Origin: Escherichia phage HK544
Strand: one strand, 5' to 3'
DNA length: 40,155 nucleotides
Sequence record: NC_019767.1
Part shown: piece after piece, positions 1-40,155 of the stretch
How the letters are laid out: every line of letters starts with the position of its first letter
Position numbering within the stretch: the stretch's first letter is position 1
Position numbers and translations under genes: made by a program
The notes under the pieces: model-generated
Database searches by the model: none
What the model was told of the DNA's origin: nothing
The model's input: only the letters and a program-made list of their open reading frames with translations

Positions 1-486
1 ATGGCAGATAAACGAATCCGTTCCGACAGTTCGGCGGCAGCGGTTCAGGCCATGAAAAATGCAGCTGTGGACACCATCGATCCGCCGTCCCATGCAGGTT
101 TGGAGAAAAAAGCCGAACCATTCTGGCATGACAATATCAGATCGAAAGCTCTGGACAGCTGGACGCCTGCCGACCTTCTAGCCGCCGTAGAACTTGCTAA
201 TAATCAGCTCTATATCACCGTTTTACGCAAGGATTTACGCAAAGAAGAGCGCATACGCGGGGAGGAGCGAGACGAAGGCCTTATAAAAGACCTCCGCAAG
301 CAAATTGTTGAGCTACAACGAACTATCCTGGCTCAGCGCCGCGACCTCCAGATCCACTCCCACGCAACCAACGGCGAAAGTCGCGACCAGAAGAAACGTA
401 ATCAGAACGATCGTGATGCACGGAATACCAAAAACGAGCATCATGACCAGGACGATAACCTGATCGCCTTTCCCAAGCACGGATAA
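1..486 (+). CDS. terminase small subunit (P27-family-like); complete only if the contig is circularly permuted
   Basis: 161-aa ORF immediately upstream of the large terminase; charged coiled-coil C-terminus typical of small terminases. ATG is at nt 1, and the window end reads AAGGTG-TTGACAT, which would be an SD if joined to nt 1. Confidence 0.55.
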   Translation: MADKRIRSDSSAAAVQAMKNAAVDTIDPPSHAGLEKKAEPFWHDNIRSKALDSWTPADLLAAVELANNQLYITVLRKDLRKEERIRGEERDEGLIKDLRKQIVELQRTILAQRRDLQIHSHATNGESRDQKKRNQNDRDARNTKNEHHDQDDNLIAFPKHG

Positions 487-492
487 AAGACT

Positions 493-2007
493 ATGACGCG
501 AGGTGAGCGTGTAATAGCGTTCATTGAGCGCTTTTGCATCGTGCCAGAAGGCAAGCTTATCGGCCAACCTATGCGGTTGGACCCCTTTCAGAAAGATTTC
601 ATCCTGGCGGTTTACGACAATCCAGCCGGAACGGATATGGCGATCCTCTCCATCGCCCGAAAAAATGGTAAGACTGGCCTGATTGCCGGAATTCTGCTGG
701 CTCACCTGGTGGGGCCTGAAGCGGTGCAGAACACGCAGATTGTCAGCGGTGCACTCAGCCGGGAACAGGCGGCCATCGTTTTTAACCTCGCGGTGAAGAT
801 GGTTAACCTGAACCCCAAGCTGCAGGAGATTGTGCACATTACGCCCAGCGGCAAAAAGCTGATCGGCCTGCCGTGTAACGTCGAATACAAGGCTTTATCC
901 GCAGAAGGTAAGACGACGCACGGCCTTTCCCCCATTCTGGCCATTCTCGATGAAACAGGGCAGGTTAGGGGCCCGCAGGATGATTTTATCGATGCAATAA
1001 CTACGGCGCAGGGGGCTCATGAAAACCCGCTGCTAATCGTTATCAGTACGCAGGCAGCAAACGATGCTGACCTGCTTAGCATCTGGGTTGATGATGCGGT
1101 CAAATCGAAAGATCCGCACATCGTGTGCCACGTTTATGAAGCGCCAAAAGACGCTGATATCAGTAAACGCGAGTCCTGGCTGGCTGCGAACCCGGCACTG
1201 GGAACATTCAGGTCAGAAAAAGACATGGCGCGCCAGGCTGAGAAAGCTGGCCGAATGCCAAGCTTCGAAAACACCTTCCGAAACCTCAACCTCAATCAGC
1301 GCGTGTCTACCGTATCGCCGTTTATCTCCCGCAGCGTGTGGGAGCTTTGCGGAGAGATGCCGATTAACACCCCGAGGAAGTGGTACGCGGGGCTGGATCT
1401 GTCAGCCAGGAACGACTTAACGGCGCTGGTTATCGCTGGTGAAGCAGATGATGGTGTCTGGGATGTTTTCCCCTTCTTCTGGACACCGCAAAAGACTCTT
1501 GAAGAGCGAACCAAAACGGACCGAGCACCCTATGACGTTTGGGTGAGGGAGGGGCTGCTGCGCACCACGCCAGGAGCTTCGGTGGATTACTCATTCGTCG
1601 TTGCGGATATCGCTGAAATTATCGGTGATTTCGACCTTACCTCGATGGCTTTTGACCGCTGGCGCATTGACCAGTTCAGGAAGGATGCCGATGCCATTGG
1701 GCTGAGCCTCCCGCTGGTCGAGTTCGGCCAGGGCTTTAAGGATATGGGGCCAGCTGTAGACACGCTGGAGTCTCTGATGCTTAACGGGCGCGTGAGGCAT
1801 GGCATGCACCCTGTATTAACGATGTGTGCTGTGAATGCGGTGGTGGTGAAAGATGCTGCTGGCAACCGCAAGCTCGATAAATCCAAAGCAACGGGCCGTA
1901 TTGATGGCATGGTCGCAATGACAATGTCCGTTGGTGCTGCTAATGGGGAAGTTACCGAACAGGGTGGTGACTTCGACGACTTCATTTTCCGACCGCTGAG
2001 CATGTGA
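493..2007 (+). CDS. terminase large subunit
   Basis: 504-aa ORF with N-terminal ATPase P-loop-like ARKNGKTG and the conserved position TerS-TerL-portal; ends in an ATGTGATG overlap with the portal start. Confidence 0.75.
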   Translation: MTRGERVIAFIERFCIVPEGKLIGQPMRLDPFQKDFILAVYDNPAGTDMAILSIARKNGKTGLIAGILLAHLVGPEAVQNTQIVSGALSREQAAIVFNLAVKMVNLNPKLQEIVHITPSGKKLIGLPCNVEYKALSAEGKTTHGLSPILAILDETGQVRGPQDDFIDAITTAQGAHENPLLIVISTQAANDADLLSIWVDDAVKSKDPHIVCHVYEAPKDADISKRESWLAANPALGTFRSEKDMARQAEKAGRMPSFENTFRNLNLNQRVSTVSPFISRSVWELCGEMPINTPRKWYAGLDLSARNDLTALVIAGEADDGVWDVFPFFWTPQKTLEERTKTDRAPYDVWVREGLLRTTPGASVDYSFVVADIAEIIGDFDLTSMAFDRWRIDQFRKDADAIGLSLPLVEFGQGFKDMGPAVDTLESLMLNGRVRHGMHPVLTMCAVNAVVVKDAAGNRKLDKSKATGRIDGMVAMTMSVGAANGEVTEQGGDFDDFIFRPLSM

Positions 2008-3281
2008 TGGAAGAACCTAAATACACGATTGACCTGCGAACCAATAACGGCTGGTGGGCAAGGCTGCAGTCCTGGTTTGTCGGCGGGCGTTTAGTCACCC
2101 CAAATCAGGGCTCACAGACGGGGCCTGTTTCGGCCCACGGACACCTGGGCGATTCATCCATTAACGATGAACGGATACTGCAAATTTCGACTGTGTGGCG
2201 CTGCGTGAGCCTGATTTCAACGCTCACGGCATGCTTACCGCTTGATGTCTTCGAAACAGACCAGAATGACAACCGTAAAAAAGTGGATTTGAGCAATCCA
2301 CTGGCGCGACTGCTGCGCTACTCACCGAATCAGTACATGACCGCCCAAGAATTCAGGGAGGCCATGACGATGCAGCTCTGTTTCTACGGTAACGCATATG
2401 CACTTGTGGACCGCAACAGCGCAGGTGACGTGATCAGCCTACTCCCGCTTCAGTCTGCCAATATGGATGTGAAACTCGTCGGAAAAAAAGTGGTTTATCG
2501 CTATCAACGCGACAGCGAATACGCCGACTTTTCGCAGAAAGAGATTTTTCACCTTAAAGGCTTCGGATTCACCGGGCTTGTAGGCCTGTCACCCATTGCT
2601 TTTGCCTGTAAATCGGCAGGTGTGGCAGTTGCTATGGAGGACCAGCAGCGAGATTTCTTTGCCAACGGCGCCAAGTCTCCGCAAATCCTCTCAACTGGCG
2701 AAAAAGTGCTAACTGAACAGCAGCGCTCCCAGGTCGAAGAGAACTTCAAAGAGATCGCCGGCGGCCCGGTAAAAAAACGCCTCTGGATTCTGGAAGCGGG
2801 TTTTTCTACATCGGCAATTGGCGTAACTCCGCAGGATGCCGAAATGATGGCGTCCCGAAAATTTCAGGTAAGTGAACTGGCGCGATTCTTTGGCGTACCG
2901 CCTCACCTTGTCGGCGACGTCGAGAAATCAACGAGCTGGGGATCGGGCATCGAGCAGCAGAATCTCGGCTTCCTGCAGTACACCCTGCAGCCCTATATCT
3001 CCAGGTGGGAAAACAGCATTCAGCGGTGGCTTATTCCTGCTAAGGATGTTGGCCGCATTCATGCTGAGCACAACCTCGACGGCCTGCTGAGGGGCGATTC
3101 GGCATCCCGCGCTGCCTTTATGAAGGCAATGGGAGAGGCAGGGCTACGCACCATCAACGAGATGCGACGAACGGACAACCTCCCGCCATTGCCGGGTGGC
3201 GATGTGGCAATGCGCCAGTCGCAATACGTGCCGATCACCGATTTAGGAACCAACAAAGAGCCCCGTAATAACGGGGCTTAA
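2007..3281 (+). CDS. portal protein (HK97-family-like)
   Basis: About 424 aa, directly after TerL and before protease and capsid; start overlaps the TerL stop (GTG at 2004 or ATG at 2007). Confidence 0.7.
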   Translation: MEEPKYTIDLRTNNGWWARLQSWFVGGRLVTPNQGSQTGPVSAHGHLGDSSINDERILQISTVWRCVSLISTLTACLPLDVFETDQNDNRKKVDLSNPLARLLRYSPNQYMTAQEFREAMTMQLCFYGNAYALVDRNSAGDVISLLPLQSANMDVKLVGKKVVYRYQRDSEYADFSQKEIFHLKGFGFTGLVGLSPIAFACKSAGVAVAMEDQQRDFFANGAKSPQILSTGEKVLTEQQRSQVEENFKEIAGGPVKKRLWILEAGFSTSAIGVTPQDAEMMASRKFQVSELARFFGVPPHLVGDVEKSTSWGSGIEQQNLGFLQYTLQPYISRWENSIQRWLIPAKDVGRIHAEHNLDGLLRGDSASRAAFMKAMGEAGLRTINEMRRTDNLPPLPGGDVAMRQSQYVPITDLGTNKEPRNNGA

Positions 3282-3286
3282 TTTTT

Positions 3287-3976
3287 ATGGGGGCCGTAAT
3301 GCCTGAAATCGTAAAAACGCTGTCCTTCGACGAGACAGAAATCAAATTCACCGGTGACGGTAAACAGGGGATTTTTGAAGGCTACGCCTCTGTTTTTAAT
3401 AACACCGATTCCGATGGCGACATCATTCTGCCCGGGGCGTTTAAAAACGCGCTGGCGAACCAGACCCGAAAAGTGGCGATGTTTTTTAACCACAGGACGT
3501 GGGAACTGCCGGTTGGCAAATGGGACAGCCTGGCTGAAGACGAAAAAGGCCTGTATGTGCGCGGTCAACTTACCCCAGGACACAGCGGCGCCGCTGACCT
3601 GAAAGCGGCAATGCAGCACGGTACGGTTGAAGGTATGTCGGTTGGCTTTTCCGTTTCGAAAGACGATTACACCATCATTCCAACAGGCCGCATTTTTAAG
3701 AATATCCAGGCTCTGCGCGAAATCAGCGTCTGCACTTTCCCCGCCAACGAACAGGCTGGCATCGCAGCCATGAAAAGTGTCGATGGCATTGAAACGATTC
3801 GTGATGTGGAGAACTGGCTGAGGGATTCAGTCGGCCTCACCAAATCACAGGCAGTTGGGCTAATTGCCCGGTTTAAGTCAGCGATTCGGAGCGAGTCCGA
3901 GGGCGACGGAAACGAAGCACAAATAAACGCTCTGCTTCAGAGCATCAAATCTTTCCCTTCTAACTTAGGTAAATAA
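3287..3976 (+). CDS. prohead maturation protease (HK97 gp4-like)
   Basis: 229-aa ORF between portal and major capsid; this position and size are typical of the HK97-type head protease. Confidence 0.65.
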   Translation: MGAVMPEIVKTLSFDETEIKFTGDGKQGIFEGYASVFNNTDSDGDIILPGAFKNALANQTRKVAMFFNHRTWELPVGKWDSLAEDEKGLYVRGQLTPGHSGAADLKAAMQHGTVEGMSVGFSVSKDDYTIIPTGRIFKNIQALREISVCTFPANEQAGIAAMKSVDGIETIRDVENWLRDSVGLTKSQAVGLIARFKSAIRSESEGDGNEAQINALLQSIKSFPSNLGK

Positions 3977-3978
3977 TT

Positions 3979-5136
3979 ATGTCTGAACTCGCTCTCATTC
4001 AAAAAGCTATCGAAGAATCCCAGCAGAAAATGACCCAGCTTTTCGATGCGCAGAAAGCAGAAATCGAAAGCACAGGCCAGGTTTCCAAACAGTTGCAGTC
4101 CGACCTGATGAAAGTACAGGAAGAGCTGACCAAATCCGGCACTCGCCTCTTCGATCTGGAACAGAAACTGGCATCCGGCGCTGAGAATCCTGGTGAGAAG
4201 AAATCCTTCTCTGAACGGGCTGCTGAAGAGCTTATTAAGTCATGGGACGGTAAACAGGGCACCTTTGGCGCTAAAACGTTTAACAAGTCACTAGGCAGTG
4301 ACGCTGATTCGGCTGGCTCACTGATCCAGCCTATGCAGATCCCAGGCATCATCATGCCAGGCCTGCGCCGTCTTACCATTCGTGATCTGCTGGCTCAGGG
4401 CCGCACTTCCAGTAACGCTCTGGAATATGTGCGTGAAGAGGTGTTTACCAATAACGCCGACGTGGTGGCAGAGAAAGCACTGAAGCCAGAATCGGATATC
4501 ACCTTCAGCAAACAAACCGCGAACGTGAAGACCATCGCGCACTGGGTGCAGGCATCACGTCAGGTGATGGATGATGCGCCAATGCTTCAGTCCTACATTA
4601 ACAACCGCCTCATGTACGGCCTGGCACTGAAGGAAGAGGGCCAGCTGCTGAACGGCGACGGTACCGGGGATAACCTGGAAGGGCTGAACAAAGTGGCAAC
4701 CGCCTATGACACCTCGCTGAATGCCACCGGCGACACCCGCGCTGACATTATCGCTCACGCTATTTATCAGGTGACCGAGTCTGAGTTCAGCGCTTCCGGT
4801 ATCGTCCTGAACCCGCGCGACTGGCACAACATCGCGTTGCTGAAAGACAATGAAGGCCGCTATATCTTCGGTGGTCCTCAGGCATTCACCAGTAACATCA
4901 TGTGGGGCTTGCCAGTGGTTCCGACTAAGGCGCAGGCCGCCGGCACCTTTACCGTAGGCGGTTTCGATATGGCCTCACAGGTCTGGGATCGCATGGATGC
5001 CACCGTGGAAGTTAGCCGTGAAGACCGCGATAACTTCGTGAAAAACATGCTGACCATCCTGTGCGAAGAGCGTCTGGCGCTGGCGCATTATCGCCCGACA
5101 GCAATCATCAAGGGCACCTTCTCTTCTGGCTCATGA
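3979..5136 (+). CDS. major capsid protein (HK97 fold) with N-terminal coiled-coil delta/scaffold domain
   Basis: 385 aa; N-terminal roughly 100 aa is strongly coiled-coil (QKAIEESQQKMTQLFDAQKAEIES...), followed by a capsid-like body; followed by a strong intrinsic terminator. Confidence 0.8.
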   Translation: MSELALIQKAIEESQQKMTQLFDAQKAEIESTGQVSKQLQSDLMKVQEELTKSGTRLFDLEQKLASGAENPGEKKSFSERAAEELIKSWDGKQGTFGAKTFNKSLGSDADSAGSLIQPMQIPGIIMPGLRRLTIRDLLAQGRTSSNALEYVREEVFTNNADVVAEKALKPESDITFSKQTANVKTIAHWVQASRQVMDDAPMLQSYINNRLMYGLALKEEGQLLNGDGTGDNLEGLNKVATAYDTSLNATGDTRADIIAHAIYQVTESEFSASGIVLNPRDWHNIALLKDNEGRYIFGGPQAFTSNIMWGLPVVPTKAQAAGTFTVGGFDMASQVWDRMDATVEVSREDRDNFVKNMLTILCEERLALAHYRPTAIIKGTFSSGS

Positions 5137-5141
5137 TGGAG

Positions 5142-5165
5142 GGGGCGGGGAAACCCGCCCTTTTA
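5142..5165 (+). terminator. rho-independent terminator after the major capsid gene
   Basis: GGGCGGG-GAAA-CCCGCCC hairpin followed by TTTTAA. Confidence 0.55.
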
Positions 5166-5169
5166 ACGT

Positions 5170-5496
5170 ATGGCGATAGATGTTCTGGATGTAATTTCCC
5201 TCAGTCTGTTTAAGCAGCAGATTGAGTTTGAGGAAGACGACAGGGACGAGCTGATCACGCTGTACGCCCAGGCCGCTTTTGACTACTGCATGCGCTGGTG
5301 CGATGAACCAGCATGGAAGGTTGCGGCTGATATTCCTGCCGCCGTTAAGGGCGCCGTTCTGCTTGTCTTTGCTGACATGTTTGAACACCGGACGGCACAA
5401 AGCGAAGTGCAGCTTTATGAGAATGCAGCCGCCGAACGCATGATGTTCATTCATCGCAACTGGCGCGGTAAAGCCGAATCAGAGGAGGGCTCCTGA
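5170..5496 (+). CDS. head-tail connector protein (gp6-like)
   Basis: 108-aa ORF immediately after capsid; conserved order of head completion genes. Confidence 0.5.
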   Translation: MAIDVLDVISLSLFKQQIEFEEDDRDELITLYAQAAFDYCMRWCDEPAWKVAADIPAAVKGAVLLVFADMFEHRTAQSEVQLYENAAAERMMFIHRNWRGKAESEEGS

Positions 5497-5834
5497 TGGA
5501 ACCAGGACGATTCAGGCACCGGGTAAAAATTCTCACCTTCACGACTTCGCGCGATCCATCTGGTCAGCCGGTTGAATCGTGGACAGGTGGCAACCCGGTC
5601 CCGGCTGAGGTAAAGGGGATCAGCGGCAGAGAGCAGCTTTCAGGCGGCGCGGAAACGGCGCAGGCAACGATTCGCGTCTGGATGCGCTTCAGGTCAGAGC
5701 TGAATGCCTCTTCTCGTCTGGAAGTGCTCAGCGGCCCGTATAAAGGTCAGGTGCTAAATATCATCGGTCCTCCTGTAGCAAATGCGACTGGCACTCGCCT
5801 GGAAATTCTTTGCAAAACGGGAGCTGAAAAATGA
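5496..5834 (+). CDS. head closure / head-tail joining protein
   Basis: 112-aa ORF, start overlaps the previous stop (TGATGG); position in the head-tail joining cluster. Confidence 0.5.
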   Translation: MEPGRFRHRVKILTFTTSRDPSGQPVESWTGGNPVPAEVKGISGREQLSGGAETAQATIRVWMRFRSELNASSRLEVLSGPYKGQVLNIIGPPVANATGTRLEILCKTGAEK

Positions 5835-6280
5835 TTGAGACGAGCCTCGATTTTTCCGGGTTAAATGACATCGCAAAGGATCTGGAGGCGCTTAGCCGCG
5901 CTGAAAACAATAAGGTTCTTCGTGATGCCACCCGCGCCGGCGCGGAAGTGCTTAAGGAAGAAGTGATCGCCCGCGCTCCGGTGCGTACCGGGAAACTGAA
6001 AAAAAACGTGGTGGTGGTGACCCAAAAAAGCCGTCGCCGCGGGGAAATTTCTTCCGGCGTCCATATTCGTGGCGTTAACCCGCGCACCGGAAACAGCGAT
6101 AACACGATGAAGGCTAATAACCCGAGAAACGCCTTTTACTGGCGATTCGTTGAGCTGGGTACCGCGAACATGCCTGCACATCCGTTTGTGCGACCCGCTT
6201 ACGATACTCGCGAGGAAGAGGCCGCCAGCGTCGCCATTGCCAGGATGAATCAGGCTATTGATGAGGTATTGAGCAAGTGA
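5831..6280 (+). CDS. HK97 gp10-like tail component
   Basis: 149-aa ORF with ATGA overlap to the upstream gene; position and size. Confidence 0.5.
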   Translation: MIETSLDFSGLNDIAKDLEALSRAENNKVLRDATRAGAEVLKEEVIARAPVRTGKLKKNVVVVTQKSRRRGEISSGVHIRGVNPRTGNSDNTMKANNPRNAFYWRFVELGTANMPAHPFVRPAYDTREEEAASVAIARMNQAIDEVLSK

Positions 6281-6624
6281 ATGAAGATAATATCTACGCC
6301 TTGCTTTCTCCCCTGGCAGAAGGACGGGTATATCCCTATGTTGCGCCATTAGGTAGTGACGGTAAACCGTCTGTCTCTCCACCCTGGATTATCTTTTCCA
6401 TCGTCGATGATGTTTCCGCTGACGTGCTGTGTGGTCAGGCAGAGAGCAGGGTTTCCGTTCAGGTCGATGTGTATTCCACTTCGATCGCTGAATCACGATC
6501 CCTGAGAGATTTGGTGCTCGCTTCGCTTGAGCCGTTAACCCCTACAGAGGTGGTAAAAATCCCCGGGTACGAGCCAGATTATCGGCTCTACCGTGCCACC
6601 CTGGATTTTAAAGTTACCCCCTGA
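6277..6624 (+). CDS. tail completion / tail terminator-like protein
   Basis: 115-aa ORF with GTGAATG overlap, immediately upstream of the major tail protein. Confidence 0.4.
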   Translation: MNEDNIYALLSPLAEGRVYPYVAPLGSDGKPSVSPPWIIFSIVDDVSADVLCGQAESRVSVQVDVYSTSIAESRSLRDLVLASLEPLTPTEVVKIPGYEPDYRLYRATLDFKVTP

Positions 6625-6644
6625 CAATTAATTCACCCAACGAA

Positions 6645-6670
6645 CCCGCCAGATGGCGGGTTTTCTTTTT
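6645..6670 (+). terminator. rho-independent terminator / attenuator before the major tail gene
   Basis: CCCGCC-AGAT-GGCGGG hairpin followed by TTTTCTTTTT. Confidence 0.5.
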
Positions 6671-6683
6671 CCAGGAGACAGCT

Positions 6684-7388
6684 ATGTCTGCACTTTATGA
6701 AAAATCGCAGCTGACGAAGATCCTTATTTCCTCCCTGCCGTCCACCAAAGAAACGATGGATTCCGCCACCTTTCTCGATCTGAGTTGCACCATCAAAGAA
6801 ATTCAGTTCACTGGTGGCCAGAAGCAGGATATCGACGTAACAACACTTTGCTCTACCGAGCAGGAGAACATCAACGGCCTGCCTTCTCCGTCAGAAATCT
6901 CTCTGTCCGGCAACTTCTACAATAATCCAGCGCAGGACGCCTTGCGTGATGCGTATGACAACGACACCACTTACGGCTTCCAGATCATCTTCCCGTCAGG
7001 TAATGGTTTTAAGTTCCTGGCCGAAGTTCGCCAGCATACCTGGTCATCTGGTACCAATGGTGTTGTGGCAGCTACATTCTCACTGCGCCTTAAAGGCAAG
7101 CCTGTCCCGATTGACTCTGTACTTAAACTGACCACTGATCTTCCTTCCTCACTGTCTGTAGCGGTGGGGGCTGCGATCAGCATGGCTGTAGTAGCTGCCG
7201 GTGGTAAGCCTCCGTATGCCTACACCTGGAAGAAGGCAGGTAGCACCGTCAGCGGGCAGACATCCGATACCTTTAATAAAGCCACCGCAGTTTCAGGTGA
7301 TGCAGGTGATTACACCTGTGTGGTTACGGATTCTTCTTCTCCGGTCAAAACGGTTACCTCAGCTGCCTGCACCCTTACTATCAGTTAA
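6684..7388 (+). CDS. major tail protein with C-terminal Ig-like domain
   Basis: 234 aa, SD GGAGA upstream; C-terminal segment PPYAYTWKKAGS...GDAGDYTCVVTD resembles Ig-like decoration domains fused to lambda-V-type tail tube proteins. Confidence 0.7.
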   Translation: MSALYEKSQLTKILISSLPSTKETMDSATFLDLSCTIKEIQFTGGQKQDIDVTTLCSTEQENINGLPSPSEISLSGNFYNNPAQDALRDAYDNDTTYGFQIIFPSGNGFKFLAEVRQHTWSSGTNGVVAATFSLRLKGKPVPIDSVLKLTTDLPSSLSVAVGAAISMAVVAAGGKPPYAYTWKKAGSTVSGQTSDTFNKATAVSGDAGDYTCVVTDSSSPVKTVTSAACTLTIS

Positions 7389-7422
7389 TGGAGATGCCGG
7401 GTTGTCCCGGCATGGATAAGCG

Positions 7423-7809
7423 ATGTCGCAAACTTTAAAACAATTAGCCATGGCGAAAATGGCTGGCTTTCGCCATAAGACGGTCGTTGTCCCTGAGTGG
7501 GAAGGTGTCAAAGTGGTTCTCCGTGAGCCGTCAGGTGAAGCCTGGCTGCGCTGGCAGGAGGTGGTGAAAGGGGGGGGCGACGATGAAAATGTGTCGGTAT
7601 CGGAAAAGGCGCACCGTAATCTTTGCGCTGACGTGGTGCTCTTCATTGACGTTCTGTGTGACACCGATAAGCAACCGGTATTCAGCGTAGACGAAGAAGA
7701 GCAGGTGCGTGAAATTTACGGGCCAGTGCACTCACGTCTGCTCAAACAGGCGCTTGACCTGATCAACAATGCGGACGAAGCGCGGGAAAAGTCTCAACCC
7801 CCGGCGTAA
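7423..7809 (+). CDS. tail assembly chaperone (lambda G-like)
   Basis: 128-aa ORF between major tail protein and tape measure; acidic; followed by an overlapping -1-frame ORF (G/G-T arrangement). Confidence 0.65.
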   Translation: MSQTLKQLAMAKMAGFRHKTVVVPEWEGVKVVLREPSGEAWLRWQEVVKGGGDDENVSVSEKAHRNLCADVVLFIDVLCDTDKQPVFSVDEEEQVREIYGPVHSRLLKQALDLINNADEAREKSQPPA

Positions 7810-8096
7810 AGTTTCTGATGTCGCTTGCGCTCCGGATGGGGCGCACGCTCTCAGAGCTTCGGCAGAATATGACGGCAAGCGAGCTTCTGATGTGGATTGA
7901 GTACGACAGGCAAAGCCCGGTTGGCGATATTCGCGGTGATATCCATGCAGCGCAGATTGTCTCTGCCATCTACGGCTCGCAGGGGGCAAAAGTACCGCTG
8001 GACGATGCGATCCTGCGCTGGGGTGGTGATGAGCAATCAGAACCGAAGGACCCGTTTGCAGGGCTTGAGGCGGCACTTACAGCTGCGACACAATAA
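7758..8096 (+). CDS. tail assembly chaperone frameshift extension (lambda T-like), expected as a G-T fusion via -1 frameshift
   Basis: The -1 frame relative to G is open from 7758 to 8096 with no need for its own start; G ends at 7809; GGGAAAAG at 7784-7791 resembles the lambda G-T slippery site. Confidence 0.5.
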   Translation, partial: PDQQCGRSAGKVSTPGVKFLMSLALRMGRTLSELRQNMTASELLMWIEYDRQSPVGDIRGDIHAAQIVSAIYGSQGAKVPLDDAILRWGGDEQSEPKDPFAGLEAALTAATQ

Positions 8097-8153
8097 TTGC
8101 TTCACATGCCTTCAATGTAGCGATACGCTCTTTCCTTAAGTAAAGGAGGCGTT

Positions 8154-8342
8154 ATGGAACCACTGGTAGTAGTGTTTGGAATATTCGGCTGGCTGATAAA
8201 TCTAATTGTGATTTTTTATTTATTACGGTTTAGCACAAGGGCAAATGAACAAGTTGAAGCCCTTAAAGAGATAAATAAAAAGCAAGATGCGCAAATAGAT
8301 TTATTAATACAAGTCGCTCACCAAAGAAAAGACAGTTTATAA
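8154..8342 (+). CDS. small membrane protein (moron), N-terminal TM helix plus short coiled-coil
   Basis: 62 aa; strong SD AAGGAGG; hydrophobic N-terminus VVVFGIFGWLINLIVIFYLL; visibly AT-rich compared with flanking tail genes; own terminator downstream; paralogue of 13498..13722. Confidence 0.5.
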   Translation: MEPLVVVFGIFGWLINLIVIFYLLRFSTRANEQVEALKEINKKQDAQIDLLIQVAHQRKDSL

Positions 8343-8348
8343 CTCACG

Positions 8349-8372
8349 ACCCGCTATCAAGCGGGTTTTTTT
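8349..8372 (+). terminator. rho-independent terminator after the moron
   Basis: ACCCGC-TATCAA-GCGGGT hairpin followed by TTTTTTT. Confidence 0.55.
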
Positions 8373-8384
8373 ATGGGTGAAAAT

Positions 8385-11300
8385 ATGGCTACGTTGCGCG
8401 AACTGATCATCAAAATATCTGCAAACTCTCAGTCATTCCAGTCTGAAATTTCTCGTGCTTCAAGAATGGGGAATGACTATTACCGGGTAATGCAGACTGG
8501 AGGACGCCAATCGGCCGCAGCTTCGCGTGAAACTCAGCGTGCCTTGGCTGAGGTAACTAGTCAAATAAACACCGCGAAGGCCTCAGCACTGGGAATGGCT
8601 GGTGCATTTGCTGGAGCATTTGCCACTGGACATCTTATATCTCTTGCGGATGAATGGAGCTCAGTAAATGCCCGTCTGAAGCAGGCCACGCAGTCCAGCG
8701 ATGATTTCCAGGCATCACAGCGCGAATTAATGGCGATCAGCCAGAGAACGGGTACTGCTTTTGCTGATAACGCCAGTCTTTTTGCACGTTCGGCTTCTTC
8801 CATGCGGGAATATGGTTACAGGTCTGAGGAAGTACTGAAAGTTACCGAGGCCATTTCTACAGGATTGAAATTGTCCGGAGCCAGTTCTGCGGAAGCCAGC
8901 TCGGTGATCACTCAGTTCAGCCAGGCACTGGCGCAAGGGGTTCTGCGCGGTGAAGAGTTTAATTCAGTAAATGAAAGCGGTGATCGTGTTATTCGTGCTC
9001 TGGCTGCAGGAATGGGGGTTGCCCGTAAAGATCTGAAGGCAATGGCGGATGATGGAAAGCTGACCGCCGATAAGGTTGTTCCTGCACTGATTAGTCAGCT
9101 TGGTACGCTGCGGGATGAATATGCAGCCATGCCTGATACCGTATCATCCTCTGCAACCAAAGTTGAAAACGCCTTTATGGCCTGGGTTGGTGGTGCGAAT
9201 GATGCCAGCGGTGCAACAAAAACGCTTACCGGAATAATGAATGGTGTTGCGAATAATATTGATACGGTTGCCACGGCGGCGGGAGCTCTGGTTGCAATTG
9301 GTGTAGCCCGATATTTTGGCAATATGGCGTCTTCTGCGGGCTCTGCAACTGCCGGGTTAATCACTGCTGCCAGAAACGAAGTGGCTCTTGCTGAGGCACA
9401 GCTCAGAGGGACACAGATAGCAACAGCCAGAGCGCGGGCGGCATTGTATCGTGCGCAGCAGGCGGTTATGGCTGCCCGTGGTACAGAAAAACAGGCTGCA
9501 GCAGAAGCGAAACTGGCAACCGCACAGGCTTCACTTACCCGTAATATTGCTGCCAGAACAGCGGCACAGGCAACGCTGAATAACGTTACGTCAGTTAGTA
9601 GTCGGTTGTTAAGCGGTGCTCTGGGGCTGGTTGGTGGTGTGCCTGGACTTGTCATGCTGGGGGCGGCGGCCTGGTACACAATGTATCAGAACCAGGAGCA
9701 GGCCAGAGAATCAGCGCGTCAGTATGCCGCAACAATCGACGAAATTCGCCAGAAAACGTCTGCAATGTCACTTCCTGAAGCGGCAGATAATGAAGAAAAG
9801 ACGCGGCAGGCACTGGAGGAACAAAATCGCCTGATTAGAGAACAGGAAGGAAAAATTCGCGGACTGAAAAATCAAATTGCTGATTATCAACGTTGGCTTG
9901 ATGAAAGTTCGCAGAGTGGTTCGGGTGCTGAAATCATCCTTAAAGGGCTTGCCGAAGCAACAAATCAACTGGCAGTTGAACAGTCTCGCCTCACTCAAAT
10001 GCAGGGCAAAGCGCAATCCATTCAGGATGTGCTTGCCGGGCTGGAGGAGCGACGAGTGGCGTTGATCCGTCAACAGGCAGCGGAACAAAACAAAGCGTAT
10101 CAGTCCCTGTTGATCATGAATGGGCAGCATACCGAGTTTAATCGCCTTCTCGGGCTTGGTAATGAATTACTTCAGCAGCGACAGGGGCTGGTGAATGTAC
10201 CATTACGGCTGCCACAGGCAACCCTGGATGATAAACAGCAGACCGCACTGAATAACAGCAAGCGCGAACTGGCTCTGTCCCGCCTTAAGGGGGAAGCGCG
10301 TGAGCGTGCCCGACTGGGCTATGCTGCGGATGATCTCGGCTTTGTGGGGGAGGCATATCAGACAGCCAGACAGAATTATATCAATAACTCACTGGATGCC
10401 TGGCGAAATAACCAGGCAAATAAACCCAAAGCGCATAAAAAGACCGAAGCGGAAAAAACAGAAGATATTTATAAACGGCTGATTAAACAGCAAAAAGAAC
10501 AGATAGCACTGGCAGGGCAGAATACTGAACTGGCTAAGATGAAATATCAGGTCAGTCAGGGCGAACTTGCTTCTCTGACAGAAGCCCAGAAAAAGACGGT
10601 ATTGCAGAATGCTGCGCTGATTGACCAGGTTAAATTGCGTGAGCAACTGCGAAATTACGAAGCCAACCTTGCTGACAGTAACGCCAGCGCCCGCGCAGCC
10701 AATGAAGCGCAACTGCTGGGCTACGGGCAGGGAACCAGGTTCCGTGAAAGACTTCAGGAGCAGTTCAATCTGCGTAAGGAGTTTGAGCAGAAGAATACCG
10801 ATCTTCTCCGCCAGCGTCAGGCTGGTGAAATCGACGAGACGTTCTATCAGCAGGGGCTGGCACTTAATAAGCGCTACCTCGAAGAGCGCCTGCGCGACCA
10901 GGAGGGATATTACGCAGCTTCTGATGCGCAGCGTGACGACTGGATGACGGGACTGTCTGAGGGTTATGCGAACTGGGTGGACGAAGCTACTGATTATTCT
11001 TCCATGGCCGCTGACGGCATGAAGCAGGCCATGGGTGGCGCGGTCACCACGATCACCGACATGCTCAATGGCAACGTTGACAGCTGGAAGGACTGGGGCG
11101 TGAGCGTACTGAAGATCATCCAGAACGTTCTGGTGAACATGGCTGTTGCTAACGGCGTCAGTTCAATTGGTTCTCTCTTCAGCTTTGGCGCATCTTCCGC
11201 CGCTGCCGCCAGTAGCGGTACTGCAATTCAGAACGCTGGCGCGAACTTCACCTTTAACGCGAAGGGTAATGTTTACGACTCTCCGTCCCTGAGCGCATAC

Positions 11301-11642
11301 AGCAATGGCGTGTTTCAGACCCCTCAGCTTTTTGCTTTTGCCAAAGGAGCGGGTGTGTTTGCAGAGGCTGGACCTGAAGCCATTATGCCGCTTACCCGTG
11401 CTGCTGATGGTTCGCTTGGCGTTCGGGCTGTTGGCACTGGTGGTGGTCAGGCTGTATCTTCGGCTCCACAGGTTTACATCACCATCGATGGCAACGGAAA
11501 TACTTCCACGCAGACTTCACCCGGCCTTGAGCAATTTGGTGCTGATGTCGGTAAATATATTGATCAGCGATATAAGCAGAACATCATGCGAGATATTCGC
11601 CCTGGCGGTGACATCTGGAACGCAATGAAAGGAACCCGATAA
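8385..11642 (+). CDS. tail tape measure protein (lambda H-like)
   Basis: About 1085 aa, largest ORF of the tail cluster, Ala/Gln-rich coiled-coil with hydrophobic segments; follows G/G-T. Start taken at ATG 8385 (SD GGGTGA); in-frame ATG at 8373 lies inside the terminator T-run. Confidence 0.85.
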   Translation: MATLRELIIKISANSQSFQSEISRASRMGNDYYRVMQTGGRQSAAASRETQRALAEVTSQINTAKASALGMAGAFAGAFATGHLISLADEWSSVNARLKQATQSSDDFQASQRELMAISQRTGTAFADNASLFARSASSMREYGYRSEEVLKVTEAISTGLKLSGASSAEASSVITQFSQALAQGVLRGEEFNSVNESGDRVIRALAAGMGVARKDLKAMADDGKLTADKVVPALISQLGTLRDEYAAMPDTVSSSATKVENAFMAWVGGANDASGATKTLTGIMNGVANNIDTVATAAGALVAIGVARYFGNMASSAGSATAGLITAARNEVALAEAQLRGTQIATARARAALYRAQQAVMAARGTEKQAAAEAKLATAQASLTRNIAARTAAQATLNNVTSVSSRLLSGALGLVGGVPGLVMLGAAAWYTMYQNQEQARESARQYAATIDEIRQKTSAMSLPEAADNEEKTRQALEEQNRLIREQEGKIRGLKNQIADYQRWLDESSQSGSGAEIILKGLAEATNQLAVEQSRLTQMQGKAQSIQDVLAGLEERRVALIRQQAAEQNKAYQSLLIMNGQHTEFNRLLGLGNELLQQRQGLVNVPLRLPQATLDDKQQTALNNSKRELALSRLKGEARERARLGYAADDLGFVGEAYQTARQNYINNSLDAWRNNQANKPKAHKKTEAEKTEDIYKRLIKQQKEQIALAGQNTELAKMKYQVSQGELASLTEAQKKTVLQNAALIDQVKLREQLRNYEANLADSNASARAANEAQLLGYGQGTRFRERLQEQFNLRKEFEQKNTDLLRQRQAGEIDETFYQQGLALNKRYLEERLRDQEGYYAASDAQRDDWMTGLSEGYANWVDEATDYSSMAADGMKQAMGGAVTTITDMLNGNVDSWKDWGVSVLKIIQNVLVNMAVANGVSSIGSLFSFGASSAAAASSGTAIQNAGANFTFNAKGNVYDSPSLSAYSNGVFQTPQLFAFAKGAGVFAEAGPEAIMPLTRAADGSLGVRAVGTGGGQAVSSAPQVYITIDGNGNTSTQTSPGLEQFGADVGKYIDQRYKQNIMRDIRPGGDIWNAMKGTR

Positions 11643-11644
11643 AA

Positions 11645-11983
11645 ATGGCTATCGAAACTTTCACCTGGTGCCCACGACTTAACGCTGAGGCAGATATAAA
11701 TTTCCGCGTCAGGAAAGCACAGTTTGGCGATGGATATGAGCAGGTTTCAGGGGATGGATTGAACACCAGAATCCAGCAATGGACGCTCAACTTCACTGGC
11801 AACGAAACCTACATTTCTGCCATTAAATCTTTTCTCGACAGGCATGAAGGAACGAAAGCCTTTCAATGGAAGCCGCCGCTCGAGCCTTTGGGTTTGTATC
11901 GTTGCGAAACGTATAAACCCACCGGGCTGGGTGCGGGAAAATTCAACCTTGAAGCAACATTCATCCAGGCATTTAAACCATGA
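11645..11983 (+). CDS. minor tail protein (lambda M-like)
   Basis: 112 aa directly after tape measure; contains FGDGY motif as in lambda gpM; conserved order H-M-L-K-I-J. Confidence 0.65.
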   Translation: MAIETFTWCPRLNAEADINFRVRKAQFGDGYEQVSGDGLNTRIQQWTLNFTGNETYISAIKSFLDRHEGTKAFQWKPPLEPLGLYRCETYKPTGLGAGKFNLEATFIQAFKP

Positions 11984-12738
11984 GCTTAAACGCAGACTAT
12001 CAGAAGCTTGAATCCGGAAACGATGTTCGTCTGATTGAGGTGGACGGTTCTTCCTTTGGGCTAACGGACGTTCTCCGCTTTCACAATTACCGCATTCCCC
12101 ACACGGAAGCGGAAATCATCGCCGCTGGTGGGGATGAGTCCAAGCTTCCGGCGAAACCAATCTGGTGGCAGGGAAATGAATACGCCGCCTGGCCGTATCA
12201 GCTGGAAGGCCTGGAAAAATCAACCAGTGGGAGCAATGCAACGCCATCACTGACGGTTGCGAACATCGAAAGCTCTATTTCTGCCATGTGTCTTGCGTAT
12301 GACGATCTGCTGCAGGCGAAAGTCACTATTCACGACACAAAAGAGAAATATCTCGATGCCAGAAATTTCGCGGACGGCAACCCCACAGCAGACCCGACTC
12401 AGGAAAAGCTGCAGGTCTGGTATATCGACGGGAAAACTGGCGAGCTTGCCGGTGAAACCGTTGAATTTGTTCTGTCCAGCCCGATGGACCTGCAGGGGCA
12501 AATGATCCCGACGCGACAGCTTCATTCCCTGTGTACCTGGTGCATCCGGAATAAATATCGTACCGGCGACGGCTGCGACTATGCCGGCACCCGCAATTTC
12601 GATAAAAACAACAACCCGGTAAGCGATCCGTCGCTGGATGAATGCAATGGCACGCTGACGGCCTGCAAACTCCGATTCGGCGAAAATAACGAACTCTCGT
12701 TTGGTGGCTTCCCGGGCACGTCTTTGATCAGGAGTTGA
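11980..12738 (+). CDS. minor tail protein (lambda L-like)
   Basis: 252 aa, ATGA overlap with M; Cys-rich C-terminus (CTWC...C...C) as in lambda gpL. Confidence 0.65.
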   Translation: MSLNADYQKLESGNDVRLIEVDGSSFGLTDVLRFHNYRIPHTEAEIIAAGGDESKLPAKPIWWQGNEYAAWPYQLEGLEKSTSGSNATPSLTVANIESSISAMCLAYDDLLQAKVTIHDTKEKYLDARNFADGNPTADPTQEKLQVWYIDGKTGELAGETVEFVLSSPMDLQGQMIPTRQLHSLCTWCIRNKYRTGDGCDYAGTRNFDKNNNPVSDPSLDECNGTLTACKLRFGENNELSFGGFPGTSLIRS

Positions 12739-12739
12739 T

Positions 12740-13450
12740 ATGCGTCAGAAAACCATAGATGCGATTATGGCGCATGCTGCAGCTGAATATCCTCTTGAGT
12801 GTTGCGGCGTGGTGGCGCAGAAAAGCCGCGTTGAACGTTATTTCCCGTGCCGGAATCTTGCCGCGGCGCCGGAGGACAATTTTGTCCTTTGCCCCGAAGA
12901 CTACGCAGCTGCTGAGGACTGGGGAACGGTGATCGCCATCGTTCACAGTCACCCTGACGCCACAACGCAGCCGAGCGAACTGGATAAAGCGCAATGCGAC
13001 GCAACGCTTTTACCCTGGCATATTGTGAGCTGGCCGGAGGGGGATTTACGCACCATCCAGCCGCGCGGAGAACTGCCACTGCTGGAGCGTCCGTTTGTGC
13101 TTGGACACTTCGACTGCTGGGGGCTGGTAATGAGCTATTTCCGGCAAACGCATGGTATCGAGCTCCACGATTACCGGGTGGATTATCCCTGGTGGGAAAA
13201 CGCCTATCCGGACAATTTTTATCAGGATTGCTGGTATGAATGCGGATTCAGGGAGTTTGACGGCCCGCCTCAGGAAGGGGACCTCGTCATCATGCAGGTG
13301 CAGGCCGATAAGTGGAATCATGCCGGGATTTTACTGGAGGGTAACATGCTGCTGCACCACCTGTACGGACATCTGAGCCAGCGCGTGCCGTATGGTGGCT
13401 ACTGGCAGGAAAGGACGATGAAGATTCTTAGACATCAGAATTTTATTTAA
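12740..13450 (+). CDS. tail assembly protein K (MPN/JAB plus NlpC/P60-like domains)
   Basis: 236 aa; N-terminal ECCGVV...HSHP (JAB/MPN-like) and a C-terminal Cys/His segment; position after L. Confidence 0.7.
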   Translation: MRQKTIDAIMAHAAAEYPLECCGVVAQKSRVERYFPCRNLAAAPEDNFVLCPEDYAAAEDWGTVIAIVHSHPDATTQPSELDKAQCDATLLPWHIVSWPEGDLRTIQPRGELPLLERPFVLGHFDCWGLVMSYFRQTHGIELHDYRVDYPWWENAYPDNFYQDCWYECGFREFDGPPQEGDLVIMQVQADKWNHAGILLEGNMLLHHLYGHLSQRVPYGGYWQERTMKILRHQNFI

Positions 13451-13497
13451 CAAACTGTCACTGATACTATCGTGTAGTACACAGCAAGGAGAACGAT

Positions 13498-13722
13498 ATG
13501 TATACAGTTGGGTTTGGTTGGATCTTCGTCGGTATTTTTATTGGGTTAATTCTCTGGTTTTTCATCAACCGCGCCAGCGTCAGAGCGAACAGGCAGGTTG
13601 AATTACTTGAGTCTATCGACCAGAAATTATCAAAAATAGTAGATCCAAACTTCGAGGCAAATAACAAAGACCAGTCGAAAGAAAACTACCTTGAAGAAGC
13701 AAGGAAAAAAGCTGGGCTTTGA
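13498..13722 (+). CDS. small membrane protein (moron), paralogue of 8154..8342
   Basis: 74 aa; SD AAGGAGA; N-terminal TM helix FGWIFVGIFIGLILWFFI then RANRQVELLESIDQK, matching RANEQVEALKEINKK in the 8154 ORF; own terminator downstream. Confidence 0.5.
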   Translation: MYTVGFGWIFVGIFIGLILWFFINRASVRANRQVELLESIDQKLSKIVDPNFEANNKDQSKENYLEEARKKAGL

Positions 13723-13737
13723 GAGCGTAAATTAACA

Positions 13738-13760
13738 AACCACCTACGGGTGGTTTTTTT
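13738..13760 (+). terminator. rho-independent terminator after the second moron
   Basis: AACCACC-TACG-GGTGGTT hairpin followed by TTTTTTT. Confidence 0.55.
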
Positions 13761-13771
13761 ATGGGGGCAGC

Positions 13772-14380
13772 ATGCAAGAGGTAATGACAAGAATTGAGCT
13801 AAGTGGCGTGCTAGCTAAGACATATGGAAGGGTTCATCACCGTCTGGTTCGCACTACTGCTGAAGCCATTAATGCACTCGCGAAAACCATCAATGGATTC
13901 GAGAAATTCTTAAACACAAGCAAGGCCCGAGGGCTGACGTATGCCGTTTATAGAGATAAAAAGAATATTGGCGTTGATGATCTCGGCTTTCCCGTCACCG
14001 GCGAAGTGATCCGGATTGTCCCTGTAGTAATAGGGAGTAAAAAGGCTGGTCTTTTGCAGACGATCCTGGGGGCCGTGCTTATTACTGCTGCTGTGTTGAC
14101 TGGCCCCGGCGGTATTGGCGCTGCTTTCGCTGCTGGTGGATTGACGGGGTTTGCTGCTGCCACTGGTGCCTCGTTGGTCCTCGGTGGGGTTATTCAGCTG
14201 CTTTCACCGCAGCCATCAGGCATAGCCAGTAAACAAAGCGCAGATAACCGTGCATCGTATGCGTTTGGCGGGGTAACCAACACTGCAGAGCAAGGCTACC
14301 CAGTGCCTCTGCTTTATGGTAAGCGTCGAATCGGCGGAGCGATTATTTCTGCCGGAATTTATGTCGAAGATCAGCAGTAG
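13772..14380 (+). CDS. tail assembly protein (lambda I-like)
   Basis: 202 aa with Gly/Ala-rich hydrophobic C-terminal half, between K and J as in lambda. Confidence 0.6.
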   Translation: MQEVMTRIELSGVLAKTYGRVHHRLVRTTAEAINALAKTINGFEKFLNTSKARGLTYAVYRDKKNIGVDDLGFPVTGEVIRIVPVVIGSKKAGLLQTILGAVLITAAVLTGPGGIGAAFAAGGLTGFAAATGASLVLGGVIQLLSPQPSGIASKQSADNRASYAFGGVTNTAEQGYPVPLLYGKRRIGGAIISAGIYVEDQQ

Positions 14381-14432
14381 ATAACAAACCTTTTTACAAG
14401 CCACCTCCGGGGGGCTTTTTTATGGACGCAAT

Positions 14433-17400
14433 ATGGCAACTGCAACCGCGATTAAAGGCCGCAAAGGCGGTAGTTCAAAGACACGCACTCCAACTGAACA
14501 GCCCGATGATCTGCAGTCAGTTGCGAAGGCGAAAATTTTAATCGCCCTTGGCGAGGGCGAGTTCTCCGGGCAATTAACCGGCAAAGATATCTACCTGGAC
14601 GGAACAGCGCTGGAGAACGCCGACGGCTCCCAAAACTTCAGCGGCGTTACGTGGGAATTTCGCGCGGGAACGCAGGCGCAAAAATATATTCAGGGTATTC
14701 CCGGTACCGAAAACGAGATCAGCGTAGGAACTGAGGTATCAAGTGCCACAGCCTGGACGCGCACGTTTACCAATACGCAGCTTTCAGCAGTTCGCCTGCG
14801 TCTTAAATGGCCCTCGCTTTTCAAACAGGAAGACGACGGCGATCTGGTGGGTTACTCGGTCAATTATGCGATTGACCTGCAGACTGACGGCGGCACATGG
14901 CAGACGGTACTCAATACCAGCGTGACCGGCAAAACGACGTCTGGTTATGAGCGCAGCCACCGTATCGATTTACCGCAGGCTGGCAGCACCTGGACAATAC
15001 GTCTGCGTAAGATTACCTCTGACGCCAACAGCGCGAAGATCGGCGACACGATGATGCTGCAGAGCTTCACCGAGGTGATTGACGCCAAACTGCGCTACCC
15101 GAACACCGCGCTGCTCTACGTCGAATTCGACTCAAGCCAGTTCAACGGCTCTATTCCTCAAATTTCATGCGAACCGCGCGGCCGCGTTATCCGCGTTCCA
15201 GATACCTACGACCCTGAAACCCGCACTTATAGCGGTACATGGACCGGTGCGTTTAAGTGGGCATGGACGGATAACCCTGCGTGGATTTTTTACGACCTGG
15301 TTGTTTCTGACCGGTTCGGCCTTGGGCACCGTTTGACCGCTGCGAATATTGATAAATGGACGCTTTATCAGGTTGCTCAGTATTGTGATCAGATGGTGCC
15401 AGACGGCAAAGGGGGCAACGGTACAGAACCACGTTATACCTGCAACGTGTACATCCAGGATCGGAACGACGCCTACACAGTCCTGCGTGATTTTGCCGCT
15501 ATCTTCCGTGGCATGACCTACTGGGGCGGGGATCAGATTGTGGCCCTGGCTGACATGCCGCGCGATGTTGATTACAGCTATACGCGCGCTAACGTTGTTG
15601 GCGGTCGCTTCACCTATTCGAGCAGCACCACGAAAAGCCGCTACACCACAGCGCTGGTTTCATGGTCAGACCCGGGTAACGCTTATGCCGACGCGATGGA
15701 GCCGGTATTTGAGCAGGCGCTGGTGGCGCGGTACGGCTTCAATCAGCTGGAAATGACAGCCATCGGCTGCACCAGGCAGTCAGAGGCGAACCGAAAGGGG
15801 CGCTGGGGTATTCTCACCAATAACAAGGATCGCGTTGTTTCGTTTGATGTCGGGCTGGACGGAAACATTCCGCAGCCGGGCTACATCATCGCCGTGGCAG
15901 ACGAGCTGCTTTCCGGAAAGGTTATGGGCGGCCGCATCAGCGCCGTTAACGGTCGCGTTATCAAACTTGACCGCGTAGCTGATGCAACACCAGGTGATCG
16001 CCTTATTCTCAACCTTCCCTCCGGAGCGTCGCAGAGCAGGACCATTCAGGCCGTGAACGGGGAATCAGTCACAGTCACCACGGCATACAGTGAGACGCCA
16101 CAGGCCGAAGCTGTTTGGGTGGTTGAATCTGACGAGCTCTACGCGCAGCAGTATCGAGTTGTCAGCGTTTCCGATAACAATGATGGCACTTTCTCGATTA
16201 CCGGCGCATGGCACGACCCGGATAAATATGCCCGTATCGATACCGGAGCCATCATTGACCAACGGCCGGTGAGCGTGATCCCGCCGGGCAACCAGTCGCC
16301 GCCTACGAATATCGTGATCAGCTCGTTTTCCGTGGTTCAGCAAAATATCAGCGTCGAAACAATGCGCGTGAGCTGGTACCAGGCGCAGAACGCTATCGCC
16401 TATGAAGCACAATGGCGCCGCAACGACGGGAACTGGGTTAACGTGCCGCGCACCTCCACCACGTCATTCGACGTCCCGGGGATTTATGCCGGGCGCTACC
16501 TGGTGCGGGTGCGCGCAATCAATGCCGCAGAAATTTCATCCGGATGGGGCTATTCAGAAGAGAAAACGCTGACGGGTAAAGTGGGCAATCCACCGAAGCC
16601 GGTTGGCTTTATCGCCTCTGAAAACGTGGTGTTCGGTATCGAGCTGAACTGGGGATTCCCGGCGAATACCGACGACACGCTGAAGACGGAAATTCAGTAC
16701 AGCCTGACCGGGAGCGAAGATGATGCCATTCTTCTGAGCGATGTTCCCTATCCGCAGCGCAAGTATCAGCAGATGGGCCTGAAGGCGGGGCAAATTTTCT
16801 GGTACCGGGCGCAGCTGGTGGACAGGACAGGCAATGAGTCGGGTTATACCGACTGGGTACGTGGACAGGCCAGTATCGATGTGTCGGATATCACCGATGT
16901 TATCCTGGAGGACATTAAAGAATCGGACACGTTCAAGGAACTGATCGAAAGCGCAGTAGACAGCAACGAAAAAATTGCTGGTATGGCTGACGATATCAGA
17001 CAGAACGCTGACGATCTGGAGCAACAGGCGCTGGCCATCAAGGAAAACGCCGATGGGCTCGCCCAGGCCGAGGTGAAGATTGACGAAATCTCTGTCTCGA
17101 TGGATGGCATGACGGGAGGCGTTAAAAACTCCTCTATCGCGGTTATTCAGAACAGCCTCGCGCAGGTCACCAGCCGTCGATCCCAGACAGCCACCAACGC
17201 CGGGAACAGCGCCAGCATCGACCGTATCGATACCACCATTGCAGATACCAGCCAGGCGGTTGCCCGTGCGCTGGTTACGCTTGATGCTTCTGCCGGTGGT
17301 AATGTCTCAAACGCGACCGATCTCACCGAAACCCTTGCTGATTTCACGCAGGCCTCGGCCACGAAAATCAACTCCCTGACGGTTACGGTAAACGGCCAGA

Positions 17401-17888
17401 CAGCGGCTATTAACCAGACCGCGCAGGCGGTGGCTGATGTGAACGGTAACCTCAGCGCGATGTACAACATCAAGGTTGGTGTCTCCAGCAACGGGCAGTA
17501 TTACGCCGCGGGGATGGGTATCGGCGTGGAGAATACGCCATCCGGCATGCAGTCGCAGGTTATCTTCCTGGCTGATCGCTTCGCCGTCACCACGGCAGCC
17601 GGAAATAGCGTGGCTTTGCCGTTTGTGATCCAGAATGGACAGACATTCATCCGGGCCAGTTTCATCCAGGACGGCACTATCAGCAACGCAAAGATTGGTA
17701 ATTTTATCCAGTCGAACAATTATGTTGCTGGTTCTGCTGGCTGGAAGCTTGATAAAGGGGGGACGTTTGAGAACTACGGTTCGACTGCTGGTGAGGGAGC
17801 CATGAAACTGACAAATCAGACGATCAGCGTCAAAGATGGCAGTAATGTTCTTAGGGTGCAGGTTGGCCGATTAACGGGAGTATTCTGA
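14433..17888 (+). CDS. J: central tail fibre / host specificity protein J
   Basis: 1151 aa; blocks such as KTTSGYERSHRIDL and GTEPRYTCNVYIQ resemble lambda J as recalled; C-terminal region appears divergent. Confidence 0.85.
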   Translation: MATATAIKGRKGGSSKTRTPTEQPDDLQSVAKAKILIALGEGEFSGQLTGKDIYLDGTALENADGSQNFSGVTWEFRAGTQAQKYIQGIPGTENEISVGTEVSSATAWTRTFTNTQLSAVRLRLKWPSLFKQEDDGDLVGYSVNYAIDLQTDGGTWQTVLNTSVTGKTTSGYERSHRIDLPQAGSTWTIRLRKITSDANSAKIGDTMMLQSFTEVIDAKLRYPNTALLYVEFDSSQFNGSIPQISCEPRGRVIRVPDTYDPETRTYSGTWTGAFKWAWTDNPAWIFYDLVVSDRFGLGHRLTAANIDKWTLYQVAQYCDQMVPDGKGGNGTEPRYTCNVYIQDRNDAYTVLRDFAAIFRGMTYWGGDQIVALADMPRDVDYSYTRANVVGGRFTYSSSTTKSRYTTALVSWSDPGNAYADAMEPVFEQALVARYGFNQLEMTAIGCTRQSEANRKGRWGILTNNKDRVVSFDVGLDGNIPQPGYIIAVADELLSGKVMGGRISAVNGRVIKLDRVADATPGDRLILNLPSGASQSRTIQAVNGESVTVTTAYSETPQAEAVWVVESDELYAQQYRVVSVSDNNDGTFSITGAWHDPDKYARIDTGAIIDQRPVSVIPPGNQSPPTNIVISSFSVVQQNISVETMRVSWYQAQNAIAYEAQWRRNDGNWVNVPRTSTTSFDVPGIYAGRYLVRVRAINAAEISSGWGYSEEKTLTGKVGNPPKPVGFIASENVVFGIELNWGFPANTDDTLKTEIQYSLTGSEDDAILLSDVPYPQRKYQQMGLKAGQIFWYRAQLVDRTGNESGYTDWVRGQASIDVSDITDVILEDIKESDTFKELIESAVDSNEKIAGMADDIRQNADDLEQQALAIKENADGLAQAEVKIDEISVSMDGMTGGVKNSSIAVIQNSLAQVTSRRSQTATNAGNSASIDRIDTTIADTSQAVARALVTLDASAGGNVSNATDLTETLADFTQASATKINSLTVTVNGQTAAINQTAQAVADVNGNLSAMYNIKVGVSSNGQYYAAGMGIGVENTPSGMQSQVIFLADRFAVTTAAGNSVALPFVIQNGQTFIRASFIQDGTISNAKIGNFIQSNNYVAGSAGWKLDKGGTFENYGSTAGEGAMKLTNQTISVKDGSNVLRVQVGRLTGVF

Positions 17889-17889
17889 A

Positions 17890-18192
17890 ATGGCTTATGG
17901 AATACAGACCTGGGATGCTTCAGGAAAACCCAACAACTATGGCATCAAACCCGTTTCCGTCGTTGGGCGAATACAGCTGGCTGCCGGGCAAACCTCCGGC
18001 AGCTGGTCTTTTACGGTGCCCTCAGGAATGAAAGTTGGTTTTGTTCTTTCACTTGATGAAGGAGGTAACAGCGTAGGGCGGCGCATTGTCGCGTCAGGGA
18101 GCACAATAACCGTAAGCGCTGCATCTTCTGTAGGTCTGGGTAATTATCCGGCCTCAAAGTGTGAAGTGGTCGTTTTCATGGAGAAAGCATAA
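17890..18192 (+). CDS. hypothetical protein downstream of J (likely tail-associated)
   Basis: 100 aa, start 2 nt after J stop; shares a WD(A/S)SGK motif with the next ORF. Confidence 0.4.
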   Translation: MAYGIQTWDASGKPNNYGIKPVSVVGRIQLAAGQTSGSWSFTVPSGMKVGFVLSLDEGGNSVGRRIVASGSTITVSAASSVGLGNYPASKCEVVVFMEKA

Positions 18193-18830
18193 TGGCCGAA
18201 TTTGGCGCGATGATATTAATGGACAACGGGAACCCATTTGTAACGCCCCAGTCAACGCCTTTTTGTCTTTACGGCAAGTACACTTTCAACTCCTCTGCTA
18301 ATGGCAGTTCGCAGCAGGTTGCTCAGAATATTGCATTAAATGCTGACTACCCTGTGATGGTATTTATCAGGACCACAAATACCGCCCAGCCCACGCCAGT
18401 AATATCTTACCGGAACGGCGGAAATATATATGTCGCGGGGGTTAATCCCTATAACCAGAGCTTCACGTTAACCGCATATATTTTTGCCATATTTCCCCAG
18501 ATGTTACCGAAATGGGGGATGGCCATCTGGGATTCGAGCGGGAAGCTGGTACTCACTAATGAGTCCCGCGTGCTGTCAGACTTGCAGACAATCGGAACGC
18601 CTGGAGCAAACGGCGGGATTAACATTGACCAGACGCTTGATGGTTCATGGGCAGTGGCTCCATCAAGGCTGGGGCAAGTGAACAGAAACGACGCTTACTC
18701 ATCTTGTAGGTATTCAGGCACAAGTACAAGAATAAACGCCGGTACAGCCGCAAATACACCTGGCGGTGCTGGAGGGGTGATAAATAATGGAATTATCCTG
18801 ACAGCAATTAAAACAGACGCCTATGATTGA
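18192..18830 (+). CDS. hypothetical protein downstream of J (likely tail-associated)
   Basis: 212 aa, TAATG overlap with the previous ORF; AIWDSSGK motif; Gly/Asn-rich C-terminus. Confidence 0.4.
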   Translation: MAEFGAMILMDNGNPFVTPQSTPFCLYGKYTFNSSANGSSQQVAQNIALNADYPVMVFIRTTNTAQPTPVISYRNGGNIYVAGVNPYNQSFTLTAYIFAIFPQMLPKWGMAIWDSSGKLVLTNESRVLSDLQTIGTPGANGGINIDQTLDGSWAVAPSRLGQVNRNDAYSSCRYSGTSTRINAGTAANTPGGAGGVINNGIILTAIKTDAYD

Positions 18831-18937
18831 TTATTTTGAGCGATCAATAACAAATAATTTATCTATCTAATCAATTATACCCATCGATTATGTATTGGTA
18901 TCTTCGAAGCTACTGAATACCTCTGGATACTATCAAA

Positions 18938-19171
18938 ATGAAAAGGCTAATTATCTGCATAGCGGGCGCTTTAATGCTGTCTGGTTGCGCTGGTGTACTT
19001 GAGAAACAGAAACCGATTTGCAGCGGCACGGCATATATGGGTGGCCATGAGAATACCGTTATGATTTACGCCGTTCGAAAGCAAAACAACCAGACGCAAT
19101 ACCGGGCCGGATATCCCTTTAACTGGCGCTGGGTAAGTGCGAACACATTCACAAGCACGACATGTAAATAA
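18938..19171 (+). CDS. small lipoprotein moron, possibly a Cor-like exclusion protein
   Basis: 77 aa with signal peptide and lipobox LSGC (Cys17); AT-rich promoter-like leader 18831-18937; own terminator; location next to tail fibre genes is where cor-type genes are found. Confidence 0.45.
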   Translation: MKRLIICIAGALMLSGCAGVLEKQKPICSGTAYMGGHENTVMIYAVRKQNNQTQYRAGYPFNWRWVSANTFTSTTCK

Positions 19172-19185
19172 CTCATGATTTTCAA

Positions 19186-19217
19186 TGCAAACCTCGCCTC
19201 GGCGGGGTTTTTTATTG
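19186..19217 (+). terminator. rho-independent terminator after the lipoprotein gene
   Basis: CCTCGCC-TCGG-CGGGG hairpin followed by TTTTTTATT. Confidence 0.45.
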
Positions 19218-19229
19218 CCTGGAGAAAAT

Positions 19230-20504
19230 ATGCTTTATAACACTGGAACCATCGCCATTAACGGAAACAGCGCCACCGGCACGGGCACGAACTGGACGGC
19301 ACCCGCCAGCCAGGTTCGCGCTGGTCAGACGATTATCGTGATGTCTAACCCGGTGCAGCTGTTTCAGATTTCATCCGTGAACAGCGCCACGTCAATGACG
19401 GTTACTCCAGCTGCTTCCCCGGCGCTGAGCGGCCAGAAGTACGGCATTCTGGTATCAGACATTATCTCGGTTGATGGACTGGCACAGGCCATGTCTCAGC
19501 TCATCAATGAGTATGACGAGAATATCGGTGCGTGGGAAACGTTCGCCAGTACCTCAGCGAACCAACTGGTCACTGTGACAATCAACGGCACCAGCCTCAG
19601 CATTCCTGCCATCGGTGGTCTCGCCCGGAAAGGGGCAAATAGCGATATCACAGAGCTGAAAGGGCTAAGTACAGCATTGAGTATTGACCAGGGTGGGACC
19701 GGCGCAAAAACCAAAGAAGCCGCTCGCACAAACCTCGGTTTAGGAAGTAGTGCCACTCGTGACGCGTATAGCACTTCTGGTTCAATGCTCGCAGTCGGAG
19801 ATTTCGGGGTCGGCAGCAATAGTATGAATAGGATTACTCAGGATGACCGCGTAGGGGCTGGGTTCTATCGATCATTAATGTTACTTGGTGGCTTAGGCGA
19901 TAACGTTTCGTTGATCGAAGTGCCGTATGATGCCAACACCATGTATCAGTTAATCATCCCAACTATTATCGCCACAAAGCCTAAGTTGTACTTAAGAACG
20001 TTGAGTAGTGATGAGACTTATAACGGGCAACTTGTCGAATTTTACAGCACAGGAAATACTACAAAGGCCAGTGACGGCACACTAAAAGTAGCATCGCCAG
20101 TCGTCAAAATATTTAGCGATGGTTCATTCCATTTGAATGATGAGTCAGCAGGATGCACTGTAACCCGTATTAATACCGGAGCATATCTCATTGAAGGCTG
20201 TATGGGGCTTAATGCTGATGCCGCGTGGGGAGGCATAGACGGCGGTTTTGATATCCCCACTGACCGCAACAAGCAGCCGCTGATTTGGCTCGATTATGAA
20301 GTTAATGCGGACGGTTCCATTTTGGTTAGAACTTATCATCGCACATATCCAACCGCCCCAGTATTCGCCAGAAATGAACGAGACGGAATCGAAGAGGGGG
20401 AGCCGGTAGATATCCCTGCCGATCAGTTCGTTTCCGTGCGCGTAGAAATGCCGGCTGACTCTGTTTACAGCCGGAGCTTGCATGAGCGCGGGAATGAGAG
20501 CTAA
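19230..20504 (+). CDS. tail fibre protein
   Basis: About 424 aa from ATG 19230 (SD GGAG); the ORF-track start at 19185 lies inside the terminator. Contains a QGGTGAKT...ARTNLGLGS motif typical of tail fibres. Confidence 0.55.
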   Translation: MLYNTGTIAINGNSATGTGTNWTAPASQVRAGQTIIVMSNPVQLFQISSVNSATSMTVTPAASPALSGQKYGILVSDIISVDGLAQAMSQLINEYDENIGAWETFASTSANQLVTVTINGTSLSIPAIGGLARKGANSDITELKGLSTALSIDQGGTGAKTKEAARTNLGLGSSATRDAYSTSGSMLAVGDFGVGSNSMNRITQDDRVGAGFYRSLMLLGGLGDNVSLIEVPYDANTMYQLIIPTIIATKPKLYLRTLSSDETYNGQLVEFYSTGNTTKASDGTLKVASPVVKIFSDGSFHLNDESAGCTVTRINTGAYLIEGCMGLNADAAWGGIDGGFDIPTDRNKQPLIWLDYEVNADGSILVRTYHRTYPTAPVFARNERDGIEEGEPVDIPADQFVSVRVEMPADSVYSRSLHERGNES

Positions 20505-20570
20505 TCATGATTTTGTCCATTTTTTTTTGATAAGCTTGGTGCAAATCAGCCAGAAAAAAAAGTACACAAC

Positions 20571-20969
20571 ATGAGCCAGTTAACGTTACATGAATTCGCA
20601 TCGATAAATTGTAAACTGAAAGATATCAGCGACACATGGTCAGATTTATGGGTTCTTCTGCATATCTTACCGGTCGGCATTGGTAGGGTGGTCAGTCTGC
20701 GTTACGGTAACCTTATAGGCGACTCCCTTGTCGTGGAGGCGAACGGAAGATTTGAAGAGAAAATCCTATCTGTACCAGCCGTTGTTCGCCACATTGTACA
20801 GAGGCGCAGGGACAAATATCCCCACGATGTTTACGTTTTTCAGAGTCACTCCAACCGGGTCAAATTTCAGCAAAGGCCAGTAACAGTTATTGCATTCAAC
20901 CAGGCATTGAAGATTGCCTCCAAAGGAGTGACGGATAAGGTGGTGAGCAGCAAAAGTGCTCGATGGTAG
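20571..20969 (+). CDS. hypothetical protein (cargo in the tail-fibre to int interval)
   Basis: 132-aa ORF; no confident family assignment; faint resemblance to the region between box I and box II of tyrosine recombinases but without the catalytic residues. Confidence 0.3.
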   Translation: MSQLTLHEFASINCKLKDISDTWSDLWVLLHILPVGIGRVVSLRYGNLIGDSLVVEANGRFEEKILSVPAVVRHIVQRRRDKYPHDVYVFQSHSNRVKFQQRPVTVIAFNQALKIASKGVTDKVVSSKSARW

Positions 20970-21059
20970 TTCGCCATCAAGAGGTGTTTTCGGGGTGATC
21001 ACGTACATCATCAATGATGCACGTTATGGTGAGTTTGATGACTACCCGCTGAAGTGAAA

Positions 21060-21370
21060 ATTGTGTTGTGTACCAAATTGCGTACCAAACTAAAATCACA
21101 AATCATGAAACCCTTGTTCATGGCGGTTCTCAGGGGTGTTTCGCGTAATCGTGAAAGAGGAAGGTAGGTTGTTTATCTGTGTCTGTCATTGTCTAGCATT
21201 GTCCACTGTAGTTAATTAACTGTCTGTTATAACTCGAAAAACAACCATTTTTTCACCTGAGTATGTCTACGAACGTCAAATATAGTTGTTTACTGTGCGC
21301 TGTTGTCCATGTGATATTGTGTACCAGATGTGTACCAACCCATTATTTCTGAGCGTACCAAATACTATTT
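21060..21370. other. candidate attP region with integrase arm-type repeats
   Basis: Five copies of (T/C)GTACCA(A/G) at 21070, 21082, 21321, 21332 and 21355; 12-bp perfect palindrome AGTTAATTAACT at 21210-21221; CATTGTC direct repeat at 21187 and 21197; noncoding, immediately upstream of int. Confidence 0.35.
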
Positions 21371-22549
21371 ATGGCTATAAGCGACACAAAACTGCGTACT
21401 ATTTATGGTAAACCATATTCGGGCCCACAAGAAGTGGCTGATGCCGATGGCCTCAGCGTACGAATTTCACCTAAGGGGGTCATCCAGTTCCAGTACCGCT
21501 ATCGCTGGCATGGCAAGCCTAATCGACTTGGGCTTGGTCGATACCCATCCCTGTCTTTGAAGGATGCCAGACAGATCACTGCTGACTTGCGAAAGCTCTA
21601 TTTCTCAGGAACGGATCCACGCACTTATTTTGAAGAGAAGGTGGAGAACTCCATGACGGTCGCCCAGTGTCTCGACTACTGGTTCGACAACTACGTCTCT
21701 ACAACTCTCAGAGAAAAGACCCAGGCACTTTACCGATCAACGGTTATGAAGCGCATGCATGACGCCTTTCCTAATCGTCCGGCATCTTCTATCACGGTTA
21801 AGCAATGGGTTGACCTGCTTACCGAAGAAGAAAGAGATAATCCACGCCGAGCAAGGCAGGTGCTAAGTCAACTAAGATCAGCAATAAGTTGGTGCATGCG
21901 GCGTCAGTTGATAGATAGTTGCGCAATTATGAGCATCCAACCAAGGGACTTCGGCTCCCGCGCTGAGGTAGGGGAGCGGGTACTGTCGTATCACGAACTG
22001 GCTAAGATTTGGCTTGCTATTGAAAGAAGCCGTGCGTCTACGTCAAATAAGCTCCTTCATCAGATGCTTATGCTGTGGGGGTCGAGGCTCTCAGAGCTTA
22101 GGCTGGCAACAAAGACAGAATTTGACCTGCTGGACAACGTATGGACCGTACCGAAAGAGCATAGCAAGATGGGTAATGTTATCCGCCGTCCAATCTTCGA
22201 ACAAATTAAGCCTTTTCTCGAAAAGGCCATGACAACATACAATGATGTTCTTTTCCCTGGAGAAGACATAAACAAACCGATCAGCATCGCTGCAGCCAAC
22301 CGATTCGTAAATAGAATAAGGGGAGGGATGGACATAGGTTACTGGCGAACACATGATTTCAGAAGAACGCTTGTTACACGGCTGTCCGAGATGAATGTCG
22401 AGCCCCATGTTACTGAGCGAATGCTCGGTCATGAACTTGGCGGGATAATGTCCGTGTACAATAAACACGACTGGATAGAGGCTCAGCGCAAAGCGTATGA
22501 GCTTCACGCTGATAAATTGTTCTGGCACATCAGGAACATTTCTGGTTAA
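21371..22549 (+). CDS. int: tyrosine site-specific integrase
   Basis: 392 aa; box II HDFRRT, MLGH and probable catalytic Tyr in SVYNKHDW near the C-terminus. Confidence 0.85.
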   Translation: MAISDTKLRTIYGKPYSGPQEVADADGLSVRISPKGVIQFQYRYRWHGKPNRLGLGRYPSLSLKDARQITADLRKLYFSGTDPRTYFEEKVENSMTVAQCLDYWFDNYVSTTLREKTQALYRSTVMKRMHDAFPNRPASSITVKQWVDLLTEEERDNPRRARQVLSQLRSAISWCMRRQLIDSCAIMSIQPRDFGSRAEVGERVLSYHELAKIWLAIERSRASTSNKLLHQMLMLWGSRLSELRLATKTEFDLLDNVWTVPKEHSKMGNVIRRPIFEQIKPFLEKAMTTYNDVLFPGEDINKPISIAAANRFVNRIRGGMDIGYWRTHDFRRTLVTRLSEMNVEPHVTERMLGHELGGIMSVYNKHDWIEAQRKAYELHADKLFWHIRNISG

Positions 22550-22721
22550 CGCCACCGTTAAGAATCCACCCTTCAACAGCTTCACGAAGGTATGATTTGG
22601 GGTGGGTTCTGACTGGCTTCGGAAATCCGTGCCGTTTGGTATAGTTCCAGATTGTCTGACGTGATGAAACACCGAGCTTGTTCATCACTTCTTTCTCAGG
22701 AATCAGGCTGGTATCGGTCAT
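22530..22721 (-). CDS. xis: AlpA-family DNA-binding protein / putative excisionase
   Basis: 63 aa with winged-helix-like segment KEVMNKLGVSSRQTIWNYTKRHGFPKP; convergent with int and overlapping its 3' end by 20 nt. Confidence 0.6.
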   Translation of the reverse strand: MTDTSLIPEKEVMNKLGVSSRQTIWNYTKRHGFPKPVRTHPKSYLREAVEGWILNGGVNQKCS

Positions 22722-22764
22722 CTTAATTCTCCAGGCAAAAAGAAACCGCCATATAGCGGCTCTA

Positions 22765-22884
22765 TCAGATATGTACAGGCCTCATCGAGTGTGAGGCGTT
22801 AGTCATTGCGTAGCTCGCTGATTCTTCTGTAAGTCTGTGGTGCTTTGCTATCTCACGCAGTGCCTGATAGTCAATCTTGCTCAC
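22765..22884 (-). CDS. small ORF (39 aa), GTG start
   Basis: SD GGAGG, GTG start overlapping the stop of the upstream 160-aa gene; below the ORF-track size cutoff. Confidence 0.25.
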   Translation of the reverse strand: MSKIDYQALREIAKHHRLTEESASYAMTNASHSMRPVHI

Positions 22885-23363
22885 TGGTTGCCTCCTTTGC
22901 GAAGCTGGGCGGCGAACAAACGTACACTAGACGCTTCACTGTGTAGAAACTTAACGGCATAATCAAAACCACATCGTTCTGCGTCGTCTGCTGCGTTGTC
23001 GAGGTTATCTGCGTACATCTCTACCCCCTGCGCCCGTACTTCAGCCAGGAAAGCATCGGTGGCTGGGGTTTCAGTAACATCACCTTCCCATTCGCTAAAC
23101 TCCTCACGACAAAAGTCATTAAATTCCTTCTCAGATTGCTTAAGCGAGGTATTTTCAGCAGCCATCTTCGCGCACTTGGCCTCAAGGTTATCAATCGTGA
23201 TTCCAGCAGAACGACACTCCCGCAACGCCGTTTCCAGTTTTGATTCAAGTTCACCGAACTTACGGACAAGATATTCAGCGTTTGTTTCGTTAACATTTAA
23301 ATCTCGGGGGATGCATTTACCTTTCAGAAAACCATCCATCTCAATTAGTGACATTTGTTTCAT
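22881..23363 (-). CDS. hypothetical early-left protein
   Basis: 160 aa from the ATG that forms an ATGA overlap with the upstream gene stop; acidic; no family recognised. Confidence 0.4.
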
Positions 23364-23539
23364 TTCTTCCCACTCCGCCACATCGCATTCAGATATTTGT
23401 TGTCATTAACAGAACCGAAACTATTTCTCTTAAGCAATTCCTCTCTCGATGGCATTGGCTTTACGCGTTGGCGAATAATCATTTCTGCCGGAAGAATGCC
23501 GGGATTGTATGCAAGTCCTCTCATGGTAAATTCCTCAGT
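23360..23539 (-). CDS. hypothetical small protein (59 aa)
   Basis: Internal ATG of the 23360..23674 ORF overlapping the stop of the upstream 97-aa gene by 1 nt (translational coupling). Confidence 0.3.
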
Positions 23540-23828
23540 CATTACTGATAGCGCCATAGCGTGAGCGGTAATTACGCAGGCGCGGGTCAATTTCAGGGAA
23601 GTGGGTATATGTGGCTTTGCGGAATGGTCGGATTGATGTCTGGTAAATTCGCTCGCGTTCTTCTTTCTCTGCAAGCCATATACAATGGCGAAATTCCTTT
23701 TCCTTTTTCGTTTCCTGCGGTAGCGACATTATCCGATCGTAGTTTTTCCTGAATTTATCCAGCACCTCCGATACGGAATTGCCGGAACAGCGGCGTGGGT
23801 CATCCGCACCATACAGAGGCGCTGGCAT
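23535..23828 (-). CDS. hypothetical protein (97 aa)
   Basis: ORF in the leftward operon between SSB-like gene and downstream small genes; basic, Arg-rich. Confidence 0.35.
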
Positions 23829-23851
23829 AATGGAATCCTTATGTTGCTACT

Positions 23852-24235
23852 TTAGAAGGGAATTGAATTGTCGTATTCAGGATGATTTTGATGATTGCTA
23901 CTTTGCTGCTGTTGGCTGTTTCCTGAGGTTGCAAATCCAATCTTTGCATTCAGTAATTCAAGAGTGATTGATTGACCATTTTGCCCCTGATAAACATCAA
24001 CCCTGATGTTTTCTCCGGTAATTTCTACAATGCCACCTTCAACAAGAACACTACGGTAGTAATCCGCTTGCGCTCCCGGCTTGGCAAATACAACGGCGCT
24101 GTAGTTTGTCCATTCTTTCTTTTTTGTCTGGCGATCGTAATACTGAACGCCAGCACGGATGTTGAATCCGATATTTTCCCCGGCCTGAAACTCTCTTGCG
24201 GGCTTGTTTAGTCTTACAGTAATCGAATGTGCCAT
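23852..24235 (-). CDS. ssb: ssDNA-binding protein-like (OB fold with C-terminal IPF tail)
   Basis: 127 aa from MAHSITV...; C-terminus ...EYDNSIPF resembles the acidic DDDIPF tail of bacterial SSB; TAATG overlap with erf stop. Confidence 0.5.
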   Translation of the reverse strand: MAHSITVRLNKPAREFQAGENIGFNIRAGVQYYDRQTKKKEWTNYSAVVFAKPGAQADYYRSVLVEGGIVEITGENIRVDVYQGQNGQSITLELLNAKIGFATSGNSQQQQSSNHQNHPEYDNSIPF

Positions 24236-24840
24236 TAAGCAGCCGCTCCTTCTAATTCGTCTCGTCTGATGTTGTAAACGTCCTGCGCTTTGTGCTGCTC
24301 CGGTGTGCCTTCGAGCATCTTCCACGCTTTGGCGAACGCCTGTTTAAGCTCTTCTACGGTGTTTTTCTGCATTGCTGCGTCAGTGAATGCTTTTAGAACC
24401 TGTTCAGGTGTAGGTGATGGTTTTGATTGCTTTGCTGCTGCGTTCTGCTGATGTTTATGCTCGTCTGTATCTGCATCTTTCGCATCATCAATGCCGAATA
24501 AACCATTGAGGCAATACTTGCGTGCATAAGAGCTTGTAGCTCCCGTAACTTGTGCAGAATCCATTCCTTTCTTGCTTTCTTCCTCTCGTGCAAGAGCGGT
24601 TGCCGTATGACTGTTTTCGCCATCGGTAATAGTTGCCGTGGCTTTCACGTAATACCGATCACCAATCAACACAACTTCATCGCTGATTGATAAAAACAGG
24701 CCATTCAGTAACGGCTTAACACCCTCAAGAATGTCTTCGCAGCTTCTGTATTTATATTTGCCGAATGAGTTATATTGATTCTTTGGCGCGTTCAGATTCT
24801 CCTGAATAGCTGCCAGTCTTGCGTAAAATTCTTTGCTCAT
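24235..24840 (-). CDS. erf: Erf-family ssDNA annealing recombinase
   Basis: 201 aa from MSKEFYARL; motif ATSSYARKYCLNGLFGIDD resembles P22 Erf-type proteins; paired with SSB-like gene. Confidence 0.65.
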   Translation of the reverse strand: MSKEFYARLAAIQENLNAPKNQYNSFGKYKYRSCEDILEGVKPLLNGLFLSISDEVVLIGDRYYVKATATITDGENSHTATALAREEESKKGMDSAQVTGATSSYARKYCLNGLFGIDDAKDADTDEHKHQQNAAAKQSKPSPTPEQVLKAFTDAAMQKNTVEELKQAFAKAWKMLEGTPEQHKAQDVYNIRRDELEGAAA

Positions 24841-24929
24841 ATGATTGTTCTCAGAATGGACATGGCCCAAGTAAATAACGCTGATTTAATACTTCAGTCT
24901 TTGCCGCATTTAAAAATACGCGAACACCT

Positions 24930-25100
24930 TCACGATCTCCCTTCTGGCGATACATTAACGCCTGCTGCGTGTACATGCGTCTCTGTAACTTGCTCTCCTT
25001 CACTGTGGTTGCAAGTGGCATGAATATCTCCTTCGTTACCGATTAATTCTTTCATCTGAAGAATGAATTCTTCGTCTGACCAGTTATCTGTAAAACTCAT
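24930..25100 (-). CDS. small ORF (56 aa), acidic
   Basis: ATG with SD AGGAA, ATGA overlap with the stop of the upstream 50-aa ORF; a competing 56-aa ORF (24851..25021, other frame, SD AAGGAGAT) overlaps it. Confidence 0.3.
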   Translation of the reverse strand: MSFTDNWSDEEFILQMKELIGNEGDIHATCNHSEGEQVTETHVHAAGVNVSPEGRS

Positions 25101-25249
25101 TTCCTGCGATACCACGGAATGTTGATCGCTGATTTCATCGCTTTATTTGCTTCAAGCCACATTTTTGAATCACCAATAAATCTGGCTATTACTGCTTTGT
25201 TTTGTGCAGCACGAAGCATCTGATGATTTATGGCTATTTCATTGCGCAT
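25097..25249 (-). CDS. small ORF (50 aa)
   Basis: ATG with GAGG SD; stop overlaps the next start (ATGA); below ORF-track cutoff. Confidence 0.3.
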   Translation of the reverse strand: MRNEIAINHQMLRAAQNKAVIARFIGDSKMWLEANKAMKSAINIPWYRRK

Positions 25250-25365
25250 AATAAGACCTCAACTCTTTTCCATCCGTCACGTAATTTACGGGTGATTCGT
25301 TCAAGTAAAGATTCATTTAGTTGGAAGGCACCCATGCGAGCGCCTCCCGCGATTGCGTAAATCAT
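25234..25365 (-). CDS. small ORF (43 aa)
   Basis: ATG with AAGGAA SD 24 nt downstream of the coiled-coil gene stop; below ORF-track cutoff. Confidence 0.3.
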   Translation of the reverse strand: MIYAIAGGARMGAFQLNESLLERITRKLRDGWKRVEVLLCAMK

Positions 25366-25389
25366 GGGTGGTTCCTTATGTTGGTTTTA

Positions 25390-26358
25390 TTAGTAGGTTA
25401 TTTTTGTTGCGAATACTTCGCCTTTTACGATGGCTGTTATGATATTTTTAGCAACATCTTCTGATGCACCAACCTTGATAAGGTCAGCAAGTATTTTGTT
25501 ATTTACTTCTTTCCGGTGCGCTTTATCCTTTGCTCTACGCTCTTCTTCTTCCTTGATTCTTTTTTCTTCTGCTATTCTGGCTTGCTCTTTTGCTTCAGCA
25601 TCGCGACGGATTCGTTCAGCCTCCTCCTGTGCTTTTCTGCGTTCTGCTTCAATTGCTGCCTGCTTTTCTCTTTCAGCTCGTTCTGCTGCCTCTTTTGCTT
25701 CGCGCTGTGCTCGCTGCTCGGCTTCAATGCGTTCACGCTCTGCACGTTCCGCTGCGGCCTTAGCTTCTGCTTCTCGCCTTGCTGCTGCTTCAATTTCGGC
25801 TTTTGCCTTTGCTTCGGCTTCTGCTCTGGCTTTCTCTTCAGCTTCTCTTTTTAAGCGTTCTTCATGCTCTCGCTTTTCCTGCTCCGCTTTGAGTCTTGCC
25901 TCTTCTCTTTTGCGGTCAAATTCGCGATCCATCAAAATAGCTATTTCATGGTCAGACTCAATTTGCTTTGCGAGAGCTTCAGCTGCTGCCTTAGCTTCTT
26001 CTTCGGCTTTAATCCGCGCCTGTTCTTCCTCATAATCAGTAAGAGGCTGGCGCGCCTTGGCTTTCAGTTCATCAAGGCGATCACGCACTGTCTTGCGGTT
26101 GGCATCAATTAGCTTTGGAATTTCCTTCAGTTCAGCAACAAGGTCTTTGCCAAGACCATCGAGATATGTTTTCGTCTGCGCAACTTTATACGCCAGAGAA
26201 GCGATCTCCTTTCTGCCCTTTGCCGTTGTGATATCAGGCACAAAGGACATAACTTCACGTTCAACCTTTTGAAGGATTTCTTCAATCTGGTCTGCAGACT
26301 GAAATACAGTCATTGCATTTGCTTTTTCAATAACAACTAAATCTGTTACTTCACTCAT
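25390..26358 (-). CDS. coiled-coil protein with long low-complexity Ala/Glu/Lys/Arg repeat region
   Basis: 322 aa from MSEVTDLV (SD GGAGGA); central roughly 150 aa is (A/E/K/R)-rich repetitive coiled-coil; function unknown. Confidence 0.5.
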   Translation of the reverse strand: MSEVTDLVVIEKANAMTVFQSADQIEEILQKVEREVMSFVPDITTAKGRKEIASLAYKVAQTKTYLDGLGKDLVAELKEIPKLIDANRKTVRDRLDELKAKARQPLTDYEEEQARIKAEEEAKAAAEALAKQIESDHEIAILMDREFDRKREEARLKAEQEKREHEERLKREAEEKARAEAEAKAKAEIEAAARREAEAKAAAERAERERIEAEQRAQREAKEAAERAEREKQAAIEAERRKAQEEAERIRRDAEAKEQARIAEEKRIKEEEERRAKDKAHRKEVNNKILADLIKVGASEDVAKNIITAIVKGEVFATKITY

Positions 26359-26370
26359 ATATCCTCCGTC

Positions 26371-26398
26371 AAAAAAAACTGCCCTCACACTGGAGGGC
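26371..26398 (-). terminator. intrinsic terminator in the leftward operon (tL-like)
   Basis: On the - strand: GCCCTCCAGTGTGAGGGC hairpin followed by TTTTTTTT, directly upstream of the coiled-coil gene SD. Confidence 0.45.
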
Positions 26399-26534
26399 AA
26401 AGAAGATTTCCAATAATCAGAACAAGTCGGCTCCTGTTTAGTTACGAGCGACATTGCTCCGTGTATTCACTCGTTGGAATGAATACACAGTGCAGTGTTT
26501 ATTCTGTTGTTTATGCCAAAAATGAAGGCCACCA

Positions 26535-26735
26535 TCAGGCAGCCTTGTTGTTCTGTTTACCAAGTTCTCTGGCAATCATTGCCGTCGTTCGTATTGCCCA
26601 TTTATCGACATATTTCCCATCTTCCATTACAGGAAACATTTCTTCAGGCTTAACCATGCATTCCGATTGCAGCTTGCATCCATTGCATCGTTTGAATTGT
26701 CCACACCATTGATTTTTATCAATAGTCGTAGTCAT
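26535..26735 (-). CDS. ral: restriction alleviation protein Ral
   Basis: 66 aa, MTTTIDKNQWCGQFKRCNGCKLQSEC...; matches lambda Ral as I recall it; position just downstream of N. Confidence 0.65.
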   Translation of the reverse strand: MTTTIDKNQWCGQFKRCNGCKLQSECMVKPEEMFPVMEDGKYVDKWAIRTTAMIARELGKQNNKAA

Positions 26736-26813
26736 ACGGATAGTCCTGGTATTGTTCCATCACATCCTGAGGATGCTCTTCGAACTCTTCAAATTCTTCT
26801 TCCATATATCACC

Positions 26814-27140
26814 TCAAATAAGTGGTTTGCTGCCTAATTTCATTTTCTGGCGACCAACACAAGTCACACCCATTTCACTGCGTGGCTTGCTGTACCATGT
26901 GCGCTGATTCTTGCGCTCAATACGCTGCAGGTTGCTTTCAATCTGTTCGTGGTATTCAGCCAGCACCGTAAGGTCTATCGGATTCAGTGCGCTTTCTACT
27001 CGTGATTTCGGTTTGCGATTCAGCGAGAGAATAGGGCGGTTAACTGGCTTTGCGCTTACCCCAACCAACAGGGGATTTGCTGCTTTCCATTGAGCCTGTT
27101 TCTCTGCGCGACGTTCGCGGCGGCGTGTTTGTGCATCCAT
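26814..27140 (-). CDS. N: antitermination protein N
   Basis: 108 aa, MDAQTRRRERRAEKQAQWKAANPLL... Arg-rich motif; near-identical to lambda N as recalled. Confidence 0.9.
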   Translation of the reverse strand: MDAQTRRRERRAEKQAQWKAANPLLVGVSAKPVNRPILSLNRKPKSRVESALNPIDLTVLAEYHEQIESNLQRIERKNQRTWYSKPRSEMGVTCVGRQKMKLGSKPLI

Positions 27141-27408
27141 CTGGATTCTCCTGTCAGTTAGCTTTGGTGGTGTGGTGGCTGGTAGTCTAGCTCCAGCTTG
27201 TTGAGTCTCATTCGGAGGGGTATAACCGGCACCCCAGCGATTTTTCCATGCGACAACGTGCGCGTTATGGCGGCCTTATCGCCCGCGGCTCCCCATCTCG
27301 TCCACGCTATTGCTAGCGTTGGGAGCGCTTCACCGCTCAACAGTAGGTAAGCACTTGCCAGTGACTAGCTGGCTTCACCACACCCCAAAGCCTTCTGCTT
27401 TGAATGCT

Positions 27409-27438
27409 GCCCTTCTTCAGGGCTAAATTTTTAAGAGC
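27409..27438 (-). promoter_or_regulatory. nutL (boxA plus boxB)
   Basis: On the - strand: GCTCTTAAAAATTTA followed by GCCCTGAAGAAGGGC (boxB hairpin), between pL and N. Confidence 0.75.
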
Positions 27439-27479
27439 CTCACCTTCAATGGTGGTTAGTGCGTCCTGCTGATGTGCTC

Positions 27480-27543
27480 AGTATCACCGCCAGTGGTATT
27501 TATGTCAACACCGCCAGAGATAATTTATCACCGCAGATGGTTA
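27480..27543 (-). promoter_or_regulatory. pL promoter with operators OL1-OL3
   Basis: 17-bp operator-like sites TATCACCGCCAGTGGTA, CAACACCGCCAGAGATA and TATCACCGCAGATGGTTA; -35 TTGACA and -10 GATACT on the - strand. Confidence 0.8.
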
Positions 27544-27690
27544 TCTGTATGTTTTTTATATGAATTTATTTTTTGCAGGGGGGCATTGTTTGGTAGGTGA
27601 GAGATCTGAATTGCTATGTTTAGTGAGTTGTATCTATTAATTTTTCAATAAATACAATTGGTTATGTGTTTTGGGGGCGATCGTGAGGCA

Positions 27691-27714
27691 AAGAAAACCC
27701 GGCTCTGTGGCCGG
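27691..27714 (-). terminator. immunity-region terminator (tImm-like) ending the cI operon
   Basis: On the - strand: CCGGC-CACAGA-GCCGG hairpin followed by GTTTTCTT, 11 nt downstream of the 183-aa gene stop. Confidence 0.5.
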
Positions 27715-27724
27715 ATTTGCTAAA

Positions 27725-28276
27725 TTACTGACCTTTCTTAAGGTACAAGTTTATTAGGAAAAATATAGTTGGCATAGCAAGCGAGGCCAGGAGAACCCCG
27801 AGCATCCATACTTTTACATCTGCTATCTTGGTTTCCAAAGCGGAAAATTTAGCTTCAAAGTAGTCAACCGATGGTTTCTTAGATAATGAAGCATCAAAAT
27901 CCAGGCTCTTCTGTAAAAGTACAGCGGTGTCTCTTTTGGCGTCAGTAGAATCAGAAGATATTTTCCGGGTATCCTCTTTAATTCCTGCCATGCTGCTCTT
28001 GATGTGCGCAACTTCAGCTTCAAGAACTGCTAATCGCTTATCCATGTCGTCGCCTCCATCATCACTTGTTGTTTGAATGATCTCAGTATCATCCATCACA
28101 ACCGATGTGACAATCCGTTTTTCTTTATCTGAAGCAGCAACAGAACAAGCTTTCATCAAGAGCGTTGCTTGGCTTGATGCTACAGAAGAAAATTCCAGCC
28201 CTACTGTAGAGCCATTCTTATCAGAGTAAGCAATTACTAGCTTTCCCTCATCCAAAGATGATTGAGCTGCATTCAT
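27725..28276 (-). CDS. novel tail-anchored membrane protein in the rexB position (coiled-coil plus C-terminal TM helix)
   Basis: 183 aa; ATG 6 nt after upstream gene stop; central coiled-coil (KRLAVLEAEVAHIKSSMAGIKEDTRK); C-terminal hydrophobic helix VWMLGVLLASLAMPTIFFLINLYL then KKGQ; not RexB-like in size or topology. Confidence 0.55.
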   Translation of the reverse strand: MNAAQSSLDEGKLVIAYSDKNGSTVGLEFSSVASSQATLLMKACSVAASDKEKRIVTSVVMDDTEIIQTTSDDGGDDMDKRLAVLEAEVAHIKSSMAGIKEDTRKISSDSTDAKRDTAVLLQKSLDFDASLSKKPSVDYFEAKFSALETKIADVKVWMLGVLLASLAMPTIFFLINLYLKKGQ

Positions 28277-28282
28277 CAGCTT

Positions 28283-28564
28283 TTATTCCTCGAACATGCT
28301 TTTCAAGGACTGATAGAAATCGAAGGCCTTCTGTTTACTTAAAGTCACGGACGCAACCTTAGTGCGCTGCATTCCTGCCACTGCGATTTCGCCATTCATA
28401 TGGCCGATGACAGGGGTGCTATTGAGAAAAACGAAGTTAAAAACTTCGTAGCCATTGTTATCCGTTCCGATGGTTACAACCCCATCAGCATTAGTTTCAA
28501 TATAATTTTTGGACTCCAGCACATCATTGATATGTGCTAAGGAAACTTCTTGTTTATCGCTCAC
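28283..28564 (-). CDS. novel small soluble protein in the rexA position
   Basis: 93 aa; GTG start with SD GGAGAA 122 nt downstream of cI; motif GVVTIGTDNNGYEV resembles KLVIAYSDKNGSTV at the N-terminus of the downstream gene. Confidence 0.5.
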   Translation of the reverse strand: MSDKQEVSLAHINDVLESKNYIETNADGVVTIGTDNNGYEVFNFVFLNSTPVIGHMNGEIAVAGMQRTKVASVTLSKQKAFDFYQSLKSMFEE

Positions 28565-28686
28565 TTATGTTCTCCTGAACCAACAAAATAGGTAAAAATC
28601 TTTTCAATTTCATTAGATTAATTTGCATAAAAAGAACAGGGAAAAGTTGGATTACCAGCTATGCGCCGACCAGAACACCTTGCCGA

Positions 28687-29403
<717 letters not shown>

Positions 29404-29410
29404 TTAAATC

Positions 29411-29474
29411 TATCACCGCAAGGGATAAATATCTAACACCGTGCGTGTTGACTATTTTACCTCTGGCGGTGATA
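29411..29474. promoter_or_regulatory. OR3-OR2-OR1 operators with divergent pRM and pR
   Basis: TATCACCGCAAGGGATA (OR3, 29411-29427), TAACACCGTGCGTGTTG (OR2, 29434-29450), TACCTCTGGCGGTGATA (OR1, 29458-29474); pR -35 TTGACT and -10 GATAAT. Confidence 0.85.
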
Positions 29475-29491
29475 ATGGTTGCATGTACTAA

Positions 29492-29701
<210 letters not shown>

Positions 29702-29708
29702 ATAACCC

Positions 29709-29740
29709 CGCTCTTACACATTCCAGCCCTGAAAAAGGGC
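29709..29740 (+). promoter_or_regulatory. nutR (boxA CGCTCTTAC plus boxB GCCCTGAAAAAGGGC)
   Basis: Canonical boxA at 29709-29717 and boxB hairpin at 29726-29740 immediately downstream of cro. Confidence 0.8.
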
Positions 29741-29819
29741 ATCAAATTAAACCACACCTATGGTGTATGCATTTATTTGCATACATTCAATCAATTGTTA
29801 TCTAAGGAAATACTTACAT

Positions 29820-30098
29820 ATGCAACTTACAAGTACTCGCAAGAAAGCGAATGCAATTACAAGCAACATCCTGAATCGAATTGCTGTACGTGGTCAGCGA
29901 AAGGTTGCCGACGCGTTAGGGATTAATGAATCGCAAATTTCTCGATGGAAAGATAGCTTCATCCCAAAAATGGGAATGCTTCTGGCTGTTCTTGAATGGG
30001 GTGTTGAAGACGAGGAGTTGGCAGAACCGGCTAAGAAAGTAGCCAGAATGCTGACAAAAGAAAAAGCCCCGAAGAACGGCGAATTCTTCGAGGCCTGA
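29820..30098 (+). CDS. cII: CII-like transcriptional activator (non-lambda allele)
   Basis: 92 aa from ATG 29820 (SD TAAGGAAA); HTH region SQISRWK...MLLAVLEWGV resembles lambda cII, but N- and C-terminal sequences differ. Confidence 0.7.
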   Translation: MQLTSTRKKANAITSNILNRIAVRGQRKVADALGINESQISRWKDSFIPKMGMLLAVLEWGVEDEELAEPAKKVARMLTKEKAPKNGEFFEA

Positions 30099-30132
30099 TG
30101 TAGAAAGACTGGATCAATCCACAGGAGTAATT

Positions 30133-30294
30133 ATGACAAAACGTCGTAAGAAATACCAGGAAAAAGAAGAGATTCGACACCCTGATTCACCTGAGGGATT
30201 AGTGGTAGCCGCAGCAAATAACAGGGCGTTCGCAGAGCGCCTTGTTGGTGTTTACAGACTAGCCAAAGCAGGAGTGAAACATGGGCGTCGTTAA
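30133..30294 (+). CDS. small basic ORF (53 aa) between cII and the replication gene
   Basis: ATG 30133 with SD CAGGAG; Lys/Arg-rich N-terminus; 3' end overlaps the O-like gene start; below ORF-track cutoff. Confidence 0.3.
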   Translation: MTKRRKKYQEKEEIRHPDSPEGLVVAAANNRAFAERLVGVYRLAKAGVKHGRR

Positions 30295-31102
30295 GTTAGC
30301 TGATTACAGACCTCAACTGGAGGTCGTGGAGCATCGCGTGGCAGATACCGAAGATGGTTTCATGCGCGTTGCTAACGAGATTACCGACAGTCTGCTGATG
30401 GCTGATTTAACCGTCCGGCAGATGAAGGTGATGCTCGCTATCATGCGCAAGACATACGGATTCAATAAGCCGATGGATCGACTCACAAACACGCAGATAG
30501 CAGCCATGACAGGTATTCATCACACTCATGTTTGCGCTGCCAAGCGCCAGCTTATTGAGCGTAAATTCCTCATTGCTGATGGCGTGAAAATCGGAGTGAA
30601 CAAGGTGGTTTCTCAGTGGATTAGCCATGACAGCTTAACATTAGCTAAAACAGCTAATAAAACATTAGCCAAGTCGGCTAATGGGTATAAGCCAAGTCAG
30701 CTAAACACAAAAGACAATATACAAAAGACAATAAATACAAATACCCCCTTACCCCCTAGCGGGGGCGGCGATGGGCAGGTTAAACCTGAACGTCGCAAGG
30801 CAGAACGCATCGACTACGAATCCTTCCTGAACGCCTACAACACCGAAGTCGGTGACAGACTGCCACACGCTGTTGCGGTCAACGAGAAACGCAAACGCCG
30901 CCTGAAGAAAATCATCCCGCAACTGAAAACGCCAAACGTGGACGGTTTCAGAGCGTATGTCAGGGCGTTTGTACATCAGGCCAAGCCGTTTTACTTCGGA
31001 GACAACGACACGGGCTGGACGGCAGATTTTGATTACCTGCTGAGGGAAGACTCGTTAACGGGAGTTCGGGAAGGGAAGTTTGCAGACAGGGGGATTGCAT
31101 GA
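30281..31102 (+). CDS. replication initiator (lambda O-like N-terminal domain)
   Basis: 273 aa; segment [33 protein letters not shown] resembles the lambda O N-terminal region as recalled; internal iteron array; C-terminal half differs from lambda O. Confidence 0.7.
30621..30745. repeat. candidate replication origin: four palindromic 17-18 bp iterons plus AT-rich tract inside the O-like gene
   Basis: TTAGCCATGACAGCTTAA, TTAGCTAAAACAGCTAA, TTAGCCAAGTCGGCTAA and TAAGCCAAGTCAGCTAA at about 20-24 bp spacing, then ACACAAAAGACAATATACAAAAGACAATAAATACAAATAC. Confidence 0.5.
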
Positions 31103-32475
31103 AACAGGATATCGAAGCGAGCGTTATCGGTGGCCTGCTGATTGGTGGATTAACACCAACCGCCAGCGACGTTCTGGCAACGCTGGAGCCGGAAGCGTTT
31201 TCAATTCCGCTCTACCGGAAAGCCTTCGAGGTTATCCGCAAGCAGGCGAGAAACAGAAACCTAATCGACGCGCTGATGGTTGCCGAGGCGTGCGGAGAGG
31301 AGCATTTCACGTCAATCCTGATGACCAGCAAAAACTGCCCGAGTGCCGCAAACCTGAAGGGATATGCCGGAATGGTCGCGGATAACTATCACCGTCGTCT
31401 GGTGCTGGAAATCATGGATGAAATGCGTGAACCAATTCAGAGCGGAACCATCGATACATCGAGTCAGGCGATGGACGAGCTTGTAAAGCGTCTCTCAGCC
31501 ATCAGAAAGCCCCGTGACGAGGTTAAACCTGTACGGTTAGGGGAAATCATCACCGACTACACTGACACGCTTGACAGGCGTCTGAGGAACGGAGAAGAGT
31601 CAGATACCCTGAAGACCGGAATCGAAGAACTTGACGCTATCACCGGAGGGATGAACGCGGAAGACCTGGTGATTATCGCCGCTCGTCCTGGTATGGGGAA
31701 AACCGAACTGGCGCTGAAGATTGCCGAAGGTGTTGCAAGCCGTGTTATTCCTGGTTCTGACGTCCGGCGCGGAGTATTGATTTTCTCAATGGAAATGAGC
31801 GCATTGCAGATTGCAGAGCGAAGCATTGCCAACGCCGGGAGGATGTCGGTTAGCGTACTGCGAAATCCTGCATCGATGGATGACGAAGGCTGGGCGCGCG
31901 TTGCTAACGGCATGAATCAGCTTGCGGATTTGGATGTATGGGTAGTCGATGCATCGCGGTTATCGGTCGAAGAAATACGCTCAATCGCAGAACGGCACAA
32001 ACAGGAAAATCCAAACCTGTCACTCATCATGGCGGATTATCTTGGCCTGATTGAGAAGCCGAAAGCAGACCGCAACGACCTCGCAATTGCTCACATCTCA
32101 GGAAGCCTGAAGGCGATGGCGAAAGACCTGAAAACGCCTGTTATCTCCCTGAGTCAGCTTTCACGCGATGTTGAGAAGCGACCAAACAAACGCCCGACAA
32201 ACGCAGATTTGCGTGATTCAGGAAGCATTGAACAGGACGCAGACTCAATCATCATGCTCTATCGGGAAGCGGTATATGACGAGAACAGTAGCGCCGCGCC
32301 ATTTGCTGAAATCATCGTGACGAAAAACCGTTTTGGCTCGCTTGGTACGGTTTACCAGCGGTTCTGTAACGGACACTTTGTTGCATGTGACCAGGATGAA
32401 GCCAGACTGATTTGCACAGCATCAAATGCACCTGCTGCGCGTGGCAGACGATATGCGCAAGGGGCTGACGTATGA
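31099..32475 (+). CDS. replicative DNA helicase (DnaB family)
   Basis: 458 aa; Walker [15 protein letters not shown]; ATGA overlap with the O-like gene; P22-type replication arrangement. Confidence 0.85.
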
Positions 32476-32502
32476 CCATCTACATCACTGAGTTAATAAC
32501 AG

Positions 32503-32530
32503 GGGCTATTTACACAGTAGCCCTTTTTTA
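32503..32530 (+). terminator. intrinsic terminator after the helicase gene
   Basis: GGGCTA-TTTACACAG-TAGCCC hairpin followed by TTTTTTATT. Confidence 0.45.
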
Positions 32531-32556
32531 TTGGATTAAGAACGAGGGGAATCCTG

Positions 32557-32769
32557 ATGGACACCGTTAACGGAATGTGTTCAGACGCACCGCGTGCCAA
32601 GAAATGTAAATGCGGAAAATCACCGACAATATTCGACATGGAGAACGGGTGCCAAATCTACTGCGCTAACCACGCTGCTGTGGCGGCCGCGAATTATCGC
32701 AGTGCGGTAACGGAGTGGAATAACCTGAAATCTGTTAGAGAGGGAAGTCATGAAAAAACTAACCTTTGA
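32557..32769 (+). CDS. small Cys-rich protein (possible zinc-binding), hypothetical
   Basis: 70 aa with a CxC...C...C pattern; located between the helicase and ninB. Confidence 0.35.
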   Translation: MDTVNGMCSDAPRAKKCKCGKSPTIFDMENGCQIYCANHAAVAAANYRSAVTEWNNLKSVREGSHEKTNL

Positions 32770-33190
32770 AATTCGATCCCCAGCACATCAGCAAAACGCT
32801 ATTCACGCGGTACAGAAAATTCTTCCAGACCCAACCAAACCAATCGTAGTAACCATTCAGGAACGCAACCGCAGCTTAGACCAGAATCGAAAGCTTTGGG
32901 CTTGCCTTGGTGACGTCTCTCGTCAGGTTGAATGGCATGGTCGCTGGCTGGATGCAGAAAGCTGGAAGTGTGTGTTTACCGCAGCATTAAAGCAGCAGGA
33001 TGTTGTTCCTAACCTTGCCGGGAATGGCTTTGTTGTAATAGGCCAGTCAACCAGCAGGATGCGTGTAAACGAATTTGCGGAGCTATTAGAGCTTATACAG
33101 GCATTCGGTACAGAGCGTGGCGTTAAGTGGTCAGACGAAGCGAGACTGGCTCTGGAGTGGAAAGCGAGATGGGGAGATCGGGCTGCATGA
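32750..33190 (+). CDS. ninB: NinB recombination protein
   Basis: 146 aa, MKKLTFEIRSPAHQQNAIHAVQ.ILPDPTKPIVVTIQERNRSLDQNRKLWA...; near-identical to lambda NinB as recalled. Confidence 0.9.
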   Translation: MKKLTFEIRSPAHQQNAIHAVQKILPDPTKPIVVTIQERNRSLDQNRKLWACLGDVSRQVEWHGRWLDAESWKCVFTAALKQQDVVPNLAGNGFVVIGQSTSRMRVNEFAELLELIQAFGTERGVKWSDEARLALEWKARWGDRAA

Positions 33191-33714
33191 CTATCAAATC
33201 AAATACGCCAGCACACGACAAGGACTGCTGGCAAACGCCGCTTTGGCTTTTTGATGCACTGGATATTGAGTTTGGATTCTGGCTGGATTCGGCAGCGAGC
33301 GACAAAAATGCTCTGTGTGCTCACTGGCTAACTGAGGCCGACGACGCGCTCAATTCTGAGTGGGTAAGCCACGGTGCAATCTGGAATAACCCACCGTACA
33401 GCAATATTAGGCCGTGGGTGGAAAAAGCCGCTGAGCAGTGCATACAACAGCGACAGACGGTAGTTATGCTTGTGCCAGAGGATATGTCAGTCGGATGGTT
33501 CAGCAAGGCTCTGGAGAGTGTCGACGAAGTTCGCATTATCACTGATGGACGGATTAATTTTATCGAACCATCGACAGGGTTGGAGAAGAAGGGAAACAGC
33601 AAAGGCTCCATGCTGCTGATTTGGCGACCGTTCATCAGTCCTCGACGGATGTTTACTACCGTATCCAAAGCGGCATTGATGGCGATCGGGCAGGGCGTCA
33701 GGAGGGCGGCATGA
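33187..33714 (+). CDS. phage Dam-family DNA N6-adenine methyltransferase
   Basis: 175 aa from ATG 33187 (ATGA overlap with ninB); NPPY catalytic motif in [10 protein letters not shown]. Confidence 0.7.
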
Positions 33715-33887
33715 GGCGACAGCGACGAAGTTTCACCGACATCATCTGCGAAAACTGCAAATACCTTCCAACGAAACGCACCAGAAATAAACCCAAGCCA
33801 ATCCCAAAAGAATCTGACGTAAAAACCTTCAACTACACGGCTCACCTGTGGGATATCCGGTGGCTAAGACATCGTGCGAGGAAATGA
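33711..33887 (+). CDS. ninE: NinE
   Basis: 58 aa, [53 protein letters not shown]...; matches lambda NinE as recalled; ATGA overlap with the methyltransferase stop. Confidence 0.8.
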
Positions 33888-34252
33888 CAATGGATTATTC
33901 ACAGTTAAGTGATTTTGAAATTAACAAGCGAGTGGCAATTTGCTGTGGATTTGCTCCCGAAGATTGCGAAATCGCAAAGTTGGGAACATCAATCGTTGGT
34001 GTTGAGTGGGATGACGAAACTGGTTATGCAATAAAAACGGTTGATTACTGTAAAAGACCATCAGACGCATGGCCGATTATCACTGAAAACAACATCAGCA
34101 TAATTTTAGACAATCCCTCAATGCCGTGCGCTACAGACAACGCAAGGGACTTGTTTGATGATGCCGGACCGAATGTTGGTGTCGCATATGACAATCCACT
34201 CCGTGCCGCCATGATTGTCTTTCTCATGATTCAGGACGCCAATAATGCTTAG
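33884..34252 (+). CDS. nin-region hypothetical protein
   Basis: 122 aa from the ATG overlapping ninE stop; no family recognised. Confidence 0.45.
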
Positions 34253-34421
34253 CCCATCCCAATCCCTTCAATACCAGAAAGAAAGCGTCGAGCGGGCATT
34301 AACGTGCGCTAACTGCGGTCAGAAGCTGCATGTGCTGGAAGTTCACGTGTGTGAGCACTGCTGCGCAGAACTGATGAGCGATCCGAATAGTTCAATGTAC
34401 GAGGAAGAAGACGATGGCTAA
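34245..34421 (+). CDS. ninF: NinF
   Basis: 58 aa, [58 protein letters not shown]; matches lambda NinF as recalled; below ORF-track cutoff; overlaps ninG start. Confidence 0.75.
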
Positions 34422-35025
34422 ACCAGCGCGAAGACGATGTAAAAACGATGAATGTCGGGAATGGTTTCACCCTGCATTCGCCAATCAGTGGTGGTGCTCT
34501 CCAGAGTGTGGAACCAAGATAGCACTCGAACGACGAAGTAAAGAACGCGAAAAAGCGGAAAAAGCAGCAGAGAAGAAACGACGACGAGAGGAGCAGAAAC
34601 AGAAAGATAAACTTAAGATTCGAAAACTCGCCTTAAAGCCCCGCAGTTACTGGATTAAACAAGCCCAACAAGCCGTAAACGCCTTCATCAGAGAAAGAGA
34701 CCGCGACTTACCATGTATCTCGTGCGGAACGCTCACGTCTGCTCAGTGGGATGCCGGACATTACCGGACAACTGCTGCGGCACCTCAACTCCGATTTGAT
34801 GAACGCAATATTCACAAGCAATGCGTGGTGTGCAACCAGCACAAAAGCGGAAATCTCGTTCCGTATCGCGTCGAACTGATTAATCGCATCGGGCAGGAAG
34901 CAGTAGACGAAATCGAATCAAACCATAACCGCCATCGCTGGACTGTCGAAGAGTGCAGGGCCATCAAGGCGGAGTATCAGCAGAAACTCAAAGACCTGCG
35001 AAATAGCAGAAGTGAGGCCGCATGA
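34414..35025 (+). CDS. ninG: NinG (Rap) recombination endonuclease
   Basis: 203 aa, [33 protein letters not shown]...; near-identical to lambda NinG as recalled. Confidence 0.9.
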
Positions 35026-35228
35026 CGTTCTCAGTAAAAACCATTCCAGACATGCTCGTTGAAGCATACGGAAACCAGACAGAAGTAGCACGCAGACTGA
35101 AATGTAGTCGCGGTACGGTCAGAAAATACGTTGATGATAAAGACGGGAAAATGCACGCCATCGTCAACGACGTTCTCATGGTTCATCGCGGATGGAGTGA
35201 AAGAGATGCGCTATTACGAAAAAATTGA
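35022..35228 (+). CDS. ninH: NinH
   Basis: 68 aa, [37 protein letters not shown]...; matches lambda NinH as recalled. Confidence 0.85.
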
Positions 35229-35871
35229 TGGCAGCAAATACCGAAATATTTGGGTAGTTGGCGATCTGCACGGATGCTACACGAACCTGATGAAAAAACT
35301 GGAGACGATAGGATTCGACACCAAAAAAGACCTGCTTATCTCGGTTGGCGATTTGGTCGATCGCGGTACAGAGAACGTCGAATGCCTGGAATTAATCACA
35401 TTCCCCTGGTTCAGAGCTGTACGTGGAAACCATGAGCAAATGATGATTGATGGCTTATCAGAGCGCGGAAACGTCAATCACTGGATGCTTAATGGCGGTG
35501 GCTGGTTCTTTAATCTCGATTACGACAAAGAAATTCTGGCTAAAGCTCTTGCCCATAAAGCAGATGAACTTCCGTTAATCATCGAACTGGTGAGCAAAGA
35601 TAAAAAATATGTCATCTGCCACGCCGATTATCCTTGTGACGAATACGAGTTTGGAAAGCCAGTTGATCATCAGCAGGTAATCTGGAACCGCGAACGAATC
35701 AGCAACTCACAAGACGGGATCGTGAAAGAAATCAAAGGCGCGGACACGTTCATCTTTGGTCATACGCCAGCAGTGAAACCACTCAAGTTTGCCAACCAGA
35801 TGTATATCGATACCGGCGCAGTGTTCTGCGGAAACCTCACATTGATTCAAGTACAGGGAGAAGGCGCATGA
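35206..35871 (+). CDS. ninI: Ser/Thr protein phosphatase NinI (lambda PPase)
   Basis: 221 aa from MRYYEKIDG; metallophosphatase motifs GDLHG, GDLVDRG, GNHE. Confidence 0.9.
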
Positions 35872-36491
35872 GACTCGAAAGCGTGGCTAAATTTCATTCG
35901 CCAAAAAGCCCGATGATGAGTGACTCACCACGGGCCACGGCTTCTGACTCTCTTTCTGGTACTGATGTGATGGCTGCTATGGGGATGGCGCAATCACAAG
36001 CCGGATTCGGAATGGCTGCATTCTGCGGTAAGCACGAACTCAGCCAGAACGACAAACAAAAGGCTATCAACTATCTGATGCAATTTGCACACAAGGTATC
36101 GGGGAAATACCGTGGTGTGGCAAAGCTTGAAGGAAATACTAAGGCAAAGGTACTGCAAGTGCTTGCAACATTCGCTTATGCGGATTATTGCCGTAGTGCC
36201 GCGACGCCGGGCGCAAGATGCAGAGATTGTCACGGTACAGGCCGTGCGGTTGATATAGCAAAAACAGAGCAGTGGGGGAGAGTTGTTGAGAAAGAATGCG
36301 GAAGATGCAAAGGCGTCGGCTATTCAAGGATGCCAGCAAGCGCCGCATATCGCGCTGTAACGATGCTAATCCCAAATCTTACTCAACCCACCTGGTCACG
36401 CACTGTTAAGCCGCTGTATGACGCTCTGGTGGTGCAATGCCACAAAGAAGAGTCAATCGCAGACAACATTTTGAATGCGGTCACACGTTAG
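35868..36491 (+). CDS. Q: late antiterminator Q
   Basis: 207 aa, [34 protein letters not shown]...; matches lambda Q as recalled; ATGA overlap with ninI. Confidence 0.95.
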
Positions 36492-36534
36492 CAGCATGAT
36501 TGCCACGGATGGCAACATATTAACGGCATGATAT

Positions 36535-36626
36535 TGACTTTTTGAATAAAGTTGGGTAAATTTGACTCAACGATGGATAAATGCACTCGTTAAATAAAGC
36601 CCTGAGTTAATAGCTCGGGGCTTTTT
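36535..36626 (+). promoter_or_regulatory. late promoter pR' with qut region and tR'-like terminator
   Basis: -35 TTGACT (36535-36540), 17-bp spacer, -10 TAAATT (36557-36562); hairpin GCCCTGAG-TTAATAG-CTCGGGGC followed by TTTTT (36599-36626). Confidence 0.7.
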
Positions 36627-36924
36627 GCGTTTTAAGCACGGCCTTTCTGAAAGCACATCAAACCAAATACCAGACAGACCAAAATAATCACCTTATCCGC
36701 TGTGGCTACGGTGCGGTGTGCTTTGCATAAAAGAAAACCAGCTCAATGGCTGGCTTCGTGAAATCGGGTGGCAGGAGGTTGCGCTAACAACCTCATGCCG
36801 TTTTGCCCGTGCATATCGGTCACGAACAAATCTGATTACTAAACACAGTAGCCTGGATTTGTTCTATCAGTAATCGACCTTATTCCTAATTAAATAGAGC
36901 AAATCCCCTTATTGGGGGTAAGAC

Positions 36925-37248
36925 ATGAAGATGCCAGAAAAACATGACCTGTTAGCCGCCATTCTCGCGGCAAAGGAACAAGGCATCGGGGCAATCCTTG
37001 CGTTTGCAATGGCGTACCTTCGCGGCAGATATAATGGCGGTGCGTTTACAAAAACAGTAATCGACGCAACGATGTGCGCCATTATCGCCTGGTTCATTCG
37101 TGACCTTCTCGACTTCGCCGGACTAAGTAGCAATCTCGCTTATATAACGAGCGTGTTCATCGGCTACATCGGTACTGACTCGATTGGTTCGCTTATCAAA
37201 CGCTTCGCTGCTAAAAAAGCCGGAGTAGAAGATGGTGGAAATCAATAA
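36925..37248 (+). CDS. S: holin S (dual-start S107/S105)
   Basis: 107 aa, [32 protein letters not shown]...; Met1-Lys2-Met3 dual-start motif; matches lambda S as recalled. Confidence 0.95.
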
Positions 37249-37708
37249 TCAACGTAAGGCGTTCCTCGATATGCTGGCGTGGTCGGAGGGAACTGATAAC
37301 GGACGTCAGAAAACCAGAAATCATGGTTATGACGTCATTGTAGGCGGAGAGCTATTCACTGATTACTCCGATCACCCTCGCAAACTTGTCACGCTAAACC
37401 CAAAACTCAAATCAACAGCAGCCGGACGTTACCAGCTTCTTTCCCGTTGGTGGGATGCCTACCGCAAGCAACTTGGCCTGAAAGACTTCTCTCCCAAAAG
37501 CCAGGACGCAGTGGCATTGCAGCAGATTAAAGAGCGTGGCGCTTTACCGATGATTGATCGCGGTGATATTCGTCAGGCTATCGACCGTTGCAGCAATATC
37601 TGGGCTTCACTGCCGGGTGCTGGTTATGGCCAGTTCGAGCATAAGGCTGACAGCCTGATTGCAAAATTCAAAGAGGCTGGCGGAGCTGTCAGAGAGATTG
37701 AGGTATGA
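37232..37708 (+). CDS. R: endolysin R (lytic transglycosylase)
   Basis: 158 aa, [39 protein letters not shown]...; matches lambda R as recalled. Confidence 0.95.
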
Positions 37709-38142
37709 GCAGAGTAACCGCGATTATCTCCGCTCTGGTTATCTGCATCATCGTTTGCCTGTCATGGGCTGTTAATCATTACCGTGATAACGCCATCTCC
37801 TACAAAGAGCAGCGCGATAAAGCCACATCCATCATCGCTGATATGCAGAAGCGTCAACGTGATGTAGCAGAACTCGACGCCAGATACACAAAGGAGCTTG
37901 CTGATGCTAACGCGACTATCGAAAGTCTCCGTGCTGATGTTTCTGCTGGTCGTAAGCGCCTGCAAGTCGCCGCCACCTGTGCAAAGTCAACGACCGGAGC
38001 CAGCGGCATGGGCGATGGAGAAAGCCCAAGACTTACAGCAGATGCTGAACTCAATTATTACCGTCTCAGAAGTGGAATCGACAAGATAACCGCGCAGGTT
38101 AACTACCTGCAGGAGTACATCAGGACGCAATGCCTGAAGTAA
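37705..38142 (+). CDS. Rz: i-spanin Rz
   Basis: 145 aa; N-terminal [28 protein letters not shown] as in lambda Rz, remainder divergent coiled-coil; Rz1 embedded in the +1 frame. Confidence 0.8.
37898..38089 (+). CDS. Rz1: o-spanin Rz1 (lipoprotein embedded in Rz)
   Basis: 63 aa wholly inside Rz in another frame; signal peptide with lipobox VVSAC (Cys22); Pro-rich mature part. Confidence 0.75.
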
Positions 38143-38174
38143 TTTTTTTGCAAATCACAAAGTCCATTTAATGA

Positions 38175-38197
38175 GCCTCGCGATGCGGGGCTTTTTT
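38175..38197 (+). terminator. intrinsic terminator after the lysis cassette
   Basis: GCCTCGC-GAT-GCGGGGC hairpin followed by TTTTTT. Confidence 0.45.
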
Positions 38198-38344
38198 GCA
38201 ATAAATGCGTACCGCAACGCATGTTTTTTACACCGAACCTGACCCTTTGGAATGGGCCTTTGAGGATACCAGTTAGTGCTGGCGAGCCTCGGTGGGCTGG
38301 TTTCCTGTGCGGCAAAGGTTCATTTCAAATGGTAGGTAAACGTT

Positions 38345-38866
38345 ATGAATATCGTGCCACTTAATTACAAAGGTGAAATTGTCAGTTTCAACACTGATGG
38401 TTGGATCAACGTCACAGGTGTTGCTGAGAGATTTGGGAAACGCATTGATAACTGGATGCGTTTGGCAGAAACGCTTGAATACGTTCGTGCTTTAGACGAA
38501 GCGTTGACCGGGAAAGAATCTCAAATTTTACATCCCTCACAATCGAGGTATGTAAAAACCAGCAAGGCACGAAAGGACAGGGGTGGTGGTACGTGGCTAC
38601 ATCCAAAACTTTCAGTTGCATTTGCCCGTTGGTGTGATGCTCGTTTTGCTGTGTGGTGCGACCTGCACATTGATAGTCTGCTTCGCGGTGAACTGACTGA
38701 GCAGCAGAAATATGAGCAAGCATGTCGCATTCGCGATGACCGGAAATCAAAAGCCAGCAATGGGGCAAGAGAGATGGCTCGCTGGCGATGGGATAAGCCG
38801 GTTATTGAAGCAAATGTCGAGTACTGGCGCGAGCAACTGCAGTTGACTCTCGATATCGCTTGCTGA
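38345..38866 (+). CDS. KilA-N domain protein
   Basis: 173 aa; N-terminal segment with WLHPKLSVAFARWCDARFAVW typical of KilA-N/APSES-type domains. Confidence 0.5.
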   Translation: MNIVPLNYKGEIVSFNTDGWINVTGVAERFGKRIDNWMRLAETLEYVRALDEALTGKESQILHPSQSRYVKTSKARKDRGGGTWLHPKLSVAFARWCDARFAVWCDLHIDSLLRGELTEQQKYEQACRIRDDRKSKASNGAREMARWRWDKPVIEANVEYWREQLQLTLDIAC

Positions 38867-39414
38867 TGGCAAACGCAAAACTGCGTTATCGGAAAAATCA
38901 AAGCATTACGAGAACTGAGCAACAGCTATCCATTACAAAGCCCATCTACGGGTGGGCTTGATAATGAAACCGGAATTTATTCTGGGCAACCAGTTACGGC
39001 AGTACAGCGAAACAACCCAAGCCAGTAAGTGGGGAAATAACACTGGCAGCCACTGAAAGATGAACCTCCAGCCTTATGGCAAAAAAGATTCTTTGTGGTG
39101 GCGGACTGATGGAAAGACATCCTAATTTCAGCCAAACATTGAAGGAGTTGTTATGTCAGCAGAAGGTTTCAATAACCCATCAAAATTCCGGGATGAGTGG
39201 GATAGCAGCGTAAAGAGTAAGTGATGCCATCACAAAAGCCATTCCCTACAGAGTGGCTTTGATAATGGCTTATACCCTACACGGGATAACTTAACTGATA
39301 TCCCTTTTAACGGATAAACGGAGCCAACAATGGCAGAGATTATTCCCATGACTGAAGAACAGAAATTCCAGTTAGAGATTTACAAACTGGTCATGAACCA
39401 GAACGCCGCCGTGC

Positions 39415-39768
39415 ATGGAGACTGGCATGAACAAAGAGCCCCGCGTATATGGCAGCCGATGGGATAAGGCCCGTCTGCGTTTTCTCCAGCAGCACCCACT
39501 GTGTGTGATGTGCGAGCAGCAGGGGCGCATAACACCAGCAACGGTGGTCGACCATATCGTGCCCCACAAACTGAAAGATGCGCTTAAGTCAGGTAACCCT
39601 CTGGCCATATCGAAAGCACAGCTCCTGTTCTGGAGTAAAGAGAACTGGCAGCCACTGTGCAAAGCGCATCATGACTCAACGAAACAGAGAATGGAGAAGA
39701 GCGGCGCGGTAATAGGTTGTGATGCCAACGGCTACCCGCTCGATCCTGCGTCTCACTGGAGCACGTAA
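39415..39768 (+). CDS. HNH endonuclease (terminase-associated)
   Basis: HNH motif DHIVPH...NWQPLCKAHH with Cys pairs CVMC; located just upstream of the terminase genes; start may be 39415 or 39427. Confidence 0.7.
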   Translation: METGMNKEPRVYGSRWDKARLRFLQQHPLCVMCEQQGRITPATVVDHIVPHKLKDALKSGNPLAISKAQLLFWSKENWQPLCKAHHDSTKQRMEKSGAVIGCDANGYPLDPASHWST

Positions 39769-39971
39769 TGAAAGACCTCATCATTGAATACCGAGACGGT
39801 AAGTTTGTTCAGCTGGCGATTGATGGCGTGGAGATGAAGCGCGTAACGTCTATCCAGTTCTCCCACACCGTAGGCGAGGACGTACCGACATTGACCGTCT
39901 CAGGACATGTGTGGTCCGAGTATGGGAAAGGCGATCACAAACTCGAACAGGTAGACAAACATTCGGCATAG
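39768..39971 (+). CDS. hypothetical small protein between HNH and the terminase
   Basis: 67-aa ORF, TAATG overlap with the HNH stop. Confidence 0.35.
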   Translation: MKDLIIEYRDGKFVQLAIDGVEMKRVTSIQFSHTVGEDVPTLTVSGHVWSEYGKGDHKLEQVDKHSA

Positions 39972-40155
39972 CGCGGCGGCGGCAAGTCGATTATCTATCA
40001 TGTGAAATCATTTCAAATGCAACGATATCAAATGAGAATGAATCGCATTCATGGCAGGGGGGGGATCAAATCTTCAAAACCTTTGCCCTAAATGACCGCC
40101 GCCAAAGTTTGAATTTAACGCTAACCCGATTTTTTTAGTTTTAAGGTGTTGACAT

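What the first reader, a model, noticed from the sequence alone, without database searches (positions are those of the whole stretch)
8154..8372. Moron 1 in the tail operon: small TM plus coiled-coil protein with its own SD and terminator, between G-T and tape measure
In lambda, T is followed directly by H. Here a 62-aa ORF with a strong SD (AAGGAGG), an N-terminal membrane helix and a charged coiled-coil tail is inserted, followed by its own hairpin terminator. Its sequence is visibly AT-rich relative to neighbouring tail genes, which suggests horizontal acquisition. It has a paralogue at 13498..13722, so the same small-protein family was inserted twice in one tail cluster.
Basis: seen in the sequence. 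Interest (0 to 1): 0.6.

Follow-up and report, generated by a model that had tools for sequence, protein, structure and literature searches.

The report
HK97 gp15 moron, rediscovered

Summary
A 62-aa ORF (8154..8342) has an AAGGAGG Shine-Dalgarno, an N-terminal membrane helix and a -13 kcal/mol hairpin plus T7 run. At 33% GC it is the most AT-rich stretch of the window.

The window is a cos-to-cos HK97-like coliphage genome. The cassette matches HK97 gene 15 ("moron product") except for two bases; the protein is 61/62 identical to HK97 gp15 and 100% identical to HK75 gp15.

Gene 15 is the element for which the word "moron" was coined. Cumby, Davidson and Maxwell showed that it is expressed from the prophage and acts as an inner-membrane superinfection-exclusion protein of the YebO family.

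The paralogue (13498..13722) is also real and known: it is HK022 gp20, annotated "moron gene product". It is intact here but carries an amber codon in HK97.

Things I found that I could not locate in the papers searched:
- Both subfamilies are under strong purifying selection.
- They stay AT-rich despite near-saturated synonymous divergence.
- In every context read they sit in tail operons with an HK97-type tape measure.
- They are bridged by a Klebsiella/Pantoea form at the T-H junction.

The coiled-coil claim and the promoter remain unproven. Novelty: already known. Interest is low.

The parts
7423..7809 (+). Tail assembly chaperone (lambda G analogue; HK97 gp13)
   Evidence: phrog_344/14766 'tail assembly chaperone'; corresponds to HK97 gene 13
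7818..8096 (+). T part of the G-T frameshift product (HK97 gp14); left border of the insertion site
   Evidence: phrog_337/14766. HK97 gp14 is annotated 'translated due to a -1 frameshift'. PGAP names it 'phage tail assembly protein T'.
8101..8129 (+). Candidate sigma-70 promoter TTCACA-N17-TACGCT (weak, 8 of 12; not proven)
   Evidence: Found by a relaxed scan; the stricter scan found nothing here. A counterpart, TTCACA-N17-TACGAT, is present in the diverged Citrobacter cassettes but not in the Raoultella or Klebsiella ones.
8143..8149 (+). Shine-Dalgarno AAGGAGG, 4 nt before the ATG
   Evidence: Read directly from the sequence
8154..8342 (+). Gene 15 moron ORF: a 62-aa YebO-family single-pass inner-membrane protein, with the TM helix at about residues 5-23 and a helical charged tail at 24-62
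   Evidence: Function in HK97 is taken from PMC3594210.
8348..8372 (+). Intrinsic-terminator-like hairpin (8348..8367) and T run (to 8372)
   Evidence: dG -13.0 kcal/mol. HK97 annotates a 'terminator putative' at the same place.
8385..11642 (+). Tail tape measure protein (HK97 gp16/H type); right border of the insertion site and the genetically implicated target region of gp15 exclusion
   Evidence: 71% identical to HK97 H. The N- and C-terminal thirds are nearly identical and the middle has diverged. Start placed at 8385 by correspondence with the HK97 annotation. Escape of HK022-tail hybrids is cited in PMC10883804.
13462..13470 (+). Candidate extended -10 (TGATACTAT) upstream of the second moron (not proven)
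13498..13722 (+). Second YebO-family moron ORF (74 aa), equal to HK022 gp20; intact here, amber-interrupted in HK97
   Evidence: Purifying selection against Serratia and metagenome homologues.
13737..13763 (+). Terminator-like hairpin and T7 run of the second moron
   Evidence: dG -12.2 kcal/mol. HK97 annotates a 'terminator putative' here.

Best explanation
The feature is the gene 15 moron of an HK97-like (Hendrixvirinae) temperate coliphage. It is an autonomous mini-cassette made of a weak promoter (inferred), a strong SD, a 62-aa ORF and an intrinsic terminator. It sits in the 288-nt gap between the tail assembly gene T and the tape measure gene.

In the lysogen the cassette is transcribed on its own, and its terminator keeps that transcript out of the repressed tail operon. 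During lytic growth the late transcript reads through the terminator. That step is inferred from established Q-type antitermination of lambdoid late transcription.

The product inserts into the inner membrane through its N-terminal helix. The positive-inside rule predicts that the conserved helical tail lies in the cytoplasm. The protein blocks genome injection by superinfecting HK97-type phages after they adsorb, without touching the outer-membrane receptor. Specificity is set by the incoming phage's tail-tube and tape-measure region.

What is shown and what is inferred:
- Shown here: the anatomy, the near-identity to HK97 and HK75 gp15, the empty sites in relatives, purifying selection, and constant linkage to HK97-type tape measure genes.
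- Taken from the literature on HK97: prophage expression, and exclusion at the DNA-entry step.
- Inferred: the promoter position, the topology, and a direct contact with the tape-measure channel.
For: - Cassette identity: window 8080-8400 matches HK97 except for one substitution (L14M) and one T. The protein is 100% identical to gp15 of HK75, HK446, mEp234, HK106, HK633 and mEpX1, and 98.4% identical to HK97 gp15. HK97 annotates it 'Gp15, moron product' with a putative terminator.
- Literature: gp15 was the first described moron. [quoted passage not shown] It is a diverged YebO homologue (PMC3594210). [quoted passage not shown]
- Family and structure: Pfam YebO at 38.7 bits against a cut-off of 27. 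TM helix at residues 5-23 followed by R25 and R29. One continuous helix, pLDDT 84.5.
- Composition and terminator.
- Empty sites in HK022 and phi467.
- Selection: dN/dS 0.05-0.17. The tail motif NKKQDAQIDLLIQ(I/V)AH is invariant across the 14 gp15-type rows of the alignment.
- Context: in the seven Citrobacter, Raoultella and related contigs read (L010-L016) and in Klebsiella phage P7641 (L009), the gene lies between T and the tape measure. In L010-L016 that tape measure carries PF06120.
Against: - No expression or exclusion data exist for this particular phage. Function is transferred from HK97 on 61/62 identity, and the one difference (L14M) lies in the TM helix.
- No strong sigma-70 consensus lies upstream. 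The best candidate scores 8 of 12 and is conserved only in the Citrobacter cassettes.
- The predicted N-out/C-in topology leaves only about 4 residues in the periplasm. How the protein meets an incoming tail is therefore unexplained, and the literature itself calls the mechanism unknown.
- The primary paper (Cumby et al. 2012, J Bacteriol) could not be read here, so details rest on the authors' own commentary and on later citing papers.
Confidence: 0.9

Rival explanations
1. The ORF encodes a conserved tail assembly or structural component, for example a membrane-associated helper of the tape measure, and is not accessory cargo.
For: Homologues occupy the same T-H junction in Citrobacter, Klebsiella, Raoultella and Pantoea prophages and are under purifying selection.
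Against: HK022 and phi467 have the same junction with no gene in it. Other relatives carry unrelated cargo there: a 97-aa ORF in SaltyDalty and a reverse-strand 139-aa ORF in E. coli ES5. The gene has its own terminator and aberrant composition. The literature assigns it a prophage-expressed exclusion role.
Confidence: 0.02
2. The protein mainly performs a YebO-like host-physiology function, that is, lysogenic conversion unrelated to phage entry. On this view exclusion is a side effect or is absent in this allele.
For: It belongs to Pfam YebO. Chromosomal yebO lies next to mgrB and cspC in E. coli K-12 and has no known function.
Against: gp15 resembles YebO only over the TM-proximal part (38% over 48 aa). 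Overexpression or deletion of E. coli YebO had no effect on HK97 (PMC3594210). The tail motif is conserved specifically within the phage subfamily and always sits next to an HK97-type tape measure.
Confidence: 0.05
3. The relevant feature is the hairpin terminator, acting as a regulatory attenuator that sets the chaperone to tape-measure ratio. On this view the ORF is a decaying passenger.
For: phi467 has a hairpin plus T run at the same junction with no ORF. HK97 annotates further putative terminators after genes 11 and 12.
Against: dN/dS is 0.05-0.17 with near-saturated synonymous divergence, and the start, SD and length are conserved. The protein has a published phenotype.
Confidence: 0.02

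Closest known systems
HK97 gp15 (gene 15 moron; Juhala et al. 2000; Cumby, Edwards, Davidson & Maxwell 2012)
   Same: Same gene, position, SD and terminator. The DNA is identical apart from 2 positions and the protein is 61/62 identical.
   Different: One conservative substitution in the TM helix, L14 here against M14 in HK97. The L14 allele is the one carried by HK75, HK446, mEp234, HK106, HK633 and mEpX1. The downstream tape measure is a mosaic, 71% identical to HK97 H.
HK022 gp20 ('moron gene product') / HK97 gene 20 pseudogene
   Same: The second copy at 13498..13722 is this gene: the protein is 100% identical to HK022 gp20 over the aligned residues 24-74, and the DNA of the cassette differs from HK022 at 2 of 341 positions, neither inside the ORF. 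It lies at the same K-I junction with the same terminator.
   Different: HK97 carries CAG->TAG at codon 33, whereas this window has the intact gene. I found no paper on its function in the library searched.
E. coli YebO (b1825; Pfam PF13974)
   Same: A single N-terminal TM helix followed by the motif R-x-S-x-R-x-N-x-Q and a helical charged tail. Both window proteins pass the Pfam gathering score.
   Different: YebO is chromosomal, 95 aa long and has a different C-terminal half. gp20 is much closer to it (73% over 30 aa, E = 1e-13) than gp15 is (38%, E = 1e-6). Deleting or overexpressing YebO does not affect HK97.
Other injection-blocking superinfection exclusion membrane proteins (P22 SieA, TP-J34 Ltp, Tuc2009 Sie2009)
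   Same: All are prophage-expressed envelope proteins that block DNA entry after adsorption. For Ltp and gp15, escape maps to the tape measure region (PMC10883804).
   Different: There is no sequence relationship. Ltp is a lipoprotein and SieA is a larger polytopic inner-membrane protein. gp15 is a 62-aa single-pass protein.
Lambdoid lysogenic-conversion morons in late operons (lambda lom and bor; HK022/N15/phi80 cor)
   Same: All are autonomous, compositionally aberrant cassettes expressed from the prophage within otherwise silent late regions.
   Different: They encode different proteins with different targets. Cor inactivates the FhuA receptor, whereas gp15 leaves receptors functional.

Membership tests
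Moron (as defined by Juhala et al. 2000, summarised in PMC3594210) | Extra DNA between two genes that are adjacent in related phages | tested here: met
   There are 288 nt between T and the tape measure in the window. The gap is 19 nt in HK022 and 45 nt in phi467. For the second copy, K and I abut in N15.
Moron (as defined by Juhala et al. 2000, summarised in PMC3594210) | Nucleotide composition different from the surrounding genes | tested here: met
   33.3% GC against 52-58% in the flanking genes, in the lowest 0.1% of windows
Moron (as defined by Juhala et al. 2000, summarised in PMC3594210) | Own transcription terminator | tested here: met
   Hairpin at 8348..8367 plus a T7 run, dG -13.0 kcal/mol. 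This is a prediction only; termination was not measured.
Moron (as defined by Juhala et al. 2000, summarised in PMC3594210) | Own promoter, with expression from the repressed prophage | tested here: inconclusive
   Only a weak candidate, TTCACA-N17-TACGCT at 8101..8129, which is partly conserved in the Citrobacter cassettes. Prophage expression is reported for HK97 and cannot be tested with these tools.
HK97 gp15 superinfection exclusion protein | Sequence identity to the characterised protein, at the same locus | tested here: met
   61/62 identical to HK97 gp15 and 62/62 to HK75 gp15, lying between T and H
HK97 gp15 superinfection exclusion protein | Single-pass inner-membrane protein | tested here: met
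   Hydrophobic stretch at residues 5-23, Kyte-Doolittle mean 2.53. AlphaFold gives a single helix. This is a prediction only.
HK97 gp15 superinfection exclusion protein | [quoted passage not shown] | not testable with these tools
   Taken from the literature only
YebO family (Pfam PF13974) | Score above the Pfam gathering threshold (27 bits) | tested here: met
   gp15 scores 38.7 bits and the second copy 47.7 bits. PGAP names both 'YebO family protein'.
   The moment at 102.9 degrees is not significant for gp15 (p = 0.096). It is significant for the first 20 tail residues of gp20 (p = 0.004). The best heptad register has 6 of 9 hydrophobic a/d positions. A monomer model cannot show oligomerisation.
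Known anti-phage defence systems (PADLOC-DB 2.0) | Match to any PADLOC model | tested here: not met
   No family matched either protein at E <= 1

The most novel reading that the evidence does not exclude
The intact second YebO-family moron (13498..13722, equal to HK022 gp20) may be a second injection-blocking exclusion protein, with a specificity different from gp15 or acting together with it.

Its role would have been invisible in the classic HK97 work, because HK97 carries an amber codon in this gene. On this reading, phage-borne YebO proteins would form a family of tape-measure-linked exclusion factors that travel with HK97-type tape measure genes and occupy two hot spots, T-H and K-I, in tail operons across Enterobacterales.

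Their persistent AT-richness, despite saturated synonymous divergence, would then be a selected property, for example for prophage-state expression, and not a trace of recent transfer.
Probability: 0.3. Interest if true: 0.4.

Novelty: already known. Interest (0 to 1): 0.15.

Why it matters
The result shows that a sequence-only reading can pick out a genuine moron and describe its anatomy correctly. The element itself is the founding example of the class and already has a published function, so nothing new follows from the finding as written.

What remains of modest value is the paralogue. This phage, like HK022, HK75 and most sequenced relatives, carries an intact gp20. The laboratory HK97 in which gp15 was characterised does not, and I found no functional study of gp20.

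Both subfamilies are strongly constrained, and in every context read they are linked to HK97-type tape measure genes. That makes gp20 a cheap and well-motivated candidate for a second exclusion activity. It also makes the family a handle on how siphophage tape measures cross the inner membrane.

Tried and rejected
- The primary paper (Cumby et al. 2012, J Bacteriol) could not be fetched by DOI or by PMC id. I relied on the authors' commentary, PMC3594210, and on citing papers.
- The strict sigma-70 scan found no promoter upstream of either moron. A relaxed scan gave only weak candidates.
- The coiled-coil test by heptad moment was not significant for gp15.
- PADLOC gave no match. The PDB profile search gave only chance-level hits, the best at E = 0.0012 against an unrelated 518-aa chain. 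Rfam gave no family in 7300..14500.
- No ORF of 30 aa or more lies on the minus strand under 8154..8342, so an antisense gene was rejected.
- A structural or assembly role was rejected because of the empty sites and the alternative cargo at the same junction.
- 'Two independent captures of host yebO' was rejected as the simplest history, for two reasons. The Klebsiella and Pantoea T-H proteins bridge gp15 and gp20. Both cassettes also share the 3' end GGTTTTTTTATGGG.
- One search failed on query length and was repeated.
- A fold search of the model was not run, because a single helix gives meaningless matches.

Full report
**What is there.** Window 8154..8342 (+) holds a 62-aa ORF, MEPLVVVFGIFGWLINLIVIFYLLRFSTRANEQVEALKEINKKQDAQIDLLIQVAHQRKDSL. 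AAGGAGG lies at 8143..8149, 4 nt before the ATG. After the stop there is a hairpin at 8348..8367 and a T run to 8372, with an RNAfold energy of -13.0 kcal/mol.

The ORF is 33.3% GC (GC3 28.6%). The neighbouring G, T and tape measure genes are 54%, 58% and 52% GC, and the whole window is 49.8%. Only 0.1% of 189-nt windows are as AT-rich.

Residues 5-23 form the hydrophobic maximum (Kyte-Doolittle mean 2.53). R25 and R29 follow it, which by the positive-inside rule puts the 39-residue charged tail in the cytoplasm (inference). AlphaFold, run on a 15-sequence alignment, gives one continuous helix over residues 2-61 with mean pLDDT 84.5.

No ORF of 30 aa or more lies on the opposite strand. No Rfam family is present in 7300..14500. 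The 'coiled-coil' label is not established: heptad periodicity of the tail is not significant (p about 0.1), and oligomerisation cannot be judged from a monomer model.

**What it is.** The window is a cos-to-cos genome of an HK97-like temperate coliphage. It is a mosaic whose nearest overall relatives are mEp234 and HK446 (65% coverage at 97% identity over 15200..40155).

Region 7400..8863 is 96% identical to HK97, HK75, HK106, HK446, HK633, mEp234 and mEpX1. It is 99.8-99.9% identical to prophages in two E. coli chromosomes.

In the HK97 GenBank record the ORF is gene 15, 'Gp15, moron product', followed by a 'terminator, putative'. The cassette DNA (8080..8400) differs from HK97 by one substitution (L14M) and one T in the terminator tail. 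The protein is 100% identical to gp15 of HK75, HK446, mEp234, HK106, HK633 and mEpX1.

It passes the Pfam YebO (PF13974) gathering score, 38.7 bits against 27. It falls in phrog_5031, and PGAP names it 'YebO family protein'.

[quoted passage not shown] They report the following:
- gp15 is expressed from the prophage and inserts into the inner membrane.
- It acts independently of repressor immunity.
- Its action depends on the incoming phage's tail region.
- It is a diverged YebO homologue, and E. coli YebO itself has no effect on HK97.
- The precise mechanism is unknown.

[quoted passage not shown] The primary 2012 paper could not be opened here.

**Insertion site.** HK022 goes from gp14 to the tape measure with a 19-nt gap. 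phi467, whose tape measure start is 80% identical to the window's, has a 45-nt gap. Interestingly, that gap carries its own hairpin plus T run.

Other relatives with the same G and T genes carry different cargo at this junction. SaltyDalty has a 97-aa ORF with a signal-peptide-like N-terminus. An E. coli ES5 prophage has a reverse-strand 139-aa ORF with a C-terminal hydrophobic segment. The T-H junction is therefore a cargo hot spot, and the gene is not an essential tail component.

**The paralogue.** ORF 13498..13722 (74 aa) is similar to gp15 (E = 5e-9). It hits YebO at 47.7 bits and the same PHROG. It has its own SD (AAGGAG at 13486..13491) and a terminator-like hairpin with a T7 run at 13737..13763 (dG -12.2 kcal/mol).

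It is HK022 gp20, annotated 'moron gene product'. It is intact in 24 phage records. Only HK97 has an amber codon, CAG->TAG at codon 33, which explains why the HK97 records have no gene 20 CDS. K and I abut in N15, and HK140 carries a different 113-aa ORF at that junction.

Both cassettes are rare in complete E. coli genomes: 6 and 7 of 5426.

**Beyond the annotation.**

(i) gp15-type proteins occur in Citrobacter, Klebsiella and Raoultella prophages at 73-86% identity. In the seven contigs read (L010-L016) the gene lies between T (PF06223) and an HK97-type tape measure (PF06120). The distal tail genes of those prophages differ.

(ii) Against these homologues dN/dS is 0.05-0.17, with pS of 0.66-0.70. 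All copies remain 31-35% GC inside flanks of about 50% GC. The tail motif NKKQDAQIDLLIQ(I/V)AH is invariant across the 14 gp15-type rows of the alignment. The gene is therefore old and constrained. Its AT-richness is maintained and is not a fading mark of recent transfer.

(iii) gp20-type proteins lie at the K-I junction in a metagenomic phage (76% identity) and in Serratia fonticola (66%). A 56% Pantoea relative lies at the T-H junction. Synonymous sites are saturated (pS 0.75-0.81) against pN of 0.16-0.26, so gp20 is a functional gene too.

(iv) A 77-aa protein at the T-H junction of Klebsiella phages bridges the two subfamilies. Its middle is gp15-like and its C-terminus (YLEEARKKAGL) is gp20-like. 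The Pantoea T-H cassette and the window's gene 15 cassette share a homologous 3' junction. The K-I cassette ends with the same GGTTTTTTTATGGG. The simplest history is one phage-borne YebO cassette that diverged and was copied to a second junction, not two separate captures from the host (inference).

**Mechanism.** The best-supported account has four steps:
- In the lysogen, a weak promoter drives the short transcript. The candidate is TTCACA-N17-TACGCT at 8101..8129, with a counterpart in the Citrobacter cassettes.
- The hairpin terminator stops that transcript before the tape measure gene.
- The protein sits in the inner membrane and blocks channel formation or DNA passage by incoming HK97-type tails.
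- In lytic growth, antiterminated late transcription reads through the terminator (established for lambdoid late operons; inferred here).

Confidence that this is the gp15 exclusion moron is about 0.9. The molecular contact remains open. The predicted topology leaves only about 4 residues in the periplasm, so any contact would have to involve the TM helix or the cytoplasmic tail.

**Verdict.** Novelty is 'already known' and interest is low. The only open thread is the untested intact gp20 paralogue and the family's tight linkage to HK97-type tape measures.

Noticed in passing
window 13498..13722; L001 7061..7159: The second YebO-family moron (HK022 gp20) is intact in this window and in 24 phage records. 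In HK97 it carries an amber codon (CAG->TAG, codon 33) and has no CDS in either HK97 record. The classic gp15 experiments were therefore done in a phage that lacks gp20 in non-suppressor hosts.
   Followed up: yes
L009 3983..4216; L022 5001..5243: The Klebsiella phage P7641 group and a Pantoea rwandensis prophage carry 77-80-aa YebO-family proteins at the T-H junction. These combine a gp15-like middle with the gp20-like C-terminus YLEEARKKAGL. The Pantoea 3' junction (T7-ATGGGATGAATATGGC) is homologous to window 8366..8390.
   Followed up: partly
window 8154..8342; L010 and L014 at 6001..6186: gp15-type genes stay at 31-35% GC inside flanks of about 50% GC even though synonymous sites are 66-70% different between them. 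The AT-richness is therefore maintained and not merely inherited from a recent donor.
   Followed up: partly
L005 2204..2497; L007 2218..2637 (-); L006 1455..1499: The T-H junction is a cargo hot spot. SaltyDalty carries a 97-aa ORF with a signal-peptide-like start, and E. coli ES5 a reverse-strand 139-aa ORF with a C-terminal hydrophobic segment. phi467 has no ORF there but still has a hairpin plus T run.
   Followed up: partly
window 8385..11642: The tape measure protein is a mosaic relative to HK97 H. Residues 1-300 and about 700-1085 are nearly identical, while the central third has diverged (71% identity overall).
   Followed up: no
window 14381..14432: Only 52 nt separate I and J here. 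The HK97 gp22/gp23 and HK022 gp22/srb morons at this junction are absent. The otherwise near-identical E. coli YZ_2_2 prophage has a reverse-strand 216-nt ORF there (L003 15101..15316).
   Followed up: no
L017 1681..2022: HK140 carries a different 113-aa ORF at the K-I junction, annotated as similar to a Pseudomonas putative phage lipoprotein. K and I abut in N15 (L018 1672). The K-I junction is therefore a second cargo hot spot.
   Followed up: partly
window 6684..7388: The major tail protein has a C-terminal Ig-like domain, with matches to Hoc-like and Ig_3 families over about residues 145-233.
   Followed up: no
window 18600..19000, 21200, 25200, 27400, 28400, 29600: Further low-GC islands rank among the 40 most AT-rich 189-nt windows. 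They may mark additional morons or accessory genes outside the tail operon.
   Followed up: no

What the first reader, a model, noticed from the sequence alone, without database searches (positions are those of the whole stretch)
13498..13760. Moron 2: paralogous small membrane protein inserted between tail genes K and I
A 74-aa ORF (SD AAGGAGA) has the same architecture as the 8154 ORF and a shared block (FINRASVRANRQVELLESIDQK versus LLRFSTRANEQVEALKEINKK), and is again followed by a hairpin plus T7 terminator. Two independent insertions of one small membrane-protein family inside a single tail operon is unusual and points to a selected accessory function such as exclusion, membrane targeting or host modulation.
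Basis: seen in the sequence. Interest (0 to 1): 0.6.

Follow-up and report, generated by a model that had tools for sequence, protein, structure and literature searches.

The report
Known phage moron: YebO-like membrane protein
This small gene between tail genes K and I is the already-catalogued "gp20 moron" of HK022/HK97-type coliphages, a YebO-family membrane protein related to HK97 gp15, a protein known to block infection by other phages; it is real and conserved, but its own function has not been tested.

Summary
Window 13498-13722 is a 74-aa ORF with SD AAGGAGA. An 8-bp hairpin and T7 terminator follow it. It lies in a 321-bp low-GC gap between tail genes K and I.

It is not new. The DNA is 99.5-100% identical to HK022, HK97 and ten other HK/mEp phages. 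GenBank has called HK022 gp20 a "moron gene product" since 2000.

Both this ORF and the 8154 ORF (HK97 gp15) pass the Pfam YebO threshold and fall in one PHROG. They are real but old paralogues: 43% identity over 44 aa, with no DNA-level cassette similarity.

gp20-type genes in Enterobacter, Serratia, Pantoea and Proteus always lie in siphophage tail operons, in at least four different slots. They are under purifying selection. In 7 of 8 lineages a TGnTAnnnT extended -10 motif lies 25-33 nt upstream of the start.

Phage-borne copies form a clade apart from chromosomal yebO. HK97 itself has an amber codon in gene 20.

The most likely role, inferred from gp15, is a prophage-expressed inner-membrane superinfection-exclusion protein. 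This is untested. Interest is low to moderate.

The parts
13462..13470 (+). Extended -10 promoter-like element TGATACTAT, 27 nt upstream of the start codon; candidate moron promoter
   Evidence: Pattern hit; it is one of only 4 + strand hits in the first 13.5 kb. The same TGnTAnnnT motif lies 25-33 nt upstream of the start in 7 of 8 gp20-type lineages and in K-12 yebO; the background chance is about 1.4% per 23 nt. No transcription data.
13486..13492 (+). Shine-Dalgarno AAGGAGA, 5 nt before the ATG
   Evidence: Read directly from the sequence.
13498..13722 (+). Gene 20 homologue: 74-aa YebO-family protein. Predicted TM helix at about residues 5-23, invariant juxtamembrane NRASVRANRQVELLESI, conserved C-terminal YLEEARKKAGL.
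   Evidence: ORF. Pfam YebO 47.7 bits. PHROG 5031. 99.5-100% DNA identity to HK022 gp20 and relatives. Conservation. pN 0.16-0.38 with pS 0.72-0.96. AF2 helix 3-48 and helix 52-71. Hydropathy and charge.
13737..13760 (+). Intrinsic terminator: 8-bp stem, UACG loop, run of seven T
   Evidence: Annotated as a terminator in HK97, HK446 and HK75. A CCACC/GGTGG stem also follows gp20-type genes in L008 (K|I slot) and L006 (H|M slot).
13763..13767 (+). GGGGG, the SD-like element for gene I, placed directly after the terminator T-run
   Evidence: The same terminator, T-run, AT, GGnG, ATG layout is seen for all K|I cargos and for gene 15 before H.
12740..13450 (+). Tail gene K (left flank of the insertion)
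   Evidence: Pfam Prok-JAB + NlpC/P60; annotated as K in HK97.
13772..14380 (+). Tail gene I (right flank of the insertion)
   Evidence: Pfam Lambda_tail_I; annotated as I in HK97.
8154..8342 (+). Paralogue: gene 15 (HK97 gp15, a known superinfection-exclusion moron) between T and H
   Evidence: 99.6-100% DNA identity to HK97 and HK75 gene 15. Pfam YebO. Function from PMC3594210.
8348..8374 (+). Terminator of the gene 15 moron
   Evidence: annotated in HK97 and HK446.

Best explanation
Shown:
- This is the gp20 moron of HK022/HK97-type lambdoid phages. It is a self-contained unit of candidate extended -10 promoter, SD, 74-codon ORF and intrinsic terminator, inserted between tail genes K and I.
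- The protein belongs to a phage-borne branch of the YebO family. It is an old paralogue of HK97 gp15, which this phage also carries between T and H.
- The gene is under purifying selection and is not needed to build a tail.

Predicted:
- The protein has a four-residue periplasmic N-terminus and one transmembrane helix.
- It continues as a cytoplasmic helix with the invariant motif NRASVRANRQVELLESI, then a variable linker, then a conserved C-terminal YLEEARKKAGL.

Inferred, not shown:
- In a lysogen the unit is transcribed from its own promoter and stopped by its own terminator, while the tail operon stays silent. During lytic growth, antiterminated late transcription reads through it.
- The protein sits in the inner membrane and, like gp15, blocks DNA entry by superinfecting siphophages after adsorption.
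- Its specificity probably differs from that of gp15.
For: Identity. The DNA is 99.5-100% identical to 12 distinct HK/mEp phages. HK022 gp20 is annotated 'moron gene product'. PGAP calls it 'YebO family protein' in E. coli prophages.

Family. Pfam YebO hit above threshold and shared PHROG 5031. Homology to gp15 is significant.

Insertion. N15, HK225 and mEp237 have K directly followed by I. GC dips at the moron.

Coding constraint. Synonymous sites are saturated (pS 0.72-0.96) while pN is 0.16-0.38. Sixteen columns are invariant across 28 proteins.

Promoter. The TGnTAnnnT motif sits at a conserved distance from the start in 7 of 8 lineages, within otherwise diverged upstream DNA.

Topology. 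A hydrophobic 19-mer is followed by three Arg, with none on the N-terminal side. AF2 gives a continuous helix over residues 3-48.

[quoted passage not shown] It is a predicted inner-membrane protein. [quoted passage not shown]

Context.
- Every gp20-type gene examined sits in a siphophage tail operon next to tape-measure or tail-tip genes, in four different slots.
- The same K|I slot carries lipoproteins in other phages.
- The window also carries a cor-like exclusion gene.
Against: - No experiment on gp20 was found in the searchable literature.
- The strict sigma-70 scan finds no promoter upstream. The -35 is poor (TTTATT).
- gp20 and gp15 are only 43% identical in the core and have unrelated C-terminal tails, so a shared function is not assured.
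- Per PMC3594210, overexpressing or deleting chromosomal YebO did not affect HK97. Family membership alone therefore does not imply exclusion.
- With a cytoplasmic C-terminus almost nothing faces the periplasm, so the protein cannot simply cap an incoming tail tip.
- HK97 carries an amber codon in gene 20 and is a successful phage, so any benefit is dispensable.
- gp20 occurs with HK97-type, HK022-type and other tape measure proteins, so it lacks the tight tape-measure linkage seen for gp15.
- There is no PADLOC hit.
Confidence: 0.5

Rival explanations
1. Lysogenic conversion unrelated to phage exclusion. The phage copy keeps the still unknown cellular activity of chromosomal YebO, or mimics or competes with it. 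It would bind the same host partner through the shared juxtamembrane motif and change envelope physiology of the lysogen.
For: The WFF-NRASVRA-Q-ELLE core is shared with chromosomal YebO: 73% identity over 30 aa to K-12 YebO, and mean core identity of 0.50. Chromosomal yebO sits in a conserved locus next to mgrB and yobH, which encode small envelope proteins. Overexpressing or deleting YebO has no effect on HK97 (PMC3594210).
Against: The phage-borne proteins form their own clade (197 of 200 bootstraps). They have lost the YebO N-terminal extension and the C-terminal DFIRLIPER tail. They are found only inside tail operons, which fits a phage-directed role better than a housekeeping one. Their closest characterised relative, gp15, is an exclusion protein.
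Confidence: 0.2
2. A lytic-cycle accessory. The gene is expressed mainly as part of the late tail transcript. It would act in the infected cell, for example by blocking secondary infection during late growth or by modulating the membrane before lysis, rather than acting from the prophage.
For: It lies in and is co-oriented with the late operon. No strong consensus promoter is found. The terminator is followed directly by the SD of gene I, so read-through expression is built in.
Against: A terminator right after the ORF only makes sense for a transcript that starts locally. An extended -10 motif is conserved upstream in 7 of 8 lineages. HK97 has an amber codon in the gene, and N15 has no cargo in the slot, so the gene is not needed for lytic growth or tail assembly.
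Confidence: 0.15
3. A decaying or selfish passenger with no function, or an ORF that is not translated.
For: HK97 carries a premature amber codon at codon 33. The cassette is rare: 7 of 5426 complete E. coli genomes.
Against: There is strong purifying selection with saturated synonymous sites. Invariant motifs persist across Enterobacter, Serratia and Pantoea. The ORF is intact and annotated in the other 11 phages. A strong SD is present.
Confidence: 0.05
4. A recent duplication of the gene 15 cassette (SD, ORF, terminator) within this genome.
For: Both cassettes end in GGTTTTTTTATGGG.
Against: The DNA does not align outside that 14-mer, and the terminator stems differ. The same junction follows unrelated cargos such as lipoproteins in other phages. 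The proteins are only 43% identical. Each subfamily has its own relatives in other genera.
Confidence: 0.02

Closest known systems
HK022 gp20 (AAF30371, 'moron gene product'; also called 'similar to HK022 gp20' in HK446 and HK75)
   Same: It is the same gene. DNA identity is 99.5% over the whole cassette. The slot (K|I), length (74 aa) and terminator are the same.
   Different: Nothing of substance. HK022 lacks the second paralogue (gene 15), which this phage has.
HK97 gp15 (superinfection-exclusion moron; Cumby et al. 2012, as summarised in PMC3594210)
   Same: Same Pfam family and PHROG. Same build: a very short N-terminus, one TM helix, then the juxtamembrane R-x-S-x-R-A-N-x-Q-V-E motif. 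Same moron layout in the same tail operon, with its own terminator.
   Different: Only 43% identity over 44 aa, with an unrelated C-terminal tail. gp15-type genes always lie directly before an HK97-type tape measure gene. gp20-type genes occupy several slots and occur with different tape measure types. An exclusion function has been shown for gp15 only.
Chromosomal YebO of Enterobacterales (E. coli b1825)
   Same: Pfam PF13974. The core IGLILWFFINRAS-R-N-Q-ELLE is 73% identical over 30 aa. The K-12 gene also has an extended -10 (TGGTAGAAT) about 25 nt upstream of its start.
   Different: YebO is about 90 aa, with a roughly 13-residue N-terminal extension and a DFIRLIPER or LVRLVAER C-terminus. 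It sits in the fixed htpX-kdgR-yobH-(mgrB)-yebO-yobF-cspC-rlmA locus. It separates from the phage clade in 197 of 200 bootstraps. Its function is unknown, and it has no effect on HK97 (PMC3594210).
Other envelope-located exclusion morons in tail regions (Cor of HK022/N15/phi80; lipoprotein cargos in the K|I slot)
   Same: They are small envelope proteins encoded as extra genes in the tail region, each ending in a terminator and then the SD of the next tail gene.
   Different: They are unrelated in sequence. They are outer-membrane or periplasmic lipoproteins with signal peptides, not an inner-membrane helix with a cytoplasmic tail.

Membership tests
YebO family (Pfam PF13974) | Match to the family HMM above the curated gathering score | tested here: met
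   47.7 bits against a cutoff of 27 (gp20); 38.7 bits (gp15).
YebO family (Pfam PF13974) | Single N-terminal TM helix followed by the W-F/Y-F/Y-x-N-R-A-S-x-R juxtamembrane motif | tested here: met
   Hydropathy and charge; alignments; AF2 helix 3-48.
Chromosomal YebO orthologue group | Conserved synteny htpX-kdgR-yobH-(mgrB)-yebO-yobF-cspC-rlmA, about 90 aa, C-terminal (D)F(I/V)RL(I/V)(P/A)ER | tested here: not met
   The window gene lies between tail genes K and I. It has 74 aa and ends in YLEEARKKAGL. It is a phage-borne paralogue, not the orthologue.
Moron (as defined in PMC3594210, which attributes the term to Juhala et al. 2000) | An extra gene between two genes that are adjacent in related phages | tested here: met
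   K and I abut in N15, and HK225 and mEp237 also have no insert. The gap here is 321 bp.
Moron | Base composition different from the flanking genes | tested here: met
   GC about 0.40 against about 0.53-0.58 in the flanks.
Moron | Own transcription terminator | tested here: met
   Hairpin plus seven T. This is sequence evidence only.
Moron | Own promoter, with expression from the repressed prophage | tested here: inconclusive
   The strict sigma-70 scan is negative. An extended -10 motif is conserved in position in 7 of 8 lineages. Expression cannot be tested with these tools.
gp15-type superinfection-exclusion proteins | Sequence membership in the gp15 subfamily | tested here: not met
   gp15-type proteins are monophyletic in 200 of 200 bootstraps and exclude gp20. 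Core identity is 0.44.
gp15-type superinfection-exclusion proteins | Position directly upstream of an HK97-type tape measure gene (PF06120) | tested here: not met
   The window gene 20 lies in the K|I slot. HK022 and mEp235 combine gene 20 with a lambda-like tape measure protein.
gp15-type superinfection-exclusion proteins | Blocks DNA entry of a superinfecting phage without blocking adsorption | not testable with these tools
   Needs plating, adsorption and DNA-entry assays.

The most novel reading that the evidence does not exclude
The phage-borne YebO clade (gp15-type, gp20-type, and the longer Serratia and Proteus variants) would be a modular family of inner-membrane blockers of phage DNA injection. 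They would act from the cytoplasmic face through the invariant juxtamembrane helix, which they share with chromosomal YebO. Their variable C-terminal tails would set different specificities. On this reading, a phage that carries both gp15 and gp20 excludes two different classes of siphophage. The host partner of that helix would then be a still unidentified general factor in siphophage genome entry, which would also give the orphan protein YebO a function.
Probability: 0.12. Interest if true: 0.6.

Novelty: already known. Interest (0 to 1): 0.25.

Why it matters
This is a rediscovery of the classic HK97/HK022 morons, so it adds little on its own. The residual value is that gp20 has apparently never been tested. 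HK97, the phage used for the gp15 work, carries an amber codon in gene 20.

The comparative picture points to a simple experiment: does gp20 exclude phages, and which ones? That picture consists of a phage-only YebO clade, always in tail operons, in several slots, with an invariant cytoplasmic motif and a conserved promoter-like element.

A positive result would extend the one known example (gp15) to a family. It would also give a handle on how siphophage DNA crosses the inner membrane.

Tried and rejected
- Cassette duplication: the DNA alignment of the two morons shows only the 14-mer GGTTTTTTTATGGG in common. The junction survey shows this is the general terminator-plus-SD design, so duplication was rejected.
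- Strict sigma-70 scan: no hit upstream of either moron. A relaxed scan gave only weak -35/-10 pairs. The extended -10 motif was kept as the candidate.
- Independent captures from the chromosome: first suggested because gp20 is closer to K-12 YebO than to gp15. This was weakened by the tree, in which all phage-borne copies group together. A single old capture followed by divergence within phages is now preferred, with low resolution (91 columns).
- Linkage of gp20 to the HK97-type tape measure protein: it held in all non-E. coli loci but fails in HK022 and mEp235.
- Libraries: PADLOC gave no hit. NCBIfam gave nothing meaningful. Rfam gave no hits anywhere in the window.
- Literature: Cumby 2012 and Juhala 2000 are not held. 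One search on 'YebO' alone was swamped by the surname Yeboah. No held paper discusses gp20.
- Fold search: not run, because a two-helix 74-residue model would give meaningless matches.

Full report
**What is there**

The window is the genome of an HK97/HK022-like lambdoid siphophage; its first 25 kb match mEp234, HK446, HK633 and HK75 at 96-97% identity. At 13498-13722 there is a 74-codon ORF. AAGGAGA lies 5 nt upstream of its ATG. Downstream are an 8-bp hairpin (13737-13756, UACG loop) and seven T.

The left flank is K (12740-13450; Prok-JAB + NlpC/P60). The right flank is I (13772-14380; Lambda_tail_I). In N15 the K and I genes abut, and HK225 and mEp237 also lack an insert. The 321-bp gap here is therefore an insertion, and its GC content (about 0.40) is well below the flanks (about 0.55).

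**It is already known**

- The 401 bp around the ORF are 99.5-100% identical to 26 records from 12 distinct phages: HK022, HK97, HK75, HK106, HK446, HK542, HK633, mEp234, mEp235, mEp506, mEpX1 and ECP1.
- In the HK022 record the ORF is gp20, 'moron gene product'.
- HK446 and HK75 annotate it as 'similar to HK022 gp20', with a rho-independent terminator.
- PGAP names it 'YebO family protein' in the 7 of 5426 complete E. coli genomes that carry it.
- The 8154-8342 ORF is HK97 gene 15, the founding example of a moron.
- gp15 is expressed from the prophage, is a predicted inner-membrane protein, and blocks genome entry of HK97 and HK75. [quoted passage not shown]

**The paralogy is real but old**

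- BLASTP between the two proteins gives 43% identity over 44 aa, E = 5e-9. No shuffle out of 2000 reaches the score, even when only the post-TM parts are compared.
- Both proteins pass the Pfam YebO gathering score, and both fall in PHROG 5031.
- At the DNA level the two cassettes share only GGTTTTTTTATGGG at their 3' ends.
- That 14-mer is not a sign of duplication. Every cargo in the K|I slot ends with a terminator, a T-run, AT and a GGnG Shine-Dalgarno a few bases before the next tail gene. This holds for the YebO-like gene and for unrelated lipoproteins in HK140, mEp390 and Fraca. It also holds for two-gene cargos in Serratia and Pantoea, and for gene 15 before H.

**Distribution**

- Gene 15 occurs in 7 of the 12 phages, and all 7 also have the gene 20 cassette.
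- HK022 has gene 20 only. Its tape measure protein is lambda-like and lacks PF06120.
- The HK022-type tape measure occurs with gene 20 (HK022, mEp235) or with a lipoprotein in the K|I slot (HK140, mEpX2). The modules therefore assort independently.
- Outside E. coli, gp20-type proteins (47-97% identical) occur in Enterobacter, Serratia, Pantoea and metagenomes.
- Every locus examined is a siphophage tail operon, but the slot varies:
  - K|I: L005/L021, L008, L011, L020, L039.
  - H|M: L006/L023, L013.
  - T|H: L022.
  - In Proteus, a 153-aa variant sits between two tail-tip genes of a different module type (L047).

- gp15-type proteins in Citrobacter, Klebsiella and Raoultella always lie directly before an HK97-type tape measure gene, whatever the tail tip downstream.
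- In the scan of one genome per species, 73 of the 80 loci kept were chromosomal yebO. All lay in the htpX-kdgR-yobH-(mgrB)-yebO-yobF-cspC-rlmA locus.

**Relationships**

In the 34-residue core, mean identities are as follows:

| Comparison | Mean identity |
|---|---|
| gp20-type vs chromosomal | 0.50 |
| gp15-type vs gp20-type | 0.44 |
| gp15-type vs chromosomal | 0.33 |

A neighbour-joining tree separates all phage-borne proteins from the chromosomal ones in 197 of 200 bootstraps, and gp15-type is monophyletic in 200 of 200. Only 91 columns were used and the C-termini differ, so resolution is limited. The simplest reading is one old capture of yebO by a phage, divergence into subfamilies inside phages, and later assembly of two of them in one genome by mosaic recombination.

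**Is it a working gene?**

- Against homologues, synonymous sites are saturated (pS 0.72-0.96) while pN is 0.16-0.38.
- Sixteen columns are invariant in 28 proteins, including R25-N31 and L36-I40. The C-terminal (Y/I)L(E/D)EARKKAGL is conserved, whereas the TM residues vary freely except W20.
- A TGnTAnnnT extended -10 motif ends 25-33 nt upstream of the start codon in 7 of 8 gp20-type lineages, within otherwise dissimilar upstream DNA. The background chance is about 1.4% per 23 nt.
- In the window the motif is TGATACTAT at 13462-13470. K-12 yebO has TGGTAGAAT in the same place.
- The strict -35/-10 scan is negative, so the promoter remains a candidate only.
- HK97 itself has CAG to TAG at codon 33 (window 13594), which explains why its record jumps from Gp19 to Gp21. 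The phage used for the gp15 experiments therefore lacks a full-length gp20 in a non-suppressing host.
- The HK97 amber codon and the empty slot in N15 both show that the gene is not needed for tail assembly.

**Predicted protein**

- The most hydrophobic 19-mer is residues 5-23, with no Lys or Arg before it and three Arg just after. By the positive-inside rule this gives N-terminus out and C-terminus in.
- AlphaFold2 gives one helix over residues 3-48, a break at D49-P50-N51, a low-confidence linker and a helix at 52-71 (mean pLDDT 70.8).
- The conserved surface is thus the membrane-proximal cytoplasmic helix plus the C-terminal motif, not the periplasmic side.

**Most likely mechanism**

By homology with gp15, by its exclusive residence in tail operons, and by sharing its slot with other small envelope proteins, gp20 is most likely a prophage-expressed inner-membrane superinfection-exclusion protein. 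It would interfere with genome entry after adsorption. I put this at about 0.5.

Identity, insertion, coding constraint and terminator are shown. Topology and promoter are predicted. Expression in lysogens and exclusion are inferred.

Several points count against it:
- The C-terminal tail differs from that of gp15.
- There is no fixed link to a tape measure type.
- Chromosomal YebO has no effect on HK97.
- HK97 tolerates the loss of the gene.

Rival explanations are a YebO-like or YebO-mimicking conversion function (0.2), a lytic-cycle role (0.15), a functionless passenger (0.05) and a recent duplication (refuted).

**Verdict**

Novelty: already known. Interest: 0.25. That score rests on gp20 being untested and on the family-level pattern found here, which makes a cheap and decisive experiment obvious.

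Noticed in passing
window 13594-13596 (codon 33 of gene 20), compared with L001 (HK97): HK97 carries TAG where the window and the HK022-type annotation have CAG. HK97 gene 20 is therefore an amber pseudogene, and its record jumps from Gp19 to Gp21. A supE host would restore Gln at this codon. A second difference lies at 13478 in the 5' leader.
   Followed up: yes
K|I junction: window 13451-13771; L015 (HK140), L016 (mEp390), L017 (N15), L018 (Fraca), L005, L011: The K|I junction is a variable cargo slot. It is empty in N15, holds lipoprotein genes in HK140, mEp390 and Fraca, and holds a YebO-like gene plus a lipoprotein gene in Serratia and Pantoea prophages. A Providencia phage record lists an Ail/Lom-like 'attachment invasion locus protein' under the match there.
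   Followed up: partly
window 8348-8384 and 13737-13771; the same junctions in L005, L008, L011, L015, L016, L018: Every cargo ends with an intrinsic terminator whose T-run is followed within 2-3 nt by a GGnG Shine-Dalgarno and then the start of the next tail gene. Insertions therefore keep the downstream gene translatable.
   Followed up: partly
window 18938-19171 (+): A 77-aa ORF lies in the position that HK446, HK022 and mEp234 annotate as Cor, the FhuA-directed exclusion protein. This phage thus carries up to three small envelope proteins of exclusion type in its tail region. There is no Pfam hit.
   Followed up: partly
L047 and L048 (Proteus hauseri and P. terrae) 8968-9429: A 153-aa YebO-like protein has the NRASVRADRVVELLEAIDKK core and a long extra C-terminal domain. 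It is inserted in a different type of tail-tip module. L039 (Serratia sp. Ag1) has a 101-aa variant in the K|I slot with a different C-terminus.
   Followed up: partly
L022 (Pantoea rwandensis) 9271-12581: The tape measure gene downstream of the YebO-like gene is split into two overlapping ORFs (9271-11235 and 11172-12581). This could be a frameshift, a pseudogene or an assembly error.
   Followed up: no
window 8373 versus 8385: The mechanical ORF list starts gene H at an ATG inside the gene 15 terminator tail (8373). The HK446 annotation starts its H gene at position 8385 of its own record (MATLREL...); gene 15 and this junction sit at identical coordinates in the two sequences. 8385 is the more plausible start, with GGGTGA as its SD.
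   Followed up: partly
window about 13424-13448: A weak hairpin (ATTCT...AGAAT followed by TTTTATTT) lies at the very end of K. HK446 annotates it as a stem_loop. It could insulate the moron promoter from upstream transcription.
   Followed up: no
whole window: No Rfam family reaches its gathering score on either strand.
   Followed up: yes

Follow-up and report, generated by a model that had tools for sequence, protein, structure and literature searches.

Cor provides a textbook example of both lysogenic conversion and the exclusion of superinfecting phages. The passages of PMC3594210 that cite Uc-Mass 2004 describe the Cor proteins of HK022, N15 and phi80 as guarding lysogens from FhuA-dependent phages by inactivating FhuA. 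Those passages, together with the part of PMC2885432 that deals with Cor, attribute both exclusion and reduced FhuA transport to the HK022 protein (identical to the one described here) and to the proteins of phi80, N15 and mEp167, with a fall in ferrichrome uptake and a gain of protection from colicin M. Lysogenic conversion by cor is classically represented by phi80 and N15, whose lysogens resist T1 (PMC2885432, PMC3594210). The same family, in the same three-gene cassette after a J-like gene, is found in T1, other Drexlerviridae and Dhillonvirus phages, for which FhuA is the receptor (PMC8594841, PMC13164509). Unlike the phages named above these are lytic, their sequences are much more divergent, and in T1 the cor gene is encoded on the other strand and runs convergently to the two small genes. 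An ‘extended cor cassette’ has been tied to FhuA in T1, HK022, N15, ES18 and phi80 (PMC13164509), FhuA use by cor-cassette phages has been described (PMC13164509, PMC9311878), and the region downstream of gpJ has been presented as a hypervariable receptor-binding locus with a cognate exclusion protein (PMC8594841; bioRxiv 10.64898/2026.04.02.716166). A further FhuA-directed lipoprotein, T5 Llp (PDB 8A60, the FhuA-Llp complex, and 7QJF), falls outside the Cor HMM family and, unlike the prophage-encoded Cor proteins, is expressed early in lytic infection. Llp binds the periplasmic face or plug of FhuA with EL7 and EL8 folded inward, a mechanism whose extension to Cor has been proposed (PMC9586334).

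The DNA analysed here (the window; 40,155 nucleotides of Escherichia phage HK544, NC_019767.1) comprises a complete lambdoid temperate phage of the HK022/HK97 type. Its genes are arranged in the order terminase, head, tail and J; two post-J genes, cor and the side tail fibre gene stf; integrase; Erf, SSB, N and CI; CII, O and P; the nin genes and Q; and the lysis genes. No tRNA or Rfam element was detected within the window. The genome is a new mosaic of HK022/HK97-type modules, with mEp234 as the best match (85% coverage, and 96.6% identity over the first 25 kb).

A sequence-only reading of this DNA had singled out a 77-residue lipoprotein with an LSGC lipobox as a Cor-like exclusion candidate, and both the open reading frame and the lipobox were recovered where that reading had placed them. 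The coding sequence runs from an ATG at 18938 to 19171 on the plus strand and specifies 77 amino acids and a stop codon; the full protein reads MKRLIICIAGALMLSGCAGVLEKQKPICSGTAYMGGHENTVMIYAVRKQNNQTQYRAGYPFNWRWVSANTFTSTTCK. It matches the NCBIfam equivalog model NF047972, ‘phage exclusion lipoprotein Cor’, at 138.8 bits (E 4.2e-41), a score more than four-fold above the curated cut-off of 31 bits, with residues 1-76 aligned to positions 1-76 of the 78-position profile. PHROG 1119, ‘Cor superinfection exclusion protein’, is matched as well (E 2.4e-37), while no model in Pfam or PADLOC corresponds to Cor. A tblastn search with the protein returned 235 matching records among 50,697 phage records. 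Together with the two HMM matches, this indicates that 18938-19171 is not a chance open reading frame.

Among these phage records, the Cor proteins of HK022, HK75, HK446, HK106, mEpX1 and mEp235 are 100% identical to that of HK544 at the amino acid level. Over 18700-19300 the DNA is 100% identical in HK542 and 99.7% identical in HK022, so that HK544 has in common with the HK022 group not only the gene but also its flanking DNA (99.7-100% identity), its position between gp26 and an stf-like gene, and its terminator; the surrounding genome, in contrast, is a different mosaic, with a different integrase module that lies on the plus strand. The GenBank entry of HK022 describes the identical gene (gp27) as ‘cor protein; moron gene product; gp27; phage exclusion’, and where this DNA occurs in the chromosomes of E. 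coli, RefSeq gives it the label ‘cor: phage exclusion lipoprotein Cor’. The identity with HK022 Cor, the NF047972 match and this label turn the earlier candidate into an assigned gene. The Cor protein of phi80 is 79% identical and has the same length, lipobox and cysteines, as well as the same order of J, gp22, gp23, cor and stf; the 21% of residues that differ are mostly found at positions 31-45. In GenBank the phi80 gene carries the note ‘blocks TonB-dependent outer membrane FhuA receptor’. The T1 protein is 35.5% identical over its full length. The sequence-only reading had pointed to Cor- and Llp-type proteins for comparison: the match to Cor is strong, and a sequence match to Llp is absent.

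Among complete E. coli genomes this cor variant is rare, with the 18831-19217 query matching just 9 of 5,426 at megablast sensitivity. One of the nine is the laboratory strain XL10-Gold, whose copy is 79% identical and presumably represents a phi80-type cor carried by the phi80 prophage of this strain. These comparisons identify 18938-19171 as cor of a lambdoid phage of the HK022 type, and both this identification and the function of the gene are very secure. Since the protein is identical to the published and annotated HK022 Cor, the gene is already known, as are the lipoprotein and the arrangement of promoter and terminator around it, and the HK544 copy carries little weight as a discovery.

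The 107 nucleotides that precede cor (18831-18937, plus strand) are markedly AT-rich, with a GC content of 29-30% compared to approximately 46-55% in the flanking genes, and a gap of approximately 105-110 nucleotides is found at the equivalent location in prophages of Citrobacter, Klebsiella and Enterobacter. The leader had been described beforehand as AT-rich and promoter-like. The first half of this description holds as it stands, while the second now takes the form of a candidate -10 element identified by comparison, with a poor -35 and no hit in our promoter scan. The comparison is with phi80, whose record annotates a cor promoter (both the -35 and the -10 signals), a transcription start and a terminator, along with the signal peptide, the mature peptide and the acylated cysteine. 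The annotated phi80 -10 signal, TGGTATTGT, aligns with TGGTATCTT at 18896-18904 on the plus strand of the window, which we designate the candidate extended -10. Since the phi80 transcription start is annotated 26 nucleotides before the ATG, transcription of the HK544 gene is predicted to start near 18912, giving a 5′UTR of approximately 26 nucleotides. In an alignment of leaders from five genera, covering the window, phi80 and the Enterobacter, Citrobacter and Klebsiella prophages, G18897, T18899, A18900, T18901 and T18904 are invariant, and the stretch around this G..TAT..T pattern has a mean column identity of 75%.

The alternative is that cor lacks its own promoter, in which case the AT-rich leader would be a mere spacer and the gene would not strictly be a moron. 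The poor -35 region would fit this, as would the outcome of a consensus promoter scan over 3.6 kb, which returned a single site, compared to a mean of 6.0 in shuffled sequence, and did not flag TGGTATCTT or any other part of the leader. With a yield below that of shuffled sequence, however, the scan has no statistical weight, and the spacer reading would leave unaccounted for the -35, -10 and transcription start that phi80 annotates at aligned positions, the invariance of the G..TAT..T bases in divergent genera and the annotation of HK022 Cor as a moron product. In T1, moreover, cor is convergent to its neighbours and must therefore have its own promoter. We consider the absence of a cor promoter very improbable.

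The one site that the scan did return, CTGACA-18-TATGAT at 18798-18827 (plus strand), resembles the sigma-70 consensus with 10 of 12 matches and lies within the 3′ end of the upstream 212-aa gene. Neither hexamer is conserved in phi80, where the equivalents are CCGCGA and TATGAC, and we have set the site aside as the main cor promoter for that reason; it is possibly a second promoter, although weakly supported. The putative extended -10 TGGTATCTT is the better candidate of the two.

Since FhuA is iron-regulated, the leader is AT-rich and GATAAT-like strings are present in phi80, we also considered regulation of cor by Fur, which would link it to the expression of fhuA. Within the leader, the highest-scoring match to the 19-bp Fur consensus reached 11/19, a value that 79% of shuffled sequences equalled or exceeded, and the best match in the Citrobacter leader scored 12/19, with 47% of shuffles as good; Fur regulation was therefore rejected. 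A conserved CGATCAAT/ATTGATC motif is present at 18821-18870, at the junction between the stop codon of the 212-aa gene and the cor leader. It forms an 8-bp inverted repeat in phi80, several of its bases are invariant in the five genera, and it fails the Fur consensus test. GATC (Dam) sites upstream of cor number three in phi80 and one in the window.

Downstream, cor is followed by a predicted rho-independent terminator at 19189-19216 on the plus strand, in agreement with the earlier statement that the gene has a terminator of its own. Its 9-bp GC-rich stem (AAACCUCGC/GCGGGGUUU, 19189-19210) encloses the loop CUCG and is followed by the rest of the U-run, the T-run in the DNA extending to approximately 19216; the folding energy is -16.1 kcal/mol (z -2.66). 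The same terminator is annotated as rho-independent in HK542, and a near-identical one is annotated in phi80. A hairpin follows cor in every homolog examined, even though the stem sequence differs in Citrobacter, Klebsiella and T1: in the Enterobacter, Citrobacter and Klebsiella prophages it is accompanied by a U-run, whereas in T1, where cor is convergent, there is no U-run on the plus strand.

The side tail fibre gene stf begins beyond the terminator (19230-20504, plus strand; 424 aa) and is identified by Pfam Phage_tail_C_2 (E 2.5e-60) and PHROG 1591 (E 1e-173). Its most plausible start is the ATG at 19230, which is preceded by a GGAG Shine-Dalgarno sequence at 19221-19224 and is the start from which HK022 is annotated. 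The public records are inconsistent on this point, since HK542 stf is annotated from a TTG equivalent to 19215 and HK022 stf from the ATG at 19230. The start given in the list of open reading frames, ATG 19185, would cross the cor terminator.

A moron, in the sense of Juhala et al. 2000, is said to be an independent transcription unit inserted in a phage operon. The sequence-only reading had presented the gene as such an independently expressed unit; the terminator and the HK022 label ‘moron gene product’ agree with this, and the promoter is a candidate by sequence comparison. With its extended -10, short leader, coding sequence and terminator, cor would constitute a self-contained unit, and such a unit should be expressible from a repressed prophage, that is, in lysogenic conversion. 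A Q-like antiterminator is encoded at 35868-36491, and, with stf lying beyond the terminator, we infer that late transcripts read through it. Cor would then be made both from the prophage and late in lysis, when it would keep progeny from adsorbing to cell debris.

How these two phases are weighted is open to another interpretation, in which the role of cor is mainly lytic: transcribed with the late operon, it would protect progeny from FhuA on debris and block late superinfection, with prophage expression being minor. Cor does lie in the late tail operon, on the same strand and downstream of the Q-type antiterminator; the strictly lytic phages T1 and T5 carry cor or llp; a debris-protection rationale has been put forward (PMC9586334, PMC13164509); and the Shine-Dalgarno sequence of the HK544 gene is weak, as is its -35 region. 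Conservation of the extended -10 in five genera and maintenance of the terminator despite differing sequences nevertheless argue for selection on an autonomous transcription unit, and the cor conversion by phi80 and N15 that makes lysogens T1-resistant (PMC2885432, PMC3594210) is hard to reconcile with minor prophage expression. The two roles are compatible, and we find it unlikely that the lytic one dominates.

The product of cor has the features of a lipoprotein precursor. The N-terminus, MKRLIICIAGALMLSGC|AGV..., contains K2 and R3, an 11-residue hydrophobic core and L14-S15-G16-C17. Residues 1-16 (18938-18985, plus strand) are predicted to form the lipoprotein signal peptide, in line with the lipobox rule and the phi80 annotation, and Cys17 (codon 18986-18988, plus strand) is the predicted lipid-attachment site. 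A lipobox check had been suggested for the gene, and the established PROSITE PS51257-type rule is satisfied, at the level of sequence, by the HK544 protein and by all of its 52 aligned homologs (52/52). Under the Lol sorting rule, a residue other than Asp at position +2 directs a lipoprotein to the outer membrane. This position is Ala in HK544 Cor and Asp in none of the 52 homologs, which predicts sorting of the protein to the outer membrane. The 77-residue precursor would thus be exported, lipid-modified on Cys17 and cleaved by signal peptidase II.

The mature part is strongly constrained. All 52 homologs have exactly three cysteines in the mature protein, and C17, C28, C76, G35, I43, Y44, G58, P60 and F61 are invariant. 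A YRAGYPFNWRW core is nearly invariant, with Y55, R56, A57, Y59, N62, W63 and W65 each present in at least 90% of the 52 sequences. An AlphaFold2 model built on the 52-homolog alignment has a mean pLDDT of 83.8, exceeding 90 for residues 31-77, and takes the form of a small five-stranded beta-barrel. The 61-residue mature protein would fold as such a barrel, which is probably stapled by a Cys28-Cys76 disulphide.

We compared Cor with T5 Llp at both the sequence and the structure level. BLASTP produced no alignment between the two proteins, and hhalign aligned only residues 1-31, the signal peptide region (probability 77%). A search of the PDB with the Cor profile returned no Llp chain at E <= 10, and alignments of the mature Cor and Llp sequences did not outscore shuffled controls (z 0.7-1.6). 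We therefore reject homology of the two proteins at the sequence level, and the fold comparison provides the only link. When the Cor model was searched against the PDB with Foldseek, the matches were weak and of a generic Tudor/SH3-like kind; Llp (8A60_B) ranked 42nd and was not singled out. In the fold comparison, no structure in the entire PDB matches the Cor model better than FhuA-bound Llp. Both precursors are 77 residues long and, by eye, have the same lipobox position and the same spacing of two cysteines. The model thus suggests that Cor has an Llp-like fold, and predicted Cor structures, including that of HK022, have been described as sharing the Llp architecture (bioRxiv 10.64898/2026.03.26.714494).

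By analogy with T5 Llp, and given this predicted similarity of fold, Cor would most likely attach to FhuA at the periplasmic face or at the plug and close the extracellular loops by an allosteric effect. [quoted passage not shown] This view draws on an interaction of Cor with several other outer-membrane proteins (Arguijo-Hernandez 2018, as reported in PMC9311878) and would sit well with the lack of detectable sequence homology to Llp and with a 2026 preprint in which the molecular mechanism by which Cor works is described as still to be elucidated (10.64898/2026.03.26.714494). It is more difficult to square with FhuA-bound Llp being the best PDB match of the Cor model, with the common length, lipobox position and spacing of the two further cysteines, with an AF3 model in which a T1-like Cor docks against FhuA from the periplasmic side (ipTM 0.84; PMC13164509), and with Llp requiring no other factor in vitro (PMC9586334). 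On balance, we regard a dependence of Cor on other outer-membrane proteins as improbable, and favour periplasmic binding to FhuA on the strength of fold and analogy.

The genes upstream of cor bear directly on the choice of receptor. J, the central tail fibre or tip protein (14433-17888, plus strand; 1151 aa; Pfam FNIII-A_GpJ, Phage-tail_3 and Phage_Tail_Tip), is identical over its last ~150 residues to J of phi80 and HK022; it is 41% identical overall to the J-like protein of T1, with the C-terminal tip conserved. J is followed by a 100-aa gene of the HK022 gp25/phi80 gp22 type (17890-18192, plus strand; PHROG 557, E 2.4e-36), the product of which is 100% identical to phi80 gp22 and 70-75% identical to its counterparts in T1-like and Dhillonvirus phages, and then by a 212-aa gene of the HK022 gp26/phi80 gp23 type (18192-18830, plus strand; PHROG 425, E 3e-74). 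The 212-aa product is 99.5% identical in HK446, HK106 and mEp235; in T1-like phages, among them IME18, the receptor of which is FhuA (PMC8594841), identity across the whole protein is approximately 50%. Neither post-J gene belongs to a Pfam or NCBIfam family; recent papers have put forward loci of this kind as the source of the actual receptor-binding proteins. The similarity to IME18 makes the 212-aa protein a candidate FhuA receptor-binding or accessory protein.

As the sequence-only reading had it, cor is located between the post-J genes (17890-18192 and 18192-18830) upstream and the tail fibre gene (19230-20504) downstream. The order J, ~100 aa, ~215 aa, cor and tail fibre is kept in Citrobacter, Klebsiella and Enterobacter prophages, and the cassette is syntenic in HK022 and phi80 as well; T1 also carries it, with cor convergent. 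Both post-J genes accompany cor in every locus examined, all of which were cor-carrying loci, and this constant company is suggestive of a cassette of three genes, as opposed to cor inserted on its own. Judged by synteny and similarity, the post-J genes belong with cor in a conserved FhuA host-recognition and exclusion cassette that is common to T1-like phages. The cassette of J tip, 100-aa gene, 212-aa gene and cor would mark HK544 as FhuA-dependent.

A further step would be to regard cor as belonging to a four-part FhuA module that is inherited together, and not as a moron standing by itself. The module would consist of the C-terminal tip of J, the 100-aa protein, the 212-aa protein and Cor; in it the post-J pair, and not J as in lambda, would be the true FhuA-binding proteins of HK022/phi80-type phages, and Cor variants would co-evolve with the post-J pair. 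We offer this tentatively, as a possibility that we would sooner doubt than accept. Since both a four-part module and the question of how Cor acts have already been raised for T1-like phages, it would add little even if true.

Taken together, these results leave us highly confident that the HK544 gene encodes an HK022-type Cor, that is, an FhuA-inactivating exclusion lipoprotein, probably Llp-like, which would be expressed from the prophage and late in infection. The earlier proposal that the lipoprotein blocks the receptor of the phage itself is upheld for Cor by the literature (PMC3594210), with FhuA as the specific receptor; OmpC and LamB are thus no longer open as receptor candidates. Mature Cor would inactivate FhuA, which is both the ferrichrome transporter and the receptor of the phage’s own tip (J and the post-J proteins). 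Phages of the HK022-like, phi80, N15, T1 and T5 types would then be unable to adsorb or inject, and both ferrichrome uptake and colicin M entry would drop. HK544 lysogens are accordingly predicted to resist T1, T5, phi80, phages of the HK022 type and colicin M, and to pay for this with some loss of ferrichrome uptake. The practical value lies in annotation and prediction, for example in the choice of phages for cocktails and in the reading of contaminant strains that are found to be ‘T1-resistant’. With 61 residues, the well-behaved mature protein would lend itself to structural work on how Cor inactivates FhuA.

Several other features of the HK544 genome were recorded. The integrase gene (Arm-DNA-bind_3 and Phage_integrase; 21371-22549, plus strand) lies on the same strand as the late genes, whereas in HK022 and HK542 it lies on the opposite strand. 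From approximately 20994 onward the best matches are mEp234 and Shigella phage Sf101, which indicates that the integration module has been swapped. In the early left operon, a 354-aa open reading frame (25390-26454, minus strand) matches only PHROGs 1376 and 21365, both of unknown function, and has no counterpart in Pfam or PADLOC. Two open reading frames of 183 aa (PHROG 12602) and 93 aa, neither of them matched in Pfam or PADLOC, lie at 27725-28564 on the minus strand, flanked by the N-like antiterminator and CI; in other lambdoid phages the same position holds rexAB or sieB-type exclusion genes. Lastly, a 132-aa open reading frame (20571-20969, plus strand) is located between stf and the integrase gene. 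It matches PHROG 19751 (E 2.8e-69) and nothing in Pfam, NCBIfam or PADLOC, is preceded by a stretch of 35% GC at 20500-20650, and is followed by a terminator-like hairpin on the minus strand (20981-20959); it may be another accessory or moron-type gene.

What the first reader, a model, noticed from the sequence alone, without database searches (positions are those of the whole stretch)
21060..21370. Candidate attP with repeated GTACCA arm motifs upstream of a rightward-transcribed integrase
The 300-bp noncoding stretch before int carries five copies of (T/C)GTACCA(A/G) in two clusters (21070 and 21082; 21321, 21332 and 21355) flanking a region with a 12-bp perfect palindrome (AGTTAATTAACT, 21210-21221) and CATTGTC direct repeats. 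That looks like arm-type integrase sites around a core. The integrase is transcribed rightward and overlaps a convergent AlpA-like xis by 20 nt, which is opposite to the lambda arrangement.
Basis: partly seen in the sequence, partly recalled or inferred. Interest (0 to 1): 0.55.

Follow-up and report, generated by a model that had tools for sequence, protein, structure and literature searches.

The report
Known sbcB-type phage attachment site
The stretch is the attachment site (attP) of an HK97-like coliphage that inserts into the start of the host sbcB gene; the site is already annotated in near-identical phages, and what is new here is comparative evidence that the GTACCA repeats are where the integrase grips the arms of the site.

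Summary
The region is 98% identical to the att-int-xis module of phages mEp234, HK140, Sf101 and the Stx2c phages 2851 and 1717.

**Core.** The published 13-bp core CGTAATCGTGAAA lies at 21144-21156. It is not at the palindrome or the CATTGTC repeats. About 580 complete E. coli genomes carry the prophage with junctions exactly there, inside the 5' end of sbcB and not in a tRNA.

**Repeats.** The five TG(T/C)GTACCA(A/G)A repeats flank this core: two lie about 60-75 bp to its left and three about 165-200 bp to its right. Relatives with 42-74% identical integrases keep the same layout at the same distances from the int start. Of 79 prophage loci, 60 keep the three int-proximal sites; all four intact relative attP regions keep the distal pair. 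The sequence in between is not conserved. The motif changes with integrase clade: GTACC, GTACA, or GTCC in Vibrionaceae. I read them as arm-type integrase sites P1, P2, P'1, P'2 and P'3. Binding itself is untested.

**Other features.** The 12-bp palindrome is at chance level. The inverted int with a convergent xis matches the studied relative Φ24B.

**In passing.** The phage supplies a new 5' end for sbcB.

The parts
20990..21057 (+). Left mosaic boundary of the att-int-xis module; remnant of the 3' end of a umuD-like gene
   Evidence: Similarity to mEp234, HK140 and Sf101 starts at about 20988-20994. In HK140 the corresponding stretch is the end of an annotated UmuD-like CDS.
21067..21078 (+). 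P1, predicted arm-type Int site (TGTGTACCAAAT)
   Evidence: A GTAC pair 12 bp apart, 60-80 bp left of the core, is present in all four relative phages with an intact attP, and these columns are invariant in alignment A1.
21079..21090 (+). P2, predicted arm-type Int site (TGCGTACCAAAC)
   Evidence: Same as P1.
21144..21156 (.). attP core: 13 bp identical to attB in sbcB (CGTAATCGTGAAA); the strand exchange happens somewhere inside it
   Evidence: Unique in the window. Equals the annotated 13-bp duplication of prophage 1717 and the 'type 2851' attachment site of mEp234. Matches in E. coli genomes start at 21144 next to sbcB. Four-way att alignment. Published for 2851 and Sf101 (PMC4159516).
21144..21189 (-). 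Phage-borne replacement 5' end of sbcB (MTDTDKQPTFLFHDY; start codon is the reverse complement of 21187-21189); 21157-21173 is also 13/17 identical to attB
   Evidence: In lysogen L004 the annotated sbcB CDS runs 46 nt into phage DNA. attR-side matches extend to 21173. An NTG start is kept at this column in 8 of 10 aligned attL/attP sequences, and an intact N-terminal ORF is kept in 29 loci.
21187..21203 (+). Two CATTGTC copies 10 bp apart; the first overlaps the sbcB' start codon, the second carries a conserved GTCCA
   Evidence: GT[TC]C[AG] at -120 from P'1 in 18 of 54 loci.
21210..21221 (.). 12-bp perfect palindrome AGTTAATTAACT; no evidence of function as a palindrome
   Evidence: 8 such palindromes in the window against 10.6 expected. 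Only ...TTAAC is conserved in sbcB-targeting relatives.
21275..21309 (+). Candidate excisionase (RDF) site array: GTnnn repeats phased at 10 bp, ending in the conserved GTCCA at 21305-21309 (hypothesis)
   Evidence: GT[TC]CA is strand-biased (86 against 7) in P' arms and sits at -16 from P'1 in 39 of 54 loci. It resembles the TorI sites GTTCG/GTCCG next to the intS promoter in KplE1. Not tested.
21310..21318 (+). Candidate extended -10 of the int promoter (TGTGATATT); the predicted transcript start falls inside P'1 (inferred)
   Evidence: TGnnATAyT is conserved directly 5' of P'1 in eight of the ten aligned attL/attP sequences. The consensus scan found no standard sigma-70 site here. In Φ24B the mapped start lies between P'2 and P'3.
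21318..21329 (+). P'1, predicted arm-type Int site (TGTGTACCAGAT)
   Evidence: A GTAC triple at about -50/-39/-15 from the int start is found in 60 of 79 related loci. In a control scan, 58 of the 61 triples in 540 kb lie at that position.
21329..21340 (+). P'2, predicted arm-type Int site (TGTGTACCAACC)
   Evidence: Same as P'1.
21352..21363 (+). P'3, predicted arm-type Int site (AGCGTACCAAAT), 8 nt before the int start codon
   Evidence: Same as P'1.
21371..22549 (+). int: tyrosine integrase with an N-terminal arm-binding domain
   Evidence: Pfam Arm-DNA-bind_3 (residues 4-85, E 8e-18) and Phage_integrase (E 1e-16). PHROG 1 integrase. 98-99% identical to the integrases of phages 2851, mEp234 and EC.P3.
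22530..22721 (-). xis: 63-aa AlpA/excisionase-like winged-helix protein, convergent with int, 20-nt overlap
   Evidence: PHROG 66 'excisionase and transcriptional regulator', E 2e-8. No Pfam hit at E <= 0.001. Annotated as AlpA family in mEp234, HK140 and SEN34. The mEp234 record calls it similar to the Φ24B excisionase, which was tested experimentally (PMC3064807).
22743..22762 (-). Terminator-like hairpin just upstream of xis on the leftward transcript
   Evidence: The same element is annotated as a rho-independent terminator in HK140.

Best explanation
Window 21067-21363 is the attP of a phage-2851-type (sbcB-targeting) site-specific recombination module, carried here by an HK97-like lambdoid phage.

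**Shown**
- The crossover happens within the 13-bp core CGTAATCGTGAAA (21144-21156), which is identical to codons 13-16 of host sbcB.
- Integration splits attP into two junctions. attL is sbcB body + core + P' arm + int. attR is P arm + core + the old sbcB 5' end.
- The phage replaces the first 15 codons of sbcB.

**Inferred from conservation**
- The five direct repeats TG(T/C)GTACCA(A/G)A are arm-type sites for the N-terminal Arm-DNA-bind_3 domain of Int.
- P1 and P2 lie 55-75 bp left of the core. P'1, P'2 and P'3 lie 165-210 bp to its right.
- One Int molecule would bridge an arm site and a core site, folding attP into an intasome as in lambda.

**Inferred by analogy with KplE1 and Φ24B**
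- The int promoter lies inside the P' arm. My candidate is an extended -10 at 21310-21318.
- Int bound at P'1 and P'2 would then repress its own gene.
- int is uncoupled from pL, while xis is reached only by the leftward early transcript, through a terminator.
For: **The site is the known attP**
- The region is 98% identical to mEp234, HK140, Sf101, 2851 and 1717. Their records annotate this attP and the 13-bp duplication.
- In 586 of 5426 complete E. coli genomes the region matches, and in the sampled rows the match breaks exactly at 21144 next to sbcB.
- The other prophage end carries 20994-21156 and beyond.
- The attP/attB/attL/attR alignment is fully consistent with crossover in this core.
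- The Sf101 paper gives the same 13 bp and sbcB, with PCR confirmation.

**Int is the right kind of enzyme**
- It has an arm-binding N-domain and a catalytic domain.

**The repeats behave like arm sites**
- They are 10-12 nt, all in the same orientation, and enriched.
- Four phages with intact attP and 49-61% identical Int have GTAC motifs at the same offsets. 20 of the 46 invariant alignment columns are the five GTAC tetramers.
- 60 of 79 prophage loci from other species (Int 42-98% identical) have the P' triple, with spacing 11 and then mostly 22-25, at about -50/-39/-15.
- In a control scan of 540 kb, 58 of 61 such triples lie at that spot.
- The motif tracks the Int clade. GTACC occurs only in some of the close sbcB-targeting relatives; GTACA occurs elsewhere. 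The Vibrionaceae clade, whose N-terminal sequence differs, has TG(T/C)GTCC(A/T)AA in the same layout.

**Regulation**
- The Φ24B relative has an independently mapped int promoter inside this arm, and Int and Xis functions validated by experiment.
Against: - No binding or recombination data exist for these repeats. I found no paper that maps arm sites for this integrase family, and the 2020 Φ24B paper says the Int-binding sequences in attP are still unknown.
- Conservation of the P' triple at a fixed distance from the int start could partly reflect promoter or leader function rather than recombination.
- The P arm pair could be checked in only five phage-form genomes.
- No single N-domain residue cleanly separates GTACC users from GTACA users.
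- No IHF consensus site lies between the arms and the core, so how the 160-bp P' arm is bent is unknown. Φ24B integrates without IHF.
- The promoter scan found no standard sigma-70 site, so the autoregulation step rests on analogy.
Confidence: 0.82

Rival explanations
1. The GTACCA repeats are operator sites for a regulator of int (the AlpA-like Xis, or Int acting only as a repressor). They would control int transcription or translation and would not be needed to assemble the recombination complex.
For: - P'1-P'3 sit over the likely int promoter and leader.
- P'3 ends 8 nt before the start codon.
- Their distance to the ATG is conserved in 60 loci.
- In KplE1 the P' sites and RDF sites overlap the intS promoter and repress it.
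Against: - Two further copies lie about 250 bp away on the far side of the core, where they end up at the opposite prophage end (attR). That makes no sense for an int operator. The pair is kept in all five intact attP sequences.
- The count and layout (2 + 3) match lambda-type arm sites.
- RDF sites in the studied analogue have a different short motif (GTTCG/GTCCG). A separate strand-biased GT[TC]CA motif exists here that fits that role better.
- Regulation and arm binding are not mutually exclusive.
Confidence: 0.1
2. One reading: the crossover core lies in the palindrome/CATTGTC region (21187-21221).
For: Only position: it lies between the two repeat clusters, and a palindrome superficially resembles inverted core-type sites.
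Against: - Prophage junctions in about 580 genomes and in annotated prophage records map to 21144-21156.
- 21157 onward is phage-specific sequence present at attL only.
- The palindrome is at chance frequency and is not conserved.
Confidence: 0.01
3. The repeats are a chance or purely compositional feature with no function.
For: The motif was defined after inspecting the sequence. GTAC itself occurs 99 times in the window.
Against: - Enrichment and clustering.
- Uniqueness of the spaced patterns in the window.
- Conservation of position across about 60 diverged loci while the flanking sequence drifts.
Confidence: 0.01

Closest known systems
attP of Stx2c phage 2851 / phage 1717 / Sf101 / mEp234 / HK140 (sbcB integration, 'type 2851' attachment site)
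   Same: Same site. About 98% DNA identity across attP-int-xis, the same 13-bp core CGTAATCGTGAAA, Int 98-99% identical to those of 2851, mEp234 and EC.P3, and the same sbcB target.
   Different: Nothing of substance. The module sits in a different mosaic phage backbone, closest to HK446, mEp234 and HK97. The records and the papers I could read give only the core or a rough 147-bp range. They do not give arm sites.
Φ24B (vB_EcoP_24B) Int/Xis/attP system
   Same: Same integrase family. L009 is 98% identical to the Φ24B int region, and its Int is about 57% identical to the window's. int is inverted relative to lambda and has its own promoter. A small xis sits at the 3' end of int, convergent with it. 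Both functions were shown experimentally. The layout of two plus three GTAC sites is the same.
   Different: The core and target differ: the first 24 nt of argW instead of sbcB codons 13-16. The arm motif is GTACA, not GTACC. The mapped int start is between P'2 and P'3, whereas the conserved extended -10 of the sbcB clade lies 5' of P'1. Φ24B is reported as promiscuous and IHF-independent; neither was examined here.
KplE1 (CPS-53) IntS/TorI recombination module, also in HK620 and Sf6
   Same: It works the same way. attL overlaps the int promoter, int is transcribed away from att, the RDF is transcriptionally uncoupled, and Int and the RDF bind P' and I sites over the promoter and repress int.
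   Different: IntS is only 21% identical. Its arm sites share TAAA, not GTAC. It targets the 3' end of argW. torI lies on the other side of attP rather than convergent with int.
Lambda attP (P1, P2 / COC' / P'1-P'3)
   Same: A heterobivalent Int, a short core identical to attB, and two arm sites on one side with three on the other.
   Different: int points away from attP. The long arm is on the int side. No IHF consensus sites were found. The arm motif and the Int N-domain family (Arm-DNA-bind_3, P4-like) differ. The target is inside a gene.

Membership tests
Phage 2851-type attP (sbcB) | 13-bp core CGTAATCGTGAAA upstream of int, identical to a stretch of sbcB | tested here: met
   Unique at 21144-21156. 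Identical in K-12 sbcB and at both prophage junctions.
Phage 2851-type attP (sbcB) | Cognate integrase essentially identical to the Int of 2851, mEp234 and Sf101 | tested here: met
   98-99% amino-acid identity by tblastn to 2851-type Stx phages, mEp234 and EC.P3. 97.5-98.8% DNA identity across the module, including Sf101.
Phage 2851-type attP (sbcB) | Prophages with this module are found in sbcB with the core duplicated | tested here: met
   586 of 5426 E. coli genomes match. In the sampled rows the attL match starts at 21144 beside sbcB, and attR carries the left arm.
Lambda-type (heterobivalent tyrosine integrase) attP | Adjacent tyrosine recombinase with a separate N-terminal arm-binding domain | tested here: met
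   Pfam Arm-DNA-bind_3 plus Phage_integrase.
Lambda-type (heterobivalent tyrosine integrase) attP | Repeated arm motifs, unlike the core, on both sides of the core | tested here: met
   Two plus three direct repeats. Conserved in position across relatives and co-varying with Int clade.
Lambda-type (heterobivalent tyrosine integrase) attP | The Int N-domain binds the arm repeats, and they are required for recombination | not testable with these tools
   Needs gel shift or footprinting and mutant attP assays. No published data found.
Lambda-type (heterobivalent tyrosine integrase) attP | Sites for a bending protein (IHF) between the arms and the core | tested here: inconclusive
   With up to one mismatch to WATCAANNNNTTR, the only hit in attP overlaps P'2, and hits are not enriched in the window. 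The Φ24B relative recombines without IHF.
Lambda-type (heterobivalent tyrosine integrase) attP | Inverted core-type sites flanking a 6-8 bp overlap | tested here: inconclusive
   By eye, attB has GTTTC-N8-GAAAC around GTAATCGT. In attP the left half is displaced by 2 bp (sequences). Cleavage positions are unknown.
KplE1-type recombination module (Panis et al. 2010) | int transcribed away from att, so that attL overlaps the int promoter; RDF uncoupled from int | tested here: met
   Gene order and orientation. The promoter itself is only inferred.
KplE1-type recombination module (Panis et al. 2010) | Homology to IntS/TorI and their binding motifs | tested here: not met
   IntS is 21% identical. 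Its arm motif contains TAAA, and torI is placed differently. It is an analogue, not a member.
Φ24B/2851 integrase family | Int homology with the conserved N-terminus MA(I/L)SDTKLR and a convergent xis overlapping the int 3' end | tested here: met
   49-61% identity to phage relatives, and an N-terminus kept with few substitutions in the GTAC-type loci. Overlaps of 17-23 nt in SEN34, phi345 and Brookers. L009 is 98% identical to the Φ24B int region.

The most novel reading that the evidence does not exclude
The Φ24B/2851 integrase family may be specialised for the 5' ends of host genes, with the P' arm of attP doubling as a replacement promoter and 5' segment for the target.

- The targets seen are sbcB codons 13-16 and the first 24 nt of tRNA-Arg(CCU).
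- In lysogens, expression of exonuclease I or of argW would then run from DNA that is also bound by Int and Xis and that sits back to back with the int promoter.
- Host gene output would be coupled to the state of the prophage.
- The replacement of the 5' end is shown here. The promoter and the coupling are not.
Probability: 0.3. Interest if true: 0.55.

Novelty: already known. Interest (0 to 1): 0.27.

Why it matters
As an attP call it adds nothing. The site, its core and its sbcB target are published and are annotated in near-identical phages, including clinically important Stx2c phages.

The modest gain is a concrete, testable map of five arm-type sites, plus a candidate int promoter and candidate Xis sites. 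The family includes Φ24B, whose authors state that the Int-binding sequences in attP are still unknown. The clade-specific motif variants (GTACC, GTACA, GTCC) give a natural set of specificity swaps for testing how P4-like Arm-DNA-bind_3 domains read DNA.

The 5'-end replacement of sbcB and argW may deserve a separate look. Most elements that integrate within genes restore a 3' end; this family has to bring a promoter.

Tried and rejected
- **IHF sites.** WATCAANNNNTTR with up to one mismatch gave no convincing site in attP and no enrichment in the window.
- **Sigma-70 promoter scan of 20900-22900.** Nothing in the attP region on either strand. My extended -10 candidate comes only from conservation in A3.
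- **Palindrome as a functional element.** Rejected on frequency and lack of conservation.
- **A specificity-determining residue.** No column of the Int N-domain cleanly separates GTACC from GTACA users. Position 39 (Q/R/L/N against mostly T/S/A) is suggestive only.
- **KplE1 as a homologue.** Rejected: 21% identity and different motifs.
- **Literature.** The original phage 2851 paper (PMC2583581) is not held. Searches for arm sites of this family found nothing relevant.
- **Pfam on the 63-aa Xis.** No hit at E <= 0.001. PHROGs did give an excisionase family.
- **A coordinate error of mine.** The 'motif starts' offsets printed are miscomputed and are not used. Only the ORF translations are.

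Full report
**What is in the sequence.**
- The window is a complete HK97-like lambdoid genome, collinear from base 1 with HK446, mEp234 and HK97.
- The flagged stretch lies between a 132-aa ORF of unknown function (20571-20969) and int (21371-22549, +).
  - five (T/C)GTACCA(A/G), all on the + strand;
  - the palindrome at 21210-21221 and CATTGTC at 21187 and 21197;
  - a 63-aa xis-like ORF (22721-22530, -) overlapping the end of int by 20 nt.
- The repeat is longer than reported: TG(T/C)GTACCA(A/G)A, 10-12 nt.
- It is enriched: 9 matches in the window against 2.9 in shuffles, five of them within 293 bp.
- The palindrome is not enriched: 8 in the window against 10.6 expected.

**It is an attP, and a known one.**
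- 20990-22800 is 97.5-98.8% identical to mEp234, HK140, Sf101, EC.P3, E212 and the Stx phages 2851 and 1717.
- mEp234's record marks a 13-bp 'prophage attachment site (type 2851)'. HK140's record marks a 147-bp 'putative attP'. Prophage 1717's record marks a 13-bp 'duplication due to insertion'.
- All three correspond to CGTAATCGTGAAA, which is unique in the window at 21144-21156.
- The Sf101 paper reports the same 13 bp and confirms insertion in the 5' end of sbcB by PCR, citing Strauch et al. 2008 for phage 2851 (PMC4159516).

**Junction mapping.**
- Against 5426 complete E. coli genomes, 586 match. In the sampled rows the match starts exactly at 21144, next to sbcB and followed by the integrase.
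- 565 genomes carry the left part (20994 to about 21173) at a second place.
- I aligned attP (window), attL (L004), attR (L005) and the empty K-12 site (L006). The result is the textbook pattern, with perfect identity only in the 13-bp core.

**The repeats as arm-type sites.**
- Int has a P4-like Arm-DNA-bind_3 N-domain and a catalytic domain.
- The repeats flank the real core. P1 and P2 lie 55-75 bp to the left. P'1-P'3 lie 165-210 bp to the right, ending 8 nt before the int ATG.
- I used relatives as a footprinting experiment. The details:
  - Four phages with intact attP and 49-61% identical Int are SEN34, phi345/P27, Proteus Brookers and Cronobacter ENT39118. All have GTAC motifs at about -300 and -288, and at about -50, -39 and -16 from the int start.
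  - The alignment of these regions is otherwise poor (59% mean column identity). 20 of its 46 invariant columns are these five tetramers.
  - A scan of one genome per species returned 80 prophage loci with Int 42-98% identical.
  - 60 of the 79 usable loci have the P' triple, with spacing 11 and then mostly 22-25 bp.
  - Across 540 kb of these loci, both strands, 58 of 61 such triples lie at that position.
  - The family consensus is TTGnGTAC(A/C)nAAT.
  - The GTACC form is confined to some of the sbcB-targeting relatives (E. coli, Buttiauxella, Pantoea, Tatumella; Int 66-98% identical). Erwinia and Chimaeribacter, at 72-73%, use GTACA.
  - The Vibrionaceae clade has a different Int N-terminus: M(A/S)(I/L)(T/L)D(K/R)QL... 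and RCRF in place of RYRW. It has no GTAC. It carries three TG(T/C)GTCC(A/T)AA in the same layout.
- Conserved position, drifting flanks and a motif that changes with the protein clade are what arm-type sites should show. Binding remains untested, and I found no paper that maps these sites.

**Layout and regulation.**
- int points away from attP. xis keeps the lambda direction and lies just downstream of a terminator-like hairpin, which HK140's record annotates as a terminator.
- The int/xis overlap is kept in SEN34, phi345 and Brookers.
- This is the arrangement described for Φ24B. There the inverted int has its own CI-independent promoter, and the small convergent ORF was shown to be the excisionase (PMC3064807).
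- Φ24B's int region is 98% identical to my locus L009, so Φ24B is a family member with about 57% Int identity.
- Its 5' RACE start is 46 bp after the old GTG start, which is about -29 from the TTG. That falls between P'2 and P'3.
- In the sbcB clade a conserved TGnnATAyT sits directly 5' of P'1, at window 21310-21318. I propose it as an extended -10. Int bound at P'1 and P'2 would then repress int, as shown for IntS in KplE1 (PMC2951348). This step is inference, and the consensus promoter scan found nothing.
- A strand-biased GT(T/C)CA motif peaks at -16 and -120 from P'1, which is window 21305 and 21201. It resembles the TorI sites of KplE1 and is my candidate for Xis binding. Confidence is low.
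- No IHF site was found. Φ24B does not need IHF.

**Comparison and verdict.**
- The site is a member of the 2851-type attP; in practice it is the same site.
- Its Int belongs to the Φ24B/2851 family.
- It works like lambda attP (two plus three arm sites) and like the KplE1 module (promoter inside attL), but it is homologous to neither (IntS 21% identical).
- The attP call is therefore correct but already known.
- The core assignment and the tRNA guess were wrong.
- The arm-site reading is well supported comparatively and appears to be undocumented.

**Noticed along the way.** The phage carries a substitute 5' end for its target gene. 21189-21144 (minus strand) encodes MTDTDKQPTFLFHDY, against MMNDGKQQSTFLFHDY in K-12. 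Lysogens have an intact annotated sbcB that starts in phage DNA. The same holds in 29 related loci from several genera. At least 18 other loci have a complete tRNA-Arg(CCU) divergent from int, with its 5' end on the phage side.

Noticed in passing
window 21144-21189 (minus strand); L004 1501-1546; L013-L035, L058, L062-L065, L083-L089: The phage replaces the first 15 codons of sbcB, and necessarily its promoter. Lysogens encode MTDTDKQPTFLFHDY... instead of MMNDGKQQSTFLFHDY..., and sbcB is annotated as intact. 29 of 79 related prophage loci in Enterobacterales, Orbaceae and Aeromonas show the same in-frame replacement with an ATG, GTG or TTG start. Where the phage-borne sbcB promoter lies, somewhere in 21190-21300 on the minus strand, is unknown.
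   Followed up: partly
L036-L064 (about 930-1008, minus strand); L009 about 479-505: A sister clade that includes Φ24B, P27 and the Stx2a phages at argW has a complete tRNA-Arg(CCU) divergent from int, about 195 bp upstream, with its 5' end on the phage side. The phage-form attP carries the first 24 nt of argW. So this integrase family targets 5' ends, unlike the usual 3'-end targeting of tRNA genes.
   Followed up: partly
L066-L082, L092 (110 bp upstream of int): Vibrionaceae relatives (Int 45-48% identical) carry three TG(T/C)GTCC(A/T)AA repeats, spaced 12 and then 21-22 bp, in place of the GTAC sites. Their Int N-terminus differs to match. This is a natural specificity variant.
   Followed up: partly
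window 22743-22762 (minus strand): A terminator-like hairpin with a T-run lies 12-20 nt upstream of the xis start on the leftward transcript. HK140's record annotates it as rho-independent. This suggests that xis needs antiterminated pL transcription.
   Followed up: no
window 20990-21057: The last 23 or so codons of a umuD-like gene, intact in HK140, survive as a remnant at the left edge of the att-int-xis module. This marks a mosaic junction.
   Followed up: no
window 21201-21205 and 21305-21309; P' arms of 54 related loci: GT(T/C)CA is strongly strand-biased (86 against 7) and sits at fixed offsets from P'1: -16 in 39 of 54 loci and -120 in 11 of 54 (18 of 54 counting GT[TC]CG). In SEN34-type loci the -16 element reads GTACA, so it could be a degenerate fourth arm site rather than an Xis site.
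   Followed up: partly
window 20571-20969: A 132-aa ORF between the tail-fibre genes and attP matches PHROG 19751 (unknown function, E 3e-69) and has no Pfam domain. It is probably a lysogenic-conversion 'moron' position.
   Followed up: no
window 21340-21370 and the equivalent positions in relatives: None of the aligned relatives has a recognisable Shine-Dalgarno sequence before the int start. P'3 occupies that space. This could mean weak translation, or translation regulated by Int.
   Followed up: no

Follow-up and report, generated by a model that had tools for sequence, protein, structure and literature searches.

The four small open reading frames upstream of erf in Escherichia phage HK544 very probably belong to the standard distal part of the lambdoid early-left (pL) operon, which reads cIII, kil, ORF3 (gp42.1 type) and ORF4 (gp42/HkaM type), followed by erf, ssb and abc2. 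The window, i.e. the whole stretch of DNA analyzed (40,155 nucleotides, sequence record NC_019767.1), carries these frames at 25234..25365, 25097..25249, 24930..25100 and 24851..25021, all on the minus strand, where a sequence-only reading had placed them. All four match PHROG families with E-values from 1e-20 to 1e-38, two of the four (cIII and kil) pass Pfam gathering thresholds, and frame-specific purifying selection is measurable in the set, so that these are more than chance ORFs. As a whole, the four-gene block is familiar and unremarkable: the functions of cIII and kil in lambdoid phages are textbook matter, and annotations of ORF3 and ORF4 date back to the genomes of HK97, HK022 and Sf6. 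The part of the block that stands out is ORF4, a member of the HkaM family, which is among the few constant, uncharacterized parts of enterobacterial phage recombination modules and is marked by an invariant terminal Pro-Phe and by co-occurrence with a phage single-strand binding protein (SSB) in 149 of 151 loci.

Gene organization upstream of erf

The sequence-only reading regarded the small ORFs as genuine and located them at the site at which small host-takeover proteins are encoded in lambdoid phages; the ORFs are indeed conserved and the site is the right one. It also noted no resemblance to lambda Gam, and a Gam homologue is in fact absent. Its statement that none of the ORFs resembles CIII or Kil is wrong, because ORF1 and ORF2 pass the Pfam cut-offs as CIII (PF02061) and Kil (PF06301). 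These identifications by curated thresholds refute, for ORF1 and ORF2, the view that the interval encodes three or four new micro-proteins with no relation to CIII, Kil and Gam of lambda, possibly new host-takeover or anti-defense factors. ORF3 and ORF4 do lack a match in Pfam, NCBIfam and PDB as well as a function in the literature searched, but both have long been annotated as hypothetical genes (HK97 gp42/42.1, Sf6 gp29/30), which leaves the view of novel micro-proteins highly improbable. A search of NCBIfam with five small proteins gave no hits. A scan of genome contigs returned eight loci only.

The cIII gene

ORF1 (25234..25365, minus strand, 43 amino acids) is classed by its profile matches as CIII, a member of the FtsH-inhibitor family; proteins of this family inhibit FtsH and thereby stabilize CII. 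The product scores 56.0 bits (E = 4e-15) with Lambda_CIII (PF02061), for which the cut-off is 25.7, and matches phrog_550 with E = 1.6e-20. In a pairwise alignment its core, ESLLERITRKLRDGWKR, is identical in 17 of 17 positions to the lambda-type sequence in the cIII product of HK620; we take this stretch to be the central amphipathic region of the lambda protein that carries CIII activity. The gene thus shares with lambda cIII the family by curated threshold and an identical core, and it holds the same place, opening the cIII-kil pair of the pL operon and overlapping the kil start. The product is shorter, with 43 amino acids as compared to 54 in lambda, and differs at both ends: the N-terminus is P22-like and the C-terminus VEVLLCAMK, ending in LCAMK, is of the HK022/HK97 type, and because of this combination the gene is regarded as a mosaic allele. 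CIII is annotated in mEp213, Sf6, HK97 and HK022, and both cIII and kil bear these names in dozens of phage records whose DNA is 94-98% identical. A Shine-Dalgarno (SD) sequence, AAGGA, precedes cIII at a spacing of 7 nt. The thermoregulator of lambda cIII went undetected, since an Rfam scan of 24600..25700 with E-values up to 1 yielded no match.

The kil gene

ORF2 (25097..25249, minus strand, 50 amino acids) is likewise assigned to a known family, that of the cell-division (FtsZ) inhibitor Kil, whose members inhibit the FtsZ ring and so make cells filamentous. Its product covers the full Lambda_Kil profile (PF06301, positions 1-31), scoring 72.6 bits (E = 1.7e-20; cut-off 27.6), and matches phrog_2055 with E = 3e-35. 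A pairwise alignment with HK022 Kil gives 49 of 50 identical residues, and the motif IA.FIGD.KM is common to this protein and lambda-type Kil. The first 16 nt of kil overlap the end of cIII (25234..25249, ATGCGCAATGAAATAG), a layout likewise annotated in HK97, HK022, Sf6 and HK620, and the gene is preceded by the SD sequence GAGG at a spacing of 7 nt. Whereas gam comes after kil in lambda, the place is taken here by ORF3 and ORF4.

ORF3 and its overlap with ORF4

ORF3 (24930..25100, minus strand) encodes 56 amino acids from its ATG; in the ORF listing it was extended upstream to a GTG at 25115. It is of the HK97 gp42.1, HK022 42.1 and Sf6 gp30 type and matches phrog_2123 with E = 3.8e-38, while a PDB sequence search with it found no match. 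The peptide (MSFTDNWSDEEF...) has a pI of 4.4, and its N-terminal part of 26 codons (25023..25100) one of 4.1. The gene begins in an ATGA stop/start overlap with kil at 25097..25100 (minus strand). The junctions of the small ORFs had been described as a chain of such overlaps, but this is the sole true ATGA junction in it; cIII and kil overlap by 16 nt instead. An SD had also been attributed to each ORF, which holds for cIII, kil and ORF4; ORF3 has AGGA just 1 nt from its ATG, and because of this spacing its translation probably relies on the ATGA coupling to kil. Nor is ORF3 the member of the chain that adjoins erf, since its stop lies at 24930, 89 nt ahead of the erf ATG (24840). The nearest ORF is ORF4, which ends 10 nt before that ATG.

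ORF4 (24851..25021, minus strand, 56 amino acids, pI 10.1) lies in the +1 frame relative to ORF3 and overlaps it by 92 nt. It had been taken for a mere alternative frame but is the more strongly and more widely conserved of the overlapping pair. In Nei-Gojobori tests over 3039 sequence pairs, pN/pS in the overlap is 0.31 in the ORF4 frame versus 2.11 in the ORF3 frame, and the region exclusive to ORF4 gives 0.29. The 80 close relatives contain three variants of the ORF4 protein and about 25 variants in the ORF3 frame. Over codons 1-26 of ORF3 the ratio is 0.41 in the ORF3 frame, as compared to 1.26 and 1.39 in the other frames. These values lead us to regard both ORF3 and ORF4 as protein-coding, with selection in the overlap acting on ORF4 only. 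For ORF3, selection is accordingly seen as limited to the acidic first 26 codons, and the tail (24930..25021), whose sequence and stop position vary between clades, as unconstrained read-through inside ORF4. The locus illustrates cleanly how two genes can overlap on the same strand with constraint on a single partner.

It is unlikely that ORF4 is the sole gene, with ORF3 a spurious frame that owes its conserved N-terminal part to constraints at the nucleotide level (the kil 3' end, the ORF4 SD and recent mosaic exchange). Such a reading would fit the unconstrained tail, the SD placed 1 nt from the ATG, the presence of the ORF4 SD within the 'NEGD' codons and the occurrence of ORF4 without ORF3 in S9-5, Erwinia phage 59 and others; moreover, the first approximately 50 nt are 98% identical in many phages and are uninformative on protein selection. 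The constraint on codons 1-26 is, however, specific to the ORF3 frame, and the indels found in the N-terminal part among relatives (-15 nt and -3 nt) are both in-frame. In Klebsiella phage phiKp_30 the start codon and the ATGA coupling are kept although a cIII-like ORF takes the place of kil upstream. A divergent Enterobacter version preserves the pattern M-S-x-x-D-x-W-S-x-x-x-F-x-x-x-M-x-x-L-I-G through conservative replacements. We therefore retain ORF3 as a gene with a constrained N-terminal part.

A programmed +1 ribosomal frameshift normally joining ORF3 and ORF4 into an 82-aa fusion is very improbable. ORF4 does lie in the +1 frame of ORF3, and at least ten natural in-frame fusions with differing junctions exist (HK97 gp42.1, P0009, P0010, P0015, P0023, P0058, P0060, P0064, P0070 and P0079), but a single-base deletion (or two insertions) in the 92-nt overlap accounts for each of them, several lack invariant ORF4 residues, and fusions are rare (1 in about 170 loci). 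Inspection by eye revealed no slippery site or RF2-type in-frame stop, the strong SD and ATG of ORF4 are kept everywhere, and ORF4 occurs alone in phages without ORF3. In an AlphaFold model of fusion P0009 the N-terminal part shows no confident packing (pLDDT 56-66). As products of single-base deletions, several of them losing invariant residues, the 82-aa fusions were also rejected as a Rosetta-stone signal.

ORF4 and the HkaM family

ORF4 is placed in the HkaM family (phrog_1723) together with HK620 HkaM, HK97 gp42, HK022 gp42 and Sf6 gp29. It matches phrog_1723 over its full length with E = 4.5e-32, HK620 HkaM matches the same profile with E = 3.6e-33, and hhalign relates the ORF4 profile to HkaM with 95% probability. 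These proteins share the PHROG, a hairpin-plus-tail architecture, the Pro-Phe terminus and the position directly upstream of a recombinase gene. The HkaM branch differs in its length of 60-62 aa and its acidic tails (SELPF, NDLPF), as compared to the tail GPCPF of ORF4. Residues A21, R25, E43, L51, P55 and F56 are invariant among members just 30% identical. Of 5426 complete E. coli genomes, 1091 (about 20%) carry ORF3/ORF4 genes.

The SD of ORF4, AAGGAG (25028..25033, minus strand), lies 6 nt before the ATG within the ORF3 codons E-G-D, and divergent homologues retain it as GAAGGAG. The RNA at the start of ORF4 folds no better than shuffled sequence (z = 0.16) and the SD is not sequestered; the idea of a structure-based coupling of ORF3 to ORF4 was given up for this reason.

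The 'recombinase' label of phrog_1723 and phrog_2123 was rejected, as ORF3 and ORF4 are without a recombinase or annealing domain in Pfam, NCBIfam and PDB, and in PHROG-derived annotations the label of phrog_1723 is misleading. To our knowledge, 56 aa are too few for any known recombinase fold. A PDB sequence search with the ORF4 profile found no match, and Foldseek searches of PDB and BFVD with the ORF4 model returned only generic helical hairpins, all with E > 0.1. The literature searched on HK97 gp42, hkaM and SSB-tip mimics contained nothing about function, and HkaM is described as an orphan without known function (PMC5928155). In HK620, oligo recombineering with sak4 plus ssb alone was as efficient as with the entire module (PMC5928155), so that hkaM is dispensable in that assay.

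Neighborhood of ORF4

ORF4 homologues lie 1-13 nt upstream of genes for Erf (PF04404), Rad52_Rad22 (PF04098) or AAA_24/Sak4-like proteins, or of an HNH insertion. SSB genes of three types are present in 149 of the 151 ORF4 loci with at least 2 kb of downstream sequence. Among 80 Erf-anchored loci, 71 combine ORF4 with SSB and none has ORF4 without SSB; the surveyed loci are related to one another as mosaics and do not count as independent samples. Five Erf-anchored loci carry SSB together with Arf in place of ORF4, and SSB therefore does not require ORF4. The HkaM family always occurs at the 5' boundary of recombination modules with an SSB, irrespective of the recombinase superfamily that follows.

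ORF4 might instead matter chiefly as a leader whose translation supplies the recombinase gene with ribosomes through termination-reinitiation, and its peptide would then be functionless in itself. In every locus the ORF4 stop precedes the downstream ATG by 1-13 nt, the downstream SD overlaps the ORF4 stop codon (TTCTGAGG), and the erf SD is weak (GAGAA) in comparison to the strong SD of ORF4. A leader of this kind is quite unlikely in view of the low pN/pS across the whole of ORF4 (0.29-0.31), the length fixed at 56 aa, the invariant residues named above, the confident predicted fold and the synonymous variation of the tail codons. Translational coupling may well be an additional role of ORF4.

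ORF3 and P22 Arf

The acidic N-terminal peptide of ORF3 could be the counterpart of the N-terminus of P22 Arf (phrog_2445), a reading to which we give somewhat less than an even chance. Arf and the N-terminal part of ORF3 are both small and very acidic (pI 4.1), both genes come right behind kil and ahead of erf, and the motif (W/F)SDEEFI near the N-terminus is common to both. Arf and ORF4 occur together in none of the 80 Erf-anchored loci. The two differ in that Arf overlaps the erf start directly, whereas ORF3 is kept from erf by ORF4, and in that the C-terminal half of Arf is conserved, whereas the ORF3 tail is unconstrained. Matches to phrog_2445 are below significance, both for the ORF3 N-terminus (E = 0.1) and for a 35-aa relative from Kapi1 (E = 0.06), and hhalign gives a probability of 50% over 18 columns for ORF3 versus Arf.

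The ORF4 tail

AlphaFold predicts ORF4 as a helical hairpin (pLDDT 92) with helices at residues 7-27 and 30-49. The tail LLGPCPF (residues 50-56) is non-helical in the model, with a mean pLDDT of 75 in the last block as compared to 92-97 in the helices. The terminal Pro-Phe (P55, F56) is invariant in 50 aligned members and in 14 of 14 further full-length representatives, and family tails often carry D or E at position -3 or -4 (SELPF, NDLPF, GEPPF). Synonymous changes are seen in the tail codons for Pro, Cys, Gly and Leu. For Phe the codon is TTC throughout, directly next to the ribosome-binding site downstream, and the conservation of the tail could for this reason be partly at the nucleotide level.

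The family shares the Pro-Phe-COOH end and the predicted non-helical tail with the C-terminal tip of SSB (DDDIPF in E. coli, NDYPPF in HK620). The likeness is one of two to four terminal residues; ORF4 has no OB fold and is no SSB, and its tail in HK544, GPCPF, is without the acidic residues that SSB tips use. In HK620, SSB stimulates Sak4 fully only with its last six residues (NDYPPF) in place (PMC5928155). We tentatively suggest that ORF4 may be an accessory factor of SSB-dependent phage recombination whose tail docks into the pocket for the SSB C-terminal tip. The exposed Pro-Phe-COOH tail would occupy the pocket that binds the tip (...D-I-P-F), either in the phage annealing protein or in a host SSB-client protein, and docking would modulate the hand-off of SSB-coated ssDNA. 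It is rather doubtful, if conceivable, that ORF4/HkaM proteins are SSB-tip mimics acting on the phage annealing protein or on host SSB clients such as ExoI, RecQ, PriA or RecO, with the ORF3 N-terminal peptide as an Arf-like co-factor. Such a mimic would steer SSB-coated ssDNA to the phage recombinase or shield it against host enzymes. ORF4 would then be an unrecognized portable accessory part of SSB-containing phage recombination modules, present in about one fifth of E. coli genomes, and a new kind of small regulator for SSB-client interactions, which could matter to recombineering based on Erf, Rad52-like or Sak4 modules.

Downstream recombination module

The first large gene of the recombination module is erf (24235..24840, minus strand), which encodes a single-strand annealing protein of 201 aa (Pfam ERF, E = 2.1e-44). 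Its stop overlaps the start of ssb (TAATG). The latter gene (23852..24235, minus strand), located by tblastn and translation, is of the HK97 gp40 type and its product ends in the canonical tip ...DNSIPF; the HK97 gp40 type belongs to the SSB-1b class (PMC12315714). An abc2 homologue (23535..23828, minus strand, 97 aa, anti-RecBCD) was found by tblastn with P22 Abc2, and the first 30 residues of its product are identical to those of P22 Abc2. Modules of the mEp234 type have been listed without an anti-RecBCD function (PMC12315714). ORF4 as the missing anti-RecBCD function was rejected because the window contains this homologue. The anti-RecBCD function of the window is assigned, by homology, to Abc2 and not to Gam.

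Gene layout and identity of cIII and kil

According to the ORF listing and direct reading, four small ORFs precede erf (24235..24840) on the minus strand: ORF1 (25234..25365, 43 aa), ORF2 (25097..25249, 50 aa), ORF3 (24930..25100, 56 aa counted from the ATG) and ORF4 (24851..25021, 56 aa). ORF1 and ORF2 are cIII and kil by homology. They match the Pfam families Lambda_CIII (E 4e-15, 56 bits against a cut-off of 25.7) and Lambda_Kil (E 1.7e-20, 72.6 bits against 27.6), and the PHROGs assignments concur. The core of CIII, ESLLERITRKLRDGWKR, does not differ from the lambda-type sequence, and Kil is identical to HK022 Kil at 49 of 50 positions. An 801-nt stretch around the locus is found at 94-98% identity over its full length in about 20 of the phage records listed, and at least 80% of it is covered in 26; matching records include mEp234, mEp213, mEp043, HK633, Sf101 and CUS-3, and their annotation here gives two or three hypothetical proteins besides CIII, Kil and Erf. 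In view of these matches and annotated records, the statement of the sequence-only reading that none of the ORFs resembles Kil or CIII was wrong.

The same reading described a chain of ATGA-coupled ORFs, each with a Shine-Dalgarno sequence (SD). An ATGA (25100..25097) is indeed shared by kil and ORF3, but the other junctions differ and there is no uniform chain: the overlap is 16 nt between cIII and kil and 92 nt between ORF3 and ORF4 (in the +1 frame), and 10 nt lie between the end of ORF4 and the erf ATG. Good SDs precede cIII (AAGGA, 7 nt spacing), kil (GAGG, 7 nt) and ORF4 (AAGGAG, 6 nt), whereas the AGGA of ORF3 is just 1 nt from its ATG, so that translation of ORF3 presumably depends on coupling to kil. 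Overall the observation was confirmed in part, and its interpretation as a position for small host-takeover or anti-defence proteins is partly supported.

The window is a mosaic, HK97-like lambdoid genome; its closest relatives, mEp234 and HK446, match about 64% of the 24 kb queried at 97% identity. Mosaicism extends to the cIII allele, which combines a P22-like N-terminus (MI.AIAG.ARMG), a lambda/P22 core and the C-terminus LCAMK of HK022/HK97; this C-terminus travels with the overlapping kil start. Just upstream of cIII, a 322-aa protein (25390..26358, minus strand), mostly E/A/K/R-rich coiled-coil, has no match in Pfam; a homologue of Sf6 gp33 ('similar to phage D3 Orf53'), it is called 'TolA' in some 2025 records. 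A strong terminator-like hairpin (26379..26400) lies just upstream of its gene.

ORF3 and ORF4 as genes

The ORF3/ORF4 pair has been annotated before, and the locus is an ordinary one, known in many phages. Counterparts are HK022 42.1/42, Sf6 gp30/gp29 and mEp213_041/040, and 1091 of 5426 complete E. coli genomes carry the pair, under the PGAP name "hypothetical protein". The PHROGs concerned, phrog_2123 and phrog_1723, are described as 'recombinase', a label which reaches PHROG-based RefSeq annotation of ORF3 and ORF4 and is carried by RefSeq proteins of 52-62 aa (NC_002730 hkaM, NC_005344, NC_019720). As neither ORF has a match in Pfam, NCBIfam or PDB, the label is unsupported.

About 170 loci were gathered. 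Nei-Gojobori pN/pS, purely descriptive and no formal test because the 3039 pairs compared (>8% divergent) are phylogenetically non-independent, was 0.41, 1.26 and 1.39 in the ORF3, ORF4 and third frames of the 26-codon ORF3-only region, 2.11, 0.31 and 1.13 in the overlap, and 1.52, 0.29 and 0.85 in the ORF4-only region. Across 80 close relatives there are 3 protein variants of ORF4, against about 25 in the ORF3 frame. The two main clades diverge sharply in DNA within ORF4 with amino acids unchanged (GGA GAT CGT GAA GGT vs GGC GAC CGC GAA GGA, synonymous throughout in this frame); the ORF3 tail and stop position are not alike between them. Indels in the ORF3 N-terminus are in-frame (-15 nt in Klebsiella phage phiKp_30, -3 nt in the "MSIRDMSDEQ" type), and phiKp_30, which has no kil, retains the ATGA coupling of ORF3 after a cIII-like gene, which argues that this N-terminus is translated. 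Taken together, these patterns indicate that ORF3 and ORF4 are both genes, with ORF4 constrained over its full length and ORF3 effectively an acidic 26-residue peptide (pI 4.1) plus a variable tail. The phiKp_30 stretch (locus L009, 1165-1671) is wholly without annotation in its record and codes for the cIII-like ORF (MQQLAIAG...SFLEKLWDILKQQGRP), ORF3 minus 5 codons and an intact ORF4.

In the reference HK97 gp42.1 (83 aa; locus L007, 1501-1752), two 1-nt insertions join the N-terminal part of ORF3 to the C-terminal part of ORF4. Protein searches of public data yielded at least nine further fusions (P0009, P0010, P0015, P0023, P0058, P0060, P0064, P0070 and P0079; P0058 on 36 contigs) with differing junctions and nearly all of 82 aa, the product expected from any single-base deletion within the 92-nt overlap. 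Since such a deletion suffices, several fusions lack invariant ORF4 residues and only 1 occurs among the approximately 170 loci, the fusions are treated as sporadic prophage frameshift variants exposed by gene callers and do not count as evidence of a functional fusion or of programmed frameshifting. In an AlphaFold model of P0009 the N-terminal part has low confidence.

The N-terminus of ORF3 resembles that of Arf, the P22 accessory recombination function, in (W/F)SDEEFI, in acidity and in its place after kil, but the statistics are weak (phrog_2445, E 0.06-0.1; hhalign 50%). Phage Kapi1 has a 35-aa relative after kil and before a RecT module. An Arf-like role for ORF3 is plausible but unproven.

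The ORF4/HkaM family and its context

HkaM of phage HK620, encoded 8 nt upstream of sak4, matches the PHROG of ORF4 (E 3.6e-33) and aligns to the ORF4 profile with 95% probability; it was termed an orphan of unknown function (Hutinet et al., PMC5928155). A word-indexed search gave 88 family matches, all unnamed or "hypothetical" save a few automated labels, and an exhaustive profile search of 1.84 billion proteins gave only 28 cluster representatives. Judged by these searches, the family is small and restricted to Enterobacterales. ES18, L, epsilon34 and many Stx phages are among a further 107 phage records that carry the HkaM branch.

For ORF4, AlphaFold (50-sequence alignment, pLDDT 92) predicts two helices, at residues 7-27 and 30-49, followed by a tail (50-56) that is not helical. 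Residues A21, R25, E43, L51, P55 and F56 are invariant. Pro-Phe terminates all intact members, and D/E often stands two or three residues ahead of it (SELPF, NDLPF, GEPPF, DEMPF). In the tail, the Leu, Gly, Cys and Pro codons show synonymous variation; the Phe codon is invariably TTC, followed by TGA or TAA.

The next gene starts 1-13 nt past ORF4 and encodes Erf (PF04404), a Rad52_Rad22 protein (PF04098), an AAA_24/Sak4-like ATPase (two size classes) or an inserted HNH endonuclease. The same ORF4 allele precedes either an Erf or a Rad52-type gene, and the change falls exactly at TTCTGAG (window 24851..24853; junctions in loci L011-L178), which marks the ORF4 3' end as a recurrent boundary of mosaic exchange.

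SSB, of three types (E. coli-like, HK97-gp40-like and DUF669), is encoded in 149 of the 151 ORF4 loci that extend 2 kb or more downstream. In the reverse test, 80 loci were anchored on Erf: 71 carry ORF4 and SSB, 5 Arf and SSB, 3 Arf and Abc1 with no SSB (P22 type) and 1 SSB only; none has ORF4 without SSB, and none has both Arf and ORF4. The slot ahead of the recombinase is thus filled alternatively by ORF4/HkaM or Arf. In the window, the module 3' of erf comprises an HK97-gp40-type ssb (23852..24235, minus strand), whose start overlaps the erf stop (TAATG), and an abc2 homologue (23535..23828, minus strand). The SSB tip here is the canonical ...DNSIPF, vs ...DDSNPILI at the end of HK97 gp40.

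Possible role of ORF4

SSB-client proteins dock on the C-terminal tip of SSB (...DDDIPF). Full stimulation of Sak4 requires that HK620 SSB keep its six C-terminal residues, NDYPPF (PMC5928155). Because ORF4 would be a small hairpin exposing an invariant Pro-Phe-COOH tail and is confined to SSB-carrying modules, we tentatively propose, as a possibility we hold to be rather unlikely, that it docks into the SSB-tip pocket of the phage annealing protein or a host client and thereby might modulate hand-off of SSB-coated ssDNA. Against this, the ORF4 tail in the window, GPCPF, is non-acidic, SSB occurs without ORF4 in five loci, the TTC-TGA-GG junction doubles as the downstream ribosome-binding site, and hkaM is dispensable in oligo recombineering, where sak4 plus ssb alone equal the whole HK620 module (Hutinet et al., PMC5928155). 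Given the weak erf SD in the window, ORF4 likely couples translation to the recombinase gene in addition, but coupling alone cannot account for its conservation at the protein level. The remaining interest lies in an uncharacterised ORF4/HkaM family with a testable Pro-Phe tail.

A C-terminal domain of about 55 aa (24235..24400 in the window Erf) is common to recombinases with unrelated cores. It is shared by the window Erf and an AAA_24/Sak4-like protein of Erwinia phage 59 (locus L004, 1680-2543; 51% identity, E 3e-17), and by P22 Erf and the Rad52-like Sf6 gp28 (locus L002; 75% identity, E 5e-31); HK620 Sak4 (228 aa) is without it. The domain looks like a portable partner-docking module.

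Follow-up and report, generated by a model that had tools for sequence, protein, structure and literature searches.

The perfect 9-bp inverted repeat at positions 26461-26488 of the window, by which the whole stretch of 40,155 nt analysed here is meant (Escherichia phage HK544, NC_019767.1), is part of an unusually stable RNA hairpin on the minus strand, the sense strand of the pL operon. A comparison of about 270 related loci shows that this hairpin is conserved at its position as a structure and not as a sequence in all of them except HK022. It probably serves as an RNA boundary and processing stem-loop for the small RNA PreS, and would also cap the upstream ral mRNA. The first-pass annotation had suggested that the repeat could be either an operator-like protein-binding site or an RNA hairpin affecting terminator readthrough. 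Only the RNA hairpin is retained from this interpretation, while the operator and the effect on readthrough are not, and the most likely function of the repeat changes because the interval contains PreS (LPR1), whose annotated 5' end coincides with the 3' base of the hairpin.

The inverted repeat in the leftward operon

The phage in the window is lambda-like, and its pL operon on the minus strand has the order N (27140..26814), orf28, ral (26735..26535), an intergenic stretch and, from 26358, a gene similar to Sf6 gene 33. The restriction-alleviation gene ral (26535..26735, minus strand) encodes 66 AA and carries the hairpin in its 3' UTR, and its stop codon ends 75 nt before the +1 position of PreS. 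The intrinsic terminator tL2a (26371..26400, minus strand) is formed by the stem UUGCCCUC..GAGGGCAG at 26400..26379 and a U8 tract at 26378..26371; the homologue of 26400..26371 is named tL2A in the Sf6 record. The Sf6 gene 33-like gene (25390..26358, minus strand), with an ATG at 26358..26356 and the Shine-Dalgarno sequence GGAGGA, occupies the place of lambda ea10. The repeat was therefore correctly placed between ral and the leftward terminator, with the ral stop codon on one side and a tL2a-type terminator on the other.

The interval from ral to tL2a shares 97-99% identity with lambda and with many lambdoid, Stx-converting and P22-like phages (hundreds), and among 5,426 complete E. coli genomes, 2,239 carry the segment comprising PreS and the hairpin. 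No annotated feature underlies the segment match in the RefSeq records among those listed, and the lambda reference records J02459, NC_001416 and V00638 contain no annotation in this interval. Another stem-loop, detected in the terminator scan, spans the ral stop codon (26525..26546, minus strand). It has 9 bp, is followed by CAUUUUUGG and looks like a weak terminator. Its homologue is annotated as a rho-independent terminator in the mEp234 record; the stem-loop is not known to belong to the classical lambda tL terminators. Just upstream of the hairpin, the A-rich tract AUAAACAACAGAAUAAACAC (26495-26514, minus strand) contains several A-R-N triplets. These seem to resemble Hfq distal-face binding motifs, and the tract is limited to the lambda/ral context. 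Further upstream, the gap between N and orf28 is only about 8 nt (26805-26814), in contrast to about 680 bp with the opposite-strand gene sieB in lambda (34357-35037). The C-terminal third of N in the window is presumably unlike that of lambda N.

The arms of the repeat, GTGTATTCA (26461-26469) and TGAATACAC (26480-26488), are exact reverse complements separated by the 10-nt spacer CTCGTTGGAA, as the first-pass annotation had reported. Counting perfect 9-bp inverted repeats with a spacer of 3-20 nt over the whole window gave three, compared to 2.27 ± 1.66 expected from 200 dinucleotide-preserving shuffles, and a perfect 9-bp repeat by itself is not above chance in a window of 40 kb. The other two are located at 7450-7476 and 29630-29653. 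A repeat finder lengthens the arms to 22 nt with 82% complementarity and 4 nt in between (26451-26472 and 26477-26498). The feature was thus under-described, as it comprises an RNA stem of 14 pairs and outer helices beyond the 9-bp arms.

In the minus-strand RNA, the core hairpin (26459..26490), obtained by folding and from the covariation of 28 distinct haplotypes, has 14 contiguous pairs, including two G·U pairs, between the 5' arm CUGUGUAUUCAUUC (26490..26477) and the 3' arm GAGUGAAUACACGG (26472..26459), which enclose the loop CAAC (26476..26473). Its predicted free energy is -17.7 kcal/mol, compared to -13.1 kcal/mol for the plus strand, on which the two G·U pairs become C·A mismatches, and the 32-nt core reaches a z-score of -6.6 against shuffles. 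In the lambda/ral context, the helix extends to 26451..26498 (minus strand) with 22 helical positions, arranged as 3 bp, a 1x1 loop, 3 bp, a 1x1 loop and 14 bp. The lower 3+3 bp use nt 3-5 and 7-9 of PreS and are not conserved in other upstream contexts. The fold energy, which the first-pass annotation had proposed as a check, confirmed a stable structure: at -24.2 kcal/mol, the 48-nt hairpin ranks 6th among 26,740 windows of 48 nt from both strands (mean -8.8, sd 3.9 kcal/mol). Stretches that fold as well or nearly as well are found at 30751-30798(+), 5128-5175(+), 12103-12150(+), 35896-35946(-), 39223-39270(-) and 17959-18021(+). The existence and unusual stability of the hairpin are evident from these values, and the feature belongs to the RNA of the minus, pL-sense strand. 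It does not qualify as an intrinsic terminator, since its AU-rich stem is followed by GAGCAAUGUCG instead of a U-tract and it is absent from the terminator scan. A search of the whole window against Rfam 15 at the gathering score gave no matches, and the sole matches within 26300-26850 at E<=10 had E-values of about 1 or worse, with nothing relevant among them.

PreS and the conservation of the adjacent hairpin

PreS is an Hfq-dependent sRNA of lambda that is encoded between ea10 and ral and has its 3' end at tL2a (10.1101/2024.10.31.621285; PMC12197685). It was studied by Silverman, Nashef, Bruner, Noy and Melamed (bioRxiv 10.1101/2024.10.31.621285; published version Mol Cell 85:4678, 2025) and is described there and in a 2025 review (PMC12197685) as LPR1, renamed PreS. 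Bands of about 88 and 68 nt are observed in the lytic cycle only, and the sRNA activates the translation of dnaN and supports phage DNA replication (10.1101/2024.10.31.621285). Its Hfq-bound expression and the regulation of dnaN are reported for no phage other than lambda. The homologue in the window (26372..26459, minus strand, 88 nt) starts with GAGCAAUGUCGCUCG and ends in the U-tract of tL2a. It was assigned to the PreS locus by its sequence homology from GAGCAAUGUCGCUCG to the tL2a U-tract and by its position in the pL operon. Agreement with lambda PreS extends from nt 1 to the end of the terminator stem and covers the published pairing segment; the only differences are 2 nt (AG vs GA) between stem and U-run and a longer U-run.

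The 5' end of PreS used here is derived from the authors' constructs, their numbering and the northern size. Their lpr1 deletion arm P969 ends with ...GAGTGAATACACG (...CATTCCAACGAGTGAATACACG) (Table S5, 10.1101/2024.10.31.621285), and their T7 and cloning primers (P1103, P810) start lpr1 at GAGCAATGTCGCTCG (GAGCAATGTCGCTCGTAACT) (10.1101/2024.10.31.621285). The published alaS-pairing segment, nt 42-56 of PreS (Supplementary Fig. S3E of the preprint), corresponds to GAUUAUUGGAAAUCU at 26404..26418 (minus strand), which is largely single-stranded in the predicted fold of PreS. Therefore, +1 is the G of GAGCAAU at window position 26459 (lambda 34011). The distance from 26459 to the terminator U-tract is 87-89 nt, in agreement with the 88-nt band, and the sRNA is predicted to be 88-89 nt long. 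Since G26459 is also the last paired base of the 3' arm of the hairpin, the repeat represents a stem-loop abutting the 5' side of PreS. For the first nucleotides of PreS, RNAalifold predicts an invariant mini-hairpin of their own, GAGC/GCUC, in which nt 1-4 pair with nt 11-14.

The text of the preprint (10.1101/2024.10.31.621285) does not mention a hairpin, a stem, cleavage, RNase E or RNase III, nor does it address the definition of +1 or the formation of the 5' end. As far as this text shows, the hairpin is an undescribed flank of an already described sRNA, although processing or stabilising stem-loops are of a familiar kind. It lies outside the sRNA as defined by the authors and ends at their +1, and the published full deletion of lpr1 retains it.

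To collect related loci, IMG/VR, GTDB genomes and metagenomes were scanned with the first 19 nt of PreS. This pattern was used in place of an exact tL2a pattern, for which an earlier scan of IMG/VR had returned four loci. The sample is not biased towards the hairpin because the 19-nt pattern excludes it. A PreS-like body and a terminator were required, after which about 270 loci were left. All of them except HK022 have a stem of at least 10 bp that ends 0-3 nt before the PreS +1. In the stem of HK022, a mosaic junction has left a remnant of 6 bp and PreS is kept, which means that a phage can be viable with less than the full stem. Some exact matches of the 19-mer were located on low-coverage contigs of unrelated GTDB bacteria (Shewanella canadensis, Pseudomonas spp., Neobacillus, Oceanobacillus, Pseudoxanthomonas, Kitasatospora and others). 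A number of the contigs have the length of lambda, about 48.4-48.5 kb, and the matches look like contamination of the assemblies with lambda control DNA.

The stems sort into five alleles with unrelated sequences: A (lambda), CUGUGUAUUCAUUC-CAAC-GAGUGAAUACACGG; B (mEp043), UAUAGCAGAUU-UACG-AGUCUGCUAUG; C (ES18), UAAUGCGGAUUCUGUGAUUCCGCAUUG, in which a U·U mismatch interrupts the stem; D (BTP1), UAAUGACCAUU-UUAAU-AGUGGUCAUUG; and E, from one IMG/VR contig, UUAUCGACUUUC-ACA-GAGAGUCGAUAG. Covariation was assessed on a MAFFT alignment of the 28 distinct haplotypes in structural register. Paired cells amounted to 93.6%, compared to 65.6% in shuffles (reached in 0 of 500), and both partners had changed in 10 of the 14 pairs (106 cells). 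The covariation score of 0.661 contrasts with 0.172 for shuffled alignments and 0.06-0.135 for slid controls. Independently, RNAalifold recovered nine of these pairs, each with compensatory changes. Compensatory substitutions at homologous positions, the mark of a conserved RNA structure, are thus present. All loop columns vary, and most changes in the stem keep the pairing while few break a pair. Within allele A, U·G is replaced by U-A, C-G or G·U, and three transitions from U-A to U·G were observed; within allele B, there is a double change from A-U to U-A. The apical pairs A-U, U·G and U-A are almost invariant.

Alleles A, B, D and E contain G·U pairs, and the sense fold is more stable than the antisense fold in all five alleles. 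Taken at the level of sequence comparison, these patterns show a selected RNA structure on the pL-sense strand. The RNA hairpin suggested by the first-pass annotation is thereby strongly supported: five unrelated stems occupy the same position, their changes are compensatory, and the G·U pairs can form only in the pL-sense RNA. The hairpin is also predicted in the full precursor of every allele. Allele A is found behind many different, unrelated upstream genes, and allele B occurs with both E. coli-type and Salmonella-type PreS. Because alleles A and B reassort across upstream genes and PreS types, the hairpin is under selection wherever PreS is. In all alleles, a fixed 0-3 nt separate the hairpin from the PreS +1, whereas its spacing from the upstream stop codon varies between about 4 and more than 90 nt within allele A. 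Across the compared loci, this shows that the position of the hairpin is tied to the PreS +1 and not to the upstream stop codon.

The ends of the upstream genes have a peculiarity of their own. Unrelated upstream proteins (...MRCE, ...FVECE, ...KFVSE, ...LKARE and ...ELPNE) share a final Glu codon and stop (GAA-TAA or GAG-TGA) followed by GCAC, with the stop 4-5 nt before the hairpin and 32-34 nt upstream of the PreS +1. Since unrelated proteins share these elements, the conserved module begins inside the last codon of the preceding gene. The PreS homologue of P22-like Salmonella phages is longer, at about 103-107 nt, and has an insertion and a different sequence at the E. coli seed region, for which reason its targets may differ. 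In phage BTP1, the CDS BTP1_033 ('hypothetical protein') is annotated across the PreS homologue and the hairpin; this CDS was probably called in error over an RNA gene.

Probable release of PreS at the hairpin and alternative explanations

The inverted repeat is the DNA image of a stem-loop in the early leftward (pL) transcript, located in the ral 3' UTR against the 5' end of PreS. In the mechanism that we consider probable, PreS would have no promoter of its own, and an endonuclease would free it from the pL read-through transcript by cutting at the 3' foot of the hairpin, in the linker of 0-3 nt before the GAGC/GCUC mini-hairpin. The hairpin may define, position or delimit this cut, and may insulate the folding of PreS from whichever gene lies upstream. 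After the cut, the stem would remain on the 3' end of the upstream (ral) mRNA and block 3'-to-5' exonucleases. No conserved -10-like element was found at the would-be position of a PreS promoter among the five alleles, nor did the promoter scan find a sigma-70-like promoter on either strand of the interval. Excision from the pL transcript is suggested because the structure is tied to +1 and the variable 3' arm contains no conserved -10 element, and it agrees with PreS appearing only when pL is derepressed. Against this mechanism stand HK022, which has PreS with only a 6-bp hairpin remnant, and the fact that a stem merely stabilising the upstream mRNA would give the same comparative signature.

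The geometry of the hairpin gives conflicting indications of the nuclease. A staggered cut that yields G26459 in the lambda/window context would have its dyad about 10 positions above the bottom of the helix and 12 below its top, with a G-C pair among the two positions enclosed by the implied cuts. RNase III binds about 22 bp, needs a mostly paired helix of about 20-22 bp at the cut and in vivo favours G-C between the cuts (PMC6212723), so the predicted helix of 22 positions with a cut near its dyad would fit this enzyme. However, the in vivo rules for RNase III fit the geometry of allele A in the ral context and not that of alleles B-E. These alleles and the other upstream contexts provide 11-13 stacked positions, and stems of 11 bp are short for RNase III. 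Elsewhere the lower helix is absent, which would favour a nuclease specific for single strands, RNase E or another, cutting where the two helices meet. This junction, between ACACG and GAGCAAU, lacks the AU-richness typical of RNase E sites. The 68-nt form would begin in GUAACUAAACAG, which is predicted to be fully unpaired and by appearance looks like an ordinary RNase E site.

A more far-reaching version of the processing mechanism, which we regard as rather doubtful, treats the stop codon, hairpin, PreS and tL2a as a portable 3'-UTR sRNA cassette behind unrelated early genes. The nuclease that liberates PreS from the antiterminated pL transcript would recognise its target by the hairpin, and in the lambda context this enzyme would be RNase III, centred on the PreS +1. 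The rapid turnover of the stem, set against the near-invariant apical A-U/U·G/U-A pairs and the invariant 5' end of PreS, would then reflect selection and not drift, for example escape from antisense RNAs of resident prophages. As a separate observation, the Rac sRNA KilS of E. coli K-12 (NC_000913.3 1418405-1418502, minus strand) contains CGACAUUGCUGUGUGUA, of which 16 of 17 positions pair, one of them as G·U, with the hairpin/PreS junction UACACGGAGCAAUGUCG of allele A. By blastn, the match is 15/17 with an E-value of 0.024 in a very small search space. The counts of KilS are very low in the RNA-seq expression table of the PreS study, and the complementarity could be due to chance.

Another possibility is that the hairpin is a 3'-end protective stem for the upstream message only and has no part in making PreS, the cut occurring independently. 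This is compatible with most of the data: many loci have the upstream stop (GAA-TAA) 4-5 nt before the hairpin, the usual place of a 3' stabiliser, and the hairpin lies outside the accumulating 88- and 68-nt species. However, ral in lambda and in the window already has its own stem-loop at the stop codon (26525-26546), the hairpin being located 75 nt downstream and abutting PreS, and the fixed spacing to the PreS +1, as opposed to the variable distance to the upstream stop, is not what a mere mRNA stabiliser would lead one to expect. For this reason, the explanation is considered unlikely, albeit plausible. Modulation of transcription at tL2a by pausing, altered termination efficiency or N-dependent readthrough is very improbable, although the hairpin precedes the tL2a stem by 59 nt on one and the same transcript and PreS depends on some termination at tL2a, even though polymerase modified by N normally reads through terminators. 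The effect on readthrough proposed in the first-pass annotation finds no support in the structure, as there is no U-tract after the hairpin and no alternative pairing between hairpin and terminator in the predicted fold of any allele. Moreover, the stems differ completely between alleles while the terminator is unchanged, and the hairpin is unlike nut/boxB.

Explanations at the level of DNA have hardly better prospects. The homologous stretch is labelled 'bsq4; boundary sequence' in the Sf6 record (about window 26381-26493, PreS and hairpin), homology between phages breaks at 26459, 26482, 26493, 26503 and 26512, and boundary sequences have been proposed as recombination linkers, according to the citation of Clark et al. 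(2001, HK620) in PMC3029335. A recombination element such as a cruciform, or an operator-like site for a dimeric protein, nevertheless has a slight chance at best. Compensatory changes that preserve only the pairing, conserved G·U pairs that are C·A on the other strand and the more stable sense fold argue for selection on RNA, and mosaic junctions beside a conserved functional RNA are to be expected anyway. A protein site would keep its half-site sequence and a recombination linker its sequence identity, but the stem has neither. The earlier proposal of an operator-like site was abandoned on the same grounds, because the arms are wholly different among the five alleles and their complementarity alone is kept. 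Finally, it is highly improbable that the repeat belongs to the promoter region or 5' part of an independently transcribed sRNA, or to a plus-strand antisense RNA like RalA of Rac. The positional analogy is that the antitoxin sRNA RalA lies on the opposite strand just downstream of ralR. However, no DNA homology was detected by blastn between the interval and the Rac ralA region, which speaks against a RalA-type antitoxin sRNA, and RalR and Ral share only 24% identity over 37 residues. Independent transcription conflicts with the dependence of PreS on pL derepression and with the lack of a sigma-70-like promoter on either strand, the would-be -10 falling into the variable 3' arm without a shared TAnnnT. 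The anti-sRNAs AgvB and AsxR of EHEC prophages were also rejected as counterparts, as they are located at the PR' moron site and not here.

Relation to known systems and significance

RNase III processing hairpins that stay on the upstream RNA are found at the R1.1-type sites of the T7 early region and at the N-leader and sib sites of lambda. The hairpin described here would resemble them in its predicted 22-position helix with 1x1 internal loops and a candidate cut near the dyad, but it differs in that most other contexts lack the lower helix and the stems of alleles B-E are short. PreS is also comparable to type II 3'UTR-derived Hfq sRNAs such as CpxQ, SroC and CisR (PMC13250501), which likewise originate from the end of a 3' UTR and share the terminator of the mRNA. 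As in this class, no promoter of its own was found for PreS and a shorter processed form is present. However, the release of type II sRNAs is usually the work of RNase E cutting in single-stranded, AU-rich sequence, whereas the annotated 5' end of PreS is found at the base of a stable hairpin, where two helices meet in a G-rich junction. In Sf6 (AF547987), bsq4 (24156-24268) is homologous to about 26381-26493 of the window (97% identity), that is, to PreS and the hairpin up to its 5' foot. It is annotated as a conserved recombination linker, in contrast to the RNA gene with a structured flank found here, whose hairpin sequence is unrelated in other phages.

PreS is among the first phage-encoded Hfq sRNAs shown to reprogram the host, which it does via the activation of dnaN. 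How it is produced from a terminator-resistant transcript made with N is not explained in the text of the preprint. The practical bearing of the hairpin is modest and concerns how prophage sRNAs are annotated and how constructs for deleting or expressing PreS are designed. Because a conserved hairpin is located at the exact 5' end and no conserved promoter element is present, the biogenesis of PreS becomes directly testable. In addition, the 'boundary sequence' bsq4, long held to be a recombination linker between phage modules, would turn out to be a functional RNA gene with a structured flank.

What the first reader, a model, noticed from the sequence alone, without database searches (positions are those of the whole stretch)
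27691..28686. rexA/rexB position occupied by an unrelated two-gene cassette co-transcribed with cI
Both flanks match lambda as I recall it (cI upstream; terminator, OL/pL, nutL and N downstream), but in the slot where lambda carries rexA (279 aa) and rexB (144 aa, polytopic) there are two different genes. The first is a 93-aa soluble protein with a GTG start and GGAGAA SD. The second starts 6 nt after its stop and is a 183-aa protein with a central coiled-coil and a single C-terminal hydrophobic helix (VWMLGVLLASLAMPTIFFLINLYL-KKGQ), i.e. tail-anchored topology. The N-terminus of the second (GKLVIAYSDKNGSTVGLEF) weakly resembles the core of the first (GVVTIGTDNNGYEVFNF), suggesting a shared small domain. 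This locus is transcribed from pRM in lysogens and is the classic site of prophage-encoded exclusion, so a soluble sensor plus membrane effector defence module is a reasonable hypothesis.
Basis: partly seen in the sequence, partly recalled or inferred. Interest (0 to 1): 0.88.

Follow-up and report, generated by a model that had tools for sequence, protein, structure and literature searches.

The report
Unknown two-gene cassette replacing rexAB
In this lambda-immunity phage (HK544) the classic rexA-rexB exclusion genes are replaced by two uncharacterised genes, a small soluble protein and a tail-anchored membrane protein, which sit directly behind a prophage repressor gene in 22 of 26 distinct loci examined and are probably a phage-exclusion module; the cassette was already annotated in 2007 and no function has been tested.

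Summary
The window is phage HK544. A 934-bp segment (27718-28651) replaces lambda rexA-rexB exactly between 35 nt after the cI stop and the Timm terminator. It encodes orf93 (soluble) and orf183 (N-domain, linker, coiled coil, one C-terminal TM helix).

The cassette is not new as an object. It is HK544c104/c103 (GenBank EF120455, Degnan 2007) and ECs2991/ECs2992 of the O157:H7 Stx1 prophage, annotated 'hypothetical'. I found no published function and no match in Pfam, NCBIfam, PADLOC or the PDB. The claimed shared domain between the two proteins is not supported.

New findings:
- The pair forms an Enterobacterales prophage family that almost always lies behind a lysogeny repressor: lambda cI, VT1 cI, Rac-type repressors, and P22 Mnt in the sieA slot.
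- orf93 co-varies with the N-domain of orf183, while the coil-TM half is exchanged independently.
- The linker of orf183 carries a conserved sigma-70-like promoter (TTGTCA-17-GATACT), GGAGG and an invariant ATG. These predict a separately expressed 106-aa coil-TM isoform, reminiscent of lambda pLit/rexB.

A membrane-acting exclusion or abortive-infection module is the best reading (about 0.45). It rests on position and architecture only.

The parts
28687..29400 (-). cI repressor (lambda immunity, 237 aa), first gene of the pRM operon
28565..28686 (-). cI-orf93 intergenic leader (122 nt). 28652-28686 is lambda-like and 28565-28651 is cassette-specific. The SD AGGAGA lies at 28576..28571. There is no terminator and no significant structure.
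28283..28564 (-). orf93 (HK544c104 / ECs2991 / WP_001280993): 93-aa acidic soluble protein with a GTG start, predicted as a beta-meander plus a C-terminal helix. PHROG 12039.
27725..28276 (-). orf183 long isoform (HK544c103 / ECs2992 / H0053 / WP_000990548): N-domain, disordered linker, coiled coil, KKPS hinge and a C-terminal TM helix. PHROG 12602.
28127..28276 (-). Variable N-terminal domain of orf183 (about residues 1-50), which co-varies with orf93
28085..28113 (-). Predicted internal promoter within the linker codons: -35 TTGTCA (28113..28108), 17 nt, -10 GATACT (28090..28085). It is conserved across diverged lineages.
28043..28057 (-). Internal ribosome-binding site GGAGG (28057..28053), 7 nt, then the ATG of Met78 (28045..28043). 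These are the codons of the invariant DGGDxM motif.
27725..28045 (-). Predicted short isoform (106 aa: coiled coil plus TM only), in frame with orf183
   Evidence: gene callers start here in some genomes; inference
27884..28045 (-). Coiled-coil helix, residues 78-131
27743..27814 (-). C-terminal transmembrane helix (about residues 155-178), followed by KKGQ
27690..27714 (-). Timm intrinsic terminator, shared with lambda and VT1-Sakai; ends the pRM/pRE transcripts
27718..28651 (.). Segment that replaces lambda 35827-37191 (rexA-rexB)

Best explanation
The interval is a lysogenic-conversion ('moron') cassette of two translationally coupled genes. It is inserted in place of rexA-rexB and transcribed with cI from pRM/pRE, ending at Timm.

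Its most likely function is phage exclusion or abortive infection at the inner membrane. The proposed mechanism has four parts.
1. orf93 and the N-terminal domain of orf183 form an exchangeable cytoplasmic 'head' that senses or gates. This is inferred.
2. The coiled coil oligomerises the protein. This is inferred.
3. The single C-terminal TM helix, in tail-anchored N-in topology, is the membrane-acting part. The architecture is shown; the activity is inferred.
4. An embedded promoter, RBS and ATG in the linker produce a 106-aa coil-TM isoform lacking the head. This isoform would co-assemble with the long form and set or restrain activity. This is predicted from sequence conservation and has not been shown.

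The fourth point parallels lambda pLit, which sits inside rexA and expresses rexB alone. It also parallels the S107/S105 and SieB/Esc isoform pairs.

Real, expressed genes:
- dN/dS is 0.05-0.36.
- ECs2991 was detected in an O157 lysogen proteome (PMC3936929).

Position:
- In 22 of 26 distinct loci the gene immediately upstream is a prophage repressor of many unrelated types: lambda cI, VT1 cI, several S24 repressors, Rac-type HTH repressors and Mnt.
- The slots correspond to lambda rexAB, the racR-downstream region (ydaG-ydaF-sieB in K-12 Rac, from my own knowledge), and the P22 sieA slot between gene 16 and mnt (plus my own knowledge).
- The cI-N slot is a published hotspot holding RexAB and BstA. 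Repressor-operon exclusion genes are also known in Pseudomonas phage Fc02.

Obligate pairing:
- All 63 loci with a coil-TM gene have an abutting upstream ORF (gap -40 to +16 nt). In 53 of them it belongs to the orf93 family. The others have unrelated small partners of 94-142 aa.

Modularity, typical of sensor/effector systems:
- orf93 divergence tracks N-domain divergence (Spearman 0.83, Mantel p 0.0005).
- It does not track the coil-TM half (-0.19, p 0.99).

Internal expression signals:
- TTGTCA-17-GATACT is kept across lineages whose intervening 17 nt and amino acids differ. With the protein sequence held fixed, synonymous resampling reaches the observed promoter score in only 0.2-3.6% of trials in 10 of 16 genes.
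- GGAGG, 7 nt, then an invariant ATG is the strongest anti-SD site of the whole ORF in 20 of 23 genes.
- Gene callers independently start at this ATG in some genomes.
Against: - There is no functional data of any kind, and no homology to any known defence protein (PADLOC, Pfam, NCBIfam, PDB).
- Position behind a repressor shows expression in lysogens, not defence. Other morons such as bor, lom and gtr are also expressed in lysogens.
- The correlation between orf93 and the N-domain can be explained by physical linkage alone.
- The SD signal cannot be separated from conservation of the GG dipeptide (resampling p 0.06-0.67).
- The promoter is a consensus match (9 of 12), and the scan of this region found no more such matches than chance. 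Only its cross-lineage conservation argues for it.
- A single TM helix with 4 periplasmic residues is not an obvious channel.
- AlphaFold2 models are low-confidence (pLDDT 46-53), so no fold-based support exists.
Confidence: 0.45

Rival explanations
1. Superinfection exclusion by blocking genome entry (SieA, Imm or HK97 gp15 type) rather than abortive infection. The tail-anchored protein would sit in the inner membrane and interfere with the DNA-injection machinery or its host cofactors, with orf93 as an accessory factor.
For: In a P22-like phage the pair occupies the sieA slot behind mnt. The protein is inner-membrane anchored. The family is expressed from repressor operons.
Against: Almost the whole protein, and all of orf93, is predicted to be cytoplasmic, with only about 4 residues beyond the TM helix. 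That leaves little to contact an incoming tail or tape-measure protein in the periplasm. A variable cytoplasmic head fits sensing better than a passive block.
Confidence: 0.15
2. A self-serving prophage module: a membrane toxin with a soluble antidote (addiction or stabilisation), or a regulator of the prophage's own lysis or induction timing. The architecture resembles XhlA or DUF2951 accessory lysis proteins, and the two isoforms would act like a holin and antiholin.
For: The gene order is small soluble gene first, then membrane gene, tightly coupled. The coil plus C-terminal TM architecture gives weak sub-threshold hits to XhlA (0.058), DUF2951 (0.002) and SlyX (0.001). A dual-start arrangement is predicted. 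In Salmonella phage S107 a related pair lies outside the immunity region, next to tail genes.
Against: All Pfam scores are far below the curated cut-offs and look like generic coiled-coil similarity. The cassette is in the lysogenic operon, not the late or lysis operon. HK544 appears to carry ordinary late-region ORFs elsewhere in the window, though their products were not identified here. The cassette is optional among phages sharing the same immunity region.
Confidence: 0.15
3. A host-physiology or virulence moron unrelated to phage defence. One example would be a stress- or envelope-related tail-anchored protein, analogous in architecture to E. coli ElaB, YqjD and YgaM.
For: The cassette is carried by the Stx1 prophage of O157:H7 and is conserved at 99% or more in 93 of 5426 complete E. 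coli genomes. The orf93 product was detected in cells grown in rumen fluid. The tail-anchored topology with a C-terminal dibasic end resembles ElaB and YqjD (my own knowledge).
Against: There is no sequence relationship to DUF883 or any host family. The family is confined to prophage immunity regions and shows the mosaic head and effector swapping that is typical of arms-race genes.
Confidence: 0.2
4. The ORFs are annotation artefacts or decaying remnants with no function.
For: They are annotated only as 'hypothetical'. The 93-aa ORF is not even called in VT1-Sakai.
Against: Purifying selection acts on both. There are 20 or more diverged lineages with conserved synteny and reading frame. The protein was detected by mass spectrometry.
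Confidence: 0.02

Closest known systems
Lambda RexA/RexB
   Same: Same slot, between cI and Timm, and the same operon (pRM/pRE). Both have two genes, a cytoplasmic protein followed by a membrane protein. Both have a promoter inside the upstream coding sequence that would express the membrane part alone: pLit in rexA, and the predicted TTGTCA-17-GATACT in orf183.
   Different: There is no sequence similarity. The PADLOC RexA and RexB models hit lambda (9e-110 and 9e-61) but not this cassette. RexB has four TM helices, whereas orf183 has one C-terminal helix. Sizes are 93+183 aa against 279+144 aa. Here the internal start is in frame and truncates the same protein rather than expressing a separate gene.
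P22/lambda SieB with its in-frame truncated product Esc (own knowledge: Ranade and Poteete 1993)
   Same: Both are prophage exclusion genes producing a full-length membrane protein plus an N-terminally truncated in-frame isoform from an internal start. Both lie in lambdoid early-left regions.
   Different: The sequences are unrelated. SieB is anchored by N-terminal and internal TM segments and is not in the repressor operon. The isoforms here are only predicted.
P22 SieA
   Same: In the P22-like phage UPF_BP1 the related pair occupies the sieA position between gene 16 and mnt. Both are inner-membrane proteins.
   Different: The sequences are unrelated. SieA is a single polytopic protein.
BstA (Salmonella BTP1 and relatives)
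   Same: Both are encoded directly downstream of the prophage repressor and co-transcribed with it, and both are portable between prophages with different repressors.
   Different: BstA is a single soluble DNA-associated protein with an aba self-immunity DNA element. There is no similarity.
XhlA (PF10779), DUF2951 and SlyX-type short coiled-coil proteins
   Same: The architecture of the short isoform is the same: an N-terminal coiled coil followed by one C-terminal TM helix, about 70-100 aa, phage-encoded.
   Different: Only sub-threshold scores were obtained (E 0.001-0.06, 14-20 bits against cut-offs of 27-35). Those families sit in lysis cassettes of Gram-positive phages.
Mycobacteriophage Sbash gp30/gp31 and similar two-gene prophage defences (own knowledge)
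   Same: Both are prophage-expressed pairs of a cytoplasmic protein and a membrane protein, proposed to work like RexAB.
   Different: The proteins and hosts are unrelated. Sbash has an experimental phenotype and this cassette has none.

Membership tests
RexAB (lambda) | First protein homologous to RexA | tested here: not met
   PADLOC gives no hit for orf93 or orf183, while lambda RexA scores 9e-110 as a control
RexAB (lambda) | Second protein homologous to RexB, a polytopic 4-TM protein | tested here: not met
   No PADLOC RexB hit (control 8.6e-61). orf183 has a single hydrophobic segment
RexAB (lambda) | Located between cI and Timm and transcribed from pRM/pRE | tested here: met
   Breakpoints and terminator. 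No intervening terminator. Transcription itself was not measured.
RexAB (lambda) | Excludes T4 rII and other phages by membrane depolarisation | not testable with these tools
   Needs plating and membrane-potential assays
SieB/Esc | Sequence homology to SieB | tested here: not met
   No SieB family in the Pfam, PHROG or NCBIfam hits. VT1-Sakai carries a separate sieB as well as the cassette.
SieB/Esc | In-frame internal start giving a truncated isoform | tested here: inconclusive
   GGAGG-7 nt-ATG is invariant and is the strongest SD in the ORF in 20 of 23 genes, but this is not separable from the GG protein motif. No protein data.
XhlA / DUF2951 (coil + C-terminal TM phage proteins) | Score above the Pfam gathering threshold | tested here: not met
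   Best scores are 14-20 bits against cut-offs of 26.7-34.7, and only in some family members
PHROG 12039 / PHROG 12602 (uncharacterised phage protein families) | Full-length profile match | tested here: met
   6.7e-65 (1-93 of 93) and 6.8e-124 (1-183 of 183). Both families are of unknown function.
Known anti-phage defence systems (PADLOC-DB 2.0.0) | Any component model matched | tested here: not met
   No hits for either protein. Only coiled-coil noise to SMC-like models for one relative.
Tail-anchored inner-membrane proteins (topological class) | Single TM helix within about 30 residues of the C-terminus, no signal peptide, large N-terminal cytoplasmic part | tested here: met
   Hydropathy maximum at 157-175 of 183, with no other hydrophobic segment. 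The actual topology is not testable here.
Type II toxin-antitoxin-like pair | Downstream product toxic and neutralised by the upstream product | not testable with these tools
   Only gene order and coupling are seen

The most novel reading that the evidence does not exclude
The cassette is the founding example of a widespread, unrecognised family of repressor-operon exclusion systems in Enterobacterales prophages. An exchangeable cytoplasmic head (orf93 plus the N-domain) would confer specificity. A tail-anchored coiled-coil effector would be made in two isoforms, the shorter from a promoter, RBS and start codon embedded in the linker codons of the longer. The isoform ratio would act as the trigger or self-immunity control.
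Probability: 0.3. Interest if true: 0.75.

Novelty: new variant of a known kind. Interest (0 to 1): 0.55.

Why it matters
If it is a defence module, it would be a new protein family in the most studied immunity region in phage biology. It would also be a natural replacement of RexAB, whose mechanism is still unclear after 60 years. A comparison of the two could show what the slot requires: a membrane part, a cytoplasmic part, and separate expression of the membrane part.

The cassette is carried by the Stx1 prophage of E. coli O157:H7, so it could influence which phages, including other Stx phages, can superinfect EHEC.

The embedded promoter, RBS and start codon are also a clean example of nucleotide-level signals that look like conserved amino acids in a disordered linker. 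That has consequences for gene calling, since several pipelines truncate the gene to 93-143 aa.

Tried and rejected
Searches and models that gave nothing useful:
- Pfam, NCBIfam and PADLOC on both proteins and on relatives gave nothing above threshold.
- PDB sequence-profile searches gave only coiled-coil noise for orf183 and nothing for orf93.
- An exhaustive profile search of 1.84 billion representatives with orf93 found only 20 hits. The long multi-stretch hits were fn3, FG-GAP and other beta-rich repeat proteins, judged compositional.
- AlphaFold2 on orf93 alone gave pLDDT 46.5. A linker-fused orf93-orf183 with a paired alignment gave pLDDT 53.3. Both are too poor for fold assignment or for reading an interface.
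- Rfam found no RNA family in 26500-30200.

Hypotheses tested and rejected or left open:
- The shared domain between orf93 and the orf183 N-terminus is rejected.
- Synonymous resampling of the internal SD cannot distinguish an RBS from the GG protein motif.

Literature:
- I searched for HK544, ECs2991, ECs2992, H0053, the UniProt and WP accessions, rexAB and hotspot terms, and tail-anchored and exclusion terms. I also searched the DefensePredictor supplements. No functional study was found.
- Degnan 2007 and Brenes and Laub 2025 are not held in the library. A description there cannot be excluded.
Full report
**Identity of the window.**
The 1.1 kb around the finding is 100% identical to the immunity-region record of Escherichia phage HK544 (EF120455.1). 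It is 99.5% identical over 92% of its length to the Stx1 prophages VT1-Sakai and phiSTEC801. The window itself is a 40,155-bp IMG/VR contig (L035). The HK544 record annotates pRM, OR1-3, cI, two 'conserved hypothetical proteins' (HK544c104 and c103, 'similar to ECs2991/ECs2992'), Timm, OL1-3, pL, nutL and N. The object was therefore described at this locus in 2007, without a function.

**Check of the observation.**
- The ORFs are as stated: cI 29400..28687; orf93 28564..28283 (GTG start, AGGAGA 6 nt upstream); orf183 28276..27725 (ATG 6 nt after the orf93 stop, GAGGA within the end of orf93).
- Alignment to lambda J02459 puts the right junction 35 nt after the cI stop (window 28652 = lambda 37192). 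The left junction is 7 nt after the orf183 stop (window 27717 = lambda 35826, inside the rexB stop codon). So 934 bp replace the 1365 bp of rexA-rexB.
- VT1-Sakai has a different cI and different operators, yet it shares window 27679-28713 at 99.1%. The shared block runs from the last 27 nt of cI to the terminator, so it moves as a mosaic unit between immunity types.
- The 122-nt cI-orf93 spacer has no terminator and no significant structure (z = 0.61). A hairpin with a U-tract (-14.8 kcal/mol) begins about 8 nt after the orf183 stop.
- orf183 has one hydrophobic segment (residues 157-175) followed by KKGQ. orf93 has none.
- A 3-4 hydrophobic repeat starts at Met78. AlphaFold2 places helices at 78-131, 137-151 and 156-182, with a low-confidence linker at about 46-77.
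- The suggested resemblance between the orf183 N-terminus and the orf93 core is not supported by BLASTP or by profile-profile comparison (probability 0.1%).

**Are the genes real?**
- Both are under purifying selection against diverged homologues: dN/dS is 0.05-0.11 for orf93 and 0.15-0.36 for orf183, with dS saturated.
- The orf93 orthologue ECs2991 (Q8X2Z1, 10 kDa) was detected by LC-MS/MS in O157:H7 cells (PMC3936929). That is direct evidence of expression in a lysogen.

**What is known about them?**
- Nothing functional was found. Pfam, NCBIfam, PADLOC and PDB sequence searches are negative. PADLOC recovers lambda RexA and RexB as controls.
- PHROGs places them in families 12039 and 12602, both of unknown function.
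- All database names are 'hypothetical', 'membrane protein' or 'SlyX-like coiled coil'.
- Literature searches found only the proteome listing.
- Published work does establish that the cI-N interval is a mosaic hotspot for accessory and defence genes such as rexAB and bstA.

**Distribution and context.**
- The HK544/Sp15 allele is in 93 of 5426 complete E. coli genomes, mostly O157:H7. A Rac-prophage allele is in 13 more.
- The orf93 family is small even in an exhaustive search: 20 representatives, extending to about 31% identity. The orf183 family has more than 170 clusters, all in Enterobacterales.
- Synteny is strikingly constant: repressor, then a small soluble gene, then the coil-TM gene, then pL/N or kilR.
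- Of 26 distinct loci, 22 have a repressor directly upstream. The repressors are of many unrelated kinds: lambda cI, several S24/LexA-type alleles, Rac-type 129-155-aa HTH repressors paired with YdaS/YdaT, and Mnt.
- In the P22-like phage UPF_BP1 the pair lies between gene 16 and mnt. From my own knowledge this is the sieA position.
- In Rac-like prophages the pair lies between the repressor and kilR. K-12 Rac has ydaG-ydaF-sieB there (plus my own knowledge).
- Every one of 63 loci with a coil-TM gene has an abutting upstream ORF. In 53 it is an orf93 homologue. The rest have unrelated partners of 94-142 aa, paired with shorter coil-TM proteins of 125-149 aa.

**Modularity.**
- The orf183 family has several unrelated N-domain types, an invariant DGGD[DN]M-x-R-L-A-x-L-E-x-x-V-x-H-I-K core, and at least three C-terminal coil/TM types.
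- Across 19 distinct pairs, orf93 identity tracks N-domain identity (Spearman 0.83, Mantel p = 0.0005). It does not track the coil-TM half (-0.19).
- Examples include identical orf93 plus N-domain joined to coil-TM halves that are only 37% identical.
- The recombination boundary therefore lies inside orf183, at the conserved core.

**Embedded expression signals (new here).**
- The invariant GG...M is encoded as GGAGG (or GGGGG), 7 nt, then ATG (window 28057..28043). This is the strongest anti-Shine-Dalgarno pairing site of the whole ORF in 20 of 23 distinct genes, at -8.4 to -12.2 kcal/mol.
- Thirty to thirty-nine nucleotides upstream, still within the linker codons, lies TTGTCA-17 nt-GATACT (28113..28085). 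The -10 hexamer is the same as that of lambda pL in this window.
- Both hexamers and the 17-nt spacing recur in lineages whose intervening nucleotides and amino acids differ. Variants are TTGCCA, TTGTAA and TTGTTA for the -35, and GATAAT and CATACT for the -10.
- With the protein sequence held fixed and codons redrawn from the family's own usage, the observed promoter score is reached in only 0.2-3.6% of resamples in 10 of 16 genes.
- The Thr codon supplying the final T of the -10 is ACT in 13 of the 16 resampled genes (the other three have L010 TATCTT, L036 TGTCGT and L055 GATAAT), although ACT is 33% of Thr codons in these genes.
- The same test cannot separate the SD from the GG motif (p 0.06-0.67).
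- Some gene callers start the gene at this ATG (93-aa calls in L010 and L066), although the upstream frame stays open with an intact N-domain.
- The frame is continuous in all lineages, so the long form is also maintained.
- The prediction is two products: 183 aa from the pRM message, and 106 aa (coil plus TM) from the internal start and promoter. This is inference. No transcript or protein mapping was available.

**Mechanistic reading.**
- Shown: lysogen-operon placement, a soluble protein plus a tail-anchored protein, obligate pairing, head/effector modularity, and conserved internal signals.
- Inferred: orf93 binds the N-domain to form a cytoplasmic sensing or gating head. The coiled coil oligomerises and the TM helices act on the membrane. 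The headless isoform co-assembles and tunes activity.
- Parallels (from my own knowledge) are excess RexB from pLit, the S107/S105 holin pair, and Esc against SieB.
- I rate exclusion or abortive infection at about 0.45, an entry block at about 0.15, a self-serving toxin-antidote or lysis regulator at about 0.15, and a non-defence host-physiology moron at about 0.2.

**Novelty and score.**
- The cassette and its position are already on record, and the slot is a known hotspot, so the bare observation is not new.
- The proteins belong to no characterised family. The family-wide repressor linkage across three classical exclusion slots, the internal module boundary, and the embedded promoter/RBS/start appear undescribed in the literature I could search.
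- I classify it as a new variant of a known kind (a repressor-operon two-gene membrane module). Interest is 0.55. It is a good, cheap experimental target, but its defence role rests on guilt by position.

Noticed in passing
L054:2971-3525, L066 and L067 (about 2207-2782): The linker of Serratia-type orf183 homologues contains an (ACA)n trinucleotide repeat encoding 4, 5 or 13 threonines. It lies between the conserved -10-like GATAAT and the internal GGAGG-ATG. It is length-polymorphic between otherwise near-identical loci and would change the promoter-to-start distance.
   Followed up: partly
L065:1758-2795 (phage mEp332, EF120456): Another lambda-immunity phage carries a single unrelated 345-aa gene in the same cI-Timm slot. 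It has no Pfam or PADLOC hit and is another uncharacterised occupant of the hotspot.
   Followed up: partly
L064:2560-3297 (Salmonella phage UPF_BP1): A related pair (94 aa plus a 149-aa coil-TM protein) lies downstream of mnt in the immI region, between mnt and gene 16, where P22 has sieA. The 94-aa partner is not detectably homologous to orf93, although its N-terminus looks similar (ES.N....AD).
   Followed up: partly
L063:2550-3294 (Salmonella phage S107): A coil-TM family member (orf26, 125 aa) is paired with a 124-aa CxxC...CxxC zinc-ribbon-like protein. The pair lies between Rha genes and the tail genes, so it is outside an immunity region. This is an exception to the repressor linkage.
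   Followed up: no
L046:2315-2506 and L055:2442-2627: In two lineages an extra 61-63-aa ORF with hydrophobic, TM-like sequence lies between the repressor and the cassette.
   Followed up: no
L002:4598-4879 (VT1-Sakai, AP000400): The 93-aa gene is not annotated in the VT1-Sakai record, which calls only H0053. Various pipelines truncate orf183 homologues to 93, 96, 123 or 143 aa. These are annotation inconsistencies that hide the pair.
   Followed up: yes
window 25390-26454 (- strand): A 354-aa ORF in the pL operon has a long, highly charged E/A/K/R-rich repetitive central region. It has no Pfam hit.
   Followed up: partly
window 27409-27423: The terminator scan flags a hairpin (GCCCTTCTTCAGGGC) on the + strand. 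It is the nutL boxB stem-loop annotated in HK544, not a terminator.
   Followed up: yes
window 26500-27200: HK544 has no sieB between ral and N. mEp332 and VT1-Sakai do have sieB there, and VT1-Sakai carries both sieB and the cassette, so the two are not mutually exclusive.
   Followed up: partly
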